From: a virus
Lineage: Duplodnaviria; Heunggongvirae; Uroviricota; Caudoviricetes
DNA: 64,000 nt
IMG/VR virus record: IMGVR_UViG_2795385584_000001
Location: 21,334 to 85,333 of that record
Strand: one strand, 5' to 3'
Part shown: in pieces, positions 1 to 64,000 of the stretch
How positions within the stretch are numbered: the stretch's first letter is position 1
Layout of the letters: every line of letters starts with the position of its first letter
Position numbers and translations under genes: made by a program
The notes under the pieces: generated by a model
What the model was told of the DNA's origin: nothing
Database searches by the model: none
Seen by the model: only the letters and a program-made list of their open reading frames with translations

Positions 1-915
1 TGCGGTGACGAGGGTGGAGCCGTTGACGATGCCGGTTGTGGGACCGCCGTTGCCGCCGTTACCGCCCCCGGTTCCTGCTGTGCCGCCGACACCGATGGAG
101 CCGGTGATTTGTGTTGCCGTCCATGGGAAATGGACGCCGCGTTCCCAAGTTCCGTACACCCATTGGCCGCCGTCGCCGCCCTGTGCGGGGGTGAAGGAGA
201 ATTGGGCGCCGCCACCGCCGCCTCCACCGGGCAGGTACGCGTAGTCGATGTAGCGGCACCAGTACGGGATGTTGTAGGTGTAGGACCCGGTGGCCGTGAT
301 GTCGGTGCGTACCGGGGACATCGCCGGGAACGCCGCCCCGCACTGGAGGCTGCCGGTTGCGGCGAATGCCGCACCTAGTTGGTACTTCTGGGCTACCTGG
401 ACGGCCAGTGTGCCTGCACCGGCAAGGGCCGCGCCCAGCGCGTACGCCTGGGCCACCTGCGCCGCCAGCGTGCCCGCGCCGCCAAAGGCTGCGGGCCGGG
501 TGAACTGTTGGAGCAGTTGCGCCGACAGTGTGCCTGCACCGGCAAGTTGGGCTAGACGGTCCAGGCGGACTCGCGCATCTACCGACATGTTGCCGGTACC
601 GGCCATGGCCGCTGCGCGCTGGTACAGCTGCCGGACATCGGCGGCTAGTGCGCCAGCTCCCCTGAATTCCGCTGCCCGGTCGTATATCTGGGATACCGCG
701 GCGGCGAGCGTGCCTGCACCCGCCATGTCGGCACCGACGGTGTACACCTGTGCGACCTCGGCGGCCATGGTGCCCTCAGCGTGCAGGGCCACGGTCCGAT
801 CTGGTATCCAGAACCAGCCCGTGACCGCCTCTGGTGGTTCAGACGGTGGGGGTTCTTTCCACCAACCCAGCTGCGGCTCCGTAGTTTCCGGTTGCGGGTT
901 GGTGGTCCAACTCAT
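1..915 (-). CDS. minor tail protein, 5' portion only (C-terminus beyond window start)
   Basis: Open minus frame from ATG at 915 to the window edge. Ala-rich 20-aa tandem repeats followed by a Gly-rich region. Not in ORF track because no stop lies in the window. Confidence 0.5.
   Translation of the reverse strand, partial: MSWTTNPQPETTEPQLGWWKEPPPSEPPEAVTGWFWIPDRTVALHAEGTMAAEVAQVYTVGADMAGAGTLAAAVSQIYDRAAEFRGAGALAADVRQLYQRAAAMAGTGNMSVDARVRLDRLAQLAGAGTLSAQLLQQFTRPAAFGGAGTLAAQVAQAYALGAALAGAGTLAVQVAQKYQLGAAFAATGSLQCGAAFPAMSPVRTDITATGSYTYNIPYWCRYIDYAYLPGGGGGGGAQFSFTPAQGGDGGQWVYGTWERGVHFPWTATQITGSIGVGGTAGTGGGNGGNGGPTTGIVNGSTLVTA
361..780 (-). repeat. 7 tandem copies of a 60-bp coding repeat (20-aa unit like GAGTLAAQVAQAYALGAALA)
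   Basis: Period-60 repetition is visible directly in the sequence; it lies inside the minor tail ORF. Confidence 0.8.
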
Positions 916-1074
916 CTACGGACCGGCGAATCCGATGCAGGAGACCATCTGACCGTCTGCGTCGTTGGTGCCGGTGATCTGAATCCAGGACGGGTTGAGC
1001 TTCCCGTCTGGGTCCAGGCCGCCGCGCTCGGCGGTGAAGGTGATGCCGGGTAGTTCGGGCATGGTGAACGTGGT
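916..1074 (-). CDS. small hypothetical protein (52 aa)
   Basis: ATG start (MTTFTMPELPG) abuts the upstream gene stop; its own stop abuts the next start. Confidence 0.3.
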   Translation of the reverse strand, partial: TTFTMPELPGITFTAERGGLDPDGKLNPSWIQITGTNDADGQMVSCIGFAGP

Positions 1075-1099
1075 CATCGCTGATGCCTCTCTCGGGTCG

Positions 1100-3616
1100 T
1101 TATGCGATACGGCGGCCATCGAATGTGGCGATGCCGGACAGGGCTGTGATGCTTCGTGACACAACGGTTTCCGAGCCGGTCGAGCCGTTGGACCGTACGT
1201 CGTAGTCGACCGCGATAAATCCCGGCTGCACCACATCTCCCGCCACCAGCGGGATCTCGAAAGGGCAACCTGAGGGAATGGCCCCGGTGATGCGGGTGCC
1301 GTTCTTGTACACCACCCAATAGGGCACAGACGTGCCCTTGGCGGTGACCGATCGGTACGTCGTGCTGATGCGGTACAAGCCGGTGGTGGCGATCTCGATA
1401 CGTGCCGTTCCTAAGTCGTCGAGAGTGACGTCGGTGGTGTAGTCGTTGAATGTGAAGAACCCCGACGGGAACGCCCCGGAAGAATAGGGGCCATAGGTGA
1501 CGTCGGCGGTGCTGTCGCGTCTGATGCTCCATGAATTCGACATCGAGAATCCCGCTCCCGCTGAGGTGTAGTCGGACATCGCGAACGCGGCGATGCGGTA
1601 GGAGTCGTAGGTGAAAAACGGGCTTGCCCGCTGCACGCTGAACATCGAATACCGGTACGCGGCACCGATGTTGATCGTGTTGCCCGCGTCGGTGGCGGAG
1701 AGGATTTGGCGGCCGTTGACGCGCACGAAGTAGTTGGTGCCTGAGCAGCGGATCTCGATGCGCGCGCCCTGCTTGACCGCTGAGAGCCCGGTTTGCAGTG
1801 TCAGCGGCGTGTTGAACGACCAGCTGCTACCTGAGCGGGTGAACTTGCCGATACGGATCTCGCCCTCTTTGGCGAGGCAATAGGCGCCCTGTGTGCGGCC
1901 CGAGTCGCATCGGATGTAGACGCCCGAGTAGTAGTTGCCGTTCTGGGTGTCGCCCAGCACAAAAGAGGCTGATTGGCCGTCGGTGGCGTAGGTGTAGTTG
2001 GGGCTGGCGAAGAAGTACCCGTCAGGGTTGCCGTTCTTGACCCCCGCATAACCGGAGTCCCCGCGGATGGTGATGTCGCCAGCGGTCGGCCCGGTGGTCC
2101 AATCAGTCGAATTCAGGGCGGAGCCGTCAGCGCCGGAGAACACGAAGCTGTAGCTGTTGCCGCCACCGGTGTTCTGCTCGGTCTCCTGTTCCTGCAACGT
2201 GGTCTGGGCCGCGATAGCGCTTTTGAGCGCGTCCTGCGACAGGCCGAGGAGGGACAGTAGGGAGTCCTTGGCCTGGTTGATCTGATCGGCGATGGTTCCC
2301 GTTGTGCCGGTGGTTGTTCCGTCGGCGCCCGTCTTGACCCCGGTAAGCATGTTGCCGAGGTTGCTGACCAGATCGTTGACCCGGCTCATGTCGAAATTGC
2401 CTACGACGTCGCCTGCGTTCAGTGTTCCGCCGCTGGTGAGCTTCTGAGTCTTGTTGTTACTCAGCCCGAACCAGTCCTTGACGGCCTGGATGGTCGAGTT
2501 GATAGGTGTGACGACAAGCCCTGCGAAGATGTCCCGTATCTGGTTCAGCTGGGCGTTGAGGTCGGGTAGGTCCGTGACCTTGGTCTGCGGGAGGAGTGGA
2601 ATGTTGCCCAGGCCGAGCAAGCCCAGGATCTCTGCGGCATCGATCTTGCCGTCGGCGGTGATGGCCGTGAGGCGGTTTTGGACGTCGCCGATTTCGGCGT
2701 TGACCTGTCCGGCGACGGTGTCGAAGAACTCCTTGAAGCGGTCCAGGCCGACCTTGTGTGCCAGCTCCTCTAGGGCGTTGCCTATGTCGGTGCCGAACTG
2801 CTCTAGCTGGGTGACGAGGTCCTGCACGTAATCCTGCGGGAGCTTGCCGGTCTTCCAGGTATCGGCGTCGTCGAACCACACGGTGCCCGCGGTGACGTCA
2901 CCTGTAACCAGCAGCGTGGTGCGGATCTCGTCGACTCCGGTGTCGGGCACGGTGTAGGTCCCGTGTAGTTCCACCCATCCGCTGCTGTCGGCGGCCGACG
3001 GCTGGTGTTGTGCAACGACTGTGGATGCGACAGGGTTACCGGCGAGGTATGAGGTGATGACCAGCCGGATGGGGTTGGTGCCAGCAGCTGCCGCGAGTCC
3101 CTGCCAGCGGGTGAACGCCTCCAGCTCCAGGTGCTGCTTCTTGGCCACCGGTATGGCGTTGGAGTGCAGGTACTTTGCGGTGCCCGACATGATCGCCTTG
3201 ACCGATCCCAATGGGCTGGTGCGGCCAACGGTGCCGTCCCACAGCCAGTCTGGGTTGTCCACAACCGCGGCGTCGGTGTCGAAGCCGCCGTTGAGGAGCA
3301 GATTCGGGAACCATTCGCCGATCTGCGACAGGGGGATAAGCGGCAGCAGTCCGGGCTTGATCCATGACAGGACGTTGGCGATGCCCTTTTTCAGCTCGTC
3401 GAGCCACTCGATGATTTCGGGGATGGGGTTGGTGGCGATTCCCAGCAGCGAGTCGATGAGCCGCTGGAGTTCCTTCTGGATCATCACCGGGAGCTGCTTG
3501 AGGACGTCGCCGAGGTTGGTGATCGTCTTCTTGAGGGCCGGGTCCTGGGCTAGTTGGTTGGTCGGGTCGTATTCCGTCTTGAAGTTCTGCGGGACCAGAT
3601 CGACTGACCGAGGCAT
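1100..3616 (-). CDS. minor tail protein (large, Gly/Thr/Ser-rich)
   Basis: Long ORF downstream of the tape measure protein in the tail module; start at MPRSVDLVP is coupled to the upstream stop at 3616. Confidence 0.55.
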   Translation of the reverse strand: MPRSVDLVPQNFKTEYDPTNQLAQDPALKKTITNLGDVLKQLPVMIQKELQRLIDSLLGIATNPIPEIIEWLDELKKGIANVLSWIKPGLLPLIPLSQIGEWFPNLLLNGGFDTDAAVVDNPDWLWDGTVGRTSPLGSVKAIMSGTAKYLHSNAIPVAKKQHLELEAFTRWQGLAAAAGTNPIRLVITSYLAGNPVASTVVAQHQPSAADSSGWVELHGTYTVPDTGVDEIRTTLLVTGDVTAGTVWFDDADTWKTGKLPQDYVQDLVTQLEQFGTDIGNALEELAHKVGLDRFKEFFDTVAGQVNAEIGDVQNRLTAITADGKIDAAEILGLLGLGNIPLLPQTKVTDLPDLNAQLNQIRDIFAGLVVTPINSTIQAVKDWFGLSNNKTQKLTSGGTLNAGDVVGNFDMSRVNDLVSNLGNMLTGVKTGADGTTTGTTGTIADQINQAKDSLLSLLGLSQDALKSAIAAQTTLQEQETEQNTGGGNSYSFVFSGADGSALNSTDWTTGPTAGDITIRGDSGYAGVKNGNPDGYFFASPNYTYATDGQSASFVLGDTQNGNYYSGVYIRCDSGRTQGAYCLAKEGEIRIGKFTRSGSSWSFNTPLTLQTGLSAVKQGARIEIRCSGTNYFVRVNGRQILSATDAGNTINIGAAYRYSMFSVQRASPFFTYDSYRIAAFAMSDYTSAGAGFSMSNSWSIRRDSTADVTYGPYSSGAFPSGFFTFNDYTTDVTLDDLGTARIEIATTGLYRISTTYRSVTAKGTSVPYWVVYKNGTRITGAIPSGCPFEIPLVAGDVVQPGFIAVDYDVRSNGSTGSETVVSRSITALSGIATFDGRRIA

Positions 3617-5019
3617 TAGACCGGCATGACCTCGACGTACAGCTGGGCGTTGGCCTTGTCGAACAGGTAGGCACCGGCCAGACCGTCGTTGTAGAGGTTG
3701 ACGTAGACGGTGCCCTGGTTGCCGGTGTGGTTGGCGGGCACCAGGGCGTAGGTGTTGTCCGGCGTGATGGCCATGGTGGGGTCCGACGGCGTCGACGCGT
3801 GCGGAGACATGTGCGCCCACTGGGAGGTGTTACCGAAGCCGCGGGCGATGAGTTGGCCGGAGGTGGGGTGTCCCAGCCGCACCTCGCAGCCGATGATGAG
3901 CGGGTCCTGATCTAGCTCCACACCGGTCGCCTTGATCTTCCCGAAGACAATCGGCTTCCACGGGAATGGTTGCGCGGGAATGGCAAACGACCCGATGGGT
4001 GCACGGGTGGAGAAGCCCTGGAAGTTGGTGAAGGCAGCTTCGGGCACCGTGAACGGCCTGGGCAGGATCGACCCAATGGACATGGGCCGCCACTTGCCGG
4101 ACGCCCCGATGTTCTCGTCGAAGCCCAGAACCTGGAGGTGTTGTGGCGGGGTGGACATATCGACGTCCGGGGCCTGCCCGAGGCTGGCGGCGGGACCTTG
4201 CGGGCCGCGCGGGACCTTCAAGTACAGGCGGCACGAAGGCGCGTATGGGGAGCCGGTCTGGTGCACGTAGGAGTCTTGGGCGCCCTCCGGCGGGAGAAGC
4301 TCAACGCTCCAGCTGATCTGGGGCACCGGCCCTGGGGGGCCTTCCGATCCCATCATGAGGATTCGGTATTCGGTGCCGAACCAGATGTAGGCGCGAGACC
4401 CGATGAGGTTGGTGACGCCCTCCTGCTCGGTGGTCACCACCACTGAGGGGCTGGTGCCACCGGTGGGCGTGCCGTTCATCTGTGGCTGCCCGATACCGGC
4501 CTTGGAACCGGCGAAGGTCACCGTGTATGGACCGCCGGGGTTGCCGACGACCTCGACGTCGCCGGTGGACACGTTGGGTAGGGCAACGAGCGCGTCCTCG
4601 AATGCCTGGGCGGTGGCGTTACCGGCAATGGATGCGGTCGGCTGGCCGTCGTACGCGATGGTGAAGGAGGTGGGGGCGCCGTTCAGTGTCACCGTCTGGA
4701 CCTCGTTGACGGTGGCGTAGTGGTTCATGATCCAGTACTTGCCGATGTCCTCCTCGATGTCCTGGAGGTTGGTCGGCAGGTCCTCGGGGTCGTCGATCAT
4801 CGACTTCTGGAGGCGCAGCGCGAAGGCGTTGGTACCGGCCGGACCCTGTGGCCCCATGAGCGCTGGCACTACCAAAGTTGCCTGGTCGCCTTGGATTTCC
4901 ATGGTGACCGCGTACTGATCCGGTGTCGCCCCATCGGACACCACGGCGTAGATGTGGGTGTTCGTCAGCAGGGACTTGAGGTACACCATCAGGCCGATGG
5001 GTGGTACCGGTGAAGTCAT
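3616..5019 (-). CDS. minor tail protein
   Basis: 467-aa ORF in the tail module, translationally coupled to its neighbours. Confidence 0.55.
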   Translation of the reverse strand: MTSPVPPIGLMVYLKSLLTNTHIYAVVSDGATPDQYAVTMEIQGDQATLVVPALMGPQGPAGTNAFALRLQKSMIDDPEDLPTNLQDIEEDIGKYWIMNHYATVNEVQTVTLNGAPTSFTIAYDGQPTASIAGNATAQAFEDALVALPNVSTGDVEVVGNPGGPYTVTFAGSKAGIGQPQMNGTPTGGTSPSVVVTTEQEGVTNLIGSRAYIWFGTEYRILMMGSEGPPGPVPQISWSVELLPPEGAQDSYVHQTGSPYAPSCRLYLKVPRGPQGPAASLGQAPDVDMSTPPQHLQVLGFDENIGASGKWRPMSIGSILPRPFTVPEAAFTNFQGFSTRAPIGSFAIPAQPFPWKPIVFGKIKATGVELDQDPLIIGCEVRLGHPTSGQLIARGFGNTSQWAHMSPHASTPSDPTMAITPDNTYALVPANHTGNQGTVYVNLYNDGLAGAYLFDKANAQLYVEVMPV

Positions 5020-5631
5020 CTAGTCCTCCTTGGGACGGGGTGCGTCGGTGTAGCGGACCTCTGGTTTCGTGTGCCACTCGGCGGTCAAGACCGGCCCCTC
5101 GCCGTCGCGGCGTGCCGCGAGGCCGCGGACGTCGGGTGGGCGGAGTCGGTCGTCGCTGTAATCGCCTGGCTGTAGGTCTCTTTCGGCATCGTCGGGGGCG
5201 TTGACGTCCACCCATGCGCACGCGTTCTCGTAGATGCCTGGGCCGTGCATGCGCCGCTTCTTGATGTGGGCGGCGGCGGTGCGGCGGAATCCGTACAGCA
5301 CTGCGGTCCAGGCGATTGCGAGGATGGTGGCGGACATGTGGTTGAGGTCGTGGACGCGCCCGTTCTGATCGACTGGGTACTCCATGACCTCCAGCAGCTC
5401 CAGGTATGCGCGCTGTATCTCACGCATTTCTGCGACCTTCGCCGCCTGCTCGATGTCCAGTCCGGCGTCGAGTCCGACCTGCATATCTGGTGTGAGGTCG
5501 CCATTTTCGGCGTCGTCAGCTGCCGCGCAGACGGCAAGGTCGCGGGGCGAAAGCGTCGCAGTGTCGGCCGCCGTTGGGGGCACCTGGTCTGCCGGTACGC
5601 GGTGTGCCTTGCCTGGCCGGTCGGCGGCCAT
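5020..5631 (-). CDS. hypothetical tail-module protein with one TM helix
   Basis: Start MAADRPGK overlaps the upstream stop; hydrophobic segment ILAIAWTAVLYGF. Confidence 0.4.
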   Translation of the reverse strand: MAADRPGKAHRVPADQVPPTAADTATLSPRDLAVCAAADDAENGDLTPDMQVGLDAGLDIEQAAKVAEMREIQRAYLELLEVMEYPVDQNGRVHDLNHMSATILAIAWTAVLYGFRRTAAAHIKKRRMHGPGIYENACAWVDVNAPDDAERDLQPGDYSDDRLRPPDVRGLAARRDGEGPVLTAEWHTKPEVRYTDAPRPKED

Positions 5632-7466
5632 CAGAAGATGGTCCCTTCGCCGAGGAATTGGGACAGCGTTGTCCAAACGGCCTGCAATGCACGAAGACCC
5701 CGCGCTGCGGGGTCTTCCTTGTCGCTGTCATCGCCGATGGCCAGTTGCACTGTGACTGGCTCACTTCGGGACCATGTCCGCTTTATCGCAGTGATCTGGT
5801 CGACGAAGATGATGCCGCCCTGCTCGAACCCGGCCCGGTCGCCCAGGCCGATGTCGATGTCTATGGCGTGTGGTCGGCCGTTGACGACCTTGACCGTAAA
5901 GCCCTGCCAGGCACGGGTTTTGTAGTGGCCGACGCGCATGGTGACGACACCGGACAGGGTGTAGGCGGTGCCGCCGCCCTTCTCGAAATGCTCCTGCCAG
6001 GCCATGTCGCCGGTCCAGAGCGCGCGGCGCGGATCAGTGAAGCGCATCCACGCCAGCAAAGTGTTGTCCAGCTGGCCTTGGTAGAGGTTGTCCAGACCTT
6101 CGGTGCCCGGCTGCTGGTAGGCACCTATTGCATAGTTGATTACCTGCGCCAGCTGCGACAGCGCGTATCTGATAGCAAATGTCTGGGCTTGGTTGACAAT
6201 CTGCGGGCTGCGGGAGCCCGTCATCACCGTCTTGACTGGACCCTTGTGTTGTCGGCGTTCCGATTCGATGATTCCGCTGAATTGGCCGTCGTACCAGATG
6301 GTTTTAGGCTTCTCGGGTGCGACGCCGAGCAGCTTTCGGAACACCGGATCGGTCTCGCCGTCACCGTCCTCATCGAGGTTGATGAGGGTTTCGGTGATCA
6401 TGTCGTCCAACGTGGCGCCGATGAGGTTGATGACGCCGTCGGCCGCTGTTCCGGTTGGGCCGGTCACGCCCGACTTGTCTTCGATGGCGAAGACGATGCA
6501 GTTGCGGTGCGGCCTGGTGGCGTCGTTGACCGCGTCCTCAGCGACGGTGCCGCGCACCAGGTCTACGAGTTCGGTATGCGGAGAGTCCTTGTCTTCCTTG
6601 AGCCAGGTGTAGGCGCGGAAGTCGCAGCCAGCGTCCTTCAACATGTCGTTCATCGCCGAGTGCCAGTCGGTCCATGCCGCGCCGATGACGGAGAGGCGGG
6701 ACTGATCGAGGATGGGGTTGACGAATGCGACTTGCAGTGGCCAGGACAGCGGGTCGAGTCCGCTGATGCCGCCGTTGAGCCAGCCGAACGGGTTGAAGAC
6801 GTTGGTCGGGATGGACAGGAGCGGGAAGAACAGGCGCGCCAGGTTGATGAACATGGACGCGGACAAGATGGTGCGTGTATTGCCTGGTAGAACCCACATT
6901 TTCGGCAGCTGAACCTCGGGAGGAAACACGGGGTTAGCGGCAAAGAGCAGGTTCTTTGCGTGCTGCCGGTTACTGATCGCCTCCAGTTCCAGCGTGTGGA
7001 CGCCGGACGAGTCGCGCTTGGCGTTGATGCCGGTGACCTTCCCGCCCCACCGGGTCCGCCAGGTTGGCTGTGTGGGGATGGGGTCGACGACGAGGTGCAG
7101 GTCCTCGTGGATCTTCGTCTGCTGGAGGATGAAGTCGGTGAGCCAGTTGTCGTACCGCAGTACTACATTCGCCTGACCAGAGTCCGAGTTCATCTCTTCG
7201 ACCGACGCCAGCCGCTCGCCCGCGATCTGGGCGATGGGGTCCATGTTCTTGTCGAAGAGGCGCAGCATGGGGCGCTGGCGTGCCGCACCTTCAATGGCGT
7301 CACGTCGGCCGCGCAGGTACTTGTAGGCCGACATGGGGTCTGTGGCCGGGTCCGGCTTGGTCGGCCGGTTCATCGTGTCTACGAGGGCGTCGTTGAGCCA
7401 GCGCGTGAACTCCAGTGGCGCTGTGGTCAATCCGTGCTGTACGCCATCTAGGAGTGCGCTAGTCAC
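5631..7466 (-). CDS. minor tail protein
   Basis: 611-aa ORF, second gene after the tape measure protein. Confidence 0.55.
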   Translation of the reverse strand: MTSALLDGVQHGLTTAPLEFTRWLNDALVDTMNRPTKPDPATDPMSAYKYLRGRRDAIEGAARQRPMLRLFDKNMDPIAQIAGERLASVEEMNSDSGQANVVLRYDNWLTDFILQQTKIHEDLHLVVDPIPTQPTWRTRWGGKVTGINAKRDSSGVHTLELEAISNRQHAKNLLFAANPVFPPEVQLPKMWVLPGNTRTILSASMFINLARLFFPLLSIPTNVFNPFGWLNGGISGLDPLSWPLQVAFVNPILDQSRLSVIGAAWTDWHSAMNDMLKDAGCDFRAYTWLKEDKDSPHTELVDLVRGTVAEDAVNDATRPHRNCIVFAIEDKSGVTGPTGTAADGVINLIGATLDDMITETLINLDEDGDGETDPVFRKLLGVAPEKPKTIWYDGQFSGIIESERRQHKGPVKTVMTGSRSPQIVNQAQTFAIRYALSQLAQVINYAIGAYQQPGTEGLDNLYQGQLDNTLLAWMRFTDPRRALWTGDMAWQEHFEKGGGTAYTLSGVVTMRVGHYKTRAWQGFTVKVVNGRPHAIDIDIGLGDRAGFEQGGIIFVDQITAIKRTWSRSEPVTVQLAIGDDSDKEDPAARGLRALQAVWTTLSQFLGEGTIF

Positions 7467-8480
7467 CTACCGAGACCTCTTATAGCGTTGCGGCAGTATC
7501 GCGGTGATCTTGGCATTGGGGTTGCTGTGCTTGACCCGGATCTGCGCGACGTGCCTGGATGGGACTGATGCTTGGAACCGCTTGTCGAATCGCTTCCACA
7601 CCGGCTCACCGGTGGCTGCCAGGTCGTGCAGTAGGAAGTCCAATATCTTTGAGCGCCTGGCGATCTGGTAGAAGATGTTGTCGACCGGGTCGTTGGATGC
7701 GGTGAGTGTCCGCTCCTTGGGGTCGGTGTCGACGAGGACGTATCCGTCGGATGGGGCGATCAGGGGTAGCTCGACCATGCGTCCGCTGTCGCCGTCCTCA
7801 ACCCAGCACCGCCCGGGCGGGACTATGAATTGGGTGTAGGACTCCAGGTCGCCACGGTTGGGCAAGACGATGATGCCTTCGCCGTCGCCACCGAATTGTG
7901 CTGCGGTGGCGGGGTTGTTCTGCCACGTCGCCCAGATGGACGGCTTGCTGTAGTAGGGCTTCTGGGCCAGCCACTTCATCGGCCACTTGGCGAAGTTGTT
8001 GCCGAAGGCTACGGGGTCGCGCTTCTGGCTGCCGCCTACGGTCTGGGCGGGCCGGACCCTGATCCATCGCCAGCCGGAGAAGCGGGTATAGATGCCGAGC
8101 CATCCGTCACGGTTCTCGTCTTGGCCTCGGAACCAGCGGTCCTCAGCCATCCGGTACTGGAAGTTGTTGAACGGCACTCCCTTACCGCCGATGGAGACCG
8201 TGAAGTTGATTTCTCGTTTGAGGATGTTGGCGCGTTCGACGGTTGCCCCAAGCTCATAGGCGCCCTCGGTTAGCAGTAGCTCAAACGGCCAGTGGTGCTC
8301 GCCCTCAATGTCTTCGGACAGCTGCACGCCCTGACGTCCGGCGTTGATACCGCCGTACATGTCGGTGAAGTCGCCATCGGGCGAGATGTGGACTATCCGG
8401 GTGTCGAGCCCCTGGAGGGCCTTCGGCAGCTTGTCCCATTGGTCGTAGGCGGGGATCTCGGACTGCCGGATGAACCTCAC
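7467..8480 (-). CDS. minor tail protein (distal-tail position)
   Basis: 337-aa ORF immediately after the tape measure protein, overlapping its stop. Confidence 0.55.
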   Translation of the reverse strand: MRFIRQSEIPAYDQWDKLPKALQGLDTRIVHISPDGDFTDMYGGINAGRQGVQLSEDIEGEHHWPFELLLTEGAYELGATVERANILKREINFTVSIGGKGVPFNNFQYRMAEDRWFRGQDENRDGWLGIYTRFSGWRWIRVRPAQTVGGSQKRDPVAFGNNFAKWPMKWLAQKPYYSKPSIWATWQNNPATAAQFGGDGEGIIVLPNRGDLESYTQFIVPPGRCWVEDGDSGRMVELPLIAPSDGYVLVDTDPKERTLTASNDPVDNIFYQIARRSKILDFLLHDLAATGEPVWKRFDKRFQASVPSRHVAQIRVKHSNPNAKITAILPQRYKRSR

Positions 8481-11400
8481 GGCTTAGGCAGTCCCGTCAT
8501 CCGGGTGTTCATCCGGTCGGGCGGCTTCACCAGGCCTCCTGGGTCGTTGATGGTGACGGGGCCGTAGAACGCGGCGCCGGTGGCGCTGCTGTTGTTGCTG
8601 TTCTGGTTGGTCGTGTAGTTGTTCCCGCCGGGGTTCTGGCTGTTGGGCAGGAAGTCGCCGACCTGAGGGAGCGCCGCCTGGAGTGCGTCACCGACTACGC
8701 CCATGCCGCCGTCGCCGAAGTCGAACTCTCCAAGACCCCCGTTGCCGGGTCCGGGGGCGCCGCCCGGGCCATGGCGGTTGTTGCGCATGGCCTGGGTACC
8801 CAAGGGGTTCTGCTGCTGTTGCTGCGGGCCGCCGAATGCGTTCTTGAGCATTCCACCGATGGCGTTGGCGCCTCCGGTGAACAGCTTGAAGATTCCCCAC
8901 TCCATGGGGTTGGAGAAGACGGAGCCGTCCAGGCCGAGCATCTCCATGGCGCCGGACATCATGTCCTTGGCGAAGCTCTTGCCGTCGGGGCCGCTGCCCG
9001 GTTGCTGGCCGTTGCGTCCACCGCGGCCCCGGGCGTCGGCGTCGTTGACCTGTTCCTGCTTGGTAGACAGGTCGTCCAGCGCGTCCTTGTGCTCGCGCTG
9101 CGCCCGGGATAGCCGTTCCTCGGCGGCTGCCTGCTCGGACGGCTTGACGTTCTTCTTGCCCTGGAGTTCGTCGAGCTTCCGTTGTGCCTGTTCGATGTCG
9201 AACTGCTTGTCCTGGACCTTCTGCTCTGCGTCACGCAGTTGACGTCGCTGGGCCGGGGATGCACCTCCCCCGCCGCTTCCTCCACCGCCGTAGCCGCCTG
9301 CCCCGCCCCCACCGCTGCCGGAGCCGTACATGCTGTAGCCGCCGCCAGCTGCGCCGCTGGGCCAGCCGTCGGGGTACATGGCGTTCATGGGGATGTACGC
9401 CTGGTTGGTGAATTGGGGGTCGTCGGCGCCTGCGGCGCCCGCGCCGACGGTGAACTTGCCTACGCTGCCGCCGGATTCAGCGTTGCGGCCATCGGGCAGC
9501 GTGACGGCCATGTGGCCGCCGCCGGGGCCGCCGTTCTTCCATCCGACGCGCAGGGTGCCTGCTGGTCCGCGGCCCATGATGGCGCCTCGGGCGGCGAGCC
9601 AATCGGCTGCATTACCGGTGGCCATCCGCTCGCCGTACAGGGGCTGCCCGACGGCGGCGTTGACAAGGACGGATGCGGCCCCGGAACAGTCGGTACCGGA
9701 TGGGCCGTGGCCGCCGCGGACGTAGGGCGCACCCGCCATGTCGTTGGCTGCGTCCTCTATCGAGATGGGACCTCCGCCCGCGTATCCGGGTATACCGGTG
9801 AGGATTCGCAGGAAGTTGGCGGACGGTACCCAGCCGCGGTTCATGGCGTTGATGAGCGGCATGTTGTCGCGTGTGGACTGCGCAGTGTTGATCGACTCTC
9901 GGTTGGATACCTTGATGAATCCACCTGCGCCACCGCCTATTACACGGGCGAGGATGGAGTCACTGGTGCCCGTCCCGGGGCCACTGATGACGCCGCGGCC
10001 GTCGACATGTCCACCGGAGGCGCGGCCTGGTACCTGCCCGGCGAGGGTGGCTGCACTGAATACGCCTTGCAATCCGGGCGGCAAGATCGCACCGAGCGAG
10101 TTGGCCAGTTTGAGATCTATAGGAAGGGTGGCGGTCGTGTTGTTGACCTTGTACACCAGGTCGTTGAAACGCTTCTGCGCCTCATCGGTTGCCGCGGTGA
10201 CCTTTACGATTCCGCCGGGCAGCTGCGTGACGGTGTACCCAAGTTCTTCGAGCTTCTTCTTCGTCTCGTCGTACTTCGCCGGGTCGACCTTGAGATCAAT
10301 GGACTTGTTGTTGGGTACCGACACGATGGCCGCGCCCAGGTCCTTGAACCGGGCGGCGCCTTCCTCGGTCGGCTTCCACAAGCCGTACTGGGCTTGTGCC
10401 ATGTCCCGCAACGACTGTGCACCCTTGTCCGTCTCACGCCGCTGCTCGTTGACGTTCTGAGTCAGCGTGATAAGCGACTCATTCGCGTCGGGCATTGCGT
10501 CGATGATCTGTTGCAGTCCAACGAGGTTTTGGTCACCGGGGTTGGCTGTGCGGTACTTTGCGATCTTCTCGTTGACGGTGTCCCAGCCGTTGCCCTCCTT
10601 GAGGAGTGCGTTGTACAGCTCGTCGGATGACACCCCCATGGCCTGGTACTGCTGCTGGATGACCTTCCAGTCCAGCTTGGTGCCGCCTGACCCGGTGATG
10701 GAGACCTTGTCCAGGCCCTCCCGGACGCCCTTGTCTAGTGCCAGCTTCTTGATGATGTCGTACGCCTGCGCGTTGCCCGTTCCAGTTGCAGCGTCTACCA
10801 ACATGTTTGGGTCGATGCCTAGGCCCTTGGCGCGCCCGATGTCGGTCGTCTTGTAAGGGTCTTCCTTACCGAACCGCTCGGCGGCCTTCCTGCGGGTTTC
10901 GTCGGTAACGCGACCGGTGTCCTGGTCCAGGGTGGCCCGCAATTCCTCTTCGGCCTGCTTCTGCTCCTGCGCCTTCTGCGCGGCCTTCTGGTGGGCGTCG
11001 GCGATCATGCCCATAGCAATGCCGACACCTGCTGCGGCGACGCCCCACGGACCACCGAGCATGGACAGCACCCCGGACCCAGCGAGCTTCATGCCGGTCA
11101 TGGCCGCCCCGGCGGTTCCGGCTGTGCGGGAGAAGAACAGGGACCGGTCGGCCGCCTGGTTGTAGCTGTCCCGCATCTGCGTGGCCCAGCCCCTTTGCGC
11201 GCGTGTTGATTCGCCAGCAGCGCGTGTCGTGTTCTCCATGGCCTGCTGCGCCTGCGCGGCGGGGGTGCGCCACCCGGCGAAGGCGGTGCCCCACGCCTGG
11301 GTGGCCTTGGCCGCAACCTGTAGAGCGGGAGCGGTCAGCTTGGACTTGAGGTACAGCGCCGTGAGGACAGCTACGAGACCGGTGGTGAGCCACTGGTTGT

Positions 11401-13186
11401 TGCCCAGGATGTCGGCCACCAGTTTCAGCGGCGGCTCCAACGCCTGCATGGCGAAACCTAGTGCACGCCAACCTGCTACAGCAGTTGCTCCGGCGCCCAT
11501 TGCGATGGCCTTGGACGCCGCAGCGAGAGAGGGGGCCAGGTCCTTGGCGGCGCTGGAGATGTCGCGCCAGCCCTGCCGGATCTGGTCGACCGCAGTACCG
11601 CTGCCGCCACCGCCGGTGCGGAGGTCACGCATAGCGTCGGCTGCCTTGTCGAGCCAGCCAGTCATCCCCCGACCTGCCGACTGCAACGACGGCGAAACCA
11701 GGTCGTAAAGGGCCAGCTTCGCACTCTCTGCGGTGTTCTTGAGTCCCTCGACGACGCCGGGTAGTCCCTGCATCTGGGCGGCGGCCATCTCGCTGGCGCC
11801 ACCGGCTCGGCCGACAGCCCGGAACATCTCGTCGAACATCTGGACTCCGCCACCGGCTGCGACCATGGCGGCGCGCATGGCGTCCGAGCCGAACAGGATG
11901 TTGGTGTCGGCCTGGAACTCCTCTTCGGTCATCCGCTTTGACGCTGCGGCAACCTGTTCCAGCATGGAGCGGTAGCCGACAAACTTGCCGGTGGTGTCGT
12001 ACAGGGTCAGTCCCAGGCTTTCGATGGCGCCCTGTGCGGGGTTGCCCTGGTCAGTGATGGCCTGGAGTGAGGTCTTGATGAGAGTGCCTGCATCGGAACC
12101 GCGGATACCGGCGTTGGCCAGGAGCCCGAGAGCGGTGATGGTGTCCTGGGCGGTCAACCCGAAGCCGTGGGCGACGGCACCGGCCTGTTGGAGGCCGAGG
12201 GCGAAGTCGCCGATGTCGCCGGTGGATGCGTTGGCGACGTTCGCCAACATGTCGGCCATATTGGCTGCCTGGTTGGCGTCCATTCCGAAGGCATGCAGGG
12301 CGTTGGCCTGAATCTTGGCTGCCTCTGCTGCGGATACCTGTGCGGCGGTTGCCAATTGCAGCGTGCCCCGGGCCGCTGACATGGACTGGTCGACGTCGAA
12401 TCCGCCCTTGGCGAGTTCGGTCATCGCCTGGGCTGCGTCGGAGGCCGATACTCCGGCGAGCTGGGTGTCGGCGCCCAGCTCGCGGGCGCGCCGAGATACG
12501 GCGGCTATCTGTTCAGGTAGGGCGCGAGTGACGCCCTGCATGGTGTTGAGGGCAGAGTCGAACGAAAGGCCGGTGTCGACAACACTTTTGACGGCGGCAA
12601 TGAAGCCGCCGCCTGCGGCCAGTGCTGCGCCGGTGTTGAGGGCGCGCTGGAAGCCCTGCGCGAAGCGGGCGCCGGAGTCCGAACCGTACGCCTCGGCCCG
12701 CATGATCAGCCCGGCGCCGAACGGCATCTTGACCTGGCCGGACGCCTGCGACTGCGACTTCTGCGCACGCTCCAGGTCCCGGGTGGCGCGGGTCAGGTTC
12801 TGTGTCGACAGCTCCTGCGCGCGCCGCGCCCGCGCCACTCCCTCCTCAGCAGTAGCCCGCTGAGTGGCCGTGGCCCTGCCCTTCTCGTTGAGTTCGTTGA
12901 GTCGTGTCTGGGCGACGGTGAGGCGGCCGGTGGCGTCCGCGTCTGCCTTCTTCGCAGTCGCCAGAGCCTTCTCGGCGCGTTCGACCTGGCGAAGTGCGTC
13001 GACGGCCGACTTACCGCTGGCGGCCAGGTTGCGGGCCATGTCGGCGCCCATGGTCCGGGTGGCACGCCCGAAGCGGCGTTCAGCGTCGCGGCCGATGCGT
13101 TCGACGCCCGCGGCAAGGCCGGACGCCTCGGGCATGAGTGGCACCCATACTTGTGCCAGTTCAACGGCGGCGACTGCTGGACTCAA
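8477..13186 (-). CDS. tape measure protein
   Basis: 1569 aa, Ala/Gly-rich helical, located after the G/T chaperone genes. Contains a GGHGPSGTDCSG peptidoglycan-hydrolase-like (NlpC/P60-type) motif and Gly-rich tracts. Confidence 0.85.
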   Translation of the reverse strand: MSPAVAAVELAQVWVPLMPEASGLAAGVERIGRDAERRFGRATRTMGADMARNLAASGKSAVDALRQVERAEKALATAKKADADATGRLTVAQTRLNELNEKGRATATQRATAEEGVARARRAQELSTQNLTRATRDLERAQKSQSQASGQVKMPFGAGLIMRAEAYGSDSGARFAQGFQRALNTGAALAAGGGFIAAVKSVVDTGLSFDSALNTMQGVTRALPEQIAAVSRRARELGADTQLAGVSASDAAQAMTELAKGGFDVDQSMSAARGTLQLATAAQVSAAEAAKIQANALHAFGMDANQAANMADMLANVANASTGDIGDFALGLQQAGAVAHGFGLTAQDTITALGLLANAGIRGSDAGTLIKTSLQAITDQGNPAQGAIESLGLTLYDTTGKFVGYRSMLEQVAAASKRMTEEEFQADTNILFGSDAMRAAMVAAGGGVQMFDEMFRAVGRAGGASEMAAAQMQGLPGVVEGLKNTAESAKLALYDLVSPSLQSAGRGMTGWLDKAADAMRDLRTGGGGSGTAVDQIRQGWRDISSAAKDLAPSLAAASKAIAMGAGATAVAGWRALGFAMQALEPPLKLVADILGNNQWLTTGLVAVLTALYLKSKLTAPALQVAAKATQAWGTAFAGWRTPAAQAQQAMENTTRAAGESTRAQRGWATQMRDSYNQAADRSLFFSRTAGTAGAAMTGMKLAGSGVLSMLGGPWGVAAAGVGIAMGMIADAHQKAAQKAQEQKQAEEELRATLDQDTGRVTDETRRKAAERFGKEDPYKTTDIGRAKGLGIDPNMLVDAATGTGNAQAYDIIKKLALDKGVREGLDKVSITGSGGTKLDWKVIQQQYQAMGVSSDELYNALLKEGNGWDTVNEKIAKYRTANPGDQNLVGLQQIIDAMPDANESLITLTQNVNEQRRETDKGAQSLRDMAQAQYGLWKPTEEGAARFKDLGAAIVSVPNNKSIDLKVDPAKYDETKKKLEELGYTVTQLPGGIVKVTAATDEAQKRFNDLVYKVNNTTATLPIDLKLANSLGAILPPGLQGVFSAATLAGQVPGRASGGHVDGRGVISGPGTGTSDSILARVIGGGAGGFIKVSNRESINTAQSTRDNMPLINAMNRGWVPSANFLRILTGIPGYAGGGPISIEDAANDMAGAPYVRGGHGPSGTDCSGAASVLVNAAVGQPLYGERMATGNAADWLAARGAIMGRGPAGTLRVGWKNGGPGGGHMAVTLPDGRNAESGGSVGKFTVGAGAAGADDPQFTNQAYIPMNAMYPDGWPSGAAGGGYSMYGSGSGGGGAGGYGGGGSGGGGASPAQRRQLRDAEQKVQDKQFDIEQAQRKLDELQGKKNVKPSEQAAAEERLSRAQREHKDALDDLSTKQEQVNDADARGRGGRNGQQPGSGPDGKSFAKDMMSGAMEMLGLDGSVFSNPMEWGIFKLFTGGANAIGGMLKNAFGGPQQQQQNPLGTQAMRNNRHGPGGAPGPGNGGLGEFDFGDGGMGVVGDALQAALPQVGDFLPNSQNPGGNNYTTNQNSNNSSATGAAFYGPVTINDPGGLVKPPDRMNTRMTGLPKP

Positions 13187-13497
13187 CCGGTTACTCCTTT
13201 CTTCATACCGATGACGCGGCCGGGCGACTCGCCCAGCGCGTAGTTGGCTGCGCGTAGTCGCTCGAAGTCCTCAAGTGACATCTCGTCGCAGGTGAGTAGC
13301 CCCGGCGGTGGTGGTCCCACCGGCCGCTCAGGTTGCGGCACAGGGGCGTTGGGGTCGACGCCCTCACGAGCGATCCGCTGGGGCATAGTGACCAGACCTG
13401 CGTGCTGCTCCATCTGGGCGGCCAGCAGGTGAGACTCCCGGGTCCACCCGCCGTGGATGGCGTGGTAGACGGCCGTGCCAGGGGGTGCGGCCAGCAC
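13183..13497 (-). CDS. tail assembly chaperone, T extension (-1 frame)
   Basis: Open frame continues upstream without a stop to ~13674, overlapping the end of the G gene in the -1 frame. Consistent with programmed frameshift expression. Confidence 0.4.
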   Translation of the reverse strand: MLAAPPGTAVYHAIHGGWTRESHLLAAQMEQHAGLVTMPQRIAREGVDPNAPVPQPERPVGPPPPGLLTCDEMSLEDFERLRAANYALGESPGRVIGMKKGVTG

Positions 13498-13616
13498 GAT
13501 GGACCCGAGTTTGGCGACTGGCAGCAGCCGGTCGTCGAAATCGGTGTCCTTGTCTAGCGATATGAGGTCGCGCTCGACCGCGTGCCAGTGCTGGCCGATG
13601 GCCCGGGTGAGCGCAC

Positions 13617-14015
13617 CTATTCCCCCGCGGTCAGTTTCGAGTCGGCGAACCAGGCGTCGAACACGGCCTTGTATTCATCATCGCCGAGGCCGACGACGCG
13701 GAGTTGGATTTCCTTGGGAACCCCTGCCCAGTCCATCCACTCGAACGCTTGGAAGGTCTCGTCGAGTTGGTATAGCGCCCACCAGAATTGGCGGGTAGGT
13801 GGCGTGATCTCCGAGTACTTCGGGAACTGGACGACGTACCCGTCGCTGGTCGTGAATTCGAACAGGGCCGTGCCGTCGGGGTACGGAGAAGGTGCCCCCG
13901 CCGAAGCGGGGGCCTCCTTCGTCTCGTCCACCGGTGCGTCGGCTGCCGCTGGTGCGGCTGCCTTCTTCGCGCCCGCTTTGCGGGGCGATGCCTTGCGCGC
14001 GGTGGTGGTGCTCAA
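13617..14015 (-). CDS. tail assembly chaperone (G)
   Basis: 132 aa, acidic, between the major tail gene and the tape measure gene. Confidence 0.5.
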   Translation of the reverse strand: MSTTTARKASPRKAGAKKAAAPAAADAPVDETKEAPASAGAPSPYPDGTALFEFTTSDGYVVQFPKYSEITPPTRQFWWALYQLDETFQAFEWMDWAGVPKEIQLRVVGLGDDEYKAVFDAWFADSKLTAGE

Positions 14016-14593
14016 ATCGTCACCACGCCGTCGTTCCAGTACTGGTAACCGTGGTTACCGTCGGCGTCGGGGAACGGCTTGAGCGTGCACTCGTAGGCCG
14101 CCAGTTCCGAGTGCGTCCACTTGATGGGCGCGACGGCGGTGATACGACCGATCGGGATGACCAGGCGCATGGAGATCAGGTTGTAGAAGCCGTCGAAAAC
14201 CCAAGCGCCCGTGTCCAGGAGCTTGGCGTTCAGTTCGGCCTTGATCTCCGTGCCGGACGTGGTGCTGGCCGGGGTGACGGTGACGTTGGATGCACCGTGC
14301 ACGGCCTTCTGCACGTCGACGTTGTTGACCTGGAGCAGCTTGAACTTGATTTCCAGGCCGTACTTTTCCTGGAGCACTGCGACCAGGTCGCCGCCCCAGT
14401 TGTACTCCTCCTGGTTCGACCGATCTTCGGTGCGTTCCAGGCCGTCCTTGCCGACGTGGCCAAGGTTGTTGAAGGCCACTGCGGGGGCGCCGACAGCGGT
14501 GGTCGGCAGGGTCGTGCCGACCGGTGCACGCAGGACGCCGCCGGTGACCCGCGGGGACGGGGCGGCCAGCTCCAGCACATTGTTGAGAGCCAT
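14012..14593 (-). CDS. major tail protein
   Basis: 193 aa, position just upstream of the chaperone pair. Confidence 0.6.
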   Translation of the reverse strand: MALNNVLELAAPSPRVTGGVLRAPVGTTLPTTAVGAPAVAFNNLGHVGKDGLERTEDRSNQEEYNWGGDLVAVLQEKYGLEIKFKLLQVNNVDVQKAVHGASNVTVTPASTTSGTEIKAELNAKLLDTGAWVFDGFYNLISMRLVIPIGRITAVAPIKWTHSELAAYECTLKPFPDADGNHGYQYWNDGVVTI

Positions 14594-14669
14594 GCGGGGC
14601 TTTCCTCTCGTGATATGCGAAAGGCCGCCCCGGACGGGACGGCCTGATCTCCCGCGCGGGGGCGGTGAG

Positions 14670-15107
14670 TTATGGGGTGATGGGTGAGCCGATGGGTTGG
14701 CCCTGGACGCGCCAGGTGACCATCGACCGGTATCGAGGTGTCGCCACGTTCGGGTCCTTCGACTCGTGCGTCAGGCTTGTGGCGCGTGCCCAGACGACGT
14801 ACCAGGTGTCGATGGTGAGACCGGTCGCGGCGTCCATGAGCGCTGTCGCGGTCCGCGAGATATTGGACGCTTCAACCTCATCGGGGTGATAGCCGAACAG
14901 GATGAGGTCGAGGTCCCATTCGAGGAGGTTGGCGCGGGAGCCGCCGCCGAACTCGACTCGCAGGAACCCGTCAGGCAAGGTGGCATCTGTTCGGGTGGGC
15001 GGCAGTTTGGAGCCGACTGGAACCGTCAGGGCGGGTTGGGGTGTCAGGTACGCGACTGCCAGCGCCACCATGTCCGCTGGCAGCATCGCCGGATACAGGG
15101 CGGGCAT
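14670..15107 (-). CDS. tail terminator-like protein
   Basis: Position between the connector genes and the major tail gene. Confidence 0.35.
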   Translation of the reverse strand: MPALYPAMLPADMVALAVAYLTPQPALTVPVGSKLPPTRTDATLPDGFLRVEFGGGSRANLLEWDLDLILFGYHPDEVEASNISRTATALMDAATGLTIDTWYVVWARATSLTHESKDPNVATPRYRSMVTWRVQGQPIGSPITP

Positions 15108-15412
15108 CAGCGACCCCGTAACCCAGCGATCAGCTTGAGGAGCCGCGAGTTGGCTGCGTCGTCTCGGCGTGCTGCGTACGAAGCGGCGACGATGAAGATA
15201 CGCGGACGCTGCGTATTAGGATCGCGTTGCACGACAATGGTGTAGCCGTCTGGTAGTCCTTCGGCGGCCTGCCGGGCGATCTGCTCGACGTACTCGCCGT
15301 AGGCGTGGCGGATCTTGCGGAACCCTGCCATGTTGTACTTGATGCGTACGGCCACTAGCCGACTCGCTTGAGCGAGATTTCCCCGCCGAACATCTGCGAG
15401 TACTTCCGCCAC
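15107..15412 (-). CDS. head-tail connector component
   Basis: Small ORF in the head-tail joining block. Confidence 0.3.
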   Translation of the reverse strand: MAEVLADVRRGNLAQASRLVAVRIKYNMAGFRKIRHAYGEYVEQIARQAAEGLPDGYTIVVQRDPNTQRPRIFIVAASYAARRDDAANSRLLKLIAGLRGR

Positions 15413-15732
15413 GGCCCGTTGCGCCAGTCACCGTCAGCTCCCATGCCGACGACATCAAAGCGGGCGCCGTGGATGTCGACCTGGTCCTGGGTTTTGTAGA
15501 CCGTTGGGTCTTTCACCAGCATTGTCAGCTCGGCGATGTGCCGGGCCACGTACTCCGGTGCTACCGGCTCGACCCTGTCGGCTGCGCGTTCACCGCGGGG
15601 GTAGAAGGCCATCGCCCGCCGTGGCGTCGGCGCCTCTGCGACGCCGCCAATGGTGTTGCCGTGGGCGTTCTTTCCCGCTGTCGCGCTGTACGGGTAGTGC
15701 GCGATGTCGTAGGGCTCGGGGAAGATACTCAC
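15355..15732 (-). CDS. head-tail connector component
   Basis: 125 aa, head-tail joining block. Confidence 0.35.
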   Translation of the reverse strand: MSIFPEPYDIAHYPYSATAGKNAHGNTIGGVAEAPTPRRAMAFYPRGERAADRVEPVAPEYVARHIAELTMLVKDPTVYKTQDQVDIHGARFDVVGMGADGDWRNGPWRKYSQMFGGEISLKRVG

Positions 15733-16283
15733 GCGATGGCCTGGATGCGGTAGTCGGCCAGCCGGGACTTGTGGTCGTCGTTGAGCGACAGACCCGAGGT
15801 GCCCTTGAACTTGATGCGGAACGGGCCGCCGGTGGCCTCGGTGGCTACCGATGACGGCAGCTCGATGCCGCTGGACGCCAACTCCAGGATTACCGCTTTC
15901 ACCGCCAGCGGTACCTCTGGGTAGCCGTGAGTGAAGGTGACGTAGGCGTAGCGCGGCGAGGGCAGCCCGAAGACTGGCCAGTACCGGCCGCGCGGCCAGG
16001 TGGTGCGGGTCCGTGTAATGAATCCCGCCTCGTCCCAGTCGTATTCATCTGGTTCGAGTACCTGGCCGTCGACCTTCACGGACTCAACGTCGGTGACATG
16101 CAGGGAATGCAGCATGATGATGCCGCGCTCCCCAATTTCGCATCGCCGATCCACCTCACGGCGAGACGGTGCGATGTGCCAGTCGCAGTAGTCCCGCACC
16201 GCCGATTCAGCGGTGTCGAGGAACCACTGCCGGTCACCAGCCTCGAACTTGCCGAGGTCAGTTGTCGTTACCAGGTCCGCCAT
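15729..16283 (-). CDS. head-tail adaptor-like protein
   Basis: Start MADLVTTTDL; follows the capsid-proximal genes. Confidence 0.4.
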   Translation of the reverse strand: MADLVTTTDLGKFEAGDRQWFLDTAESAVRDYCDWHIAPSRREVDRRCEIGERGIIMLHSLHVTDVESVKVDGQVLEPDEYDWDEAGFITRTRTTWPRGRYWPVFGLPSPRYAYVTFTHGYPEVPLAVKAVILELASSGIELPSSVATEATGGPFRIKFKGTSGLSLNDDHKSRLADYRIQAIA

Positions 16284-16599
16284 CAGCGGCCTTGGTCTCC
16301 TCAGTCTTCGCCTGTGCCGGTGCAGATTCCGACTTGGCGGCGGTTGCCTTGGCGGGCGCGGACTTACCGGGCTTGGCGGCTGCGTTGTCGGATGCGGGCG
16401 GGGTTGCCTTCTCCGGCGCCGCGGGGGCGACCTTGTTCTCGACCGGCGGGGCGGGCTCGACCGGGTCAATGTCTGCGCGCCACTCGGCGAGCTTCGCGTC
16501 GATGGCGGAGGTGTCTTCGCCGAGGGACGCCAGCAATTCGCGCTTGGTCTCCAGTGCCGCGACGGTGTCCGCGACGGCGTCGCGCTTCTGTACTGCCAT
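16258..16599 (-). CDS. Ala/Pro/Lys-rich hypothetical head protein
   Basis: 113-aa ORF directly downstream of the capsid gene. Confidence 0.35.
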   Translation of the reverse strand: MAVQKRDAVADTVAALETKRELLASLGEDTSAIDAKLAEWRADIDPVEPAPPVENKVAPAAPEKATPPASDNAAAKPGKSAPAKATAAKSESAPAQAKTEETKAADGGPGNDN

Positions 16600-16689
16600 G
16601 GGATTTCAGCTCCTATGTTGTTGTCGTGCCGGGGTGCTGGGCGCACCCACCGCCCCGGGGTACGGGACGGTGGGTGGCCTAGCGGTGGG

Positions 16690-18069
16690 TCAGAAAGCGG
16701 GCGGGGTCAGTCCGCCGATCTCGACCACGGACTGCGGGTAGCGCCCGGCGGTGAAGGCCAGGTAGCCGTACACCTGGAGGCACACCGTCAGGTTCTTCGC
16801 GCCCGGCTCCGGCAGGGTGCGGGTACGGATACCCGACTCGAACAGCAGCAGGTCCGCGGAGCGCTGCACGTACACAACGTCCTCGTTGGTGCCGGTGCCG
16901 TACGCGGTGCCGATGTTGGGGTCGGTCACCACCGGCAGGCCCTGGAGCTGGCCGACCACCTGCTGGGACGCGACGGCGTCCAGGGTGGCGAGGGCGTTCT
17001 GCGGCGCGTTGGCCGCAGGCAGCACGAGCGGACGCTGGTCGCCGTCCAGCGACGCGGTGAGCCAGCCCCAACGGCGTGGGTGCATCACGATGTGCGTCGG
17101 GGGCAGGAACCGGCTGGTGTGTACCCGCTGGATCGCATCGGCGATGGCCGCGTAGAACGAGGCCACCGTCAGCGCGGTGATGGCGATGGTGCCGATGCCC
17201 GGGGTGCCGTGGACACCCAGCACCTGGCCGCTGGCCCCGGAACCTGCGAGGACCTGGAGGTCCAGCTTGGTGCCGAAGTCGGCGATCAGATCCTGGAAGA
17301 CGACCTCGTCGAAGTTGACGGGCGATTGATCCAGGAGCTGGATGGCGACGTCCTGCTGACCGGCGACGGTCCGCACCTTGGCCTCGATGAAGTTGTCGTC
17401 GAGGTCCTGCTCGGCGACGGCCGCGTTATCGGCCGTCTGTACAGCAGTCGCGGTCCCCGCGGTGACCTTGGGGATGTTGATGCTGTCGGTGCCGGATGGC
17501 AGCGGCTGCGAGGTGACCAGGTTGGCGTAGGCGCGGCCAGCGCGCGCCAGGGGCACGTACTGGTTGACCAGCCAGGCCGGGGGCACGAAGTAGCCGCCGT
17601 TGCCGTCGGTGCGGTCCAGGTCCCGGTACTCGGCGTCGTTGGCGACGTCCTGGGCGTGACGCTGGAGCCGTTCCAGGCTCTGGCCGTTGGGGTCCATGTT
17701 CCGCTGGACCCGCATGAGGTCCTGGAGGTAGGACCGGCCGTTGCCCTTGGCGTAGGCAGCTGCCTCCTTGACCGACTCGACCCGGGCCTGTGCGCGACGG
17801 ACCTTGGCGGCCTCGTCGCTCAGCTTCCCGGACCGCTCGATTTCGTCGGACAGCTCCTGGATGCGCTCGTTGTAGCCCGCGATCTCGCCCTGCTTGGCCT
17901 TGATCTCGGCAGACTTGGCGCGGAATTCGACGTCTTCCTCAGGGGTGAGGTCCTGGCGGGCCTCTTCCTTGACGATGTCGGTGATGGCCGTCCGCTTCGC
18001 GAGCAGGGTCTCCAGCTCGGACTCGGCCTTGGCGCGCAGCTCCATGAGCCGCTTGAGACGTTCCTCCAT
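16690..18069 (-). CDS. major capsid protein with N-terminal coiled-coil (scaffold/delta) domain
   Basis: N-terminus MEERLKRLMELRAKAESELE is coiled-coil; position after the protease; HK97-like architecture inferred. Confidence 0.75.
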   Translation of the reverse strand: MEERLKRLMELRAKAESELETLLAKRTAITDIVKEEARQDLTPEEDVEFRAKSAEIKAKQGEIAGYNERIQELSDEIERSGKLSDEAAKVRRAQARVESVKEAAAYAKGNGRSYLQDLMRVQRNMDPNGQSLERLQRHAQDVANDAEYRDLDRTDGNGGYFVPPAWLVNQYVPLARAGRAYANLVTSQPLPSGTDSINIPKVTAGTATAVQTADNAAVAEQDLDDNFIEAKVRTVAGQQDVAIQLLDQSPVNFDEVVFQDLIADFGTKLDLQVLAGSGASGQVLGVHGTPGIGTIAITALTVASFYAAIADAIQRVHTSRFLPPTHIVMHPRRWGWLTASLDGDQRPLVLPAANAPQNALATLDAVASQQVVGQLQGLPVVTDPNIGTAYGTGTNEDVVYVQRSADLLLFESGIRTRTLPEPGAKNLTVCLQVYGYLAFTAGRYPQSVVEIGGLTPPAF

Positions 18070-18183
18070 GGAGGTTCGTTCCTTTCGTGGATGCCCCTGG
18101 GGGCGTTTGGATTTGCAATGGGGGCGGCCCGAGCGGGGCACCGGCGGCCCCGGGCGGGGGCAGGCCGTTCGACCCGGCGCACG

Positions 18184-18213
18184 AAAAAGGCCCCCGGGGT
18201 GTCGGGGGCCTTG
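18184..18213 (-). terminator. intrinsic terminator/attenuator hairpin between protease and capsid genes
   Basis: Perfect 9-bp GC stem (ggcccccgg/ccgggggcc) followed on the minus-strand RNA by UUUUUCG. Confidence 0.45.
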
Positions 18214-18262
18214 TGGTTGGTGCGTCGGGTGGAATTTGTGGGGCGCCTACTGGCGCCGGGTG

Positions 18263-19147
18263 TTATAGGTCGATGACTGCGAGGGCGTCGTTGAGGGACA
18301 GCACGGAGCCATCCTCGGACGCAAAGCCCTGACGGGCCATGGCCTCTCGCAGCGACATGCCCTTGGGGGCGTCGTCCTCGGACCGAGATTGCAGAACCTG
18401 GGCTGCGGCAGCCGCAGCGTCTGCGGCGGCGCGGGCAGTGGTATGGACCGCCTGCACCGCGGCAACCTTGTCGATGCTGCCGAGGGAGTTCAGGACGGCG
18501 CGTGCTCGGCGGAGAAGGTCGCCGTCGGATCGGATTTCAGCGAGCGCTCCGGGGTCGCAGTCGGCTAGGAACGCGAGGGCCTGGTCGACTGACTTGAGTT
18601 CGGCGCTGGTGGTGGGGTTGGCGCCGAAGTTGACCACGGACACATCTCCCTTGTGCAGCGAGACCTCGGTAATGGTGCGGAGGGCGTAGTTGTCCTCCGG
18701 GAATTCCTCGGTGCACTCCCACTTCTGGCCCTTCACGCGGAAGGCGAAGGACATTTCGTCCAGGTCCTTGCGTCGCATCTTCGGTTCAAGCCGTTGCACG
18801 TCGGGGTCGGACCGGTCGAGTGTGGCGCCGACCTTGAGACCGTGCCGGTCGACGCCTAGCTGGAGGGTGCCGGACTTGGTGCGCGCCAGCGGCATTCCCT
18901 CGTGGTTGATCAGCAGGTGCAAGTCCGGCTTCTCGCGAAGGGTGTTGGTGAAGGCACCCTTGTCCAGCTGCTCGATCCAGCCGCCAGCGTCCGGGCCGCC
19001 ATACATCTCGTATGGCTCGAACGTCGATGCGTACCCGGTGAGGGTGATGGTGTCGCTGTCCTCGCGGACTTCAAACGAGGATGTCCGGCGGTGCTCCCAG
19101 ACGTCCTTGCGGTTGTCGCGGTCGGCGCGAATGGTGTTGGTGGTCAT
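18263..19147 (-). CDS. prohead protease
   Basis: Position between portal and capsid; 294-aa ORF translationally coupled to the portal gene. HK97-family (S78) assignment is inferred from position only. Confidence 0.7.
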   Translation of the reverse strand: MTTNTIRADRDNRKDVWEHRRTSSFEVREDSDTITLTGYASTFEPYEMYGGPDAGGWIEQLDKGAFTNTLREKPDLHLLINHEGMPLARTKSGTLQLGVDRHGLKVGATLDRSDPDVQRLEPKMRRKDLDEMSFAFRVKGQKWECTEEFPEDNYALRTITEVSLHKGDVSVVNFGANPTTSAELKSVDQALAFLADCDPGALAEIRSDGDLLRRARAVLNSLGSIDKVAAVQAVHTTARAAADAAAAAAQVLQSRSEDDAPKGMSLREAMARQGFASEDGSVLSLNDALAVIDL

Positions 19148-20451
19148 TGCTCCTCCTGTCCCGTGCCTTCTTCGTCCTCGTCGGGTTCGTCGGCCGGTTC
19201 TTCTTCGGGGGTTTCGTCGTCCTCTGGCTCTGGCTCTGCCTCGGACGTCCCGGGTGGGTCCGGGGGTGTCCAGCCGAGGGGCGCCATGTTGGTGGGTTGT
19301 AGCCGGATGTCGCCGCCCTCCACGGGTTCCATGTCCTCGCGTTCACGGATGTCGTTGACGCTGTAAACACCGGCGTCGCGACCGGCCTTGTAGGACGTCC
19401 ATAGGGACTTGATGTCGCCGCGGAGCAGGTCGTTGACGTCGAACTTCACGAAGACGCCGCGCGGGAGCAGCGTGGACAGTTGCTGCTCGATGCAGGTGAG
19501 CCAGGGGCGCAAGGTGTACCGGACGAAGCCGGTGGACTGCTGCTCGATGCCGGTACCCCATGAGGTCGTCTTCTCGGTGTCGCCGATCATGTGGGGCGGG
19601 ATACGGAACAGCATGGCGATCTCGCCGCGCTGGTACTTGCGCGTCTCCAGGAACTGGGACTCGTTGGGGGATATGGCGATTGGGCGCCACTTAACCCCGC
19701 CGGACAGGATCGCGGGGCGGCGACGGCCGCCATGGCTGGCGATCCATTGCTGTTGCAGATTTTTGGTTGCCGTGGCGTCTAGGACGAGGTCTGTCTCAAG
19801 GACAGAGCTGGGGTTGGCCGAGTCGCGGAAGTAGTTGAGGCCGTACCGTTCTGCGGCAAGGGCGATGCCGACGGCTGCTGCTGCGCGTTGTACGGGGGAC
19901 AGTCCGAGTGCCGCTCCGGCGATGGGGTATCGCTTGATATGGAGGATGTCGGAGCGGTCGACCTTGCTGCCCTCAACGTAATAGTTGGGGTTGGGCCACC
20001 GGTCCTTGTCGGGCATCTCCACTGTGATGCAGTCGGGATGGACGGGCATGATGCCGCGTGGCCGGTCGTCTGGTCCGCGAGATGTTATGTAGCCGTAGCC
20101 ATTTCCGGTTACAGCTAGCGCTTCGACCAACATCCATACCCAGTCGAAGATCGTGTTTTCTACGTAGGGCTGTTGGACGATGACGGGCTGGGGATCGAGG
20201 GCCACCTTGGTCTTGCCCTGGCGTCGGTAGGCGACAAGCGGCAGCGCGGCGATGGTGTCGGCGAGAAGGGTTACGCAGGCGGAGAAGGCGGCGACCTGCA
20301 TCTCGCGGGTGCCCGTCGGCGTCATGGACCCGTACCCGTACATGCCGTTCATCGCGGCATCCTCAGCCGGGGTGGGCACAAACGACGAGCTGGTGATGGC
20401 CCGCTCCTCCACCGCGGGTGCGCCGGTGAAGATGCGGGACAGGAAGCTCAC
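19144..20451 (-). CDS. portal protein
   Basis: 435 aa, acidic C-terminus, between terminase and protease. Confidence 0.7.
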   Translation of the reverse strand: MSFLSRIFTGAPAVEERAITSSSFVPTPAEDAAMNGMYGYGSMTPTGTREMQVAAFSACVTLLADTIAALPLVAYRRQGKTKVALDPQPVIVQQPYVENTIFDWVWMLVEALAVTGNGYGYITSRGPDDRPRGIMPVHPDCITVEMPDKDRWPNPNYYVEGSKVDRSDILHIKRYPIAGAALGLSPVQRAAAAVGIALAAERYGLNYFRDSANPSSVLETDLVLDATATKNLQQQWIASHGGRRRPAILSGGVKWRPIAISPNESQFLETRKYQRGEIAMLFRIPPHMIGDTEKTTSWGTGIEQQSTGFVRYTLRPWLTCIEQQLSTLLPRGVFVKFDVNDLLRGDIKSLWTSYKAGRDAGVYSVNDIREREDMEPVEGGDIRLQPTNMAPLGWTPPDPPGTSEAEPEPEDDETPEEEPADEPDEDEEGTGQEEQ

Positions 20452-20621
20452 TGCTCAGTCCGCCGCTCACGGCTAGGAGGCGGGTCAATAGCTAAACCTA
20501 TTGCTACACAACCTATTCCGGTGACAATTAACCCTGCTGGGGGGTAAATTACCCACACGCCAGCGACAATCGCGAGGATTCCTAGCAGCTCAACGAGCGT
20601 TGCTACGGCAAACCTGATCAC
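20446..20621 (-). CDS. small two-TM membrane protein (58 aa; not in ORF track)
   Basis: GTG start overlaps the TerL stop (GTGA). Translation VIRFAVATLVELLGILAIVAGVWVIYPPAGLIVTGIGCVAIGLAIDPPPSRERRTEQ. AT-rich codons in an AT-rich TerL-portal intergenic region. Confidence 0.35.
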
Positions 20622-22228
20622 TCAAACTCCCCTCGTTCCCATCGCGCGATCTCCTCGTCGTCGGGCCATTCATGGATTTCAGGTACCGGGTCTGGCTCCG
20701 GTATCCCCTTGGATTCGGCCCATGCCGCGGCGGCGCAGGCGACCAATGGTGAGGCGTCGACCGGGCTTCCCTTGCGGTCGAATACCCATGCGTCGCCTAG
20801 TGATTTCGCAGCTGCTGATGCGGCGGCGGTGTCCAGTGCCGCTTGGGGCCGATGCTTGATTCCCCGTTGCACGAGGCCGTCGTAGAAGTCGCCGCACGCC
20901 TTCGCCAGGTCCGGGCCGCCCCACTCCAGCACCGGGATTTGGGCTTTCTCCATGCCCTCGATCAGGCCGGAGGCTGGTGCGCCGCGGACCTGTACCGCCA
21001 CCGCGACGAACTTTCCGGCGCGTACGGGGTCGATGAACCACGGTGTAATCCAGTCGGTTCCGCGTCCGGCCTTCACGACCTCGACGTGTAGGAGTCCGTC
21101 GGCGCGCCGTGCCGCGATGGCGATGTAGGCGCGGGAGCGTTGGAAGTTGACGTCTACGGCAGCCCACACAGGTGCCCCCTCAGCCCTGCGTGAGTCCGGG
21201 TCCATCGTTTCCGCCCAGTGCTCAGGCTCGATGATTCCGGGCAACAGGGTGTCGACCCATTGGCATAGGTGCTCGGTTTTGAATCCGGCGATGTCGCCGC
21301 GCTTCGCCTCGTACTTGGCAGCCAGTGACTGCTCGTCGTGGCCTGGCAGCCAGCCGAGGGCGGGGTTGGCCATGGGCCACACCGACCGGTCACCCGGGTC
21401 GGCGTCGTCCGGCGCGGACCACTCGAACAGTCCTGTACTGGTGCCCGCGGTGGCGTTGCGGTAGATGTCCTCTAGGCAGCCCTGCCGGACGGACCGCAGT
21501 ACCGCCGAGCGTTTGTCACCGGCGTTGGAGGCGCAGATCACCTGACTGTTCGGCCGGGCGGTGGTTGTCGGAACGATGGCGTCCCATGCCAGCCAGTCGT
21601 GGTGCTCGCGCAGCTCATCCAGCTCTGCCAGGTCGACGGAGAAGGATCGGCCACCCTTGCGGTTGGCGGCGACCGCACGCCATGACCGGCGGCCGGTCAG
21701 CAGCATGCGGTGCTTGCCGTTCGTCTGGACGTGTTTGACGAATTCGCGCCTGAGGGCAGGGCATTCGTCGACGTTGATGACGACCTCGCCCAGTGTCGCC
21801 TCGGCGTACTCCAGACCCTGCGCCGCGATCAGGACCGTTTTGGCTGCCGGTGGCTTCCCCGCCATCGGGTGGCCGGTCTTGTTGAGGTACAGGCGCCACA
21901 GCCCGAGTCCGCGCAGCCACTGCGTCTTGCCGTTCTGCCTGGCGATCAGGATGCAGACGGTGCGGAACCGGAAGCCGATGCCCCCGGCGCCCTTCTCCAA
22001 CGCGTGGACGTAGAGCCACTTCTGCCAGGGCAGAAGTTCCCAGTTGACTACGTTTTCGAGGAAGTCGATGCAGCCGAAGCCCCATGAGGTGGCGGGGTTG
22101 AGGCCGCACCCGCATCCGCAGGTCTCGGGTAGGTCCGGGTCGCAGTGATCGGCTAGGGGTGGTGTGAACAGCCTGGGGACTGTGTGTCCCCTAAGCGTTC
22201 TGTCGAGAACGCCACTCGTCGAGGTCAC
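20618..22228 (-). CDS. terminase large subunit
   Basis: 536 aa, Walker A-like ARQNGKT, upstream of portal. Confidence 0.8.
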   Translation of the reverse strand: MTSTSGVLDRTLRGHTVPRLFTPPLADHCDPDLPETCGCGCGLNPATSWGFGCIDFLENVVNWELLPWQKWLYVHALEKGAGGIGFRFRTVCILIARQNGKTQWLRGLGLWRLYLNKTGHPMAGKPPAAKTVLIAAQGLEYAEATLGEVVINVDECPALRREFVKHVQTNGKHRMLLTGRRSWRAVAANRKGGRSFSVDLAELDELREHHDWLAWDAIVPTTTARPNSQVICASNAGDKRSAVLRSVRQGCLEDIYRNATAGTSTGLFEWSAPDDADPGDRSVWPMANPALGWLPGHDEQSLAAKYEAKRGDIAGFKTEHLCQWVDTLLPGIIEPEHWAETMDPDSRRAEGAPVWAAVDVNFQRSRAYIAIAARRADGLLHVEVVKAGRGTDWITPWFIDPVRAGKFVAVAVQVRGAPASGLIEGMEKAQIPVLEWGGPDLAKACGDFYDGLVQRGIKHRPQAALDTAAASAAAKSLGDAWVFDRKGSPVDASPLVACAAAAWAESKGIPEPDPVPEIHEWPDDEEIARWERGEFE

Positions 22229-22640
22229 TCACGTTGTCGCCGCTGGCGTCTCCGCCGTCGGCGCCTTCGTCGTCTTCGTTGCCGTCGGGGTCCGGCGGTT
22301 CGCCACCCGGAACGCGGGTGCCCGCGCCCGGTTCTAGCCCGAACAGGCGGGCCTCCTGCTGTAGGACGCGTCGGCAGTGCTCAGCAGATCGAGTGTCACC
22401 GGCAACGGCACGCGGATAGTGCGCGGCCCACAGCGCCTCCAGCCGTTCCACGTACACGTCGAACGCTTGGTCGCGGAGCAGGTCCCGGCGCTCCGACTTC
22501 TGCATCTCGCGCCGGACTGCCTTGTGGCAGGCGGCCAGGGTGTTGTAGCCGCATGCCTCTTGGATGGCGCGGAAGGACTTACCGGCGATGAACAGACGCA
22601 CGGCTTTCATATCCCGCGCCAGGCGTTCCGCCGCGTTCAT
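22191..22640 (-). CDS. terminase small subunit / HTH DNA-binding protein
   Basis: HTH (GKSFRAIQEACGY), acidic C-terminus, overlaps the TerL start. Confidence 0.45.
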   Translation of the reverse strand: MNAAERLARDMKAVRLFIAGKSFRAIQEACGYNTLAACHKAVRREMQKSERRDLLRDQAFDVYVERLEALWAAHYPRAVAGDTRSAEHCRRVLQQEARLFGLEPGAGTRVPGGEPPDPDGNEDDEGADGGDASGDNVSDLDEWRSRQNA

Positions 22641-24098
22641 CTAGTCGTCGCCGTCCTCGTCGGCTGGCGGGTCGATGACCATCTGGACCTCACCGCACCG
22701 GCGGGCAGCGCGCTTCCGGTCCCCCTTCACCAGGACGAGGACGTCCTGGTGAGTGCGCCCCAGTGAGCGGCCCTGCGTGAACTGCTTGGCAGCCGTGAAA
22801 CGGTTAGAGCCAACCGCCTGCACGAGCACAGCGTCGTTGGCCAGCTTCATGTCCGCTTCCGCGACGGCGCGCTGCACCAGTGCTCGCATATCTCGAAGGT
22901 CTCCACGCTTGTCACGCACGGACCCGACGACCAGGCAGGCGAATGAGTCGTCGATGAGCACACGCGCCACCTCCCCCATGGTCTCGATGAATGCCTGGTC
23001 GAATTCGGCTGTCGACATGGCGGATAAGTCCGCAGGGTCCTTGGAGTACTGCTCCAGGTCGTAGTACGGAGGGCAGCCGATCATCATGTCGAAGGAGTCG
23101 GCATCGAGGGTCTTGAGCAGCTCCCGGGAGTCGCCCTGCACCCATTCCGGGCGTGGCCCGGGGTTGTACAGGTTCGGCTCAACCGCCGCCCACTGCTCGT
23201 CGTTCTCGGCGATCTGGTCGGCGGACAGGTCTATGCCGCGGTACCGGCGGCCGATAGCGGACGACACGATGCCGCGGACGCTGCCACCGGCCCACGGATC
23301 GATCACCGCGGCGCCAGGCGGGGAGAACCATGTCACCAGCAGCTCTGCCAGTACGGGGTCGAACACCGAGACGTGGCCGCCCTCGTACTGCTTGAGCTGG
23401 TCGCCGTACCGCTCGATGATCTCGTCGTCGGCAAGGGTCCGGCCTAGCTTCGCCTCGGCAGTGTTCTTGACCTGGTACCAGTTCTTGTAGACGGTCTGGG
23501 CTGCTTGGTAGGCCATCTGTCCGGCGACCGCGCGGCCCTCGACCGAGGCGATGCCTAGTGCCTTCCAAGCCCGGCCGCGGTCGCGCCACGGACCTTGCCG
23601 TGCGTCCAGCACCGACAGCGGCGGCACCCCGAATCGCTCGGCCAGGGTCGCCTTGGCACCCTCGGTGTCCCCCTCGCCCGGGTTCAACTCGGCCGCCAGC
23701 TCCTCCAGGTCGGCCGCCGAGTATCCGGTGCCGTCCAGCTCGTCCAGGTCCTCCAGGAGCGCCAGCAGTTCGGCAGTGTCGTAGTCACCCAGGTCGGACA
23801 AACGGTTGTCGGCCGCGACGATGGCCTTGGCCTGCTGTTCGGAGACGTCCAGCAACGTGGCGCTGATGGTGTCCCAGCCCAGCTTGCGGGCAGCCAGGAG
23901 GGTGTGGTTGCCCGCAAGCACCTCCATGGGGCGACCTGTCTTGGTGCCTGCGTTGACGACAATCGGCCGGTACTGGCCATGACGGGAGAGCGACTGGACG
24001 ATGGCGTCGACCTGTCCGCGCCGGGGGTTGCCGGCGAAAGTCCTCAGGTCGGTTACAGCAAACACTCGGACGACCAGGTCCTCGGGGGTCGTGGTCAT
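22641..24098 (-). CDS. ParB-like nuclease domain fused to DNA N6/N4 methyltransferase
   Basis: ParB/Srx-like N-terminus (GNHTLLAARKLG); AdoMet motif VIDPWAGGS and catalytic CPPY motif. Confidence 0.7.
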   Translation of the reverse strand: MTTTPEDLVVRVFAVTDLRTFAGNPRRGQVDAIVQSLSRHGQYRPIVVNAGTKTGRPMEVLAGNHTLLAARKLGWDTISATLLDVSEQQAKAIVAADNRLSDLGDYDTAELLALLEDLDELDGTGYSAADLEELAAELNPGEGDTEGAKATLAERFGVPPLSVLDARQGPWRDRGRAWKALGIASVEGRAVAGQMAYQAAQTVYKNWYQVKNTAEAKLGRTLADDEIIERYGDQLKQYEGGHVSVFDPVLAELLVTWFSPPGAAVIDPWAGGSVRGIVSSAIGRRYRGIDLSADQIAENDEQWAAVEPNLYNPGPRPEWVQGDSRELLKTLDADSFDMMIGCPPYYDLEQYSKDPADLSAMSTAEFDQAFIETMGEVARVLIDDSFACLVVGSVRDKRGDLRDMRALVQRAVAEADMKLANDAVLVQAVGSNRFTAAKQFTQGRSLGRTHQDVLVLVKGDRKRAARRCGEVQMVIDPPADEDGDD

Positions 24099-24278
24099 GT
24101 GGATTCCGTCAACTTTCGTCGGGGGGGGAGGACACAAGCCGGGCGGCATGGGCCTCGCCTGGGCGTTTGAAGTTTCGGAGCCCCCTTACCCCTCTGGTTG
24201 GCCCTGAGACGGCCGTTTGTGGGGTGTCGGGTGCCATCCGGTCCTCTGTGGCACGGGGGCGTACAGGGCGTTTCAGCG

Positions 24279-25031
24279 TCACCACTGCTCTGAGGGCAAA
24301 CCGATGTCGATGTGGGCGTCGTCGGTGCCGCGTTTGAGGTTGCAGTCGCGGTGGGAGGGCCGGAGGTTGTTGATGTCCATGGCCAGCTCGGGGCGTTCCT
24401 TGACTGGTGCGGCGTGGTCGGCGTTGAAGACGTCGGGGTGGTACGGGTCGGTGATGGTGTAGTCGATGGGTCGGTGGCAGATCCAGCAGGGTGCGCCGGT
24501 GGTGCCGTCGTCGTTGGTGTGGTGGGCGCAGGCGGTGCGGAAGTCGGCGACGAGCTTGCGGTAGGCGCGGGAGCGTGGGCGTCCGTCTGCGTCCAGGCCC
24601 TGGACGTTGGCGGGGTCCACGGGTGTGGTGGGCGCTTCGTCGTGGGTCTCGTACCAGTGGCGGGCTGCCTGCTGGATGTTGTGGGGCCGCTGCTGCTGGG
24701 CGCGGGCGAGCACCACGTCCTTACCGGGGTTGATGGTTACGACCTCAGCGCCCAGTGCGCGGTACTTGGTGAGCAGGGCCTCGCTGGGGGTGGAGTGGAT
24801 GACGTACACGTCCGTGGTGGCGATCTGTAGGACCGCGGTGTCTATGGCTGCCTGCCGGGCTGCCTTCGTTACGGCCTTCACGTGCTCGGGGTGGCTGTGG
24901 GGGTCACCGTCGGGCGGGGTGAGGACGTTGGCGATGGCGTCGTAGTCGATGGTGATGTCGCCAGGCTGGGCGTTGGCCTGTACCCACGTGGACTTGCCTG
25001 CTGCGGGTGGGCCGGTCACCACGTACAGCAC
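24279..25031 (-). CDS. P-loop NTPase fused to HNH endonuclease
   Basis: Walker A GPPAAGKST; C-terminal CWICHRPID...NADH...NLRPSHRDCN HNH motif; lies near the terminase genes. Confidence 0.6.
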   Translation of the reverse strand: MLYVVTGPPAAGKSTWVQANAQPGDITIDYDAIANVLTPPDGDPHSHPEHVKAVTKAARQAAIDTAVLQIATTDVYVIHSTPSEALLTKYRALGAEVVTINPGKDVVLARAQQQRPHNIQQAARHWYETHDEAPTTPVDPANVQGLDADGRPRSRAYRKLVADFRTACAHHTNDDGTTGAPCWICHRPIDYTITDPYHPDVFNADHAAPVKERPELAMDINNLRPSHRDCNLKRGTDDAHIDIGLPSEQW

Positions 25032-25255
25032 TAGACCGCCACCAGGTGGCCGCACTCCAGGCAGCGGGGTGTGCCGCAGTAGCCGGTGATGCGGATACGG
25101 TCGTCGGCGGCCAGGACCACGGCGCCGTGCGCGGGCGCATTGGGTCCGGCGAGGGTGCCGTCCAGCCGGAACCACTCGCTACCGCATTTGATGCAGCGGT
25201 GGTTGGTGGTCAGCGGGGTGCGGTGGGCGTCGAGGCTGGTGACATTGTCGGCCAT
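25031..25255 (-). CDS. zinc-ribbon hypothetical protein
   Basis: CIKCG...CLECG pairs. Confidence 0.3.
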   Translation of the reverse strand: MADNVTSLDAHRTPLTTNHRCIKCGSEWFRLDGTLAGPNAPAHGAVVLAADDRIRITGYCGTPRCLECGHLVAV

Positions 25256-25512
25256 CAGCGGAACCACCGGAGTATGCGGAGCAGTGGCCGCTTCCAGCGG
25301 GGTGCGGTCAGGCACCGCACGGTGTCGTATAGCTCGGTGATGCGCCTGTGGGCGCGGGCGACTGGGTCCTGGCCGGGTGCCGGGCAGGCGGGTGGTTCTA
25401 AGTCAGGTGTAAGTCCGCCGAAGGCATGGACCCCTGAATACTTCTTGCCGCTCACGTGGTCGATGTACACGACGCCGTCGATGACGACGCCTACGCGCTG
25501 GCCGTCGGGCAT
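25255..25512 (-). CDS. hypothetical protein
   Basis: ORF coupled to neighbours. Confidence 0.3.
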   Translation of the reverse strand: MPDGQRVGVVIDGVVYIDHVSGKKYSGVHAFGGLTPDLEPPACPAPGQDPVARAHRRITELYDTVRCLTAPRWKRPLLRILRWFR

Positions 25513-25943
25513 CAGTGGAGACCCACGGGCTTGTGGCCGCGGATGTCGGCGTCACCGGGGCAGCTGGTGCACAGGGCGTCGGGGCCGCCGAGCCAGTCGG
25601 GTGCCGGGTGCTCGCACTTGCCGTCAGCGTGGGAGGGGTGTCCGCAGTAGCCGCATGGGGGGTTACTGGTGTCGGCCTCGGGTCGCTCTACGGTCGCTAC
25701 GAACTCGCAGAACGTGTACTCGGCGAGTGGCCGGTCAAGGTTGGCGGCTGCGAGCGGTACACCGGTGTTCGGGTCCTTCGGTAGGGCGTCGACAGGAATT
25801 ACGGCCGACGTGACAGCGACGACGGTGAGGCCGTCGGCCGCCGCGGTGGTCTCAATCGACTCGCGGGTGTGCCAGCGCACCTGGTCCATGTCCATGTCAG
25901 GAAGGACCGGGATAACGGCGCGGATCGTGCGCTGGTTGCTCAC
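25512..25943 (-). CDS. hypothetical protein, Cys-rich C-terminus
   Basis: 143-aa ORF, coupled to neighbours. Confidence 0.35.
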   Translation of the reverse strand: MSNQRTIRAVIPVLPDMDMDQVRWHTRESIETTAAADGLTVVAVTSAVIPVDALPKDPNTGVPLAAANLDRPLAEYTFCEFVATVERPEADTSNPPCGYCGHPSHADGKCEHPAPDWLGGPDALCTSCPGDADIRGHKPVGLH

Positions 25944-26383
25944 CAGAACAGCCGATCATCAGCGCGCGGCGCGTGGTAGATGCGGGCGGGCGGCCCGTAC
26001 AGCAGCTCCCGCGGTACCGGGACGTCGTCGAAGACGTACGTGTCGGCCCGGTAGTGCGCGCCGCTGCGGGTCCGTCCGATGGACAGGAACTGGACCCGGC
26101 CGCCGGAGCGGTGTCGGACGGACAGGTCGTTAGCACTGCGGCGGACCCGCTCCAGCACGTCGATACCCGGCATGAGATGGACGTCGACGAGGTTGCGGTG
26201 GTGTTCCTGTGTCACGGGCCAGTCCGACGTCTCGTACAGCACGAAACGGCCGCGACGAATCTCACCGGCGACGAGGTCGAGCAGGATGTGCGTCTTGCCG
26301 TGCTGGCGGTCGCCGCTGACGGTGACCACGGTGACCTTCGGGCCAGCAACGGCGTCCTGGTGGACCCGCTCCGCGGTGGTCAT
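25940..26383 (-). CDS. small Walker-A protein
   Basis: GDRQHGKT motif. Confidence 0.35.
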   Translation of the reverse strand: MTTAERVHQDAVAGPKVTVVTVSGDRQHGKTHILLDLVAGEIRRGRFVLYETSDWPVTQEHHRNLVDVHLMPGIDVLERVRRSANDLSVRHRSGGRVQFLSIGRTRSGAHYRADTYVFDDVPVPRELLYGPPARIYHAPRADDRLFW

Positions 26384-26697
26384 GCGTGGCGGTCCTGGAT
26401 GACGGACTGGTGGGCGTTGGCAATCGGCTCCCGCAGGCCCTCGCGGGCGATGGCTGCGTTGCCCCACATCAGCGCTTCCTCCAGCTTGGTCAACGCGAGG
26501 GCCTTCTCGCGGCCCGGCGGGAGGATCGAGTCGAGGTCGTGCGCCAGGTCCTTGCATTTCCCGCGGATGCTCTCGTGGCGGGTGACCTGGTCGACATCGG
26601 GTCGGTGGTAGTTGAACCGGTGGTCGATGTCGGCGTGACTGGCGGGGGTGCTGTGGAACATGGCTGGGTCTCCTTGGCGCCATAGGTTGCAGGTCAT
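26380..26697 (-). CDS. hypothetical protein
   Basis: Start MTCNLWR. Confidence 0.3.
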   Translation of the reverse strand: MTCNLWRQGDPAMFHSTPASHADIDHRFNYHRPDVDQVTRHESIRGKCKDLAHDLDSILPPGREKALALTKLEEALMWGNAAIAREGLREPIANAHQSVIQDRHA

Positions 26698-26756
26698 GGT
26701 CAGACCTGCCTCGTCGATCACTGCTCCTAGCAGCGGGTAGTGGAGGGCGGGTTGGG

Positions 26757-27128
26757 TCAGCACAGGTAGCACTTCTTCTTGGTGTGGTCGTGCTGGCGTC
26801 GGTGGCAGCCGGGGCATGTGCCGCCGAGCTGCTGGCCGCAGTGCCCGCACACCTCTGGGGCGCGCGGTGCCGGTGCGGTCGGGGTGGGCAGTGTGAGGAG
26901 CAGGGTGTAGAAGGTCAGCGGCTGGGACGCCGGATACGCCATGCCTGCGACGGTGGCCACGACGTCCGGGGTGAGGAGGTCGGGGTCGGTGGTGATCACC
27001 ACGGGCTTGCATCGGCGCCCCTTGCCGGACTGCCCTGGTGTGATGATCTGCCAGCCGGTCAGGTCCAGGAGGTCGGCCACCCGCTCGCCGTCCTCACGGC
27101 TGCGGGCGACTACGACACCGGCGCGCAT
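26757..27128 (-). CDS. hypothetical protein, Cys-rich C-terminus
   Basis: Start MRAGVVV; CGHCG...CPGCH. Confidence 0.3.
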   Translation of the reverse strand: MRAGVVVARSREDGERVADLLDLTGWQIITPGQSGKGRRCKPVVITTDPDLLTPDVVATVAGMAYPASQPLTFYTLLLTLPTPTAPAPRAPEVCGHCGQQLGGTCPGCHRRQHDHTKKKCYLC

Positions 27129-27610
27129 CAGACGGGCGCCGGGTGGTTCTGGAACCAGCCCTCGTACTGCTGCGGTGTGAGGAACGGGTACCGCTGCACC
27201 GTGGTGAGGTTGACCGTCCCACCGCCGGTGGTGGGGGCGACGATGGCGAAGTTTCGCCATGACCGGTCCCCGCGGTTGAACACGATGTTGGAGAAGCTGA
27301 TGTCGATGTACAGCGGCTGATCCCACGCCAGGAGCGGGGTGTTGGCGATGAGCTTGACGTTGACCGTGCCATCCAGCTGCTTCAACCGGCCCTCGTCGAG
27401 GCGGGCGGTGAAGGTGTCGAGCGCGAAGTCGGTGGGGCGTGGGTCGTACTCGGCGGCGCGGAACGCCCAGCCGGACGGCACCCGGTACCGGAACAGGATG
27501 GTGCCGGTGACGGGTCGGATGTCCGGCTCGTTGTCCGGGTCGGTCTGGCGGTCGGTGACACCGGCCCAGGTGTCGTAGCTGACCGTGAACGACTCTGGCA
27601 GAGCGCTCAC
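27128..27610 (-). CDS. hypothetical protein
   Basis: 160-aa ORF. Confidence 0.35.
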   Translation of the reverse strand: MSALPESFTVSYDTWAGVTDRQTDPDNEPDIRPVTGTILFRYRVPSGWAFRAAEYDPRPTDFALDTFTARLDEGRLKQLDGTVNVKLIANTPLLAWDQPLYIDISFSNIVFNRGDRSWRNFAIVAPTTGGGTVNLTTVQRYPFLTPQQYEGWFQNHPAPV

Positions 27611-27957
27611 TTGCCCTTGGCGCCCTTACCGGTGTGCGCCGCCGGGGTGTGGTCCTCGCCGCCGGTCGTCGTGTACGCCTCGCCGGTGTGCACGGTCTCC
27701 AGCACCTCGGGGTCCTGGATGGTGGCGTCGCTGAGGTGGGCGTCCGGCGCGATGACGACGGACTCTGGCGGCAGGTTGTCGAGGCTGATGACTCCGTCCA
27801 TGACAGTGCCGGTCGTGATGGCGGGGTCGGCGCGATGCCCGGACTCGATGGCGGCCAGCGTTACCGTGCCTTCCGCGGTGGTGTCGATGGTGTATTCGTC
27901 GACGTCCTGCAAGTAGATGACGCGGTCGTTGAAGCGGATCTCAAGGCGTGCGGCCAT
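27607..27957 (-). CDS. hypothetical protein
   Basis: 116-aa ORF. Confidence 0.3.
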   Translation of the reverse strand: MAARLEIRFNDRVIYLQDVDEYTIDTTAEGTVTLAAIESGHRADPAITTGTVMDGVISLDNLPPESVVIAPDAHLSDATIQDPEVLETVHTGEAYTTTGGEDHTPAAHTGKGAKGK

Positions 27958-28246
27958 CGGAGTCTCCTAGGTTGGGGAAGAGGTTCTTGAAGGGGATGGA
28001 CGGGAGACCGCGTAGGCGTGAAAGTAGCTCTGTCACAATGGTTTTTGCGAGTTCGTCGAGTTTGTTGAGGCCAGTGCGGTCCAGGATTGCGCGGGTAATG
28101 GCGTCGGCGATCACGGGCAGCTTGTCGTCCAGCTCGCCGATTCGCGCGAATACGCGGTCCAGTACCCGGTCAATCAGCTTGTCCAGCAGGCGGTCGATGA
28201 GTGTGTTTGATGGACGTTGACCGGGCAGGATCGAAGAATCGTCCAT
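27941..28246 (-). CDS. hypothetical protein
   Basis: Start MDDSSIL. Confidence 0.3.
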   Translation of the reverse strand: MDDSSILPGQRPSNTLIDRLLDKLIDRVLDRVFARIGELDDKLPVIADAITRAILDRTGLNKLDELAKTIVTELLSRLRGLPSIPFKNLFPNLGDSDGRTP

Positions 28247-37885: not shown

Positions 37886-38052
37886 GGGCGTGTGGGGTGC
37901 TGACCGGCGTATGTGGACAATTGCCTCTACCAATTGGGCTACACCCCGCGAGCGAGGTGGTGGGGCTCGAACCCACACCTGACTGTTTTGGTAACCGACC
38001 TGCGTCCTGTCCACACCGCCTGCGCGCATGCGTCTGCTGGTGTTTGAGGTGG
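37886..38052 (-). ncRNA. Y-RNA-like tRNA-mimic module, unit 2
   Basis: T-arm GTGGG-TTCGAGC-CCCAC; acceptor hairpin CACCTCG-CTCG-CGGGGTG; D-arm TAGCCCAATTGGTAGAGG. Confidence 0.45.
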
Positions 38053-38218
38053 TGTGAGCGTGTGGGTTTCGTCCGGGTTTAGCGCTCTAGGCCGCTGAGC
38101 TACAACCACTTTCGTGGCTGGCGGGATTCGAACCCGCGTCTCTCTCAGGAAAGGAGATAACCGAACGAAGTCCTGTTCACACCGTGCTGTGCATGGAGTT
38201 GTGTTGGGTGATGGGGCG
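38053..38218 (-). ncRNA. Y-RNA-like tRNA-mimic module, unit 3
   Basis: T-arm GCGGG-TTCGAAT-CCCGC; acceptor hairpin CAGCCAC-GAAA-GTGGTTG (GNRA loop); D-arm TAGCTCAGCGGCCTAGAGC; long imperfect closing stem. Confidence 0.5.
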
Positions 38219-38381
38219 AACGTGTGTGTGCTGACCGGGGTTTAGCGCTCTGCCAACTGAGCTACAGCCGGGGGCTGGCTGGCGGGACTCGAACCCGCGA
38301 CCTCTCCATTACAAGTGGTAACCGACCTGCGTCCTGCTCGCACCATCTGGTGTCTATGTAGTTGTGGTCTGGGAGTGACGT
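38219..38381 (-). ncRNA. Y-RNA-like tRNA-mimic module, unit 4
   Basis: T-arm GCGGG-TTCGAGT-CCCGC; acceptor hairpin CAGCC-AGCCCCC-GGCTG; D-arm TAGCTCAGTTGGCAGAGC. Confidence 0.5.
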
Positions 38382-38528
38382 GAACGTGGTTGGCGCTGGG
38401 CGGGTTTGGCTCCATTTCCCCGCTTGGCTCGGGGCGTTCTAACTTGAACTACGGGGGCGTACCCCGAGATAACCGACCTGCATTCTGTTCACGTCGTCCG
38501 TTGTTTTGTTGTCTGAAAACGAAGCTAT
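38382..38528 (-). ncRNA. Y-RNA-like variant unit 5 (D-arm and hairpins, no T-arm)
   Basis: Hairpin CGGGG-TACGC-CCCCG; D-arm TAGTTCAAGTTAGAAC; hairpin CCCCG-AGCCAAG-CGGGG; shares the conserved flank. Confidence 0.3.
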
Positions 38529-38529
38529 A
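38512..38529. promoter_or_regulatory. perfect 18-bp palindrome GCTATACCGCGGTATAGC
   Basis: Same half-site as the 35477 and 38940-38995 motifs. Confidence 0.35.
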
Positions 38530-38595
38530 CCGCGGTATAGCGGTGCTGCAACAGGATTGAGGCTTGGCTGTATAGCCGCTCGGTAGCCGCGACCA

Positions 38596-38934
38596 TCACC
38601 GTCCGGCGCCAGCTCCTCCGCTCGCCGAGGAACCACCGCTACTAGCAGACCCGCTACCAGCGCTGTTACCTCCAGTTTCGCCCGCGCCAGGACCTGCCGG
38701 AGCTGTAGATGGACGGTGCTGGCCCTCAGGGCATTCCGGGTCCTCCGGAGGTTTGTATCCGCCGCCACCGGCTGGCGTGAAGGGCGCCGGTCGGGCGCCC
38801 AGGCAGGTCTTGGCGTCTGTCGCGGCATACAGGCAACGGTCGGGGAACGCGGAGGCGGTCGCAGTTGGGAGCACCGTTAGGGCCGCGATGGCGGCACCGA
38901 TGACGGCAATACGTTTTACATAAAGGCTTTTCAT
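38596..38934 (-). CDS. secreted Gly/Ser-rich protein
   Basis: Signal peptide MKSLYVKRIAVIGAAIAALTVLPTATASA; AT-rich 5' codons. Confidence 0.4.
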   Translation of the reverse strand: MKSLYVKRIAVIGAAIAALTVLPTATASAFPDRCLYAATDAKTCLGARPAPFTPAGGGGYKPPEDPECPEGQHRPSTAPAGPGAGETGGNSAGSGSASSGGSSASGGAGAGR

Positions 38935-38939
38935 GACTC

Positions 38940-38995
38940 GTAACGTATACAGAGCTATACACAGAAGCAAGGTCGTTAAGGCTTGTTCTTTCGTA
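38940..38995. promoter_or_regulatory. divergent promoter region with GTATAC/GTATAG operator-like repeats
   Basis: cgtatacagagctatac and gtatagtgcgctatac in an AT-rich region between the minus gene (start 38934) and the plus cassette (start 39019). Confidence 0.4.
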
Positions 38996-39018
38996 TAGTG
39001 CGCTATACATTCTGAGTC

Positions 39019-39270
39019 ATGGCAAGAGTGATACTCACAGCGAAAGCGCGGATGCGCGCCAACAAGCGCCGCGTCACGTCGGCACTCCGCAACGCAGGTA
39101 TGCCGCTCCTCGTCGACAACCGCGACGGCATCTGGCGCCTCTACTTCATCGGCACCGACGACACCGGTGTCGAGCTGGAGCTGATCATGGTTCCACACGC
39201 CACCCAGGACTGGACCTGGGTATGTATCCACGCCATGCCCACCAAGTACCGGAAAGGAGGGGCACAATGA
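39019..39270 (+). CDS. hypothetical small protein, candidate toxin of a TA pair
   Basis: 83 aa basic protein; stop overlaps the next start (ATGA). Confidence 0.3.
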   Translation: MARVILTAKARMRANKRRVTSALRNAGMPLLVDNRDGIWRLYFIGTDDTGVELELIMVPHATQDWTWVCIHAMPTKYRKGGAQ

Positions 39271-39461
39271 CCCTCATGAGCAGTCACAGCGAAGCCGACC
39301 TCAAGCGCCTCACCTTCGGCGATGACCTGGTCGTCGACGACATCGACCTCGACAAGGAAGAATTCCTCGTCGGCGACGGCGTCCGGCTGACCAACGACGC
39401 GGCAGACAAGATGGTCGACGAGACACTGGCCGAGGTCCGACGCCAGAACATCCGACCGTGA
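39267..39461 (+). CDS. hypothetical acidic protein, candidate RHH/CopG-like antitoxin
   Basis: 64 aa; segment GVRLTNDAADKMVDETLAEVRR resembles ribbon-helix-helix antitoxins. Confidence 0.3.
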   Translation: MTLMSSHSEADLKRLTFGDDLVVDDIDLDKEEFLVGDGVRLTNDAADKMVDETLAEVRRQNIRP

Positions 39462-39793
39462 CCGGCCCTGACGTCGCCGCACCGCGCGACATCGTCGCCG
39501 ACAGCCTGGGCGGTGGATGGCCACAGGCAGATGCTGCGCTGGACGCACTCGACCGCGCCGGATATGCCGTAGTAGCCAAGGTGTGGGTCGCGCAACTCGA
39601 ACTGATTGAGCATCGGGGCGGTTGGATCGGCGTCTACGTCACGCCAGAAGGCGCCGCCGCGGCCCTGGTTGAGTGGGCGCGCGGTGTCGGCGTCCCGATC
39701 GAGCACTACGACCCCGCGACCGGGTCAGAAATACTCGATAACCATCCCGAGATAGAAACGTACGGCGTCTCATATGTGGAGGTACAGCGATGA
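39458..39793 (+). CDS. hypothetical protein
   Basis: 111 aa, translationally coupled. Confidence 0.35.
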   Translation: MTGPDVAAPRDIVADSLGGGWPQADAALDALDRAGYAVVAKVWVAQLELIEHRGGWIGVYVTPEGAAAALVEWARGVGVPIEHYDPATGSEILDNHPEIETYGVSYVEVQR

Positions 39794-40098
39794 AGTGGAC
39801 GTGCGAGCGGCCCGGCCGCTGGACCGGCACCGACGGCACCAACACCGCCACCGCCGTACGCATGCGCGAAGGCATGATCGGCTGCAACGAGTGGATGTGG
39901 GTGACCAAGGTCAACGGTGAGCACATCACCAATGCGGATGGGCTCCGCGAAGCAAAGCGGGTTGTGTCCGAGCGACTTGGCGGCACAAACCTACATGCCG
40001 CGCGACGAGCCGCTGCCGAGCAAGGCGCGGCAATCGGTGAACGTCAACGACTGGGACTGGTGCCAACCAGTGCGGAGATCACCCGTGCAGAATCGTGA
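39790..40098 (+). CDS. hypothetical protein
   Basis: 102 aa, translationally coupled. Confidence 0.35.
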   Translation: MKWTCERPGRWTGTDGTNTATAVRMREGMIGCNEWMWVTKVNGEHITNADGLREAKRVVSERLGGTNLHAARRAAAEQGAAIGERQRLGLVPTSAEITRAES

Positions 40099-40288
40099 AC
40101 GCATAGAGCAGGCCGCGAGCGAATACGGTTGGGCGACTGAGAAGCCCACCATCTACGCGCCGATGTTGTACAAGTACACCAAGGCAGGCTGCCATCCGGT
40201 GCTGGTCATCTACGACATCCATGGCGATCTGGACGGCGAGATGATTGTGACGGTCGACGAAATCGTGGCTGAACTGTCCAGCAACTAA
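40085..40288 (+). CDS. hypothetical protein
   Basis: GTG start VQNRERIEQ...; 67 aa; stop overlaps the convergent minus-strand gene stop. Confidence 0.3.
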   Translation: MQNRERIEQAASEYGWATEKPTIYAPMLYKYTKAGCHPVLVIYDIHGDLDGEMIVTVDEIVAELSSN

Positions 40289-40719
40289 ACGTCGACCGGC
40301 GGCCGATAGATACGGGCGTCCATCCGCTGCTGCTCCTCGGGGGTTGTGGGCGCTGGCGGGTCGTTGTTCCGCATGTAGCGTTCCCACGCGGAACGGCGGC
40401 GGGTCTCGGCGTGGTGTTTCTCAGCGGCCTTCCGGGCGGCGCGTAGGTCGTTGCCGCAGTAGAGGTCCCGAGATGACGGAATAGCGTCCCAGTCGCGCGA
40501 GCCGGGCACGTATTCAGTGATCCAGCAGCGTTTGACTATCTCGGTGGTGGTGTTAGTCGGCGGGTCCCAGAGGCGGTACTCCGTTGTCCGTGGCAGCAGG
40601 GTGTACATCCCGCCGATGTCGTCGCGGTGGTGGGCGACCCACAACCAGCGGCCCTTATGCCAACGGTCCTCGATGCGTTTCCACGCCAGGGTCACGTCGA
40701 CGAAGGCGATGCCGGTCAT
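40285..40719 (-). CDS. hypothetical protein
   Basis: 144-aa ORF. Confidence 0.35.
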   Translation of the reverse strand: MTGIAFVDVTLAWKRIEDRWHKGRWLWVAHHRDDIGGMYTLLPRTTEYRLWDPPTNTTTEIVKRCWITEYVPGSRDWDAIPSSRDLYCGNDLRAARKAAEKHHAETRRRSAWERYMRNNDPPAPTTPEEQQRMDARIYRPPVDV

Positions 40720-41060
40720 GACGTTCCGCCATTCTGGGGCGTTGCGATGGCCGCTGCGGTCATGCTTTTGACCTCTGCCATGTACCGCTCAAACCGCAGG
40801 CGCTGGGCTTTCTCGTAGGGGCGTTCTACACGTTGGGTTGGCCAGTCGGGCTCCATGATGCGGCGTTGGGCCTCGTCTTCGGCGGCGTCCATGACGCCGG
40901 TGATCCACCTGCCGTCGTTGATCAGTGGCCGGGCGTCGGCGGGCAGCGTCTCCACCGTCTCGCTGCCGTTGCTGGGCGGTTCGCATTTGTAGAAGCCGCC
41001 CCAGTTGTCGAGCTGCCAGAAGATCTGGCCGGACGGGGTGGCCCATAGTTCCCAGATCAT
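40716..41060 (-). CDS. hypothetical protein
   Basis: Start MIWELW, coupled. Confidence 0.35.
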   Translation of the reverse strand: MIWELWATPSGQIFWQLDNWGGFYKCEPPSNGSETVETLPADARPLINDGRWITGVMDAAEDEAQRRIMEPDWPTQRVERPYEKAQRLRFERYMAEVKSMTAAAIATPQNGGTS

Positions 41061-41482
41061 GCGCTTGTGCCTCCCTGTCGTCGGACGCGTTGGCGGGTGA
41101 GGTAGGCAAGGACGTCGGCGACGTTGTATTCCGGTTTGCCTTCTGGCCCGGTGCGCTCGGTTATGCCGTCGCCCAGTCCTTTTCGTCGCCGGTACGCCCA
41201 GTTGCGGACCTGGTGCTCGGTGAGTTGCACGATGTGGGCGAGGTGGATGACGAGGTCGGCGGCCGACAACCACGCCTCCTGGTCGACGGGGGCGACGGAT
41301 GGCACTGCCCAGTAGACGCCGAGGTCTTGCCAGTACCTGTCGCGTTCGATGAGGGCCTGCATGGGGTCGGTGATGCGTCCGGCCGCGACGTCCTCAAGGA
41401 GCTGGCGGTAGGACAGTGCGACACGTTTCGCCTTGTCCTCGCGGCTGTCGCCTGTCCACTTCCAAACTTTCTGGTCAGTCAT
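41057..41482 (-). CDS. MerR-like HTH DNA-binding protein
   Basis: HLAHIVQLTEHQVRNWAYRR ... YNVADVLAY. Confidence 0.4.
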   Translation of the reverse strand: MTDQKVWKWTGDSREDKAKRVALSYRQLLEDVAAGRITDPMQALIERDRYWQDLGVYWAVPSVAPVDQEAWLSAADLVIHLAHIVQLTEHQVRNWAYRRRKGLGDGITERTGPEGKPEYNVADVLAYLTRQRVRRQGGTSA

Positions 41483-41566
41483 AGTCGTGCCCTATCGCTG
41501 GGCTGCGGGATACGTTGATGTGTCCCGTCTCTGGGTTCCATGGAAGCAGGTGCCGGGTACGCGGCG

Positions 41567-41920
41567 TCATGCCTCGCGGCTCCGTCCCCCGAAGGTCAGC
41601 AGGATTCCGGCCATGGTGAGCCAGTCGTGGGCGGTGTTGCCGTCGTTGATGCGGTTGAGCATCTCGTCGGCCAGCATCAGGGACACGCGGCGCCGGGCCG
41701 GGTACGTGATCCAGCGTTCGGGCGGGAACTGCGGAACCTCCGTGACGGTGCCGGGGCATACCAGCGCGGTGTCGACGGTGTACTTGGTTGGTGGGGACAG
41801 GGTGTCCAGCCAGTTGGAGAAGTCGGGCATACCGGGAATGCTGGCGGCGACTGTCTCGGCGTAGCGGCGGTAGACCCGCGCTTCGATGACATCCAGGTCC
41901 TCGACCGCGGCCTCTGTCAC
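41567..41920 (-). CDS. hypothetical protein
   Basis: Start VTEAAVEDL overlaps the upstream stop. Confidence 0.3.
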   Translation of the reverse strand: MTEAAVEDLDVIEARVYRRYAETVAASIPGMPDFSNWLDTLSPPTKYTVDTALVCPGTVTEVPQFPPERWITYPARRRVSLMLADEMLNRINDGNTAHDWLTMAGILLTFGGRSREA

Positions 41921-42954
41921 GGGGTGCCCGCGGGTGTCGTCTGGCGTTGCTCCGGGGTTTGGTGCGGCACCGGTCCACTGTTGAGGATCGCGCTGACTTT
42001 GTCGACAACGAGGCGTCCGGCGCCTGCCTCGTCCAGCAGTGGCTCGTCGGCGACGCGCTGGACCATGTCGTTGATGCCGTCGAGGCGCCAGTATGCCTCG
42101 GCGAGAAGGTGTTTCATTTGGTCGAGTAGTTGCATGTTCTTCTCCCGTTCTTCGAGTTCGCGCATGAGGTCGATGACGCCGCGCTGGAGCCAGGGGTATT
42201 CCCGTTCGCCGTATGTCCGGCCGCAGGTGGTGCAGTCGTATTGGTTGGTGCCGTCCCAGCGGCCGACGGTGTATGCGCCGCACTGCTGGCCGTCTCGTTT
42301 GACCGCGGGGCAGGGCATGGCGGAGTGGTGTCGTAGTCGGGGCAGGCCAAGGGCCTGGTAGACGTTGCGGGACAGCTCGATTAGTTGGAGGGCGATGTCG
42401 ACGCCGTCTCGGTCCACGAGGTGGCGGGGTTGCCCGTGCTGGGGATGCCAGCCCTCGTCGCCGTCGGGTACTCGGCCCCAGACGAGCATAGGTTGGGCGG
42501 GCTGGGCCAGGAGTACGTCTAGGTTCTCGGTGATCACGGCGGCTGAGCGGGCGACTACCTGACGTTGGTGGACGGTGAAGCCTTGGCGGCCGTGGCGCTG
42601 CCTGCCGGTTAGGTTCATCGCGTGCTCCACCATTTCCGCGGCCCGGTCGGCGGTCTCGACGATGTCGCGCTGGAGGGCATCACGTTGAGTGTTGAGGTTG
42701 ATGGCAGCGGTGGCGGTCATGGTGACGCGTGCTCGGTCGACGTACACACGTTCGCCGATGCCCTCGTGTAGTCGGTCCCAGTCCCGGGGTAGGCCGTTGA
42801 CGGCGTACCGGAGGCGGGTTAGGCAGCCGCCGCAGACGACGCCGTCGGCGATGAGTTGGCCGGACGGCTGGTCGTCTTCGTCGACGACGGTTGACCAGTC
42901 GTGGTTTATGCATCGGTGTCCGAACGCGCAGCGGTGCGGATCACGGTGCGTCAC
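41917..42954 (-). CDS. hypothetical protein (345 aa) with Cys clusters
   Basis: Long ORF with good coding periodicity. Confidence 0.4.
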   Translation of the reverse strand: MTHRDPHRCAFGHRCINHDWSTVVDEDDQPSGQLIADGVVCGGCLTRLRYAVNGLPRDWDRLHEGIGERVYVDRARVTMTATAAINLNTQRDALQRDIVETADRAAEMVEHAMNLTGRQRHGRQGFTVHQRQVVARSAAVITENLDVLLAQPAQPMLVWGRVPDGDEGWHPQHGQPRHLVDRDGVDIALQLIELSRNVYQALGLPRLRHHSAMPCPAVKRDGQQCGAYTVGRWDGTNQYDCTTCGRTYGEREYPWLQRGVIDLMRELEEREKNMQLLDQMKHLLAEAYWRLDGINDMVQRVADEPLLDEAGAGRLVVDKVSAILNSGPVPHQTPEQRQTTPAGTP

Positions 42955-43256
42955 AGTGTTACTCCTAGCAGGCAGTCGAGGTGGATGTAGTCGTGGTTGG
43001 GTACGAGGACGTTTGGCACGGGTGGCCCGGTTAGGACGGGTATGCATCGTTGGTCGTCGTCTATCGGCTGACCGCATCTGAGACAGGCCGTTACGGGCAG
43101 ATCCTGGCCCGGCTCTAGAAACCAGATGCGGTCCTGATGTTTGACCCAGCGGCGCGTGCATCCGGGGCACGTCCAGGCATAGCCCTGCATCACCATGGCC
43201 ACGTCCGGGGTGTAGTGGCCGCAGCCGCATAGGACGGGGGCGCCTGCGCTGCTCAT
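42951..43256 (-). CDS. Cys-rich zinc-ribbon protein
   Basis: CGCGH...CPGC...CLRCG. Confidence 0.35.
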   Translation of the reverse strand: MSSAGAPVLCGCGHYTPDVAMVMQGYAWTCPGCTRRWVKHQDRIWFLEPGQDLPVTACLRCGQPIDDDQRCIPVLTGPPVPNVLVPNHDYIHLDCLLGVTL

Positions 43257-43705
43257 TGCGCCTCGTCCTGTTCCCATGAGTTGCGGCATGTGATGCAGGT
43301 GCGGAGGACGTACCTGCGGTGCGGGAACTCGGCGGTTAGCGGACTGTCCCACCACGTCTCGTATTCGGGTATCTCGACCTGGTGTGCTGCCTGGGTGTCG
43401 CATTGGGGGCAGGTATCGAAGGCGTGGAATTGCAGGGCGATTCGGTATGGGTGGGTCTTGCGTGCGAACCAGTGGCCGTCGTTGTCGCGGGCTTTCGGCG
43501 GCCATACGGCGATCTCCACTATGGTGCCGGTGACGTTGAAGGGCAGGTCCAGGATGTCGCCGGGGTGCAGGGTGTCGGTCAGCCTGGCGCGGACAAAGTC
43601 GTCGTGTGCGAGGTTCAGACGGAAGGGTATTGGCCACTTCTTACCGTTGCGGTGCAACGCAACTGGGGTGGTCGGATCGTCCAGACGTATGCTCTGATAG
43701 GTCAC
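43253..43705 (-). CDS. hypothetical protein with C-terminal CPQC/CITC motifs
   Basis: GTGA-coupled start. Confidence 0.35.
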   Translation of the reverse strand: MTYQSIRLDDPTTPVALHRNGKKWPIPFRLNLAHDDFVRARLTDTLHPGDILDLPFNVTGTIVEIAVWPPKARDNDGHWFARKTHPYRIALQFHAFDTCPQCDTQAAHQVEIPEYETWWDSPLTAEFPHRRYVLRTCITCRNSWEQDEAQ

Positions 43706-44310
43706 TGCTGCCTCCAAGTCTGTCCACACTCCGTGCACTCCCGGGTAACGGAGCCGGGGTCCTGTGTGCATGGCTGGATGTAGTGGGTGTTGATGAATCT
43801 GCAACGGGGGCAGGCGCACTGGGCAGCAAACTCAGATACGCGGTAGGTGTCGGGTCGTGTCGGTTTGGCTGTCTCGGGTGCGCCTAGGACTTTGTAGCCC
43901 TGGCCGAGCCAGAGGTATGCGACCTTGCTCGTGCGGTCCCACCACCACTTGCCGATGTGGTCGGCCGCGTTGACCATGCTGAGCAACTCGTCGGGAGAGT
44001 CGACCTCGCCGACCATGAACAGCGGCTGCCCGGCACCAGACCTGGCAAGCAGGGCGCGCCTTAACGGGTTAGGCTCGACGCTGACCCGACGCCCGCCGCC
44101 GATAGTCACGTCGCCGACGATGGTGTGGGCGGCGATGCTGCCGTGGCTGGCCTGCACCGTGATGGTCCCGCCAGTCTGGATCGCGACGGAATTGTCGCCG
44201 GAGATCTGGATCTGGTTGCCGCGTCGGCGCGGTCCAAGTGTGAACAGGTACGCGGTGAATCCGCCACTAGCCGCGAGGAATAGCGCCAGGGCCTCAAGAA
44301 GCACACTCAC
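43702..44310 (-). CDS. membrane protein with beta-repeat (bactofilin-like) region and zinc ribbon
   Basis: TM VSVLLEALALFLAASGGFTAYLF; repeat ISGDNSVAIQTGGTITVQASHGSIAAHTIVGDVTIGG; C-terminal CPRC...CTEC. Confidence 0.4.
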   Translation of the reverse strand: MSVLLEALALFLAASGGFTAYLFTLGPRRRGNQIQISGDNSVAIQTGGTITVQASHGSIAAHTIVGDVTIGGGRRVSVEPNPLRRALLARSGAGQPLFMVGEVDSPDELLSMVNAADHIGKWWWDRTSKVAYLWLGQGYKVLGAPETAKPTRPDTYRVSEFAAQCACPRCRFINTHYIQPCTQDPGSVTRECTECGQTWRQQ

Positions 44311-44623
44311 GACGCCAGCCCCCGCGATCGGTTGTTGATGCGCGCTAGCTCCATGCCCTGTCGCTCCAGTTCCTCCCGTTCGGCCGCGCGTAGGTACGCG
44401 CTCTGCAATTGGAGGATGACGTGCCGGATGGCGTCTTGCTGGGTGTCGACACACGCAATGGGGTGTTGCTCCCAGGGCCGCCATATGCACCATTGCGGCG
44501 ACGCGGTCAGGACGTCGTCGGGCAGTGCGGACCAGTCCCGGCGCTGCCAGGGTGTCTGTTCGCCGTCCTGCGCTTTGCGTATGCGCCAACGCTTTAGCTG
44601 CTCCGGGGTCCACTCACGGTGCA
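44307..44623 (-). CDS. hypothetical protein
   Basis: Start MHREWTPEQL. Confidence 0.3.
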
Positions 44624-45009
44624 TCGAAAACCTCCTCGTATTTGCGTACATCGCGGACGATGTGCGATGGCTTGGCCACTGGCGCCTGGCAGGTAGAGCA
44701 CATGGGTACGACGCCAGCACGGGTAGCGGCGACCGTGCGGTCGCGTACCTCCCACTGGGCCGCTATCCACAGCGCCCGTGCGCAATTCGTGCACAACAGG
44801 AACACCTCGTTGCCGAATTCGTCTGCCTCCTCGCCGTCGCAGTTGTCCAGGACGTGTACCGAGACGACCGCGGTGACCGCCCGCCTGCACGTGTGTTGTG
44901 GGTGCTGGCAGGTCGGGCGTCGGCCGACAAACTGGTCGTTGAGTCCGACCAGTTGGGTGTCTACTAGGGCTGCGATCTGCTGTTCGGTGAGGCGGTCTCC
45001 GGTCATCAC
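44614..45009 (-). CDS. Cys-rich hypothetical protein
   Basis: Start MTGDRLTEQ. Confidence 0.35.
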   Translation of the reverse strand: MMTGDRLTEQQIAALVDTQLVGLNDQFVGRRPTCQHPQHTCRRAVTAVVSVHVLDNCDGEEADEFGNEVFLLCTNCARALWIAAQWEVRDRTVAATRAGVVPMCSTCQAPVAKPSHIVRDVRKYEEVFDAP

Positions 45010-45212
45010 TGGCAGTCCCCGGCGTGCACGGTCCAGCACTTGGCGCAGACGTCCGTGATGGCCGCTGGCGGCGCGGCGTTGGGGCAGTCGGTGTGGATGA
45101 GGGCGTCGTCGACGTACCGGACCCAGTCGCCGACGTTGACGGGCTCGTCGCAGTCCTCGCATTGGTCTGGGTACTTGGCCTGAAATGCCCGTGATGTCTC
45201 GCTGGCGGTCAT
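45006..45212 (-). CDS. zinc-ribbon protein (68 aa)
   Basis: CEDCD...CPN...CAKC. Confidence 0.35.
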   Translation of the reverse strand: MTASETSRAFQAKYPDQCEDCDEPVNVGDWVRYVDDALIHTDCPNAAPPAAITDVCAKCWTVHAGDCQ

Positions 45213-46153
45213 CCGGCTGCCCTCTGCGCGTCTGTGGGGTGTGGGACGAGCTGTAGGGGTTTACGGCAGGTGCAGGGCAGGACGCCGGAACCGTCGTCGG
45301 CCTCGATCCAGCCGCCGCCCTGGCAGCGGGTGCATGCCTCGCGTCGGGCCAGGGCTGCTGCGCGGTCCGACTTCTGACGTTCGGCTGACTCCTGGGCGGC
45401 TGCCTCGGCTGCCAGTCGGGCTGTCATGCAGTCACGGCAATTTGGGGGATGCGGGTGGTTGATGTGCCTGGGGCAGCGGGTGGGCGCCTCCCCAACGTAA
45501 CCACCTACCCAAGGTGACCCCTTCCCCCTCCCCCTCCCCTTCCCCCTAGTGATCCCGATGCCATCGGAATGGCATTCCAATGGCACATCGGATTGCGATG
45601 GGTTTTCGATGGCATCGGGGTCGGTTTCGGATGGCATCTCGATGCCATCGAGGTCACTGTCTGGGGGCGTTGGGTCATCGTCCGGCCTCGGGTCTGTCGG
45701 GGTGCCGTCTGGACCCGGGCCAGAAGGGTCGATCTGGTTGGCGACCGTCACCGCATCGGCACGACGGGTGCGCCGCAACTCGGCCGCCAGCACGGCACGC
45801 AAGCTCGGGGATTCGACGGCCTGGGCGCATTTCAGAGCATTCGCGAACAGGTACTTGTGCTTGAGCACGCCGTCGTTGCGTATGTACGAGCGGACCAACA
45901 GTTCCTCGGTGTCCTCGTCGTAGGCCACATAGAGGTGCTCGGCGAGTTCGCTTGTAGCGCGGCGTACATCGGCGACGCTGGTCTGGTCGCAGCCCTTCGC
46001 CCACTTGCTCAGTTGCAGCGGCAGGACACCAGCATTGTTCACATTCGGCTGCGACAGCAGGAGCATGTACATGCGCTGCGCCTCCACCGAGCGCTGCTGA
46101 AAGTCTTTGTCCCGCCATATGATTGTCAGAATCCGACCATGATCGCGCGGCAC
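45209..46153 (-). CDS. hypothetical protein with internal Gly/Arg/Lys tract and C-terminal Cys cluster
   Basis: Contains GKGRGRGKG, encoded by a G-tract. Confidence 0.4.
   Translation of the reverse strand: MPRDHGRILTIIWRDKDFQQRSVEAQRMYMLLLSQPNVNNAGVLPLQLSKWAKGCDQTSVADVRRATSELAEHLYVAYDEDTEELLVRSYIRNDGVLKHKYLFANALKCAQAVESPSLRAVLAAELRRTRRADAVTVANQIDPSGPGPDGTPTDPRPDDDPTPPDSDLDGIEMPSETDPDAIENPSQSDVPLECHSDGIGITRGKGRGRGKGSPWVGGYVGEAPTRCPRHINHPHPPNCRDCMTARLAAEAAAQESAERQKSDRAAALARREACTRCQGGGWIEADDGSGVLPCTCRKPLQLVPHPTDAQRAAG
45481..45660 (-). repeat. G-quadruplex-prone G-tract plus GATGCCATC palindromic repeats inside a CDS
   Basis: Coding strand reads GGGGGAAGGGGAGGGGGAGGGGGAAGGGG; then at least 5 copies of cgatgccatcg-like palindromes. 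Confidence 0.6.
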
Positions 46154-46155
46154 AG

Positions 46156-46536
46156 CTACATCTCCTTCTCGTTGGCTAGTTCTAGTAGGACATCGGCGTG
46201 GCAGGGGGCGTCGAGTCGGCACCAGCAGCAGAGGTCGTGCCCTCGGAGAAGTGGCACCAGGTCCTCCACGCGTTTCATGGAGCCGAGGAGCCAGCGGCGA
46301 TACAGGCGCACTGCGTAGGCTGCCGCCCACTCGTGTGTCCCGGTGCCCCTGAAGAACGTCCCCGGCCCCTCGACGGTCCAGACACGTTCGCGACGGCGGC
46401 TGAATAGGCCGGGCTCCGTACCGGCACACACCACCCGGTACGGGTTACCCCAGCGAGATGGCCGGGCCACCACGATGGCCCCCTTCGGTTTGTGCCAGCC
46501 CGCAGTACGCCGCAACTGGATACGGATAGGCATCAA
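46156..46536 (-). CDS. DUF4326-like protein
   Basis: LRGHDLCCWC...CHADVL motif. Confidence 0.45.
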   Translation of the reverse strand: MMPIRIQLRRTAGWHKPKGAIVVARPSRWGNPYRVVCAGTEPGLFSRRRERVWTVEGPGTFFRGTGTHEWAAAYAVRLYRRWLLGSMKRVEDLVPLLRGHDLCCWCRLDAPCHADVLLELANEKEM

Positions 46537-47510
46537 ACCGCCTCCTCGCCGCTACGGCAGCCATACGGCGAGCACCCGTCTGGGTCGCCATCTTCGAATA
46601 GGTCCAGTTGCATGTCGGCGTACTCGGCGCGTGTCACGCGGTCAATTGGTGCCAGGTCCAACGGAACTCGCGAGCGGTGTAGGAATGCCTCACCGTCGAG
46701 CGGACTTGCCGAAGCGCCACCCTTGCGGATGTGCCGATCGAAGTCGACGGCGTCGGCCCACTGCGGTGCTCGGAACCGTGGGCACTCGCAACGATGTACG
46801 TCGGAGTAGTCGGCGTCCGGCGGTAGCCGGTATTCACACCAGCCATCGACGTTGTGTGCGTCGCGACGGTGTCCGCACTCGCACGTGTCGCGCAGCGCGC
46901 GCCAGGCGGCGTTTCCATGGAACGGGCATCCAATGCATGCACTCTTGGCGGTATGGCCCCATCCGGCGTGCTCTAGCCAGCGCTGGCAGTCCTTGCGAGA
47001 CATGCCCAGATCGAGCAGCGGGTAACGCGGCCGGGAGTAGTTCACGTCCAGGCGATCGCGCACGCGGTGGATCTCGTCAGTGCTGAATCCGATCCACTGC
47101 TCCGCGAACACATCACGCGGAACCGGTGTCGGGTGTGGGTAGCCCAGCAGTTCACGCGTCTTGACCTTGATCGGCTTGAGCTTGTACTCACTGGTGCACT
47201 GGCGCCGACCCATGCCCTCGCCGCCATCGACATTGCGGACGAACCACGGCACTGAGACGAACCGGTGATCAGGGTCTAGGGCGTCGGCCCGCAGATTCCC
47301 CGACGACACCCGGTACAGCGGAATATCAACGCGCGCAAGCTCGGCGCCGAGCCGGTCTACCTGTTCGTAGACTGCTAGCGGCTCCCAGCCGGTATCGGCG
47401 AACACCGCTGCGTCCAGACCGGGCAAGGTGCCGTCACACGCCATGAGCGCCAACACGGTCGACTGAACGCCAGCACCCAAAGACAGCACCCGGATAGCAG
47501 GCTCAGTCAT
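46533..47510 (-). CDS. PAPS reductase-like PP-loop protein
   Basis: VLSLGAGVQST PP-loop-like N-terminus; C-terminal Cys pairs. Confidence 0.65.
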   Translation of the reverse strand: MTEPAIRVLSLGAGVQSTVLALMACDGTLPGLDAAVFADTGWEPLAVYEQVDRLGAELARVDIPLYRVSSGNLRADALDPDHRFVSVPWFVRNVDGGEGMGRRQCTSEYKLKPIKVKTRELLGYPHPTPVPRDVFAEQWIGFSTDEIHRVRDRLDVNYSRPRYPLLDLGMSRKDCQRWLEHAGWGHTAKSACIGCPFHGNAAWRALRDTCECGHRRDAHNVDGWCEYRLPPDADYSDVHRCECPRFRAPQWADAVDFDRHIRKGGASASPLDGEAFLHRSRVPLDLAPIDRVTRAEYADMQLDLFEDGDPDGCSPYGCRSGEEAV

Positions 47511-48583
47511 AGGGTCATCTCTGGGTACTCGTCGAAGGTGCGGCCGTCGTGGTATAGCTCCCGGCCAGCTGCCTTCTTGCCGACTCGGTACATGGAGGTC
47601 GGGCGGTGATGCGGGAAGTCGGCACGGATCGCCTCGCCCCGCCGTGGGCCGTCAGGCCAGTCCAGATCGCCTGCCTCGTAGGTGTTTCCGTCGTCGGTCA
47701 TCGCGATGCTGTTCGAGAAGTCGAACCGGCCGTTTTTCAACGGCGCCATGGGTGTCCAGTCGCCCCACTGTTTGAAGAGGAAAGGGACACCGGCCGCGCC
47801 GCATTGACGGTGCAACTTCTCGGCCCACCACGGGTGCATCGGCCTGGCACCCGGCCCTGATTCGCCGCCGACGATCACCCAGTCGATGCCGCGGTCGAAT
47901 TCGTCGCGAGCCAGCAGCCCTGACGCGTCCGTATCAATCAATCCGAGTAGCGGCTCAGCACTGACGTATCGCACAGCAGCCGGGGTGTCCAACAACGCCG
48001 GGATACGGAGTTCCGCGTGCTTCTGGTCCTCAGCGCTCACACCCAGCCACACGTTCGGCAACACCTTGAACTGTCCACGCGCGAAGCCGTCTAGGGCCGC
48101 CATCACAGTGATGTCATCGACGCCATGCGGGTTCCCCTGCGCCAGCTTCGAGTTGAGCGCCTCGTACACCAGTCCTGGGAACCGTTCCGAACCGACCAAT
48201 GAGCGCATACGTCCGTGTCGCTTGGTGAGCACCTGGAACGTGTGCAGCGGCGCCAGCGCCATGACCGCCCAAACGCGGGCGATGTACTCGTCAGGGATCT
48301 TGGCGTGGAACAGGTCCGACATAGAGTTTACGAAAATGCGCCGCGGCCGGGTCCACCGGAGCGCTTGATCCAGCACCCCCGGGTGGACATTCACGCCGAA
48401 TCCTGGACCAGACGTTTTCAGGTCTCCGTCCAACTGGTAACGCGGAGATCCCATGGCCTTCAACCGCTTTGCCAAGTTCATGGCGTAGCAGTTGTCGCAT
48501 CCGGGCGAGACTTTGTCACACCCGGTTGTCGGATTCCAGGTGGCGTCCGTCCATTCGATGCCTGTCTTGTCTCCCATGCTCAT
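47507..48583 (-). CDS. phage Gp37/Gp68-family (DUF5131) protein
   Basis: N-terminus IEWTDATWNPTTGCDKVSPGCDNCYA is characteristic. Confidence 0.6.
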   Translation of the reverse strand: MSMGDKTGIEWTDATWNPTTGCDKVSPGCDNCYAMNLAKRLKAMGSPRYQLDGDLKTSGPGFGVNVHPGVLDQALRWTRPRRIFVNSMSDLFHAKIPDEYIARVWAVMALAPLHTFQVLTKRHGRMRSLVGSERFPGLVYEALNSKLAQGNPHGVDDITVMAALDGFARGQFKVLPNVWLGVSAEDQKHAELRIPALLDTPAAVRYVSAEPLLGLIDTDASGLLARDEFDRGIDWVIVGGESGPGARPMHPWWAEKLHRQCGAAGVPFLFKQWGDWTPMAPLKNGRFDFSNSIAMTDDGNTYEAGDLDWPDGPRRGEAIRADFPHHRPTSMYRVGKKAAGRELYHDGRTFDEYPEMTL

Positions 48584-48789
48584 GCCTCCTGGGGTAGATC
48601 AGCCCACGGCTGGTAGTGGTCGGGGCAGCGGATGCCGCCCTGACCGTCTAAGTCGATGGCAACCATGGCGGCCTTCCCGCAGTTGGGAATCTGGCAGTAG
48701 CCAAGGTGGGTGTCGCTGACGTTGAAGGTGATTCCACCGCCGGTGGTGTAGATGCCGGTGCGGATGTGGACTGTCTGGCTCACCGTCAT
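48580..48789 (-). CDS. small hypothetical protein
   Basis: 69 aa, coupled. Confidence 0.3.
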   Translation of the reverse strand: MTVSQTVHIRTGIYTTGGGITFNVSDTHLGYCQIPNCGKAAMVAIDLDGQGGIRCPDHYQPWADLPQEA

Positions 48790-49250
48790 TTCCCCTGGTC
48801 TGGTCGTACTTCGACGGATGGTGTGACGTCGTGGCCGGTGGCCTTGTGGTGGCCGTCGGTCCAGAGGTCACGGTCGTCTTCGGTGCCGAATGGGATCGGC
48901 TTCCCGTCGCACTGTTGGCAGGTTGCCAGGAAGTACACGGCGGGCCTGCCGGTGAATACCGTTGGAAGCAGAACCTTCTTGCCGATGGATGCCTCGGTGT
49001 CTCCGGCATCGCCTACCGCGAGGTAGCCGAGGCCGTCGTCGAAACGGGCGCCGGTCACGGTGTACTGCTCGTTGACGTGGGTGCGGTGGCCTTGTAACGA
49101 CTTGTGGCGTGCGGCAAACGCTTCCGCACGCTCCTTGCCGTCGTCTGTGCCTGGGAATTCCCACGTCTTGCCGTCGTCGGGGTTGTTGCCGTCGGCCGGG
49201 CAGTCGACGCAGACGGTTGCCCATTGACGTTGCGTGTCAATGATCTTCAT
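48786..49250 (-). CDS. hypothetical protein with Cys motifs
   Basis: Start MKIIDTQRQ. Confidence 0.35.
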   Translation of the reverse strand: MKIIDTQRQWATVCVDCPADGNNPDDGKTWEFPGTDDGKERAEAFAARHKSLQGHRTHVNEQYTVTGARFDDGLGYLAVGDAGDTEASIGKKVLLPTVFTGRPAVYFLATCQQCDGKPIPFGTEDDRDLWTDGHHKATGHDVTPSVEVRPDQGK

Positions 49251-50287
49251 CGGTCTGTGCCGCCAACTTTCTCGGCCCAGGCGACGGCGACAGCTGCGAC
49301 CTGGACGAGTTCCCGATGCAGCTTGTAGCGGAGAGCGAGGCGGGCATCGTCGGGCAGGTCTGTGGCCTGGTCCAGGAGTGTGGCGGACTCGATGGATTCC
49401 GCCAGTTCCTCGACGAGAATGTGGCCCCAGGTGGCCTGGCCGCGCTCGGCGGTCGTTTGGCACAGGAACTTGGCGCGGTTGGCGGTGGGGATCTCGTATT
49501 CCTCTGCCATCCGCTTGACCGTGCAGCCACCGACGCGTCCGGTGAGGACGGGGTCGACGTTGGGGTGATTCTGGTCGCCCCACTTCTCCTGCTGCGCATG
49601 ACGCTCGTACGCAATGAGCTGTAAGACGCGGCCAGTCACGGGCGACACGGTCGGGCTGGTGGCCGTCGTGAGGATAGGTCGCTTCGTGGCTGCTACCGCC
49701 TCGGGCTCACCGCACCCGGCCGCCCCGAACTCGTCCCATGGGATAAACCGGTCTACTTCGAAGACCTCACCGCGCCGGACGCGCATGCGGTCGATGGCGT
49801 TGTCGACGTTGGTTTCATCCGCGCGGTCCTTGCACCAGAACCCCCAAAGGCGTACCCGCCGCCCTGTCACGATGAGTGTCCAGCACGGGAGCTTGCGCTG
49901 ATCGCGGCGCGCGAGGAACTGGTTTGAGTGCGTCGCGGCCGGTACCAGCTCGACGCGGTGCCGCCATGTGCCTCGCCTGAATGCAAGCGGCCGGTCACCC
50001 CAGAAGAGGCGCCACGGCTCCGGGGCGGACCTGACGGACCGGCCCTCCTCTGTGACCTCCACGTACTGCCCCCACAGCATCAGGGAGACGAACCACCAGG
50101 GGTGGTCGTGCAGGGCGCGGTCATCGTCGTCGCGCAGGAACTTGTGGAGATAGATGTTAAGCCACCGATTGCGTGGAATCACATACCAGCGCAACAGATA
50201 TGGCGATTCACCGTCTGCGCCGATTGGTTGGTGCGGCTCCAGGCGCAACCACTTGCGTAGCCATCCTTTGTTGGTGGGCGAGGTCAT
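49247..50287 (-). CDS. two-domain protein, C-terminal MazG-like NTP pyrophosphohydrolase
   Basis: ERHAQQEKWGDQNHP ... HILVEELAESIESA helical-pair motif. Confidence 0.4.
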   Translation of the reverse strand: MTSPTNKGWLRKWLRLEPHQPIGADGESPYLLRWYVIPRNRWLNIYLHKFLRDDDDRALHDHPWWFVSLMLWGQYVEVTEEGRSVRSAPEPWRLFWGDRPLAFRRGTWRHRVELVPAATHSNQFLARRDQRKLPCWTLIVTGRRVRLWGFWCKDRADETNVDNAIDRMRVRRGEVFEVDRFIPWDEFGAAGCGEPEAVAATKRPILTTATSPTVSPVTGRVLQLIAYERHAQQEKWGDQNHPNVDPVLTGRVGGCTVKRMAEEYEIPTANRAKFLCQTTAERGQATWGHILVEELAESIESATLLDQATDLPDDARLALRYKLHRELVQVAAVAVAWAEKVGGTDR

Positions 50288-50628
50288 CGACGATCACCCG
50301 CTCCGGTCACGCGGAGACGGGCGGCGACGGTCGGGGCAACGCCGTCCCAGTTGTGCCAGGTGCGGGCGCAGGCTTGGCATATCCAGGCTTCAAACGGGCT
50401 GTGGCCCGTCTTGACTTTCAGGGACGCCTTGCAATACGCGCAGCGCAGTACGGTCTCGACATGCACGGGTTCTGGCGGGTCATCCGTACTGCCGGTTAGG
50501 CGTTGCACAAGCTTGTCGGTGTCGACGGTCTTGGAGGTGGCCTCGATCTGGTCGGCGATGCTTCGGACCATGCGGCCGGACAGGTCTAGGAGCGCGTTGA
50601 CGGCGCGTTCAATGTCGTTGGTGGTCAA
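50284..50628 (-). CDS. zinc-ribbon hypothetical protein
   Basis: CAYC...CQAC. Confidence 0.3.
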   Translation of the reverse strand: MTTNDIERAVNALLDLSGRMVRSIADQIEATSKTVDTDKLVQRLTGSTDDPPEPVHVETVLRCAYCKASLKVKTGHSPFEAWICQACARTWHNWDGVAPTVAARLRVTGAGDRR

Positions 50629-50921
50629 TGATTCTTTCCCTTGTGTCGGCGCTGGCGTCGGTTGCCAACCGGGTGTGCCAACGGGATCTCGTCGCGGCGG
50701 TGGGCGCGTTGTGGTTGTGGGCGTGGGATAGACCGGAAGGTGACCTTTGTCTGGTCGGCCTCGGGGTCGTAGACCGCGGCCACGGGCGCGTATAGGGCGC
50801 CGAACATGTCCGGCCCCCATCGCTGGTTGACGCTCATGACGTGGTCGGCGACGTCGCCCGGGTAGTTGAGGGTGTTCCGTTTGGCTGTGGGGAACATGTC
50901 GGCCTGCGTGAGTGTCGCCAT
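50625..50921 (-). CDS. hypothetical protein
   Basis: Start MATLTQADMF. Confidence 0.3.
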   Translation of the reverse strand: MATLTQADMFPTAKRNTLNYPGDVADHVMSVNQRWGPDMFGALYAPVAAVYDPEADQTKVTFRSIPRPQPQRAHRRDEIPLAHPVGNRRQRRHKGKNH

Positions 50922-51397
50922 CAGGGCTCCTTGGTGTTGTTTTCGCAGGCGTGGCATAGGGATGCTTTGACGCCCATGCGTGTACCGGTGATCGCGTTTG
51001 GATTGGCGCACTTGTCGCAGGCTGGCGGCTCAGCCCAGTGGTTGATGTCACCTTGGTAGAGGAACAGTTGCCGGTAAACGTCCGTACCGACGTTTGGCAC
51101 TTCTGCATCCCAATTGGTCTGCTGCTCCAGCCATTTAGCGAACTCGGCGGCCACGTCAGGGTCGACAGCGCGCGGTTCTCCCGGGCACTCGATGGGGTCT
51201 TCCTGGTAGAGCTTCACGACCTCCTTGCAGCTCGCGATGTGGGTTAGAGACCACACCGCGGGGTTGAGGAATTTCTCGCCCGTGTCGGTGTCGACCATGA
51301 TGGCCGGATGCATCGCGAAGTGGTCAGTCAGTTTGTCCGCGGTGACAGTCAGCCGGTCGTCCTTCTCTCCGACCAGTTCCAGCCGTACGAGTGTCAT
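50921..51397 (-). CDS. hypothetical protein with C-terminal zinc ribbon
   Basis: CDKC...CHAC. Confidence 0.35.
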   Translation of the reverse strand: MTLVRLELVGEKDDRLTVTADKLTDHFAMHPAIMVDTDTGEKFLNPAVWSLTHIASCKEVVKLYQEDPIECPGEPRAVDPDVAAEFAKWLEQQTNWDAEVPNVGTDVYRQLFLYQGDINHWAEPPACDKCANPNAITGTRMGVKASLCHACENNTKEP

Positions 51398-51672
51398 CCG
51401 TGCTCGCCCGGGTGAAGCGCGTCGACGACGGGGTGGATGATCTGGGAAGGGTCGAGGGTGATCGCGATTTCTGCTGTTATGGGCGAGAACTCGGCAGCGT
51501 CAACGGTGACCCCAACCTTGACGGTGATCTGGTCGCGCGCCAGCTTCGCCGGACGGTTGGCCCGGTACCCGGCGATGCGCAGGCCGTTGACGACCTTGAG
51601 TCCGTCGTCGCCTGTGCGGTAGCCGCGGGACGCCTCCAAGATCAGGTAGCCGGTGGCGGTGTGTGTGGTCAC
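51394..51672 (-). CDS. hypothetical protein
   Basis: GTG start VTTHTATGY. Confidence 0.3.
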   Translation of the reverse strand: MTTHTATGYLILEASRGYRTGDDGLKVVNGLRIAGYRANRPAKLARDQITVKVGVTVDAAEFSPITAEIAITLDPSQIIHPVVDALHPGEHG

Positions 51673-52070
51673 CCTGCCGCCGCCTTCTCCTTGGCGGCTT
51701 GCTCCGCGGCCTTGATGTTGACCGCGTTCTCGATGATTGGGTCCATGTACGTGTAGGCATCCCCGGGCAACACGCTTACCTTCACCGTTTCGCCGCGCAC
51801 CTTCTGGACTGCATTCGCCCAGCGCCGCAACTTGGCGACGTCGGCCAGCTGCTCCGACGAGGGACAGGTGTTGTCTAGCCAGGTGTGCTGGTCGCGGAGG
51901 AACTTGCCGCACACGTCCTTCGCCCGCGGTATCTGGTGCAAGAAGATGCGGTTGCCGGTCATGTGCGACAACAGGTCCTGCACCTGCACCACGGTGCAGA
52001 TGGCGCCTTCAGGGAGTCCGTTGGTGACGGCTAACACCGCCACCAACGGGAACCCCTTCCTCCTGCTCAC
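51669..52070 (-). CDS. hypothetical protein
   Basis: 133-aa ORF. Confidence 0.35.
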   Translation of the reverse strand: MSRRKGFPLVAVLAVTNGLPEGAICTVVQVQDLLSHMTGNRIFLHQIPRAKDVCGKFLRDQHTWLDNTCPSSEQLADVAKLRRWANAVQKVRGETVKVSVLPGDAYTYMDPIIENAVNIKAAEQAAKEKAAAG

Positions 52071-52891
52071 AGCTCGCGGATCGTGTCGGGCGCGGGACCG
52101 AACACGGACTTGATGACGGCCAGCTTCGCCACCTCGGCGTCGAACGCTGCGTCCTTGACGTCCCCGGCACGGTCCAGCTTGTAGCCGAGGAGCAAGCCGT
52201 CCTGTCCGATGCGGAACCGCAGGCGCGCGGTGAGGTCGTACACGTCGCCGCGCTCATAGACGGGGATACGGAGGGTGAAGTGCTCGGGCACCTCGATGTG
52301 TCCGCCCTTCCCGCCAGCGGTCGCGGTGGCCTCCTCCTTGTACTGGAACTGCACCTCGCCGGACTGGGTGCGGTGGCCGGACTGGAACTCGACCTTGCGT
52401 TTCGTCTGGAAGTTCTGCACAACCTCCATCAGGTCCGCTGCCGGTGGCGAGGTGATGGCCGCCAGGCCGTCCTCGATGTGCTCGGCGAACTGAATCTGGT
52501 TGAGCAGCTTGCCGTCAGCCGCCGCCCAGTGGTTCCACTCACGGGACAGCTGCAATGCCACCACGATGCGGTGGTCACGCCAGCCCTTGTCGTTCAGGAC
52601 CGCGGTGATGCGGCTCGGGCTGCGGTCGGCGTACGCGACGGCGTCGAGTTGCAGAGCGCCGTCGCTCAGCTTGTTGAAGCTGTCGACGTCCAGCACGGTG
52701 GTGGTGCCGCGGTCGCGGCGTGGGTTCGGCAGGAACCGCTCCAACGAGTCGAACTCGCGGTGTTCGTCTTCGTTTGTGACGTACGACAGGATGTGCGCGG
52801 TGTCGGGCACTACCTGCTCGGTGCGGTGCCGCTCCGCCGCGTTGGTGAGTTCGGCGACAGCGTCTGCCTCGGTGCGGATTTCGTCGGTCAT
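52067..52891 (-). CDS. hypothetical protein (274 aa)
   Basis: ORF with good coding periodicity. Confidence 0.4.
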   Translation of the reverse strand: MTDEIRTEADAVAELTNAAERHRTEQVVPDTAHILSYVTNEDEHREFDSLERFLPNPRRDRGTTTVLDVDSFNKLSDGALQLDAVAYADRSPSRITAVLNDKGWRDHRIVVALQLSREWNHWAAADGKLLNQIQFAEHIEDGLAAITSPPAADLMEVVQNFQTKRKVEFQSGHRTQSGEVQFQYKEEATATAGGKGGHIEVPEHFTLRIPVYERGDVYDLTARLRFRIGQDGLLLGYKLDRAGDVKDAAFDAEVAKLAVIKSVFGPAPDTIREL

Positions 52892-52894
52892 GGG

Positions 52895-53260
52895 TCAGGC
52901 TTCCTTTCGGATGTTCGTGGTGCTCTCGGCGACCGCTTTCATGGACTCGAATTGGAGTTGCGCCGGGTCGGTGCGGGTGACGTTGCCCTCGCGGTCGACG
53001 AACCAGAGGGATACCTGGCGGTCGGCCTGTGGCGCCTTGACGGTCACGTCGTCTTTGATGACCAACATCGAGGTGTTGGCTTGCTCAGAAACGCTGAGCT
53101 TCAACGTGAGTGACCCGGCCTTCCCGGTCGCGCGGACGGCGGCAACAACTTCCTTGAGGCCGTCGGACAGCTCGTCGTGCACGCGGCCCTTCTGGAGTTC
53201 CCGCAGGAAGTCGGCGAACGGGCGTACCCGGTCCTCTTCCTCGGGGGCTGGAGTGGTCAT
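52895..53260 (-). CDS. hypothetical protein
   Basis: Start MTTPAPEEED. Confidence 0.35.
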   Translation of the reverse strand: MTTPAPEEEDRVRPFADFLRELQKGRVHDELSDGLKEVVAAVRATGKAGSLTLKLSVSEQANTSMLVIKDDVTVKAPQADRQVSLWFVDREGNVTRTDPAQLQFESMKAVAESTTNIRKEA

Positions 53261-53286
53261 ATGGGCGGTGTTCCTTTCGTGGGGTG

Positions 53287-54169
53287 TTACTTGATGGGTG
53301 CGGGGATGGTGGCGAGTGCGCCGGTGCCGGGCCAGCAGCCCCACGGCGACATGCTCTTGTCCAGTGCCTTGGTGATGCAGTTCTGCACAATCACGTTGGG
53401 GTCGTTGGACACTGACGAGGAGAGGATGCGGTTGGCTTCGGCCTGTTCGGTGGCCGTCTTCTTCGCCTGCTCGGCCTTCGCGGTGTTCGCGCGCTCGGCG
53501 TTCAGCTCGTTGATACGGGCCTCGGTGCCGTCGTCGTAGTCGATGGTGGGGACGGCGACGTCCAGGATGTCGACCTGGTCTCCTACCAAAGCGCGCAGCT
53601 TCTCGGACGCGTCCTTGGCGAAGGTCTCCAGCGGTAACCCGTTGGCCCACTTGGTCGCCAATGGGTCGAGCTTGGAGAACACGTCGTTGAGTGAGACCTG
53701 GAGGTTGCGGGTGATCAGGTTGGTACGGACGTTGTCGAATGACCGGTATTGCACGTACAGCTCGTCGGCGGCGTCCTGCTTGATCTGCCAGCGCACGGAT
53801 ACGTCAGCGTCGGCGGTGGACGAGTTACCCAGCCGGACCTTGATGCGGCCGTTACCCTCGTACTTGTCGATCTGGACCGCTGCGTCCATCTCGTCGACCG
53901 TCGCCCACGGCTTCTTCCAGTGCAGACCGTTGGACAGGGTGTCGCCGGACGGCTTGCCGAATACCGTCTCGATGCCGACCTTGCGGGTACCAACGACCGT
54001 GAAGGAGCCGATCACGAGGACGAGAACGGCGATAGCCAAGGCGATACCGCCCATGAACAGTGTCACGACGGGGCCATCAGCACGCCGGTTGAATCGGCGG
54101 CCGACAAGCCCGCCCAGTAGTAGCAGTACTGCAATGCTGCCGAAGATCAGAAATGTTACGAATTCCCAT
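53287..54169 (-). CDS. SPFH/band-7 domain membrane protein
   Basis: N-terminal TM FLIFGSIAVLLLLGGLV plus second TM; SPFH-like core; C-terminal coiled-coil AEQAKKTATEQAEANRIL. Confidence 0.55.
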
Positions 54170-54178
54170 GACATTTGG

Positions 54179-55396
54179 TTAGTTCTCCTTGCTGGTGTTG
54201 GTGTTCGTGAGCGCAGCGATGACGCCTGCCGCTTCTGACTCGGACAGGTCGTTGATGTCCGAGATGTCCCTGCCGATGACCGTCTTGAGGTAGGCCAGTG
54301 CGTCGGCAGCGGATTCCTTGGTGCGGAACGAGTACTTGGCGTTGGCGAGAAGGCCGCGGATAGTGCCGACGTCCTTCTTCGTGGCCAGGAAATCGCCGCA
54401 GCTGTTGACCTCTGCCGGGTCGTCCCCGTCAGATGTGCCGCTGCCGGGCGGCGGCGTGGGGTCACCACCGCCCGGCGCGGGGACCTCCTCGGCCCCGGGC
54501 TCTGTAGCACCCTCGCGCTCGGTAGCGCGCTGGTCGTCGGGTGCCAGATCACCGGTCGTAGATGCCTCGGGGTCCGTTTCTGGTTGCTTCTTCTCTGCTG
54601 CCGCTGCGGTGATTTCGTCGGCCAGTGACGATGCCGCGGCCGGGAATGCCTCGTTTTTGTCGAGACCGTCGCGGGTGATGGACGTGTAGGTGATGCCCAT
54701 CTGGGCGACGTCCCCTGCGTCCCAGGCCCCGCGCTTCTTTCCGATCCGGGCTTCCATCTGGGCCTCGGTGATGCCCAGCTGCTTGCGGAACTCGGTGACC
54801 ATCTTCTCGATGCGCTCACTGAGTGGGACGCCCTCGCCGTTTTCGAGGGTGGCGCGGCACCGGTTTTGTGCTTCCTCGGTGAACCACTTGGGCAGGATCG
54901 CGCTGATGCACTCGCGTACGGCGCGGGCGCCAGCGTTGTTGTTGTTATTGGTGATGTCGCCGAGGTCGGTCAGCTCCTCGCGGCGACCGCGGGCCATGCG
55001 GGCGTGAGGGACGATGAAGGTACGGGTGGCTCGGGTATTGGTTTGGACGTCCCACGCCCAGGCCAGGATCTCTGACTCTCCCCTGGTGTCGTCGCGGTGC
55101 AACTCGTTAACGCCGTACTGGACGTTGCCCCATACCCGGGCCAGCTCGCGCATCAGGTGAACAGACGGGCCGGTGCCACGGTTGGGTACCTGGTAGAACG
55201 CTTGGACCGCCATGGCCAAACGGCTGCACGCATCCCGCATCTCTGCCTCGGCGCGGTTGAGGTCACGCGGAATCTGTTGCGCGACAATGACAGCCGATTG
55301 CACCTCGGCGATAGCGCGGGACTGCTCCACAGACGTCGCCTGGCTGGTGGCGGTACGGGTGGGAGCGGATACAGGCTGGTAGGCGGTGACGGTCAC
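54179..55396 (-). CDS. RecT-like single-strand annealing protein
   Basis: Downstream of a PD-(D/E)xK exonuclease with GTGA overlap; acidic low-complexity C-terminus. Confidence 0.5.
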   Translation of the reverse strand: MTVTAYQPVSAPTRTATSQATSVEQSRAIAEVQSAVIVAQQIPRDLNRAEAEMRDACSRLAMAVQAFYQVPNRGTGPSVHLMRELARVWGNVQYGVNELHRDDTRGESEILAWAWDVQTNTRATRTFIVPHARMARGRREELTDLGDITNNNNNAGARAVRECISAILPKWFTEEAQNRCRATLENGEGVPLSERIEKMVTEFRKQLGITEAQMEARIGKKRGAWDAGDVAQMGITYTSITRDGLDKNEAFPAAASSLADEITAAAAEKKQPETDPEASTTGDLAPDDQRATEREGATEPGAEEVPAPGGGDPTPPPGSGTSDGDDPAEVNSCGDFLATKKDVGTIRGLLANAKYSFRTKESAADALAYLKTVIGRDISDINDLSESEAAGVIAALTNTNTSKEN

Positions 55397-56292
55397 TGGT
55401 CTAGGTCTCCTTCTTGGCTGTAGACGGCATAGTTGGGTAGGGATACGGGGTGGATGCCCTGGCCGTAGTCCGGCCAGTGGTCGTTGGCGACGCATCGGGC
55501 GTAGAGGTCGATGGCCCTGCGGTTACGGCGGCGGCCAAGGTCGACGGCCTGCGGGTCAAGTTCCATGACGGACACCAGGTATGGGGCGTCCTTCGACTGG
55601 ACGATGAATACGAACGCGGCATCATCCGAGATTTCAGCGGCGGCAAGTCCGTCGAGGTACCAGGGAACCTGTTGGTGGTATCCGTATTCGGCTGCGGCCT
55701 TGGCGAAGTGAGCGGGGCTGGCACTGGTGCTCGTTTTGTAGTCGACGACAACGAGACGTCCGCGGCCGGGGTTGGGCAGCCAGTCAGGCCGGAAGCGGAG
55801 CCGGACACCGGTTTCTGGGTCGTGCCAGTACCCGGACAACTCCGGGGTGCCATCTGCCAGCAGTGCGGCGGCCAGTGGGTGTTCACGGACCTTCGCCGCC
55901 ATCGCCCGGGCCTTGGTGTCCTCGTCAACGCTCATGGGTACCTGGCCGCGCTGGCGTGCCTCGTCGACGGCCTGCTGCCACATGGCGGTGTGTGTCGGCG
56001 CCTTGGACCGTGTGCCGTCCTTGTTCAATCCGTGCACCGCGGGGTCCAAGACTGCGATCTCGCTGCCTTCGCCCAGCACGTACTTGTGTGCAGCGTGCCC
56101 AAAGTCGTACTGCTTCTTCGGCTTCGGCGGCTGCTGTTGCTCGTGGTGAAAGATCGCCGGGCAGGACGGTGACAGCAGGGAACGTGCACCTGATGACGAC
56201 AGGCTGGCTCGGTCGGCGTGGTACGCCTCGTCGGGGATACCGGCGTACACGCCGTCCACGGCGGGTATCAGCTTCACGTCGGCGGCGGTCAT
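55393..56292 (-). CDS. PD-(D/E)xK (YqaJ/RecE-like) exonuclease
   Basis: VVVDYKTS catalytic motif; upstream of RecT. Confidence 0.55.
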   Translation of the reverse strand: MTAADVKLIPAVDGVYAGIPDEAYHADRASLSSSGARSLLSPSCPAIFHHEQQQPPKPKKQYDFGHAAHKYVLGEGSEIAVLDPAVHGLNKDGTRSKAPTHTAMWQQAVDEARQRGQVPMSVDEDTKARAMAAKVREHPLAAALLADGTPELSGYWHDPETGVRLRFRPDWLPNPGRGRLVVVDYKTSTSASPAHFAKAAAEYGYHQQVPWYLDGLAAAEISDDAAFVFIVQSKDAPYLVSVMELDPQAVDLGRRRNRRAIDLYARCVANDHWPDYGQGIHPVSLPNYAVYSQEGDLDQ

Positions 56293-56639
56293 GCGTTGCG
56301 GCCCTTCGGTAGGTAGTTGTCGTGCAGGTAGATGTCGTGCAGCGGTAGCGCGATGGGGGTGTCGTATAGGTCCTGGCCGTGAGTGAGGGTGAGTCCGACT
56401 GCTTCGGCGTCCGCCGGGTTGGTGGTGACCCAGTGGTGGCAGTCGCGGCACAGGTGCACGATGTTGGCGGGGTGCCAGCCACCGCCCTGTGAACGATTGC
56501 GGCGGTGGTGCATGTCAGTCCCGTGCTGCTTGCCACACCACTCGCACCAGCCCATTGACCGGCCCTTGACGTGTTCACGGGTCAGGTCTTCGTTCCACTC
56601 GGTGATGTACGGCTCTGCCCAGATGTCGTCGGTTGTCAC
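56289..56639 (-). CDS. HNH endonuclease
   Basis: CEWCG...HHRRNRSQGG...NIVHLCRDCHHW. Confidence 0.65.
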   Translation of the reverse strand: MTTDDIWAEPYITEWNEDLTREHVKGRSMGWCEWCGKQHGTDMHHRRNRSQGGGWHPANIVHLCRDCHHWVTTNPADAEAVGLTLTHGQDLYDTPIALPLHDIYLHDNYLPKGRNA

Positions 56640-56821
56640 GCTGCGGCGCGCCGTTCCCAAAGGTGTTTGACGCGTGGGGTCCACGGCTCGCAAATCTCGA
56701 ACCTGTACCCCGACATGGGGCAGCGCGCGATGCCGTGTGGGTCGTGGTGTGTGAGGACGTTGCCGTTGGGTGTGCGGAACACGGTTGCACCGCATACTGG
56801 GCAGCGTCGCCGCGCGCTCAT
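56636..56821 (-). CDS. zinc-ribbon protein (61 aa)
   Basis: CPVCG...ARCP. Confidence 0.3.
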   Translation of the reverse strand: MSARRRCPVCGATVFRTPNGNVLTHHDPHGIARCPMSGYRFEICEPWTPRVKHLWERRAAA

Positions 56822-57026
56822 TCGTCGTCACCGGGGGCCTCGCGAAGCACTTTGTCTCGTACCCACTTACGGGCTGCGGCGCGCGCAGCGGTGGTGGTTG
56901 GGAACGGTCCCGGGTGAAAGTGCACGTTGCCCTTGTTGGAGAGCCAGCGCCAGCTCCAACCGGTGCCGTCGTTGCGTTTCTGGGTGGTTATGGCACCCGG
57001 TAGCGGCTTGGCCTTCTTGCGTGCTG

Positions 57027-57812
57027 TCATGCCGCTATGCCCTTCTTGCGTAGCCGCTTGAGCCGTGCTTCGACGGATTCCGTTGTGACTCCCATGCGTT
57101 CGGCGATCTGGTCGTTGGACAATCCGAGGTCGAGGTAGTCGCGGTAGAGGTCGATCCATACGACCTGTCCTCCGCGGATGTGGGCCGTTGCGGCGGGGTC
57201 GTCGATTTCGGTGTCGTCCCATGCCACCGGCGGCGGCCATCCCCTCTGCGTGGCGATGCGCCGTGCGACGTTGGAAGGACCTGGTACTTCCTGTAACTCG
57301 CGGTACAGGGCGTCGATCTCTCGGGCGCGGGACACCGTGACCTTCTTGACGGCGCCGGTTGCGACCTTGGACAGGCGGCCGGGGTGTAGCCCGAGGCGCA
57401 CCGAGAGGTGCTGCTGCGACCATCCGACAGCGGAGAGGGCGAGAACGCGGCGCCGTGAACCGGTGGCATCTATCCGCGCGCCAGCGGCCATCTGTGGCCC
57501 AAACGGACACACGGGCACCGGTATAGCGAGGATTGCGGCGCGGGTGGTTCGTTTCACCAGGCGCTGGTCTTCCCGGGTCAGGAAGTCGATGGCCCGGTGG
57601 GTAACTCCGGCAAGTTCCGCGATCCGGGATATGCCGACCCCCGCCGCCATCAGGGCGAGGACGCGGGTGCGGGTGTCGTCCGCTGGTACGTGCAGCGGGC
57701 TCCAGCGGCCGTCGGAGACAGCGAGGCGCCGGTACTTGGCGTAGTGAGTCGGGCACAGTCCGCGGGCCTGTACCAACTCGGTGCAGTTGGGCCGGGTGCA
57801 TTCCTTCCTCAT
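57027..57812 (-). CDS. multi-HTH DNA-binding protein with N-terminal Cys/His zinc motif
   Basis: CTRPNCTELVQARGLCPTHY; several HTH-like segments (GISRIAELAGVTHRAID; LSNDQIAERMGVTTESVEARLKRLRKKG). Confidence 0.4.
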   Translation of the reverse strand: MRKECTRPNCTELVQARGLCPTHYAKYRRLAVSDGRWSPLHVPADDTRTRVLALMAAGVGISRIAELAGVTHRAIDFLTREDQRLVKRTTRAAILAIPVPVCPFGPQMAAGARIDATGSRRRVLALSAVGWSQQHLSVRLGLHPGRLSKVATGAVKKVTVSRAREIDALYRELQEVPGPSNVARRIATQRGWPPPVAWDDTEIDDPAATAHIRGGQVVWIDLYRDYLDLGLSNDQIAERMGVTTESVEARLKRLRKKGIAA

Positions 57813-58063
57813 GACGCGCGGTTCCTACGGCGCGCCTTGCGGGCCGCGCGGTTCCGGCGGCGCCGACGCTGGACCTCGTCAGCGGGCACTGTCCCGGCGT
57901 AGGTGTTGGCCTGTCGTTGCAGTCCCAGGAAGACGGCGTACCCGAGAGTGTTGGAATTGGCGGCTGCTTGCTTCCGGAGCCGCTCCATGGGAGACAACTT
58001 GCTCGTGGCGATCTCGATGTTCTTGCTCACCAGTTGGTTGTGGCGTGCGACGGGGTCGTTCAT
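57809..58063 (-). CDS. small protein with Arg-rich C-terminus
   Basis: Start MNDPVARHNQ. Confidence 0.3.
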   Translation of the reverse strand: MNDPVARHNQLVSKNIEIATSKLSPMERLRKQAAANSNTLGYAVFLGLQRQANTYAGTVPADEVQRRRRRNRAARKARRRNRAS

Positions 58064-58632
58064 TGGTCCTTCCCTGGGTAGAGGCGGCGGAAGCATTCGA
58101 CGGTCGCGCGGGCGTCTCCCAGCGCGGTGTGCTCGGCCTCATTGGTGACGCCAAGTAGTTGGCACACCCCAGCGAGGCCGGGTATGTCGTCGGGTGGGAT
58201 GTTGAGAGTGCCTGCGGCGTAGGCGCATACGTCTGCTAGACGGTGATGCCATGGCGCCTCTACGCGAGTGCTGGCACCGGGTAGCCGCGGTTCCAGCTGG
58301 AGTAGCCACTCGTAGCCGATCAGCAGCATGTCGGCGTCAAATCGAGGGTTTGCGCCTGCCAGGGTCTGCCCTTGTAGCAGCTCGAAAACGTCTTGGTAGC
58401 AGCGGATTGACGTGTCGCGGTCAAGCTGGTCCTTGTACAGGCCCTGCTCGTAGTACATGTTGATCCGCATGGCTTCCCGGTCTGCCTTGCCCAGCTCATC
58501 TCCGGTGATGAAGGGCACGAAGCGGATTTCGCGCCCGGTCTTGAGGTTCACAGCCGCCACTTCGACTGGGAGGTGGATATTCCGGTCTAGTCCGGTTGTT
58601 TCCAGGTCGACGACCCACACGTCACGGCTCAC
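58060..58632 (-). CDS. DnaQ-like DEDDh 3'-5' exonuclease
   Basis: VVDLETTGL (Exo I) and HTALGDARAT (Exo III). Confidence 0.65.
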   Translation of the reverse strand: MSRDVWVVDLETTGLDRNIHLPVEVAAVNLKTGREIRFVPFITGDELGKADREAMRINMYYEQGLYKDQLDRDTSIRCYQDVFELLQGQTLAGANPRFDADMLLIGYEWLLQLEPRLPGASTRVEAPWHHRLADVCAYAAGTLNIPPDDIPGLAGVCQLLGVTNEAEHTALGDARATVECFRRLYPGKDQ

Positions 58633-58927
58633 GCTGACCTCCAGCGGGCGGCCTTGGTGTACAGGTCGATGAGTGGCTGATGCCATGGGCAGTAGGCAGA
58701 TACGGAGAGGGCGATGACGCGTCCGGCGGCCTGGTCGGTGAACCCGCGCTGGTTGAGGGCCTGTCCGATGCTGTTGATGCCGTGGAATGTTGGGTCGGCG
58801 CCGACGATGACGCAGACTGCGCCGCCGATGTCGTTGGCGACGTCGTTGACCCGGTCGGCCGATGCTGGCGCTGCGGTCGCGAGCGCCAGCACGGCGGCCA
58901 TAGCCACGGTGGGAAGTCGGCGCATCA
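58629..58927 (-). CDS. small secreted protein (DUF732-like)
   Basis: Signal peptide MMRRLPTVAMAAVLALATAAPASA; two Cys. Confidence 0.45.
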
Positions 58928-59541
58928 TGCTGCGGCCTCCACCAGCGCCACGAGGTCGCGTACTCGGGGCACCCGGTCCCCGTAGATGTCTGGATACTCG
59001 TCGGCCCGCCGTAGATAGCTGTCGAGCGCGCCTCGGAATCCCTCGCGTTCTTCGGTGGTGAGCACCGACCACTCATCCGGCAGGGCCACGGCGGCGTCGC
59101 CATAGATCGCGTTGCTTCCGAGGTTGCCCCCGGGGTCGGTGATCACGGACATACTGGCCCGGCGGTCGTAGAAGGCGGCCTTGTAGAAGACGCTGACGCG
59201 TTCTACGCCGCGGTCGTCGACGATGGTTGAGTGCATGGCGTGTTCGCTGCCCTTGCGTGACCACCCCTGCGGGAGGGTGACGTGGACGAACAGCGGGTCA
59301 GCCTCGACACTTTCGCCGCGTTGGAATCCCCACTGTTCCAGAACATCCCAGCCATTGATGCCGAGCATTCCGTCGCCCTCGCCTGACCACACCCGCCCGG
59401 CGTTGGCAGGGAGTAGGTCGGATTTGAGGAGCTGCTGTTGCCCGGACTGCTCCATGCCCTCGATGTAGTTGGAGGTGTTGCCGTCCAGGCAGCCGACCAG
59501 ATGTTCGATGGGGTGGCGTTGCGAGGTGTTTTCAATCATGC
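58925..59541 (-). CDS. hypothetical protein
   Basis: Probable start MIENTSQRHP. Confidence 0.3.
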
Positions 59542-59716
59542 TGCTGCACCCCAGATTTCGGCCGGGCTGCCGTGCCTGGCGGTCAGCTCGTCCCAGATTG
59601 GGTTGGGGCTCGGCGGCACCGGAGGTGGTGTTGGTTGGACACCGAATAGGGCGCGGCGCCACCACTTGGTTTCACGTATGGGCATGGCTGTCTCCTCGTG
59701 CTGAGTAGGTGGTTGA

Positions 59717-60073
59717 TCAGGTGAGTGCTAGCTGTTGGCTGCCGCCGAGGCGGTAGTGCATTTCCGCGACCCCGTTAGGGGTTAGGTAAATCTGTTTGGG
59801 TCGTTCTTTGGTTTGCCCTGTGGGCGTTTGGTATTCGCCTCCGTCATGGAGTGCGAGGTAGCCGAGCGTTACGGCTTCGGCGTAGGCGATCCATCGGTGG
59901 TCACGGCCGCGGAAGATCCAGTCCTCGTCCTCCATGGCGTCGAATAGCTGGTCGCGGCCGATACTGATGGACGGGTCAAGGGATAGCAGGCGCGCGGCCT
60001 CGGCGACGGTGTGGTCGCCGGTGATGTCGACGAGATGCATTGGCAGCTCGGGGCGTTCGTGGATGCGCGCCAT
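59717..60073 (-). CDS. hypothetical protein
   Basis: Start MARIHERPEL. Confidence 0.3.
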   Translation of the reverse strand: MARIHERPELPMHLVDITGDHTVAEAARLLSLDPSISIGRDQLFDAMEDEDWIFRGRDHRWIAYAEAVTLGYLALHDGGEYQTPTGQTKERPKQIYLTPNGVAEMHYRLGGSQQLALT

Positions 60074-60169
60074 GTCATCACCGGGCCGCCATGACACTGG
60101 CCATCAAGACGGCGCCGATGAATGCGCCGAACAGGAGCATCCAGACAAGCGGTACGACTACCTCGCGGA

Positions 60170-61033
60170 TCACCGGAGTACTTCCTGGGCCGGTGCGCCG
60201 ACGAGCTGCGGGAAGTTGGTCTTGTTCCAGCCTCCCTTGGGCTGCTGCAACCGGGCCACGTGGTGGTCGGATAGCCAGTGGTTGAAGGCGGCGACGAAAT
60301 AGCCGATGGCCTCGGCGTCGGGCATCTTGAAGCCTTCACCGCGGATGCGATCAAACCTGTTGCGCAGTGCAAGGATTGGCGATCCGATTTCGAGGCCAAC
60401 GCCGTCGAGGGTGCGTTGGAAGAATTCTGAGGTGACCTCCACGCCGTGGATGCGTCCGATGCCTGCGTAGACGGCCATGATGAGTCCGCGGCGCGCCTTG
60501 ATGCGCGTGTAGTGGGTGCCGCGCCTGATCAACTCAAAGGTGTCGGGGTTGGCAAGGCTCCACTCGACAATCTCAGAGCTGGTGACCGAGCCGGTGGCGC
60601 GGTCGGTATAGAACCAGCCGCGCTCCCAGATGATCAGCGTCTTGACGGCCGAAGCGTCGGACTTGGAGGCGGTGATGCCGGACAGGTTGAGTTGGTCGCT
60701 GGGTGACCGTTTGGTGCCCTGGTCCATGGTGATCTGGGTTTCCGGCGGCAGGTTGCGGATTACGACCGAGTCGATGGATACACCGCACAGGGAGATCGCG
60801 TGGAGGCGGTGTTGGCCGTCCAGCAGGGCGCCTGCGGTATCGAATTTGATTGCCTCGCCGTTCATCTGCCAACGGCCTGCCTCCATGTCGGCGGCCAGCT
60901 GGATGACCTTGCGCTCGTTGAGGGGCCGGTTGTGGGTGTTGAACTTGAGGTATTCGTCGGCGGTCGTGCCGTCGATGGTTTCGATGTCCGTCGTGATGGC
61001 CGGGGGCCGGTGCAGCGGTATAGCATTCGACAT
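60170..61033 (-). CDS. ParB-like nuclease domain protein
   Basis: LLDGQHRL ParB/Srx motif. Confidence 0.65.
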   Translation of the reverse strand: MSNAIPLHRPPAITTDIETIDGTTADEYLKFNTHNRPLNERKVIQLAADMEAGRWQMNGEAIKFDTAGALLDGQHRLHAISLCGVSIDSVVIRNLPPETQITMDQGTKRSPSDQLNLSGITASKSDASAVKTLIIWERGWFYTDRATGSVTSSEIVEWSLANPDTFELIRRGTHYTRIKARRGLIMAVYAGIGRIHGVEVTSEFFQRTLDGVGLEIGSPILALRNRFDRIRGEGFKMPDAEAIGYFVAAFNHWLSDHHVARLQQPKGGWNKTNFPQLVGAPAQEVLR

Positions 61034-61053
61034 GAAGCAACTCCTTGTTGTGG

Positions 61054-61953
61054 TTACGAGGGGAACTTCTCGATGACGCGTTGCAGCGCGTCTCGTGCGC
61101 GGACCAGGTCGCTCTTGCGTAGGGCGAGTTGGTCCGCGTTCTTGTCGAAGCGGTCGTCAGCCGCCAGTGCCTCTACCCGCTTCACCGCCTTCGTGACTGC
61201 CGTGGTGGCGTCGTCGAAGGAGTCTGTAATCGGCTTCCGGCGCGCCGGGGCGGGCGCGGTCTCGGGCTCCAGATCGTCTTGCTCAGGGCATTGGTCGTGT
61301 ATGACGCCGAACTCGTCGAACCGCTCGCGGTCCTCTTGGGTGGCGTTGTCGTACAGGTCGGCTCGGGCACCGCAGTGGCAGATGGCGAAGGACGTGAGCT
61401 GTGGCTCGACGCCGTCGGCTTGGGGTGCGTTGTGCACGACTGAGTACCCGTCGCCGGAAATGAGTAGCGACGGGGTCAGTGGTGGCCCGGAGGCCGTCCC
61501 GCCGTGGGGCAAGGGGGCGGTCTCCGGGTGGTCTTCGGTTGTGGGGAGGTCTGGCACGACGGCCAGGTGAGGGCGAGCGGGCTGGGTAGACGCGTAGGTC
61601 TTGCCGTCGGTGCCCATGACCGCCGCAGGTGCGGCAGATGCCGCGCCTGACAGGTCGCGGCGGACGGTGCGGTCATCGACCCCTATTGCGGAGCCGATGG
61701 CACGTGTGGACAGGCCGAGGTCGCGCAGGGACTGCACTACCTCGCCGCGGGTCTCGCGGGGGAGCTTGAACCAGGTGGACCCGAACTCGCGTTCGCAGTA
61801 GACGTCCCAGGTCGGGTATCCGAGGACCGCCCAGGCGCGGTCTGTGTATGCCTTGGCGATGAGGTCCCAGGTGCGGTCAATGGTGGCGCGGATGCGCTCG
61901 GTGAGGTCACGAGCGGCCGATGGGGACATGGCGGTGGCCGCGATGGTGCTCAT
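61054..61953 (-). CDS. HTH DNA-binding protein
   Basis: LGLSTRAIGSAIGVDDRTVRRDL HTH. Confidence 0.4.
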   Translation of the reverse strand: MSTIAATAMSPSAARDLTERIRATIDRTWDLIAKAYTDRAWAVLGYPTWDVYCEREFGSTWFKLPRETRGEVVQSLRDLGLSTRAIGSAIGVDDRTVRRDLSGAASAAPAAVMGTDGKTYASTQPARPHLAVVPDLPTTEDHPETAPLPHGGTASGPPLTPSLLISGDGYSVVHNAPQADGVEPQLTSFAICHCGARADLYDNATQEDRERFDEFGVIHDQCPEQDDLEPETAPAPARRKPITDSFDDATTAVTKAVKRVEALAADDRFDKNADQLALRKSDLVRARDALQRVIEKFPS

Positions 61954-62183
61954 GAGGCGGCCTGGGCGTAGTCGTTGAGGTCGCGGGTGGCCTGGCGTGC
62001 CTGTGCGTATAGGCGGACGGCCTGGTGGTCGAGCAGGTAGGTCTTGCCGACGAGTCGGGCGGGGATGCGGCCGGACACGGCGAGTGCCTGAAGAGTCCGT
62101 TTGGAGACGTCATACAAGGTGGCGGCCTTGCTGACCGTGATCTCGTCGGAGGCGGTGCTCGACTCATCGGGGCGTGCGGGCAT
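61950..62183 (-). CDS. Cro/excisionase-like HTH protein, divergent from repressor
   Basis: VSKAATLYDVSKRTLQALAVSGRIPARLVGKTYL Xis/MerR-type HTH; ATG at 62183. Confidence 0.5.
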   Translation of the reverse strand: MPARPDESSTASDEITVSKAATLYDVSKRTLQALAVSGRIPARLVGKTYLLDHQAVRLYAQARQATRDLNDYAQAAS

Positions 62184-62336
62184 GCGCCTATCTTGCGCAT
62201 ATTCGCAAACTGCACGCAAGTGCCCCGTCTGAGATTTGTGCAGATAGGAACTATTTAGCGTTTAGCTAGCAAGCATCCAGGGTTTGCGGATGGTTGCAGT
62301 TATGCCCACTTGCGGCTGTGCGCGTACGCGCATACC
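62184..62336. promoter_or_regulatory. divergent promoter/operator region of the immunity switch
   Basis: Near-palindrome ttgcgcatattcgcaa; 12-bp palindrome gcgcgtacgcgc; repeated TGCGCA(A)TAT. Confidence 0.4.
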
Positions 62337-62645
62337 ATGCGCAATATGACTGCTGCATTCGAATCGGGAAATATCCCCCCGAGCCGCCTGCGACACCGCT
62401 TACGGATCGCACGCGAGGAGGCGCAACTAGATCAGCACCAACTAGCCGAACTCATGGGAGTCGGACGGTCGGTGGTTGGCAATTGCGAGAGCGGACGGAC
62501 GGTGCCGAAGAAGATCGTCGTCAACGCTTGGGCATTGGCCTGCGGCGTGCCAGCAAGTTGGCTAGCCACGGGCGAAGGTGAGCAGCCGCCGGAAGATGAC
62601 GGTCCTGTGGTGCGCCCGAAGGGATTCGAACCCCTAACCTTCTGA
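62337..62645 (+). CDS. XRE-family immunity repressor; C-terminal ~12 codons lie inside the tRNA-Arg 3' end
   Basis: HTH QHQLAELMGVGRSVVGNCESG; last codons (VVRPKGFEPLTF) and stop lie within tRNA-Arg sequence. Confidence 0.6.
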   Translation: MRNMTAAFESGNIPPSRLRHRLRIAREEAQLDQHQLAELMGVGRSVVGNCESGRTVPKKIVVNAWALACGVPASWLATGEGEQPPEDDGPVVRPKGFEPLTF

Positions 62646-62683
62646 TCCGTAGTCAGATGCTCTATCCGTTGAGCTACGGGCGC
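62608..62683 (-). tRNA. tRNA-Arg (anticodon ACG), CCA encoded
   Basis: Cloverleaf by eye: acceptor GCGCCCG, D-arm GCTC..GAGC, anticodon loop CTACGGA, T-arm AGGGG-TTCGAAT-CCCTT, ACCA. Confidence 0.85.
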
Positions 62684-62732
62684 TTACTATTCAATTGTTG
62701 CAGGTCAACAGGTTTGGCCTGCAGACCGACGC

Positions 62733-62820
62733 GGAGGCGAGAGGATTTGAACCTCCGGTCCCCCGTAAAGGGGACAACTCATTAGCAGTGAGTCCCATTC
62801 GGCCGCTCTGGCACGCCTCC
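62733..62820 (-). tRNA. tRNA-Ser (anticodon GCT), long variable arm
   Basis: Acceptor GGAGGCG, anticodon loop CTGCTAA, long variable arm, T-arm GGAGG-TTCAAAT-CCTCT. Confidence 0.8.
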
Positions 62821-62956
62821 TGAACTTCCTGAGCGGGACTCCGGACCCATAAAAATGGATCCCGAACCGCCGAGGGCACAGAGTACAGGGCCGCGCGCCC
62901 CAAAGGCAAAGCCGTTGGTCGTCATCGGGCCCCACGTGCCCCGATAGTCTGGTCAC

Positions 62957-64000
62957 GTGCCCGCACGACTTCGCCCCGAACTGACCGAACTACCGGCCTA
63001 CACACCGGGCCGAAACGTCCCCGGCGCCATCAAGCTCGCCAGTAATGAGACCGTGCAGGAGCCGCTGCCGAGCGTGCGGGCCGCCCTCGCCGAGGCGGGG
63101 TCGCTGATCAATCGGTACCCCGATAATGGCTACGCCGAGCTGCGCTCGCACCTGGCCAAGCACGTCGACATGCCGCCCGAGCACATCGCGGTGGGGTGCG
63201 GGTCGGTGAGCCTATGCCAGCAGCTGGTCCAGATCACCGCAACGGTGGGCGACGAGGTGCTGTTCGGCTGGCGGTCCTTTGAGACCTATCCGTTGGTGGT
63301 GCGGGTCGCGGGGGCGACTCCGGTGCAGGTACCGCTGGTCGACCACACCTATGACCTCGCCGCCATGGCGGCCGCCGTAACCGACGTCACCCGGCTGATC
63401 TTCGTCTGCAACCCCAACAACCCGACCGGCACCGTGGTGCGGCCCGCCGAACTGCGGCGGTTCGTCGAGTCGGTGCCGCCGCATATCCTGATCGCGATCG
63501 ACGAGGCCTACGTCGAGTACGTACGCGAGGACTTCACCGACAGCCTCGCACTGGTGCGTGAGCACCCCAATGTCGTTGTCTTACGCACCTTCTCAAAGGC
63601 ATACGGCCTGGCGGGGCTGCGAGTCGGCTACGCGGTCGGCGATCCCGATGTGATCACCACACTGGGCAAGGTGTACGTACCGTTCAGCGCGTCGAGCCTG
63701 GCGCAAGCTGCCGCGGTGGCTTCCCTCGGCGCCGCCGAAGAGCTGCTCGCGCGCACCAATGACGTTGTCACCGAACGCGCCCGGGTGACCAGTGCGCTGC
63801 GGGAAGCCGGCTATCAGGTGCCGCCGTCGCAGGCGAACTTCGTGTGGTTGCCGCTGGGCGAGCGCTCCACCGAATTCGCGCAAGCCTCCGCCGAGGCCCG
63901 AATCATTGTGCGCCCCTTTGGAACCGATGGCGTCCGGGTGACCATCGGAGCACCGATGGAAAACGACGCGTTCCTGAAGTTCTCGCGCGCCTGGCGCTAG
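62957..64000 (+). CDS. class I/II PLP aminotransferase (histidinol-phosphate/aromatic aminotransferase-like)
   Basis: 347 aa; LASNETV N-terminus; PLP-lysine region TFSKAYGLAGLRVGY; host gene, complete. Confidence 0.85.
   Translation: MPARLRPELTELPAYTPGRNVPGAIKLASNETVQEPLPSVRAALAEAGSLINRYPDNGYAELRSHLAKHVDMPPEHIAVGCGSVSLCQQLVQITATVGDEVLFGWRSFETYPLVVRVAGATPVQVPLVDHTYDLAAMAAAVTDVTRLIFVCNPNNPTGTVVRPAELRRFVESVPPHILIAIDEAYVEYVREDFTDSLALVREHPNVVVLRTFSKAYGLAGLRVGYAVGDPDVITTLGKVYVPFSASSLAQAAAVASLGAAEELLARTNDVVTERARVTSALREAGYQVPPSQANFVWLPLGERSTEFAQASAEARIIVRPFGTDGVRVTIGAPMENDAFLKFSRAWR

Follow-up and report, generated by a model that had tools for sequence, protein, structure and literature searches.

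A cluster MabK-type prophage at a tRNA-Arg gene of a Mycobacteroides abscessus-complex genome and its probable integration-dependent immunity cassette

The window analyzed here, a 64,000-nucleotide stretch of DNA from a viral record, contains a phage repressor gene that reads directly into a tRNA-Arg gene. The locus raises the question of whether integration at this site decides which form of the immunity repressor is produced, and where the integrase that would carry out that reaction is encoded. The window contains the right-hand end of a cluster MabK-type temperate siphophage prophage in a Mycobacteroides abscessus-complex genome, and it is very probable that the element is an intact-looking prophage seated in a tRNA-Arg(ACG) gene (attB-1), with its repressor-proximal junction inside the window and a BPs-type integration-dependent immunity cassette. 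The feature is genuine and already known, having been described for the MabK cluster and for the prototype, phage BPs. The BPs immunity cassette, made up of gp32 (Int), gp33 (Rep) and gp34 (Cro), was reportedly set out by Broussard et al. in 2013.

The body of the prophage is laid out as follows:

1..62607, minus strand, prophage body of a cluster MabK-type temperate siphophage, being the right-hand 62.6 kb of about 74.7 kb
8477-13186, tape measure gene, within the prophage body

Prophage genes lie mostly on the minus strand, with the early genes beside the immunity region followed by those for terminase, portal, capsid, tape measure and minor tail proteins. The element was found to be collinear almost throughout with prophiGD43A-5 (MW584167, 76.5 kb, host M. 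abscessus GD43A) and prophiT37-1 (OQ417969), and the aligned segments were 81-96% identical to prophiGD43A-5. Window positions 2-25000 displayed 93.5% identity to the latter with 100% coverage, and positions 19455-62644 were collinear with it at 81-95% identity, save for three short window-specific segments that have no counterpart there (39472-40325, 45007-45196 and 46525-47522). An ORF at 46533-47510 (325 aa) gave no Pfam match, while its neighbor at 47507-48583 was identified as DUF5131. Assignment to cluster MabK was made on nucleotide similarity to prophiGD43A-5 and prophiT37-1 and on the use of attB-1 with the 3′ end of the tRNA pointing at the repressor, the junction coinciding with the ends of the prophiGD43A-5 record. 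Among virion-sequenced phages, Bipper (cluster Y; gp50 Int, gp51 Rep, gp52) came nearest in the structural genes, at ~77% identity over parts; its host is M. smegmatis, and similarity at the DNA level was limited to 13% of a 25-kb query.

At the right-hand end of this body, the following features overlap one another:

62346-62645, plus strand, prophage-form immunity repressor of 99 aa, XRE/CI-type HTH, integration-truncated (from the ORF list, Pfam and PHROG)
62608-62683, minus strand, host tRNA-Arg(ACG), the attB-1 target (ARAGORN; Rfam RF00005, 71.6 bits, full length over 62611-62683)
62608-62644, no strand assigned, 37-bp att core at the repressor-proximal junction, with an exact second copy at the integrase-proximal junction of clonal assemblies
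62643-62645, plus strand, hybrid stop codon TGA, in which TG are the last two core bases and A is the first tRNA-only (host) base

The repressor product matched the Pfam families HTH_31, HTH_3 and Phage_CI_repr and PHROG 2328 'transcriptional repressor' (E 1.8e-30). The likeliest start, judged from the sequence, is the ATG at 62346, giving 99 aa, because the PHROG profile and the N termini of BPs gp33 and Bipper gp51 align there; the alternatives, ATG 62337 and TTG 62310, are less likely, and a 1-nt deletion in prophiT37-1 throws the upstream ATG out of frame, which also favors ATG 62346. The preliminary description had stated that the ORF terminates inside the tRNA-Arg gene and draws its last 12 or so residues from tRNA and core sequence, and this was borne out. 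The ORF overlaps the 3′ part of the tRNA gene by 38 nt, so that residues V88-F99 (VVRPKGFEPLTF, 12 residues) and the stop codon are read from the antisense of the acceptor and T arms, giving the C terminus ...GFEPLTF. A chance ORF lying over the tRNA was ruled out by the strong family matches and by conserved homologues that end at the same residue. When compared with the prophage form of prophiGD43A-5, the protein showed a single difference, V88M.

The 3′ end of the tRNA-Arg(ACG) gene is rebuilt from phage sequence, and the gene is transcribed towards the repressor, so the two are convergent. The part of the core common to phage and unoccupied host sequence is 35 bp long (62610-62644), since the single lysogens L051 and L045 read host GAGTGCG... 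at the far junction, and it covers rep codons 89-99. No other copy of the core was detected in the window using a 41-nt core probe with ≤3 mismatches, and a search for direct repeats returned nothing relevant. The tRNA 3′ end supplied by the phage is CCA (TGG on the plus strand, 62608-62610), while the far-junction host copy in L051 and L045 reads GAG, from which it follows that the rebuilt tRNA-Arg gene gains a templated CCA end.

In a scan of species representatives, 27 loci (L007-L033) had an identical 28-nt tRNA-Arg core whose next base differs from the A of the window. The taxa were mostly actinobacteria, namely Mycobacterium, Mycolicibacterium, Nocardia, Salinispora, Amycolatopsis, Rhodococcus and Terrabacter. 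At two of these loci (L008 and L010) the sequence continues in tRNA-like fashion, with the look of a variant tRNA gene and not of a junction, and none of the 27 derives from the present prophage, the source strain not being among the representatives scanned. Judged from these sequences, integration at this tRNA-Arg 3′ end seems to be widespread, making it a likely hot spot.

Where the integrase lies was addressed from both sides of the left boundary of the window. It had been stated that no integrase is encoded anywhere in the window, and the search agreed: a profile built from homologues of 250-420 aa (among the 120 matches listed) gave no hit at E ≤ 10 in the six-frame ORFs of the window. 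The annotation of prophiGD43A-5 likewise places no integrase in the part that matches the window, and the three window-specific segments, considered as places where one might be hidden, yielded DUF5131 or nothing with Pfam and nothing with the integrase profile. On the prophiGD43A-5 record, window coordinate 1 falls at about position 64,460, so that a further ~12 kb of prophage was expected to the left, with lysin A, lysin B and holin among its genes. Using the 838-aa minor tail protein (1100-3616, minus strand), an identical copy of which is encoded on each of 23 contigs, the NCBI contig FVLB01000021.1 (GCA_900135545.1; locus L034) was reached, and it was 100% identical to window positions 1-13616 (13,616 bp). 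This locus runs 8.9 kb further left, through lysin A, lysin B, holin and a polymorphic-toxin/immunity/WXG cassette. The remaining left end was found by a homology search with the prophiGD43A-5 integrase followed by exact look-ups, which led to FVKW01000016.1 (L055) and FSGQ01000013.1 (L052), neither of which differs from the L034 extension at any of the 8,088 bases of overlap (100% identity). Look-ups with the integrases P0001 and P0122 gave related, non-identical prophages (82-96% in the overlap) and were set aside, the clonal assemblies being obtained with P0121. The integrase-proximal end was accordingly read from FVKW01000016.1 and FSGQ01000013.1, as clonal assemblies, and not from the window's own contig.

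The placement of lysis genes and integrase beyond coordinate 1, presumed in the preliminary description, was thus supported, as was its prediction of a second copy of the tRNA 3′ core on that side. In window-equivalent coordinates, the 37 bp of positions 62608-62644 recur without a mismatch at about -12,084 to -12,048 (L055 at 8138, L052 at 9557). Directly after this second core, the clonal assemblies carry 35 in-frame codons of a rep tail (WSVVRNPLTCIDTEPTDLAERRSRRRAPLPDTAAA) and a stop. The stop of the virion-form rep is followed after ~125 nt by the start of a tyrosine integrase gene in the rep orientation (PF00589, 334 aa), and the Pfam matches of its product comprise the catalytic domain alone (residues 133-279 of 334 aa). 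Between the lysis genes and the integrase lie a polymorphic toxin (733 aa), a GAD-like/Tdi1_C immunity protein and a small DUF6317/WXG-type protein (L034 18511-21693, window-equivalent about -4,900 to -8,080). This region was ~79% identical to prophiGD43A-5, far more diverged than the rest of the prophage, which fits the cassette swapping reported for MabK (PMC9934374).

The two junctions were then joined through one core, giving the order rep 5′ part, core and GTCAGTAG... tail. The attP common core falls within the repressor ORF, the rejoined junctions forming one continuous ORF of 134 codons; the codon at the position of the hybrid stop becomes TGG (Trp), and 35 more codons are translated. 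The virion-form repressor is therefore 134 aa long and ends ...PLPDTAAA, while the prophage form stops at the junction after 99 aa. At the sequence level, the virion form has a candidate C-terminal degradation signal, which reads -DTAAA at the left end of the clonal assemblies and -EADAA for prophiGD43A-5. As a point of difference from the two closest MabK prophages, the tail belongs to the type ...AERRSRRRAPLPDTAAA and not to the type ...VAHRSRRRAAELEADAA. In the attP form, rep and the tyrosine integrase gene are co-oriented with int downstream, and the cro-like gene is divergent. Neither of the two findings that the preliminary description had named as speaking against its reading was made, namely a different integrase with an unrelated core or a phage-form repressor with the same C terminus as the prophage form.

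The other side of the cassette comprises a second regulatory gene and the sequences between it and rep:

61950-62183, minus strand, Cro-like HTH gene of 77 aa, divergent from the repressor (PF12728 HTH_17, E 8.4e-8; PHROG 7506, E 5.8e-18)
62184..62345, no strand assigned, divergent regulatory region of 162 bp from the cro-like gene to rep
62193-62208, candidate operator TTGCGCATATTCGCAA, a 14/16 palindrome beside the cro-like start, from an inverted-repeat search
62333-62338, possible -10 hexamer TACCAT, 7 nt before ATG 62346, recognized by eye
62337-62347, inverted element ATGCGCAATAT, related to the candidate operator and overlapping the rep start

The divergent gene had been described as Cro/Xis-like, and the family match together with 44% identity to the BPs gp34 Cro protein (E 2e-17) supports that description. 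It is annotated as 'excise' in relatives and heads the early lytic operon. Conservation of the candidate operator motif extends to GD43A-5, T37-1 and Bipper, and the BPs OR palindrome CGACATATGTCG can be aligned with it. The 16-mer occurs once in the window, against 0.16 occurrences expected, and no further copies were present in the window at ≤3 mismatches. BPs gp33 is known to bind five loci, and the single candidate operator seen in the window counts against the favored reading of the cassette as a BPs-type one. The hexamer TACCAT, if used as a -10 element, might give a leaderless rep mRNA; a sigma-70 consensus scan of 61900-62950 returned no promoter match.

At ~2 kb from the immunity region, a further regulatory gene was observed on the minus strand:

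59717-60097 and 60170-61033, minus strand, KilAC antirepressor and ParB-like neighbor region

The antirepressor carries a KilAC domain (PF03374, E 5e-11) and adjoins a gene annotated in a relative as encoding a ParB-like nuclease domain. An antirepressor beside a tag-controlled repressor suggests a second route of induction.

Taken with work on related phages, the arrangement can be accounted for as follows. The circular phage genome would have the order cro-like gene (divergent), rep and int, with the 35-bp attP common core inside rep codons 89-99. In this form rep would encode the 134-aa repressor, whose 35-residue C-terminal extension would carry an ssrA-like -AAA/-DAA signal. Recombination of attP with the tRNA 3′ end by the tyrosine integrase would then split rep. 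Its 5′ part would stay beside cro, and the TGA completed by the first tRNA-only base would yield a 99-aa, tag-free repressor able to maintain lysogeny, while the rep tail and int would be moved to the other end of the prophage, ~12 kb left of window coordinate 1. Work on BPs showed that a C-terminal tag directs the long repressor form to degradation, active repression being left to the short form (PMC4557955, Villanueva et al. 2015). By analogy with that work, we infer that the 134-aa form would be degraded and confer no immunity, and that the 99-aa form would be stable and active.

The preliminary description had likened the locus to integration-dependent immunity systems with attP inside the repressor gene, and the core in codons 89-99, the homology to BPs gp33 and gp34 and the published account of MabK prophages all sustain that comparison. 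MabK prophages at attB-1 are described as using integration-dependent immunity (Dedrick et al. 2021, PMC8092301), with attP in rep, a first bacterial base that completes the stop codon, a tRNA that points at the truncated repressor, and integrases that lack ssrA tags (PMC8092301). The same authors state that immunity should be conferred with the truncated prophage form of the repressor only (Dedrick et al., PMC8092301). Each MabK point of that account was reproduced in the present prophage, including the integrase end ...LYPGS. Both prophiGD43A-5 and prophiT37-1 resemble the window in having attB at the tRNA-Arg 3′ end, in the core and in gene order, and in the prophiGD43A-5 record the repressor is split over both record ends, an attP within the immunity repressor is noted, and a tyrosine integrase is placed at the far end.

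Likeness to BPs extends to the protein and to the site. A tblastn search of sequenced phages with the virion-form repressor returned 149 records, BPs gp33 among them (52.9% identity, E 5e-28). The short BPs form, gp33^103, and the 99-aa repressor of the window end at the same ...GFEPxTF residue, and the long forms are 136 aa in BPs and 134 aa here, so that the virion form exceeds the prophage form by 33-35 residues. Both have a tRNA-Arg attB, a divergent cro and int downstream of rep; BPs and Weirdo19ES are known to integrate at tRNA-Arg (PMC7194413). The annotated BPs attP contains an imperfect version of the window core, lying within the uninterrupted gene for gp33. There are, however, several differences. 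BPs has a 42-kb cluster G backbone, whereas the MabK backbone is ~75 kb and resembles cluster Y (Bipper). At the C terminus of the tail, BPs has -DKAS where -AA is found here, and BPs int overlaps the rep stop whereas int here starts ~125 nt after it. The operators also differ in sequence, CGACATATGTCG in BPs and GCGCATATTCGC here. Of the two systems, it is BPs that has experimental support. In Bipper, whose repressor is 65.8% identical to that of the window, gene 51 is intact with the window core inside it (identical at 36 of 37 nt), the tail ends -CDAA, and int lies downstream on the same strand.

A related attP-form cassette was observed in Mycobacteroides franklinii CV002 (NZ_MAFQ01000024.1; L019 1360-2772, minus strand), on a 20-kb contig. 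Here, a 133-aa repressor-like ORF reads through the tRNA-Arg core to an -SRAA tail and is followed by a 323-aa integrase on the same strand ending -QSAA. This locus may represent an unintegrated or otherwise resident phage genome.

The geometry could be real and yet functionally neutral, with the core overlapping the gene by chance, no regulatory role for the tail, and immunity independent of integration. We consider this very unlikely. In its favor, the MabK integrase ends ...LPPLYPGS and lacks the -AA tag seen in several other integration-dependent systems, which also counts against the preferred reading. The C-terminal tag of Int varies among accepted integration-dependent members and is not strictly defining. 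A further point for neutrality comes from prophiT37-1 (OQ417969.1; also L005 and L006), where joining through a single core gave a virion form that ends ...TFC*, just one residue longer than the prophage form. This indicates either that the C-terminal swap is not universal in MabK or that the record has an indel. The deposited repressor feature (1-392 plus 76069-76210) spans both core copies, and reading through both puts the ...RNPLTCIDTEPTDL...TAAA tail in frame; the short virion form thus reflects a genuine 1-nt deletion or else an artefact of annotation or sequence. Since the adjacent frame still encodes the homologous ...RNPLTCIDTEPTDL...TAAA, a recent 1-nt indel or an erroneous sequence is indicated, and not a family-wide loss of function. 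Moreover, a 35-residue tail that is open, in frame and ends -AA was present in all 11 of the other MabK-type integrase arms retrieved, the deposited prophiT37-1 end being the sole exception. The virion-sequenced Bipper likewise ends -CDAA, and tag-dependent inactivation of the long form has been shown for BPs gp33, a 53%-identical homologue (PMC4557955).

That the element is instead a defective remnant, its repressor truncated by decay, its excision lost and the arrangement a fossil, is highly improbable: the left end is known from the clonal assemblies and not from the window's own contig, and the far junction in the clonal assemblies abuts a second integrase-bearing element and not host DNA, but the window is nearly fully collinear with prophiGD43A-5, the identical minor tail protein recurs on the 23 contigs, the core repeats are exact with int and the rep tail intact, and, for the related prophiT37-1, cultures and supernatants have been shown to contain attP (Amarh et al. 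2023, PMC9934374).

Integration-dependent immunity therefore remains the preferred reading of the cassette, and its value here is practical only, open questions not being advanced by the finding. The described cluster gains a further MabK prophage whose repressor tail is a variant one, and a single prophage junction sufficed for integration-dependent immunity to be recognized from sequence only. MabK-type repressors and attB-1 also bear on the prediction of superinfection immunity in M. abscessus phage therapy and on integrating vectors.

The clonal assemblies differ from prophiGD43A-5 and prophiT37-1 in that the prophage stands in tandem with a second integrase-bearing element. This element, and not host DNA, abuts the integrase-proximal core in L055 (1-8137) and L052 (1-9556), and the same was observed in L053, L038, L039 and L046. 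It encodes its own tyrosine integrase, of 410 aa or 387 aa, which ends ~20 bp from the core. L039 shows an element of ~9.6 kb flanked on both sides by core copies, at about 100 and 9734. It seems common for the tRNA-Arg site to be occupied in tandem. At the repressor end, no terminator separates rep from the tRNA-Arg(ACG) gene, into which it is read in antisense. It is conceivable, if improbable, that recombination between core copies could couple the mobility of the neighboring element to the switch in repressor form, and that antisense rep transcription might modulate tRNA-Arg(ACG). If coupled, excision via the outer sites would remove both elements and the tagged repressor would not be restored.

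A further observation concerns the middle of the window:

35884-37599 and 37898-38500, minus strand, Ro60/TROVE gene and tRNA-like repeats

The gene belongs to the Ro60/TROVE family (PF05731, vWA_Ro60) and lies beside four tRNA-like repeat units spaced ~150-166 bp apart. ARAGORN called a tRNA-Thr(tgt) at 38272-38350, where Rfam gave no tRNA at gathering score, and sub-threshold Rfam matches to YrlA (Y RNA-like) were obtained at 37898-38001, 38084-38140 and 38244-38305. The annotated phage 'tRNA-Thr' may thus be a tRNA-like module of a phage Y RNA array.
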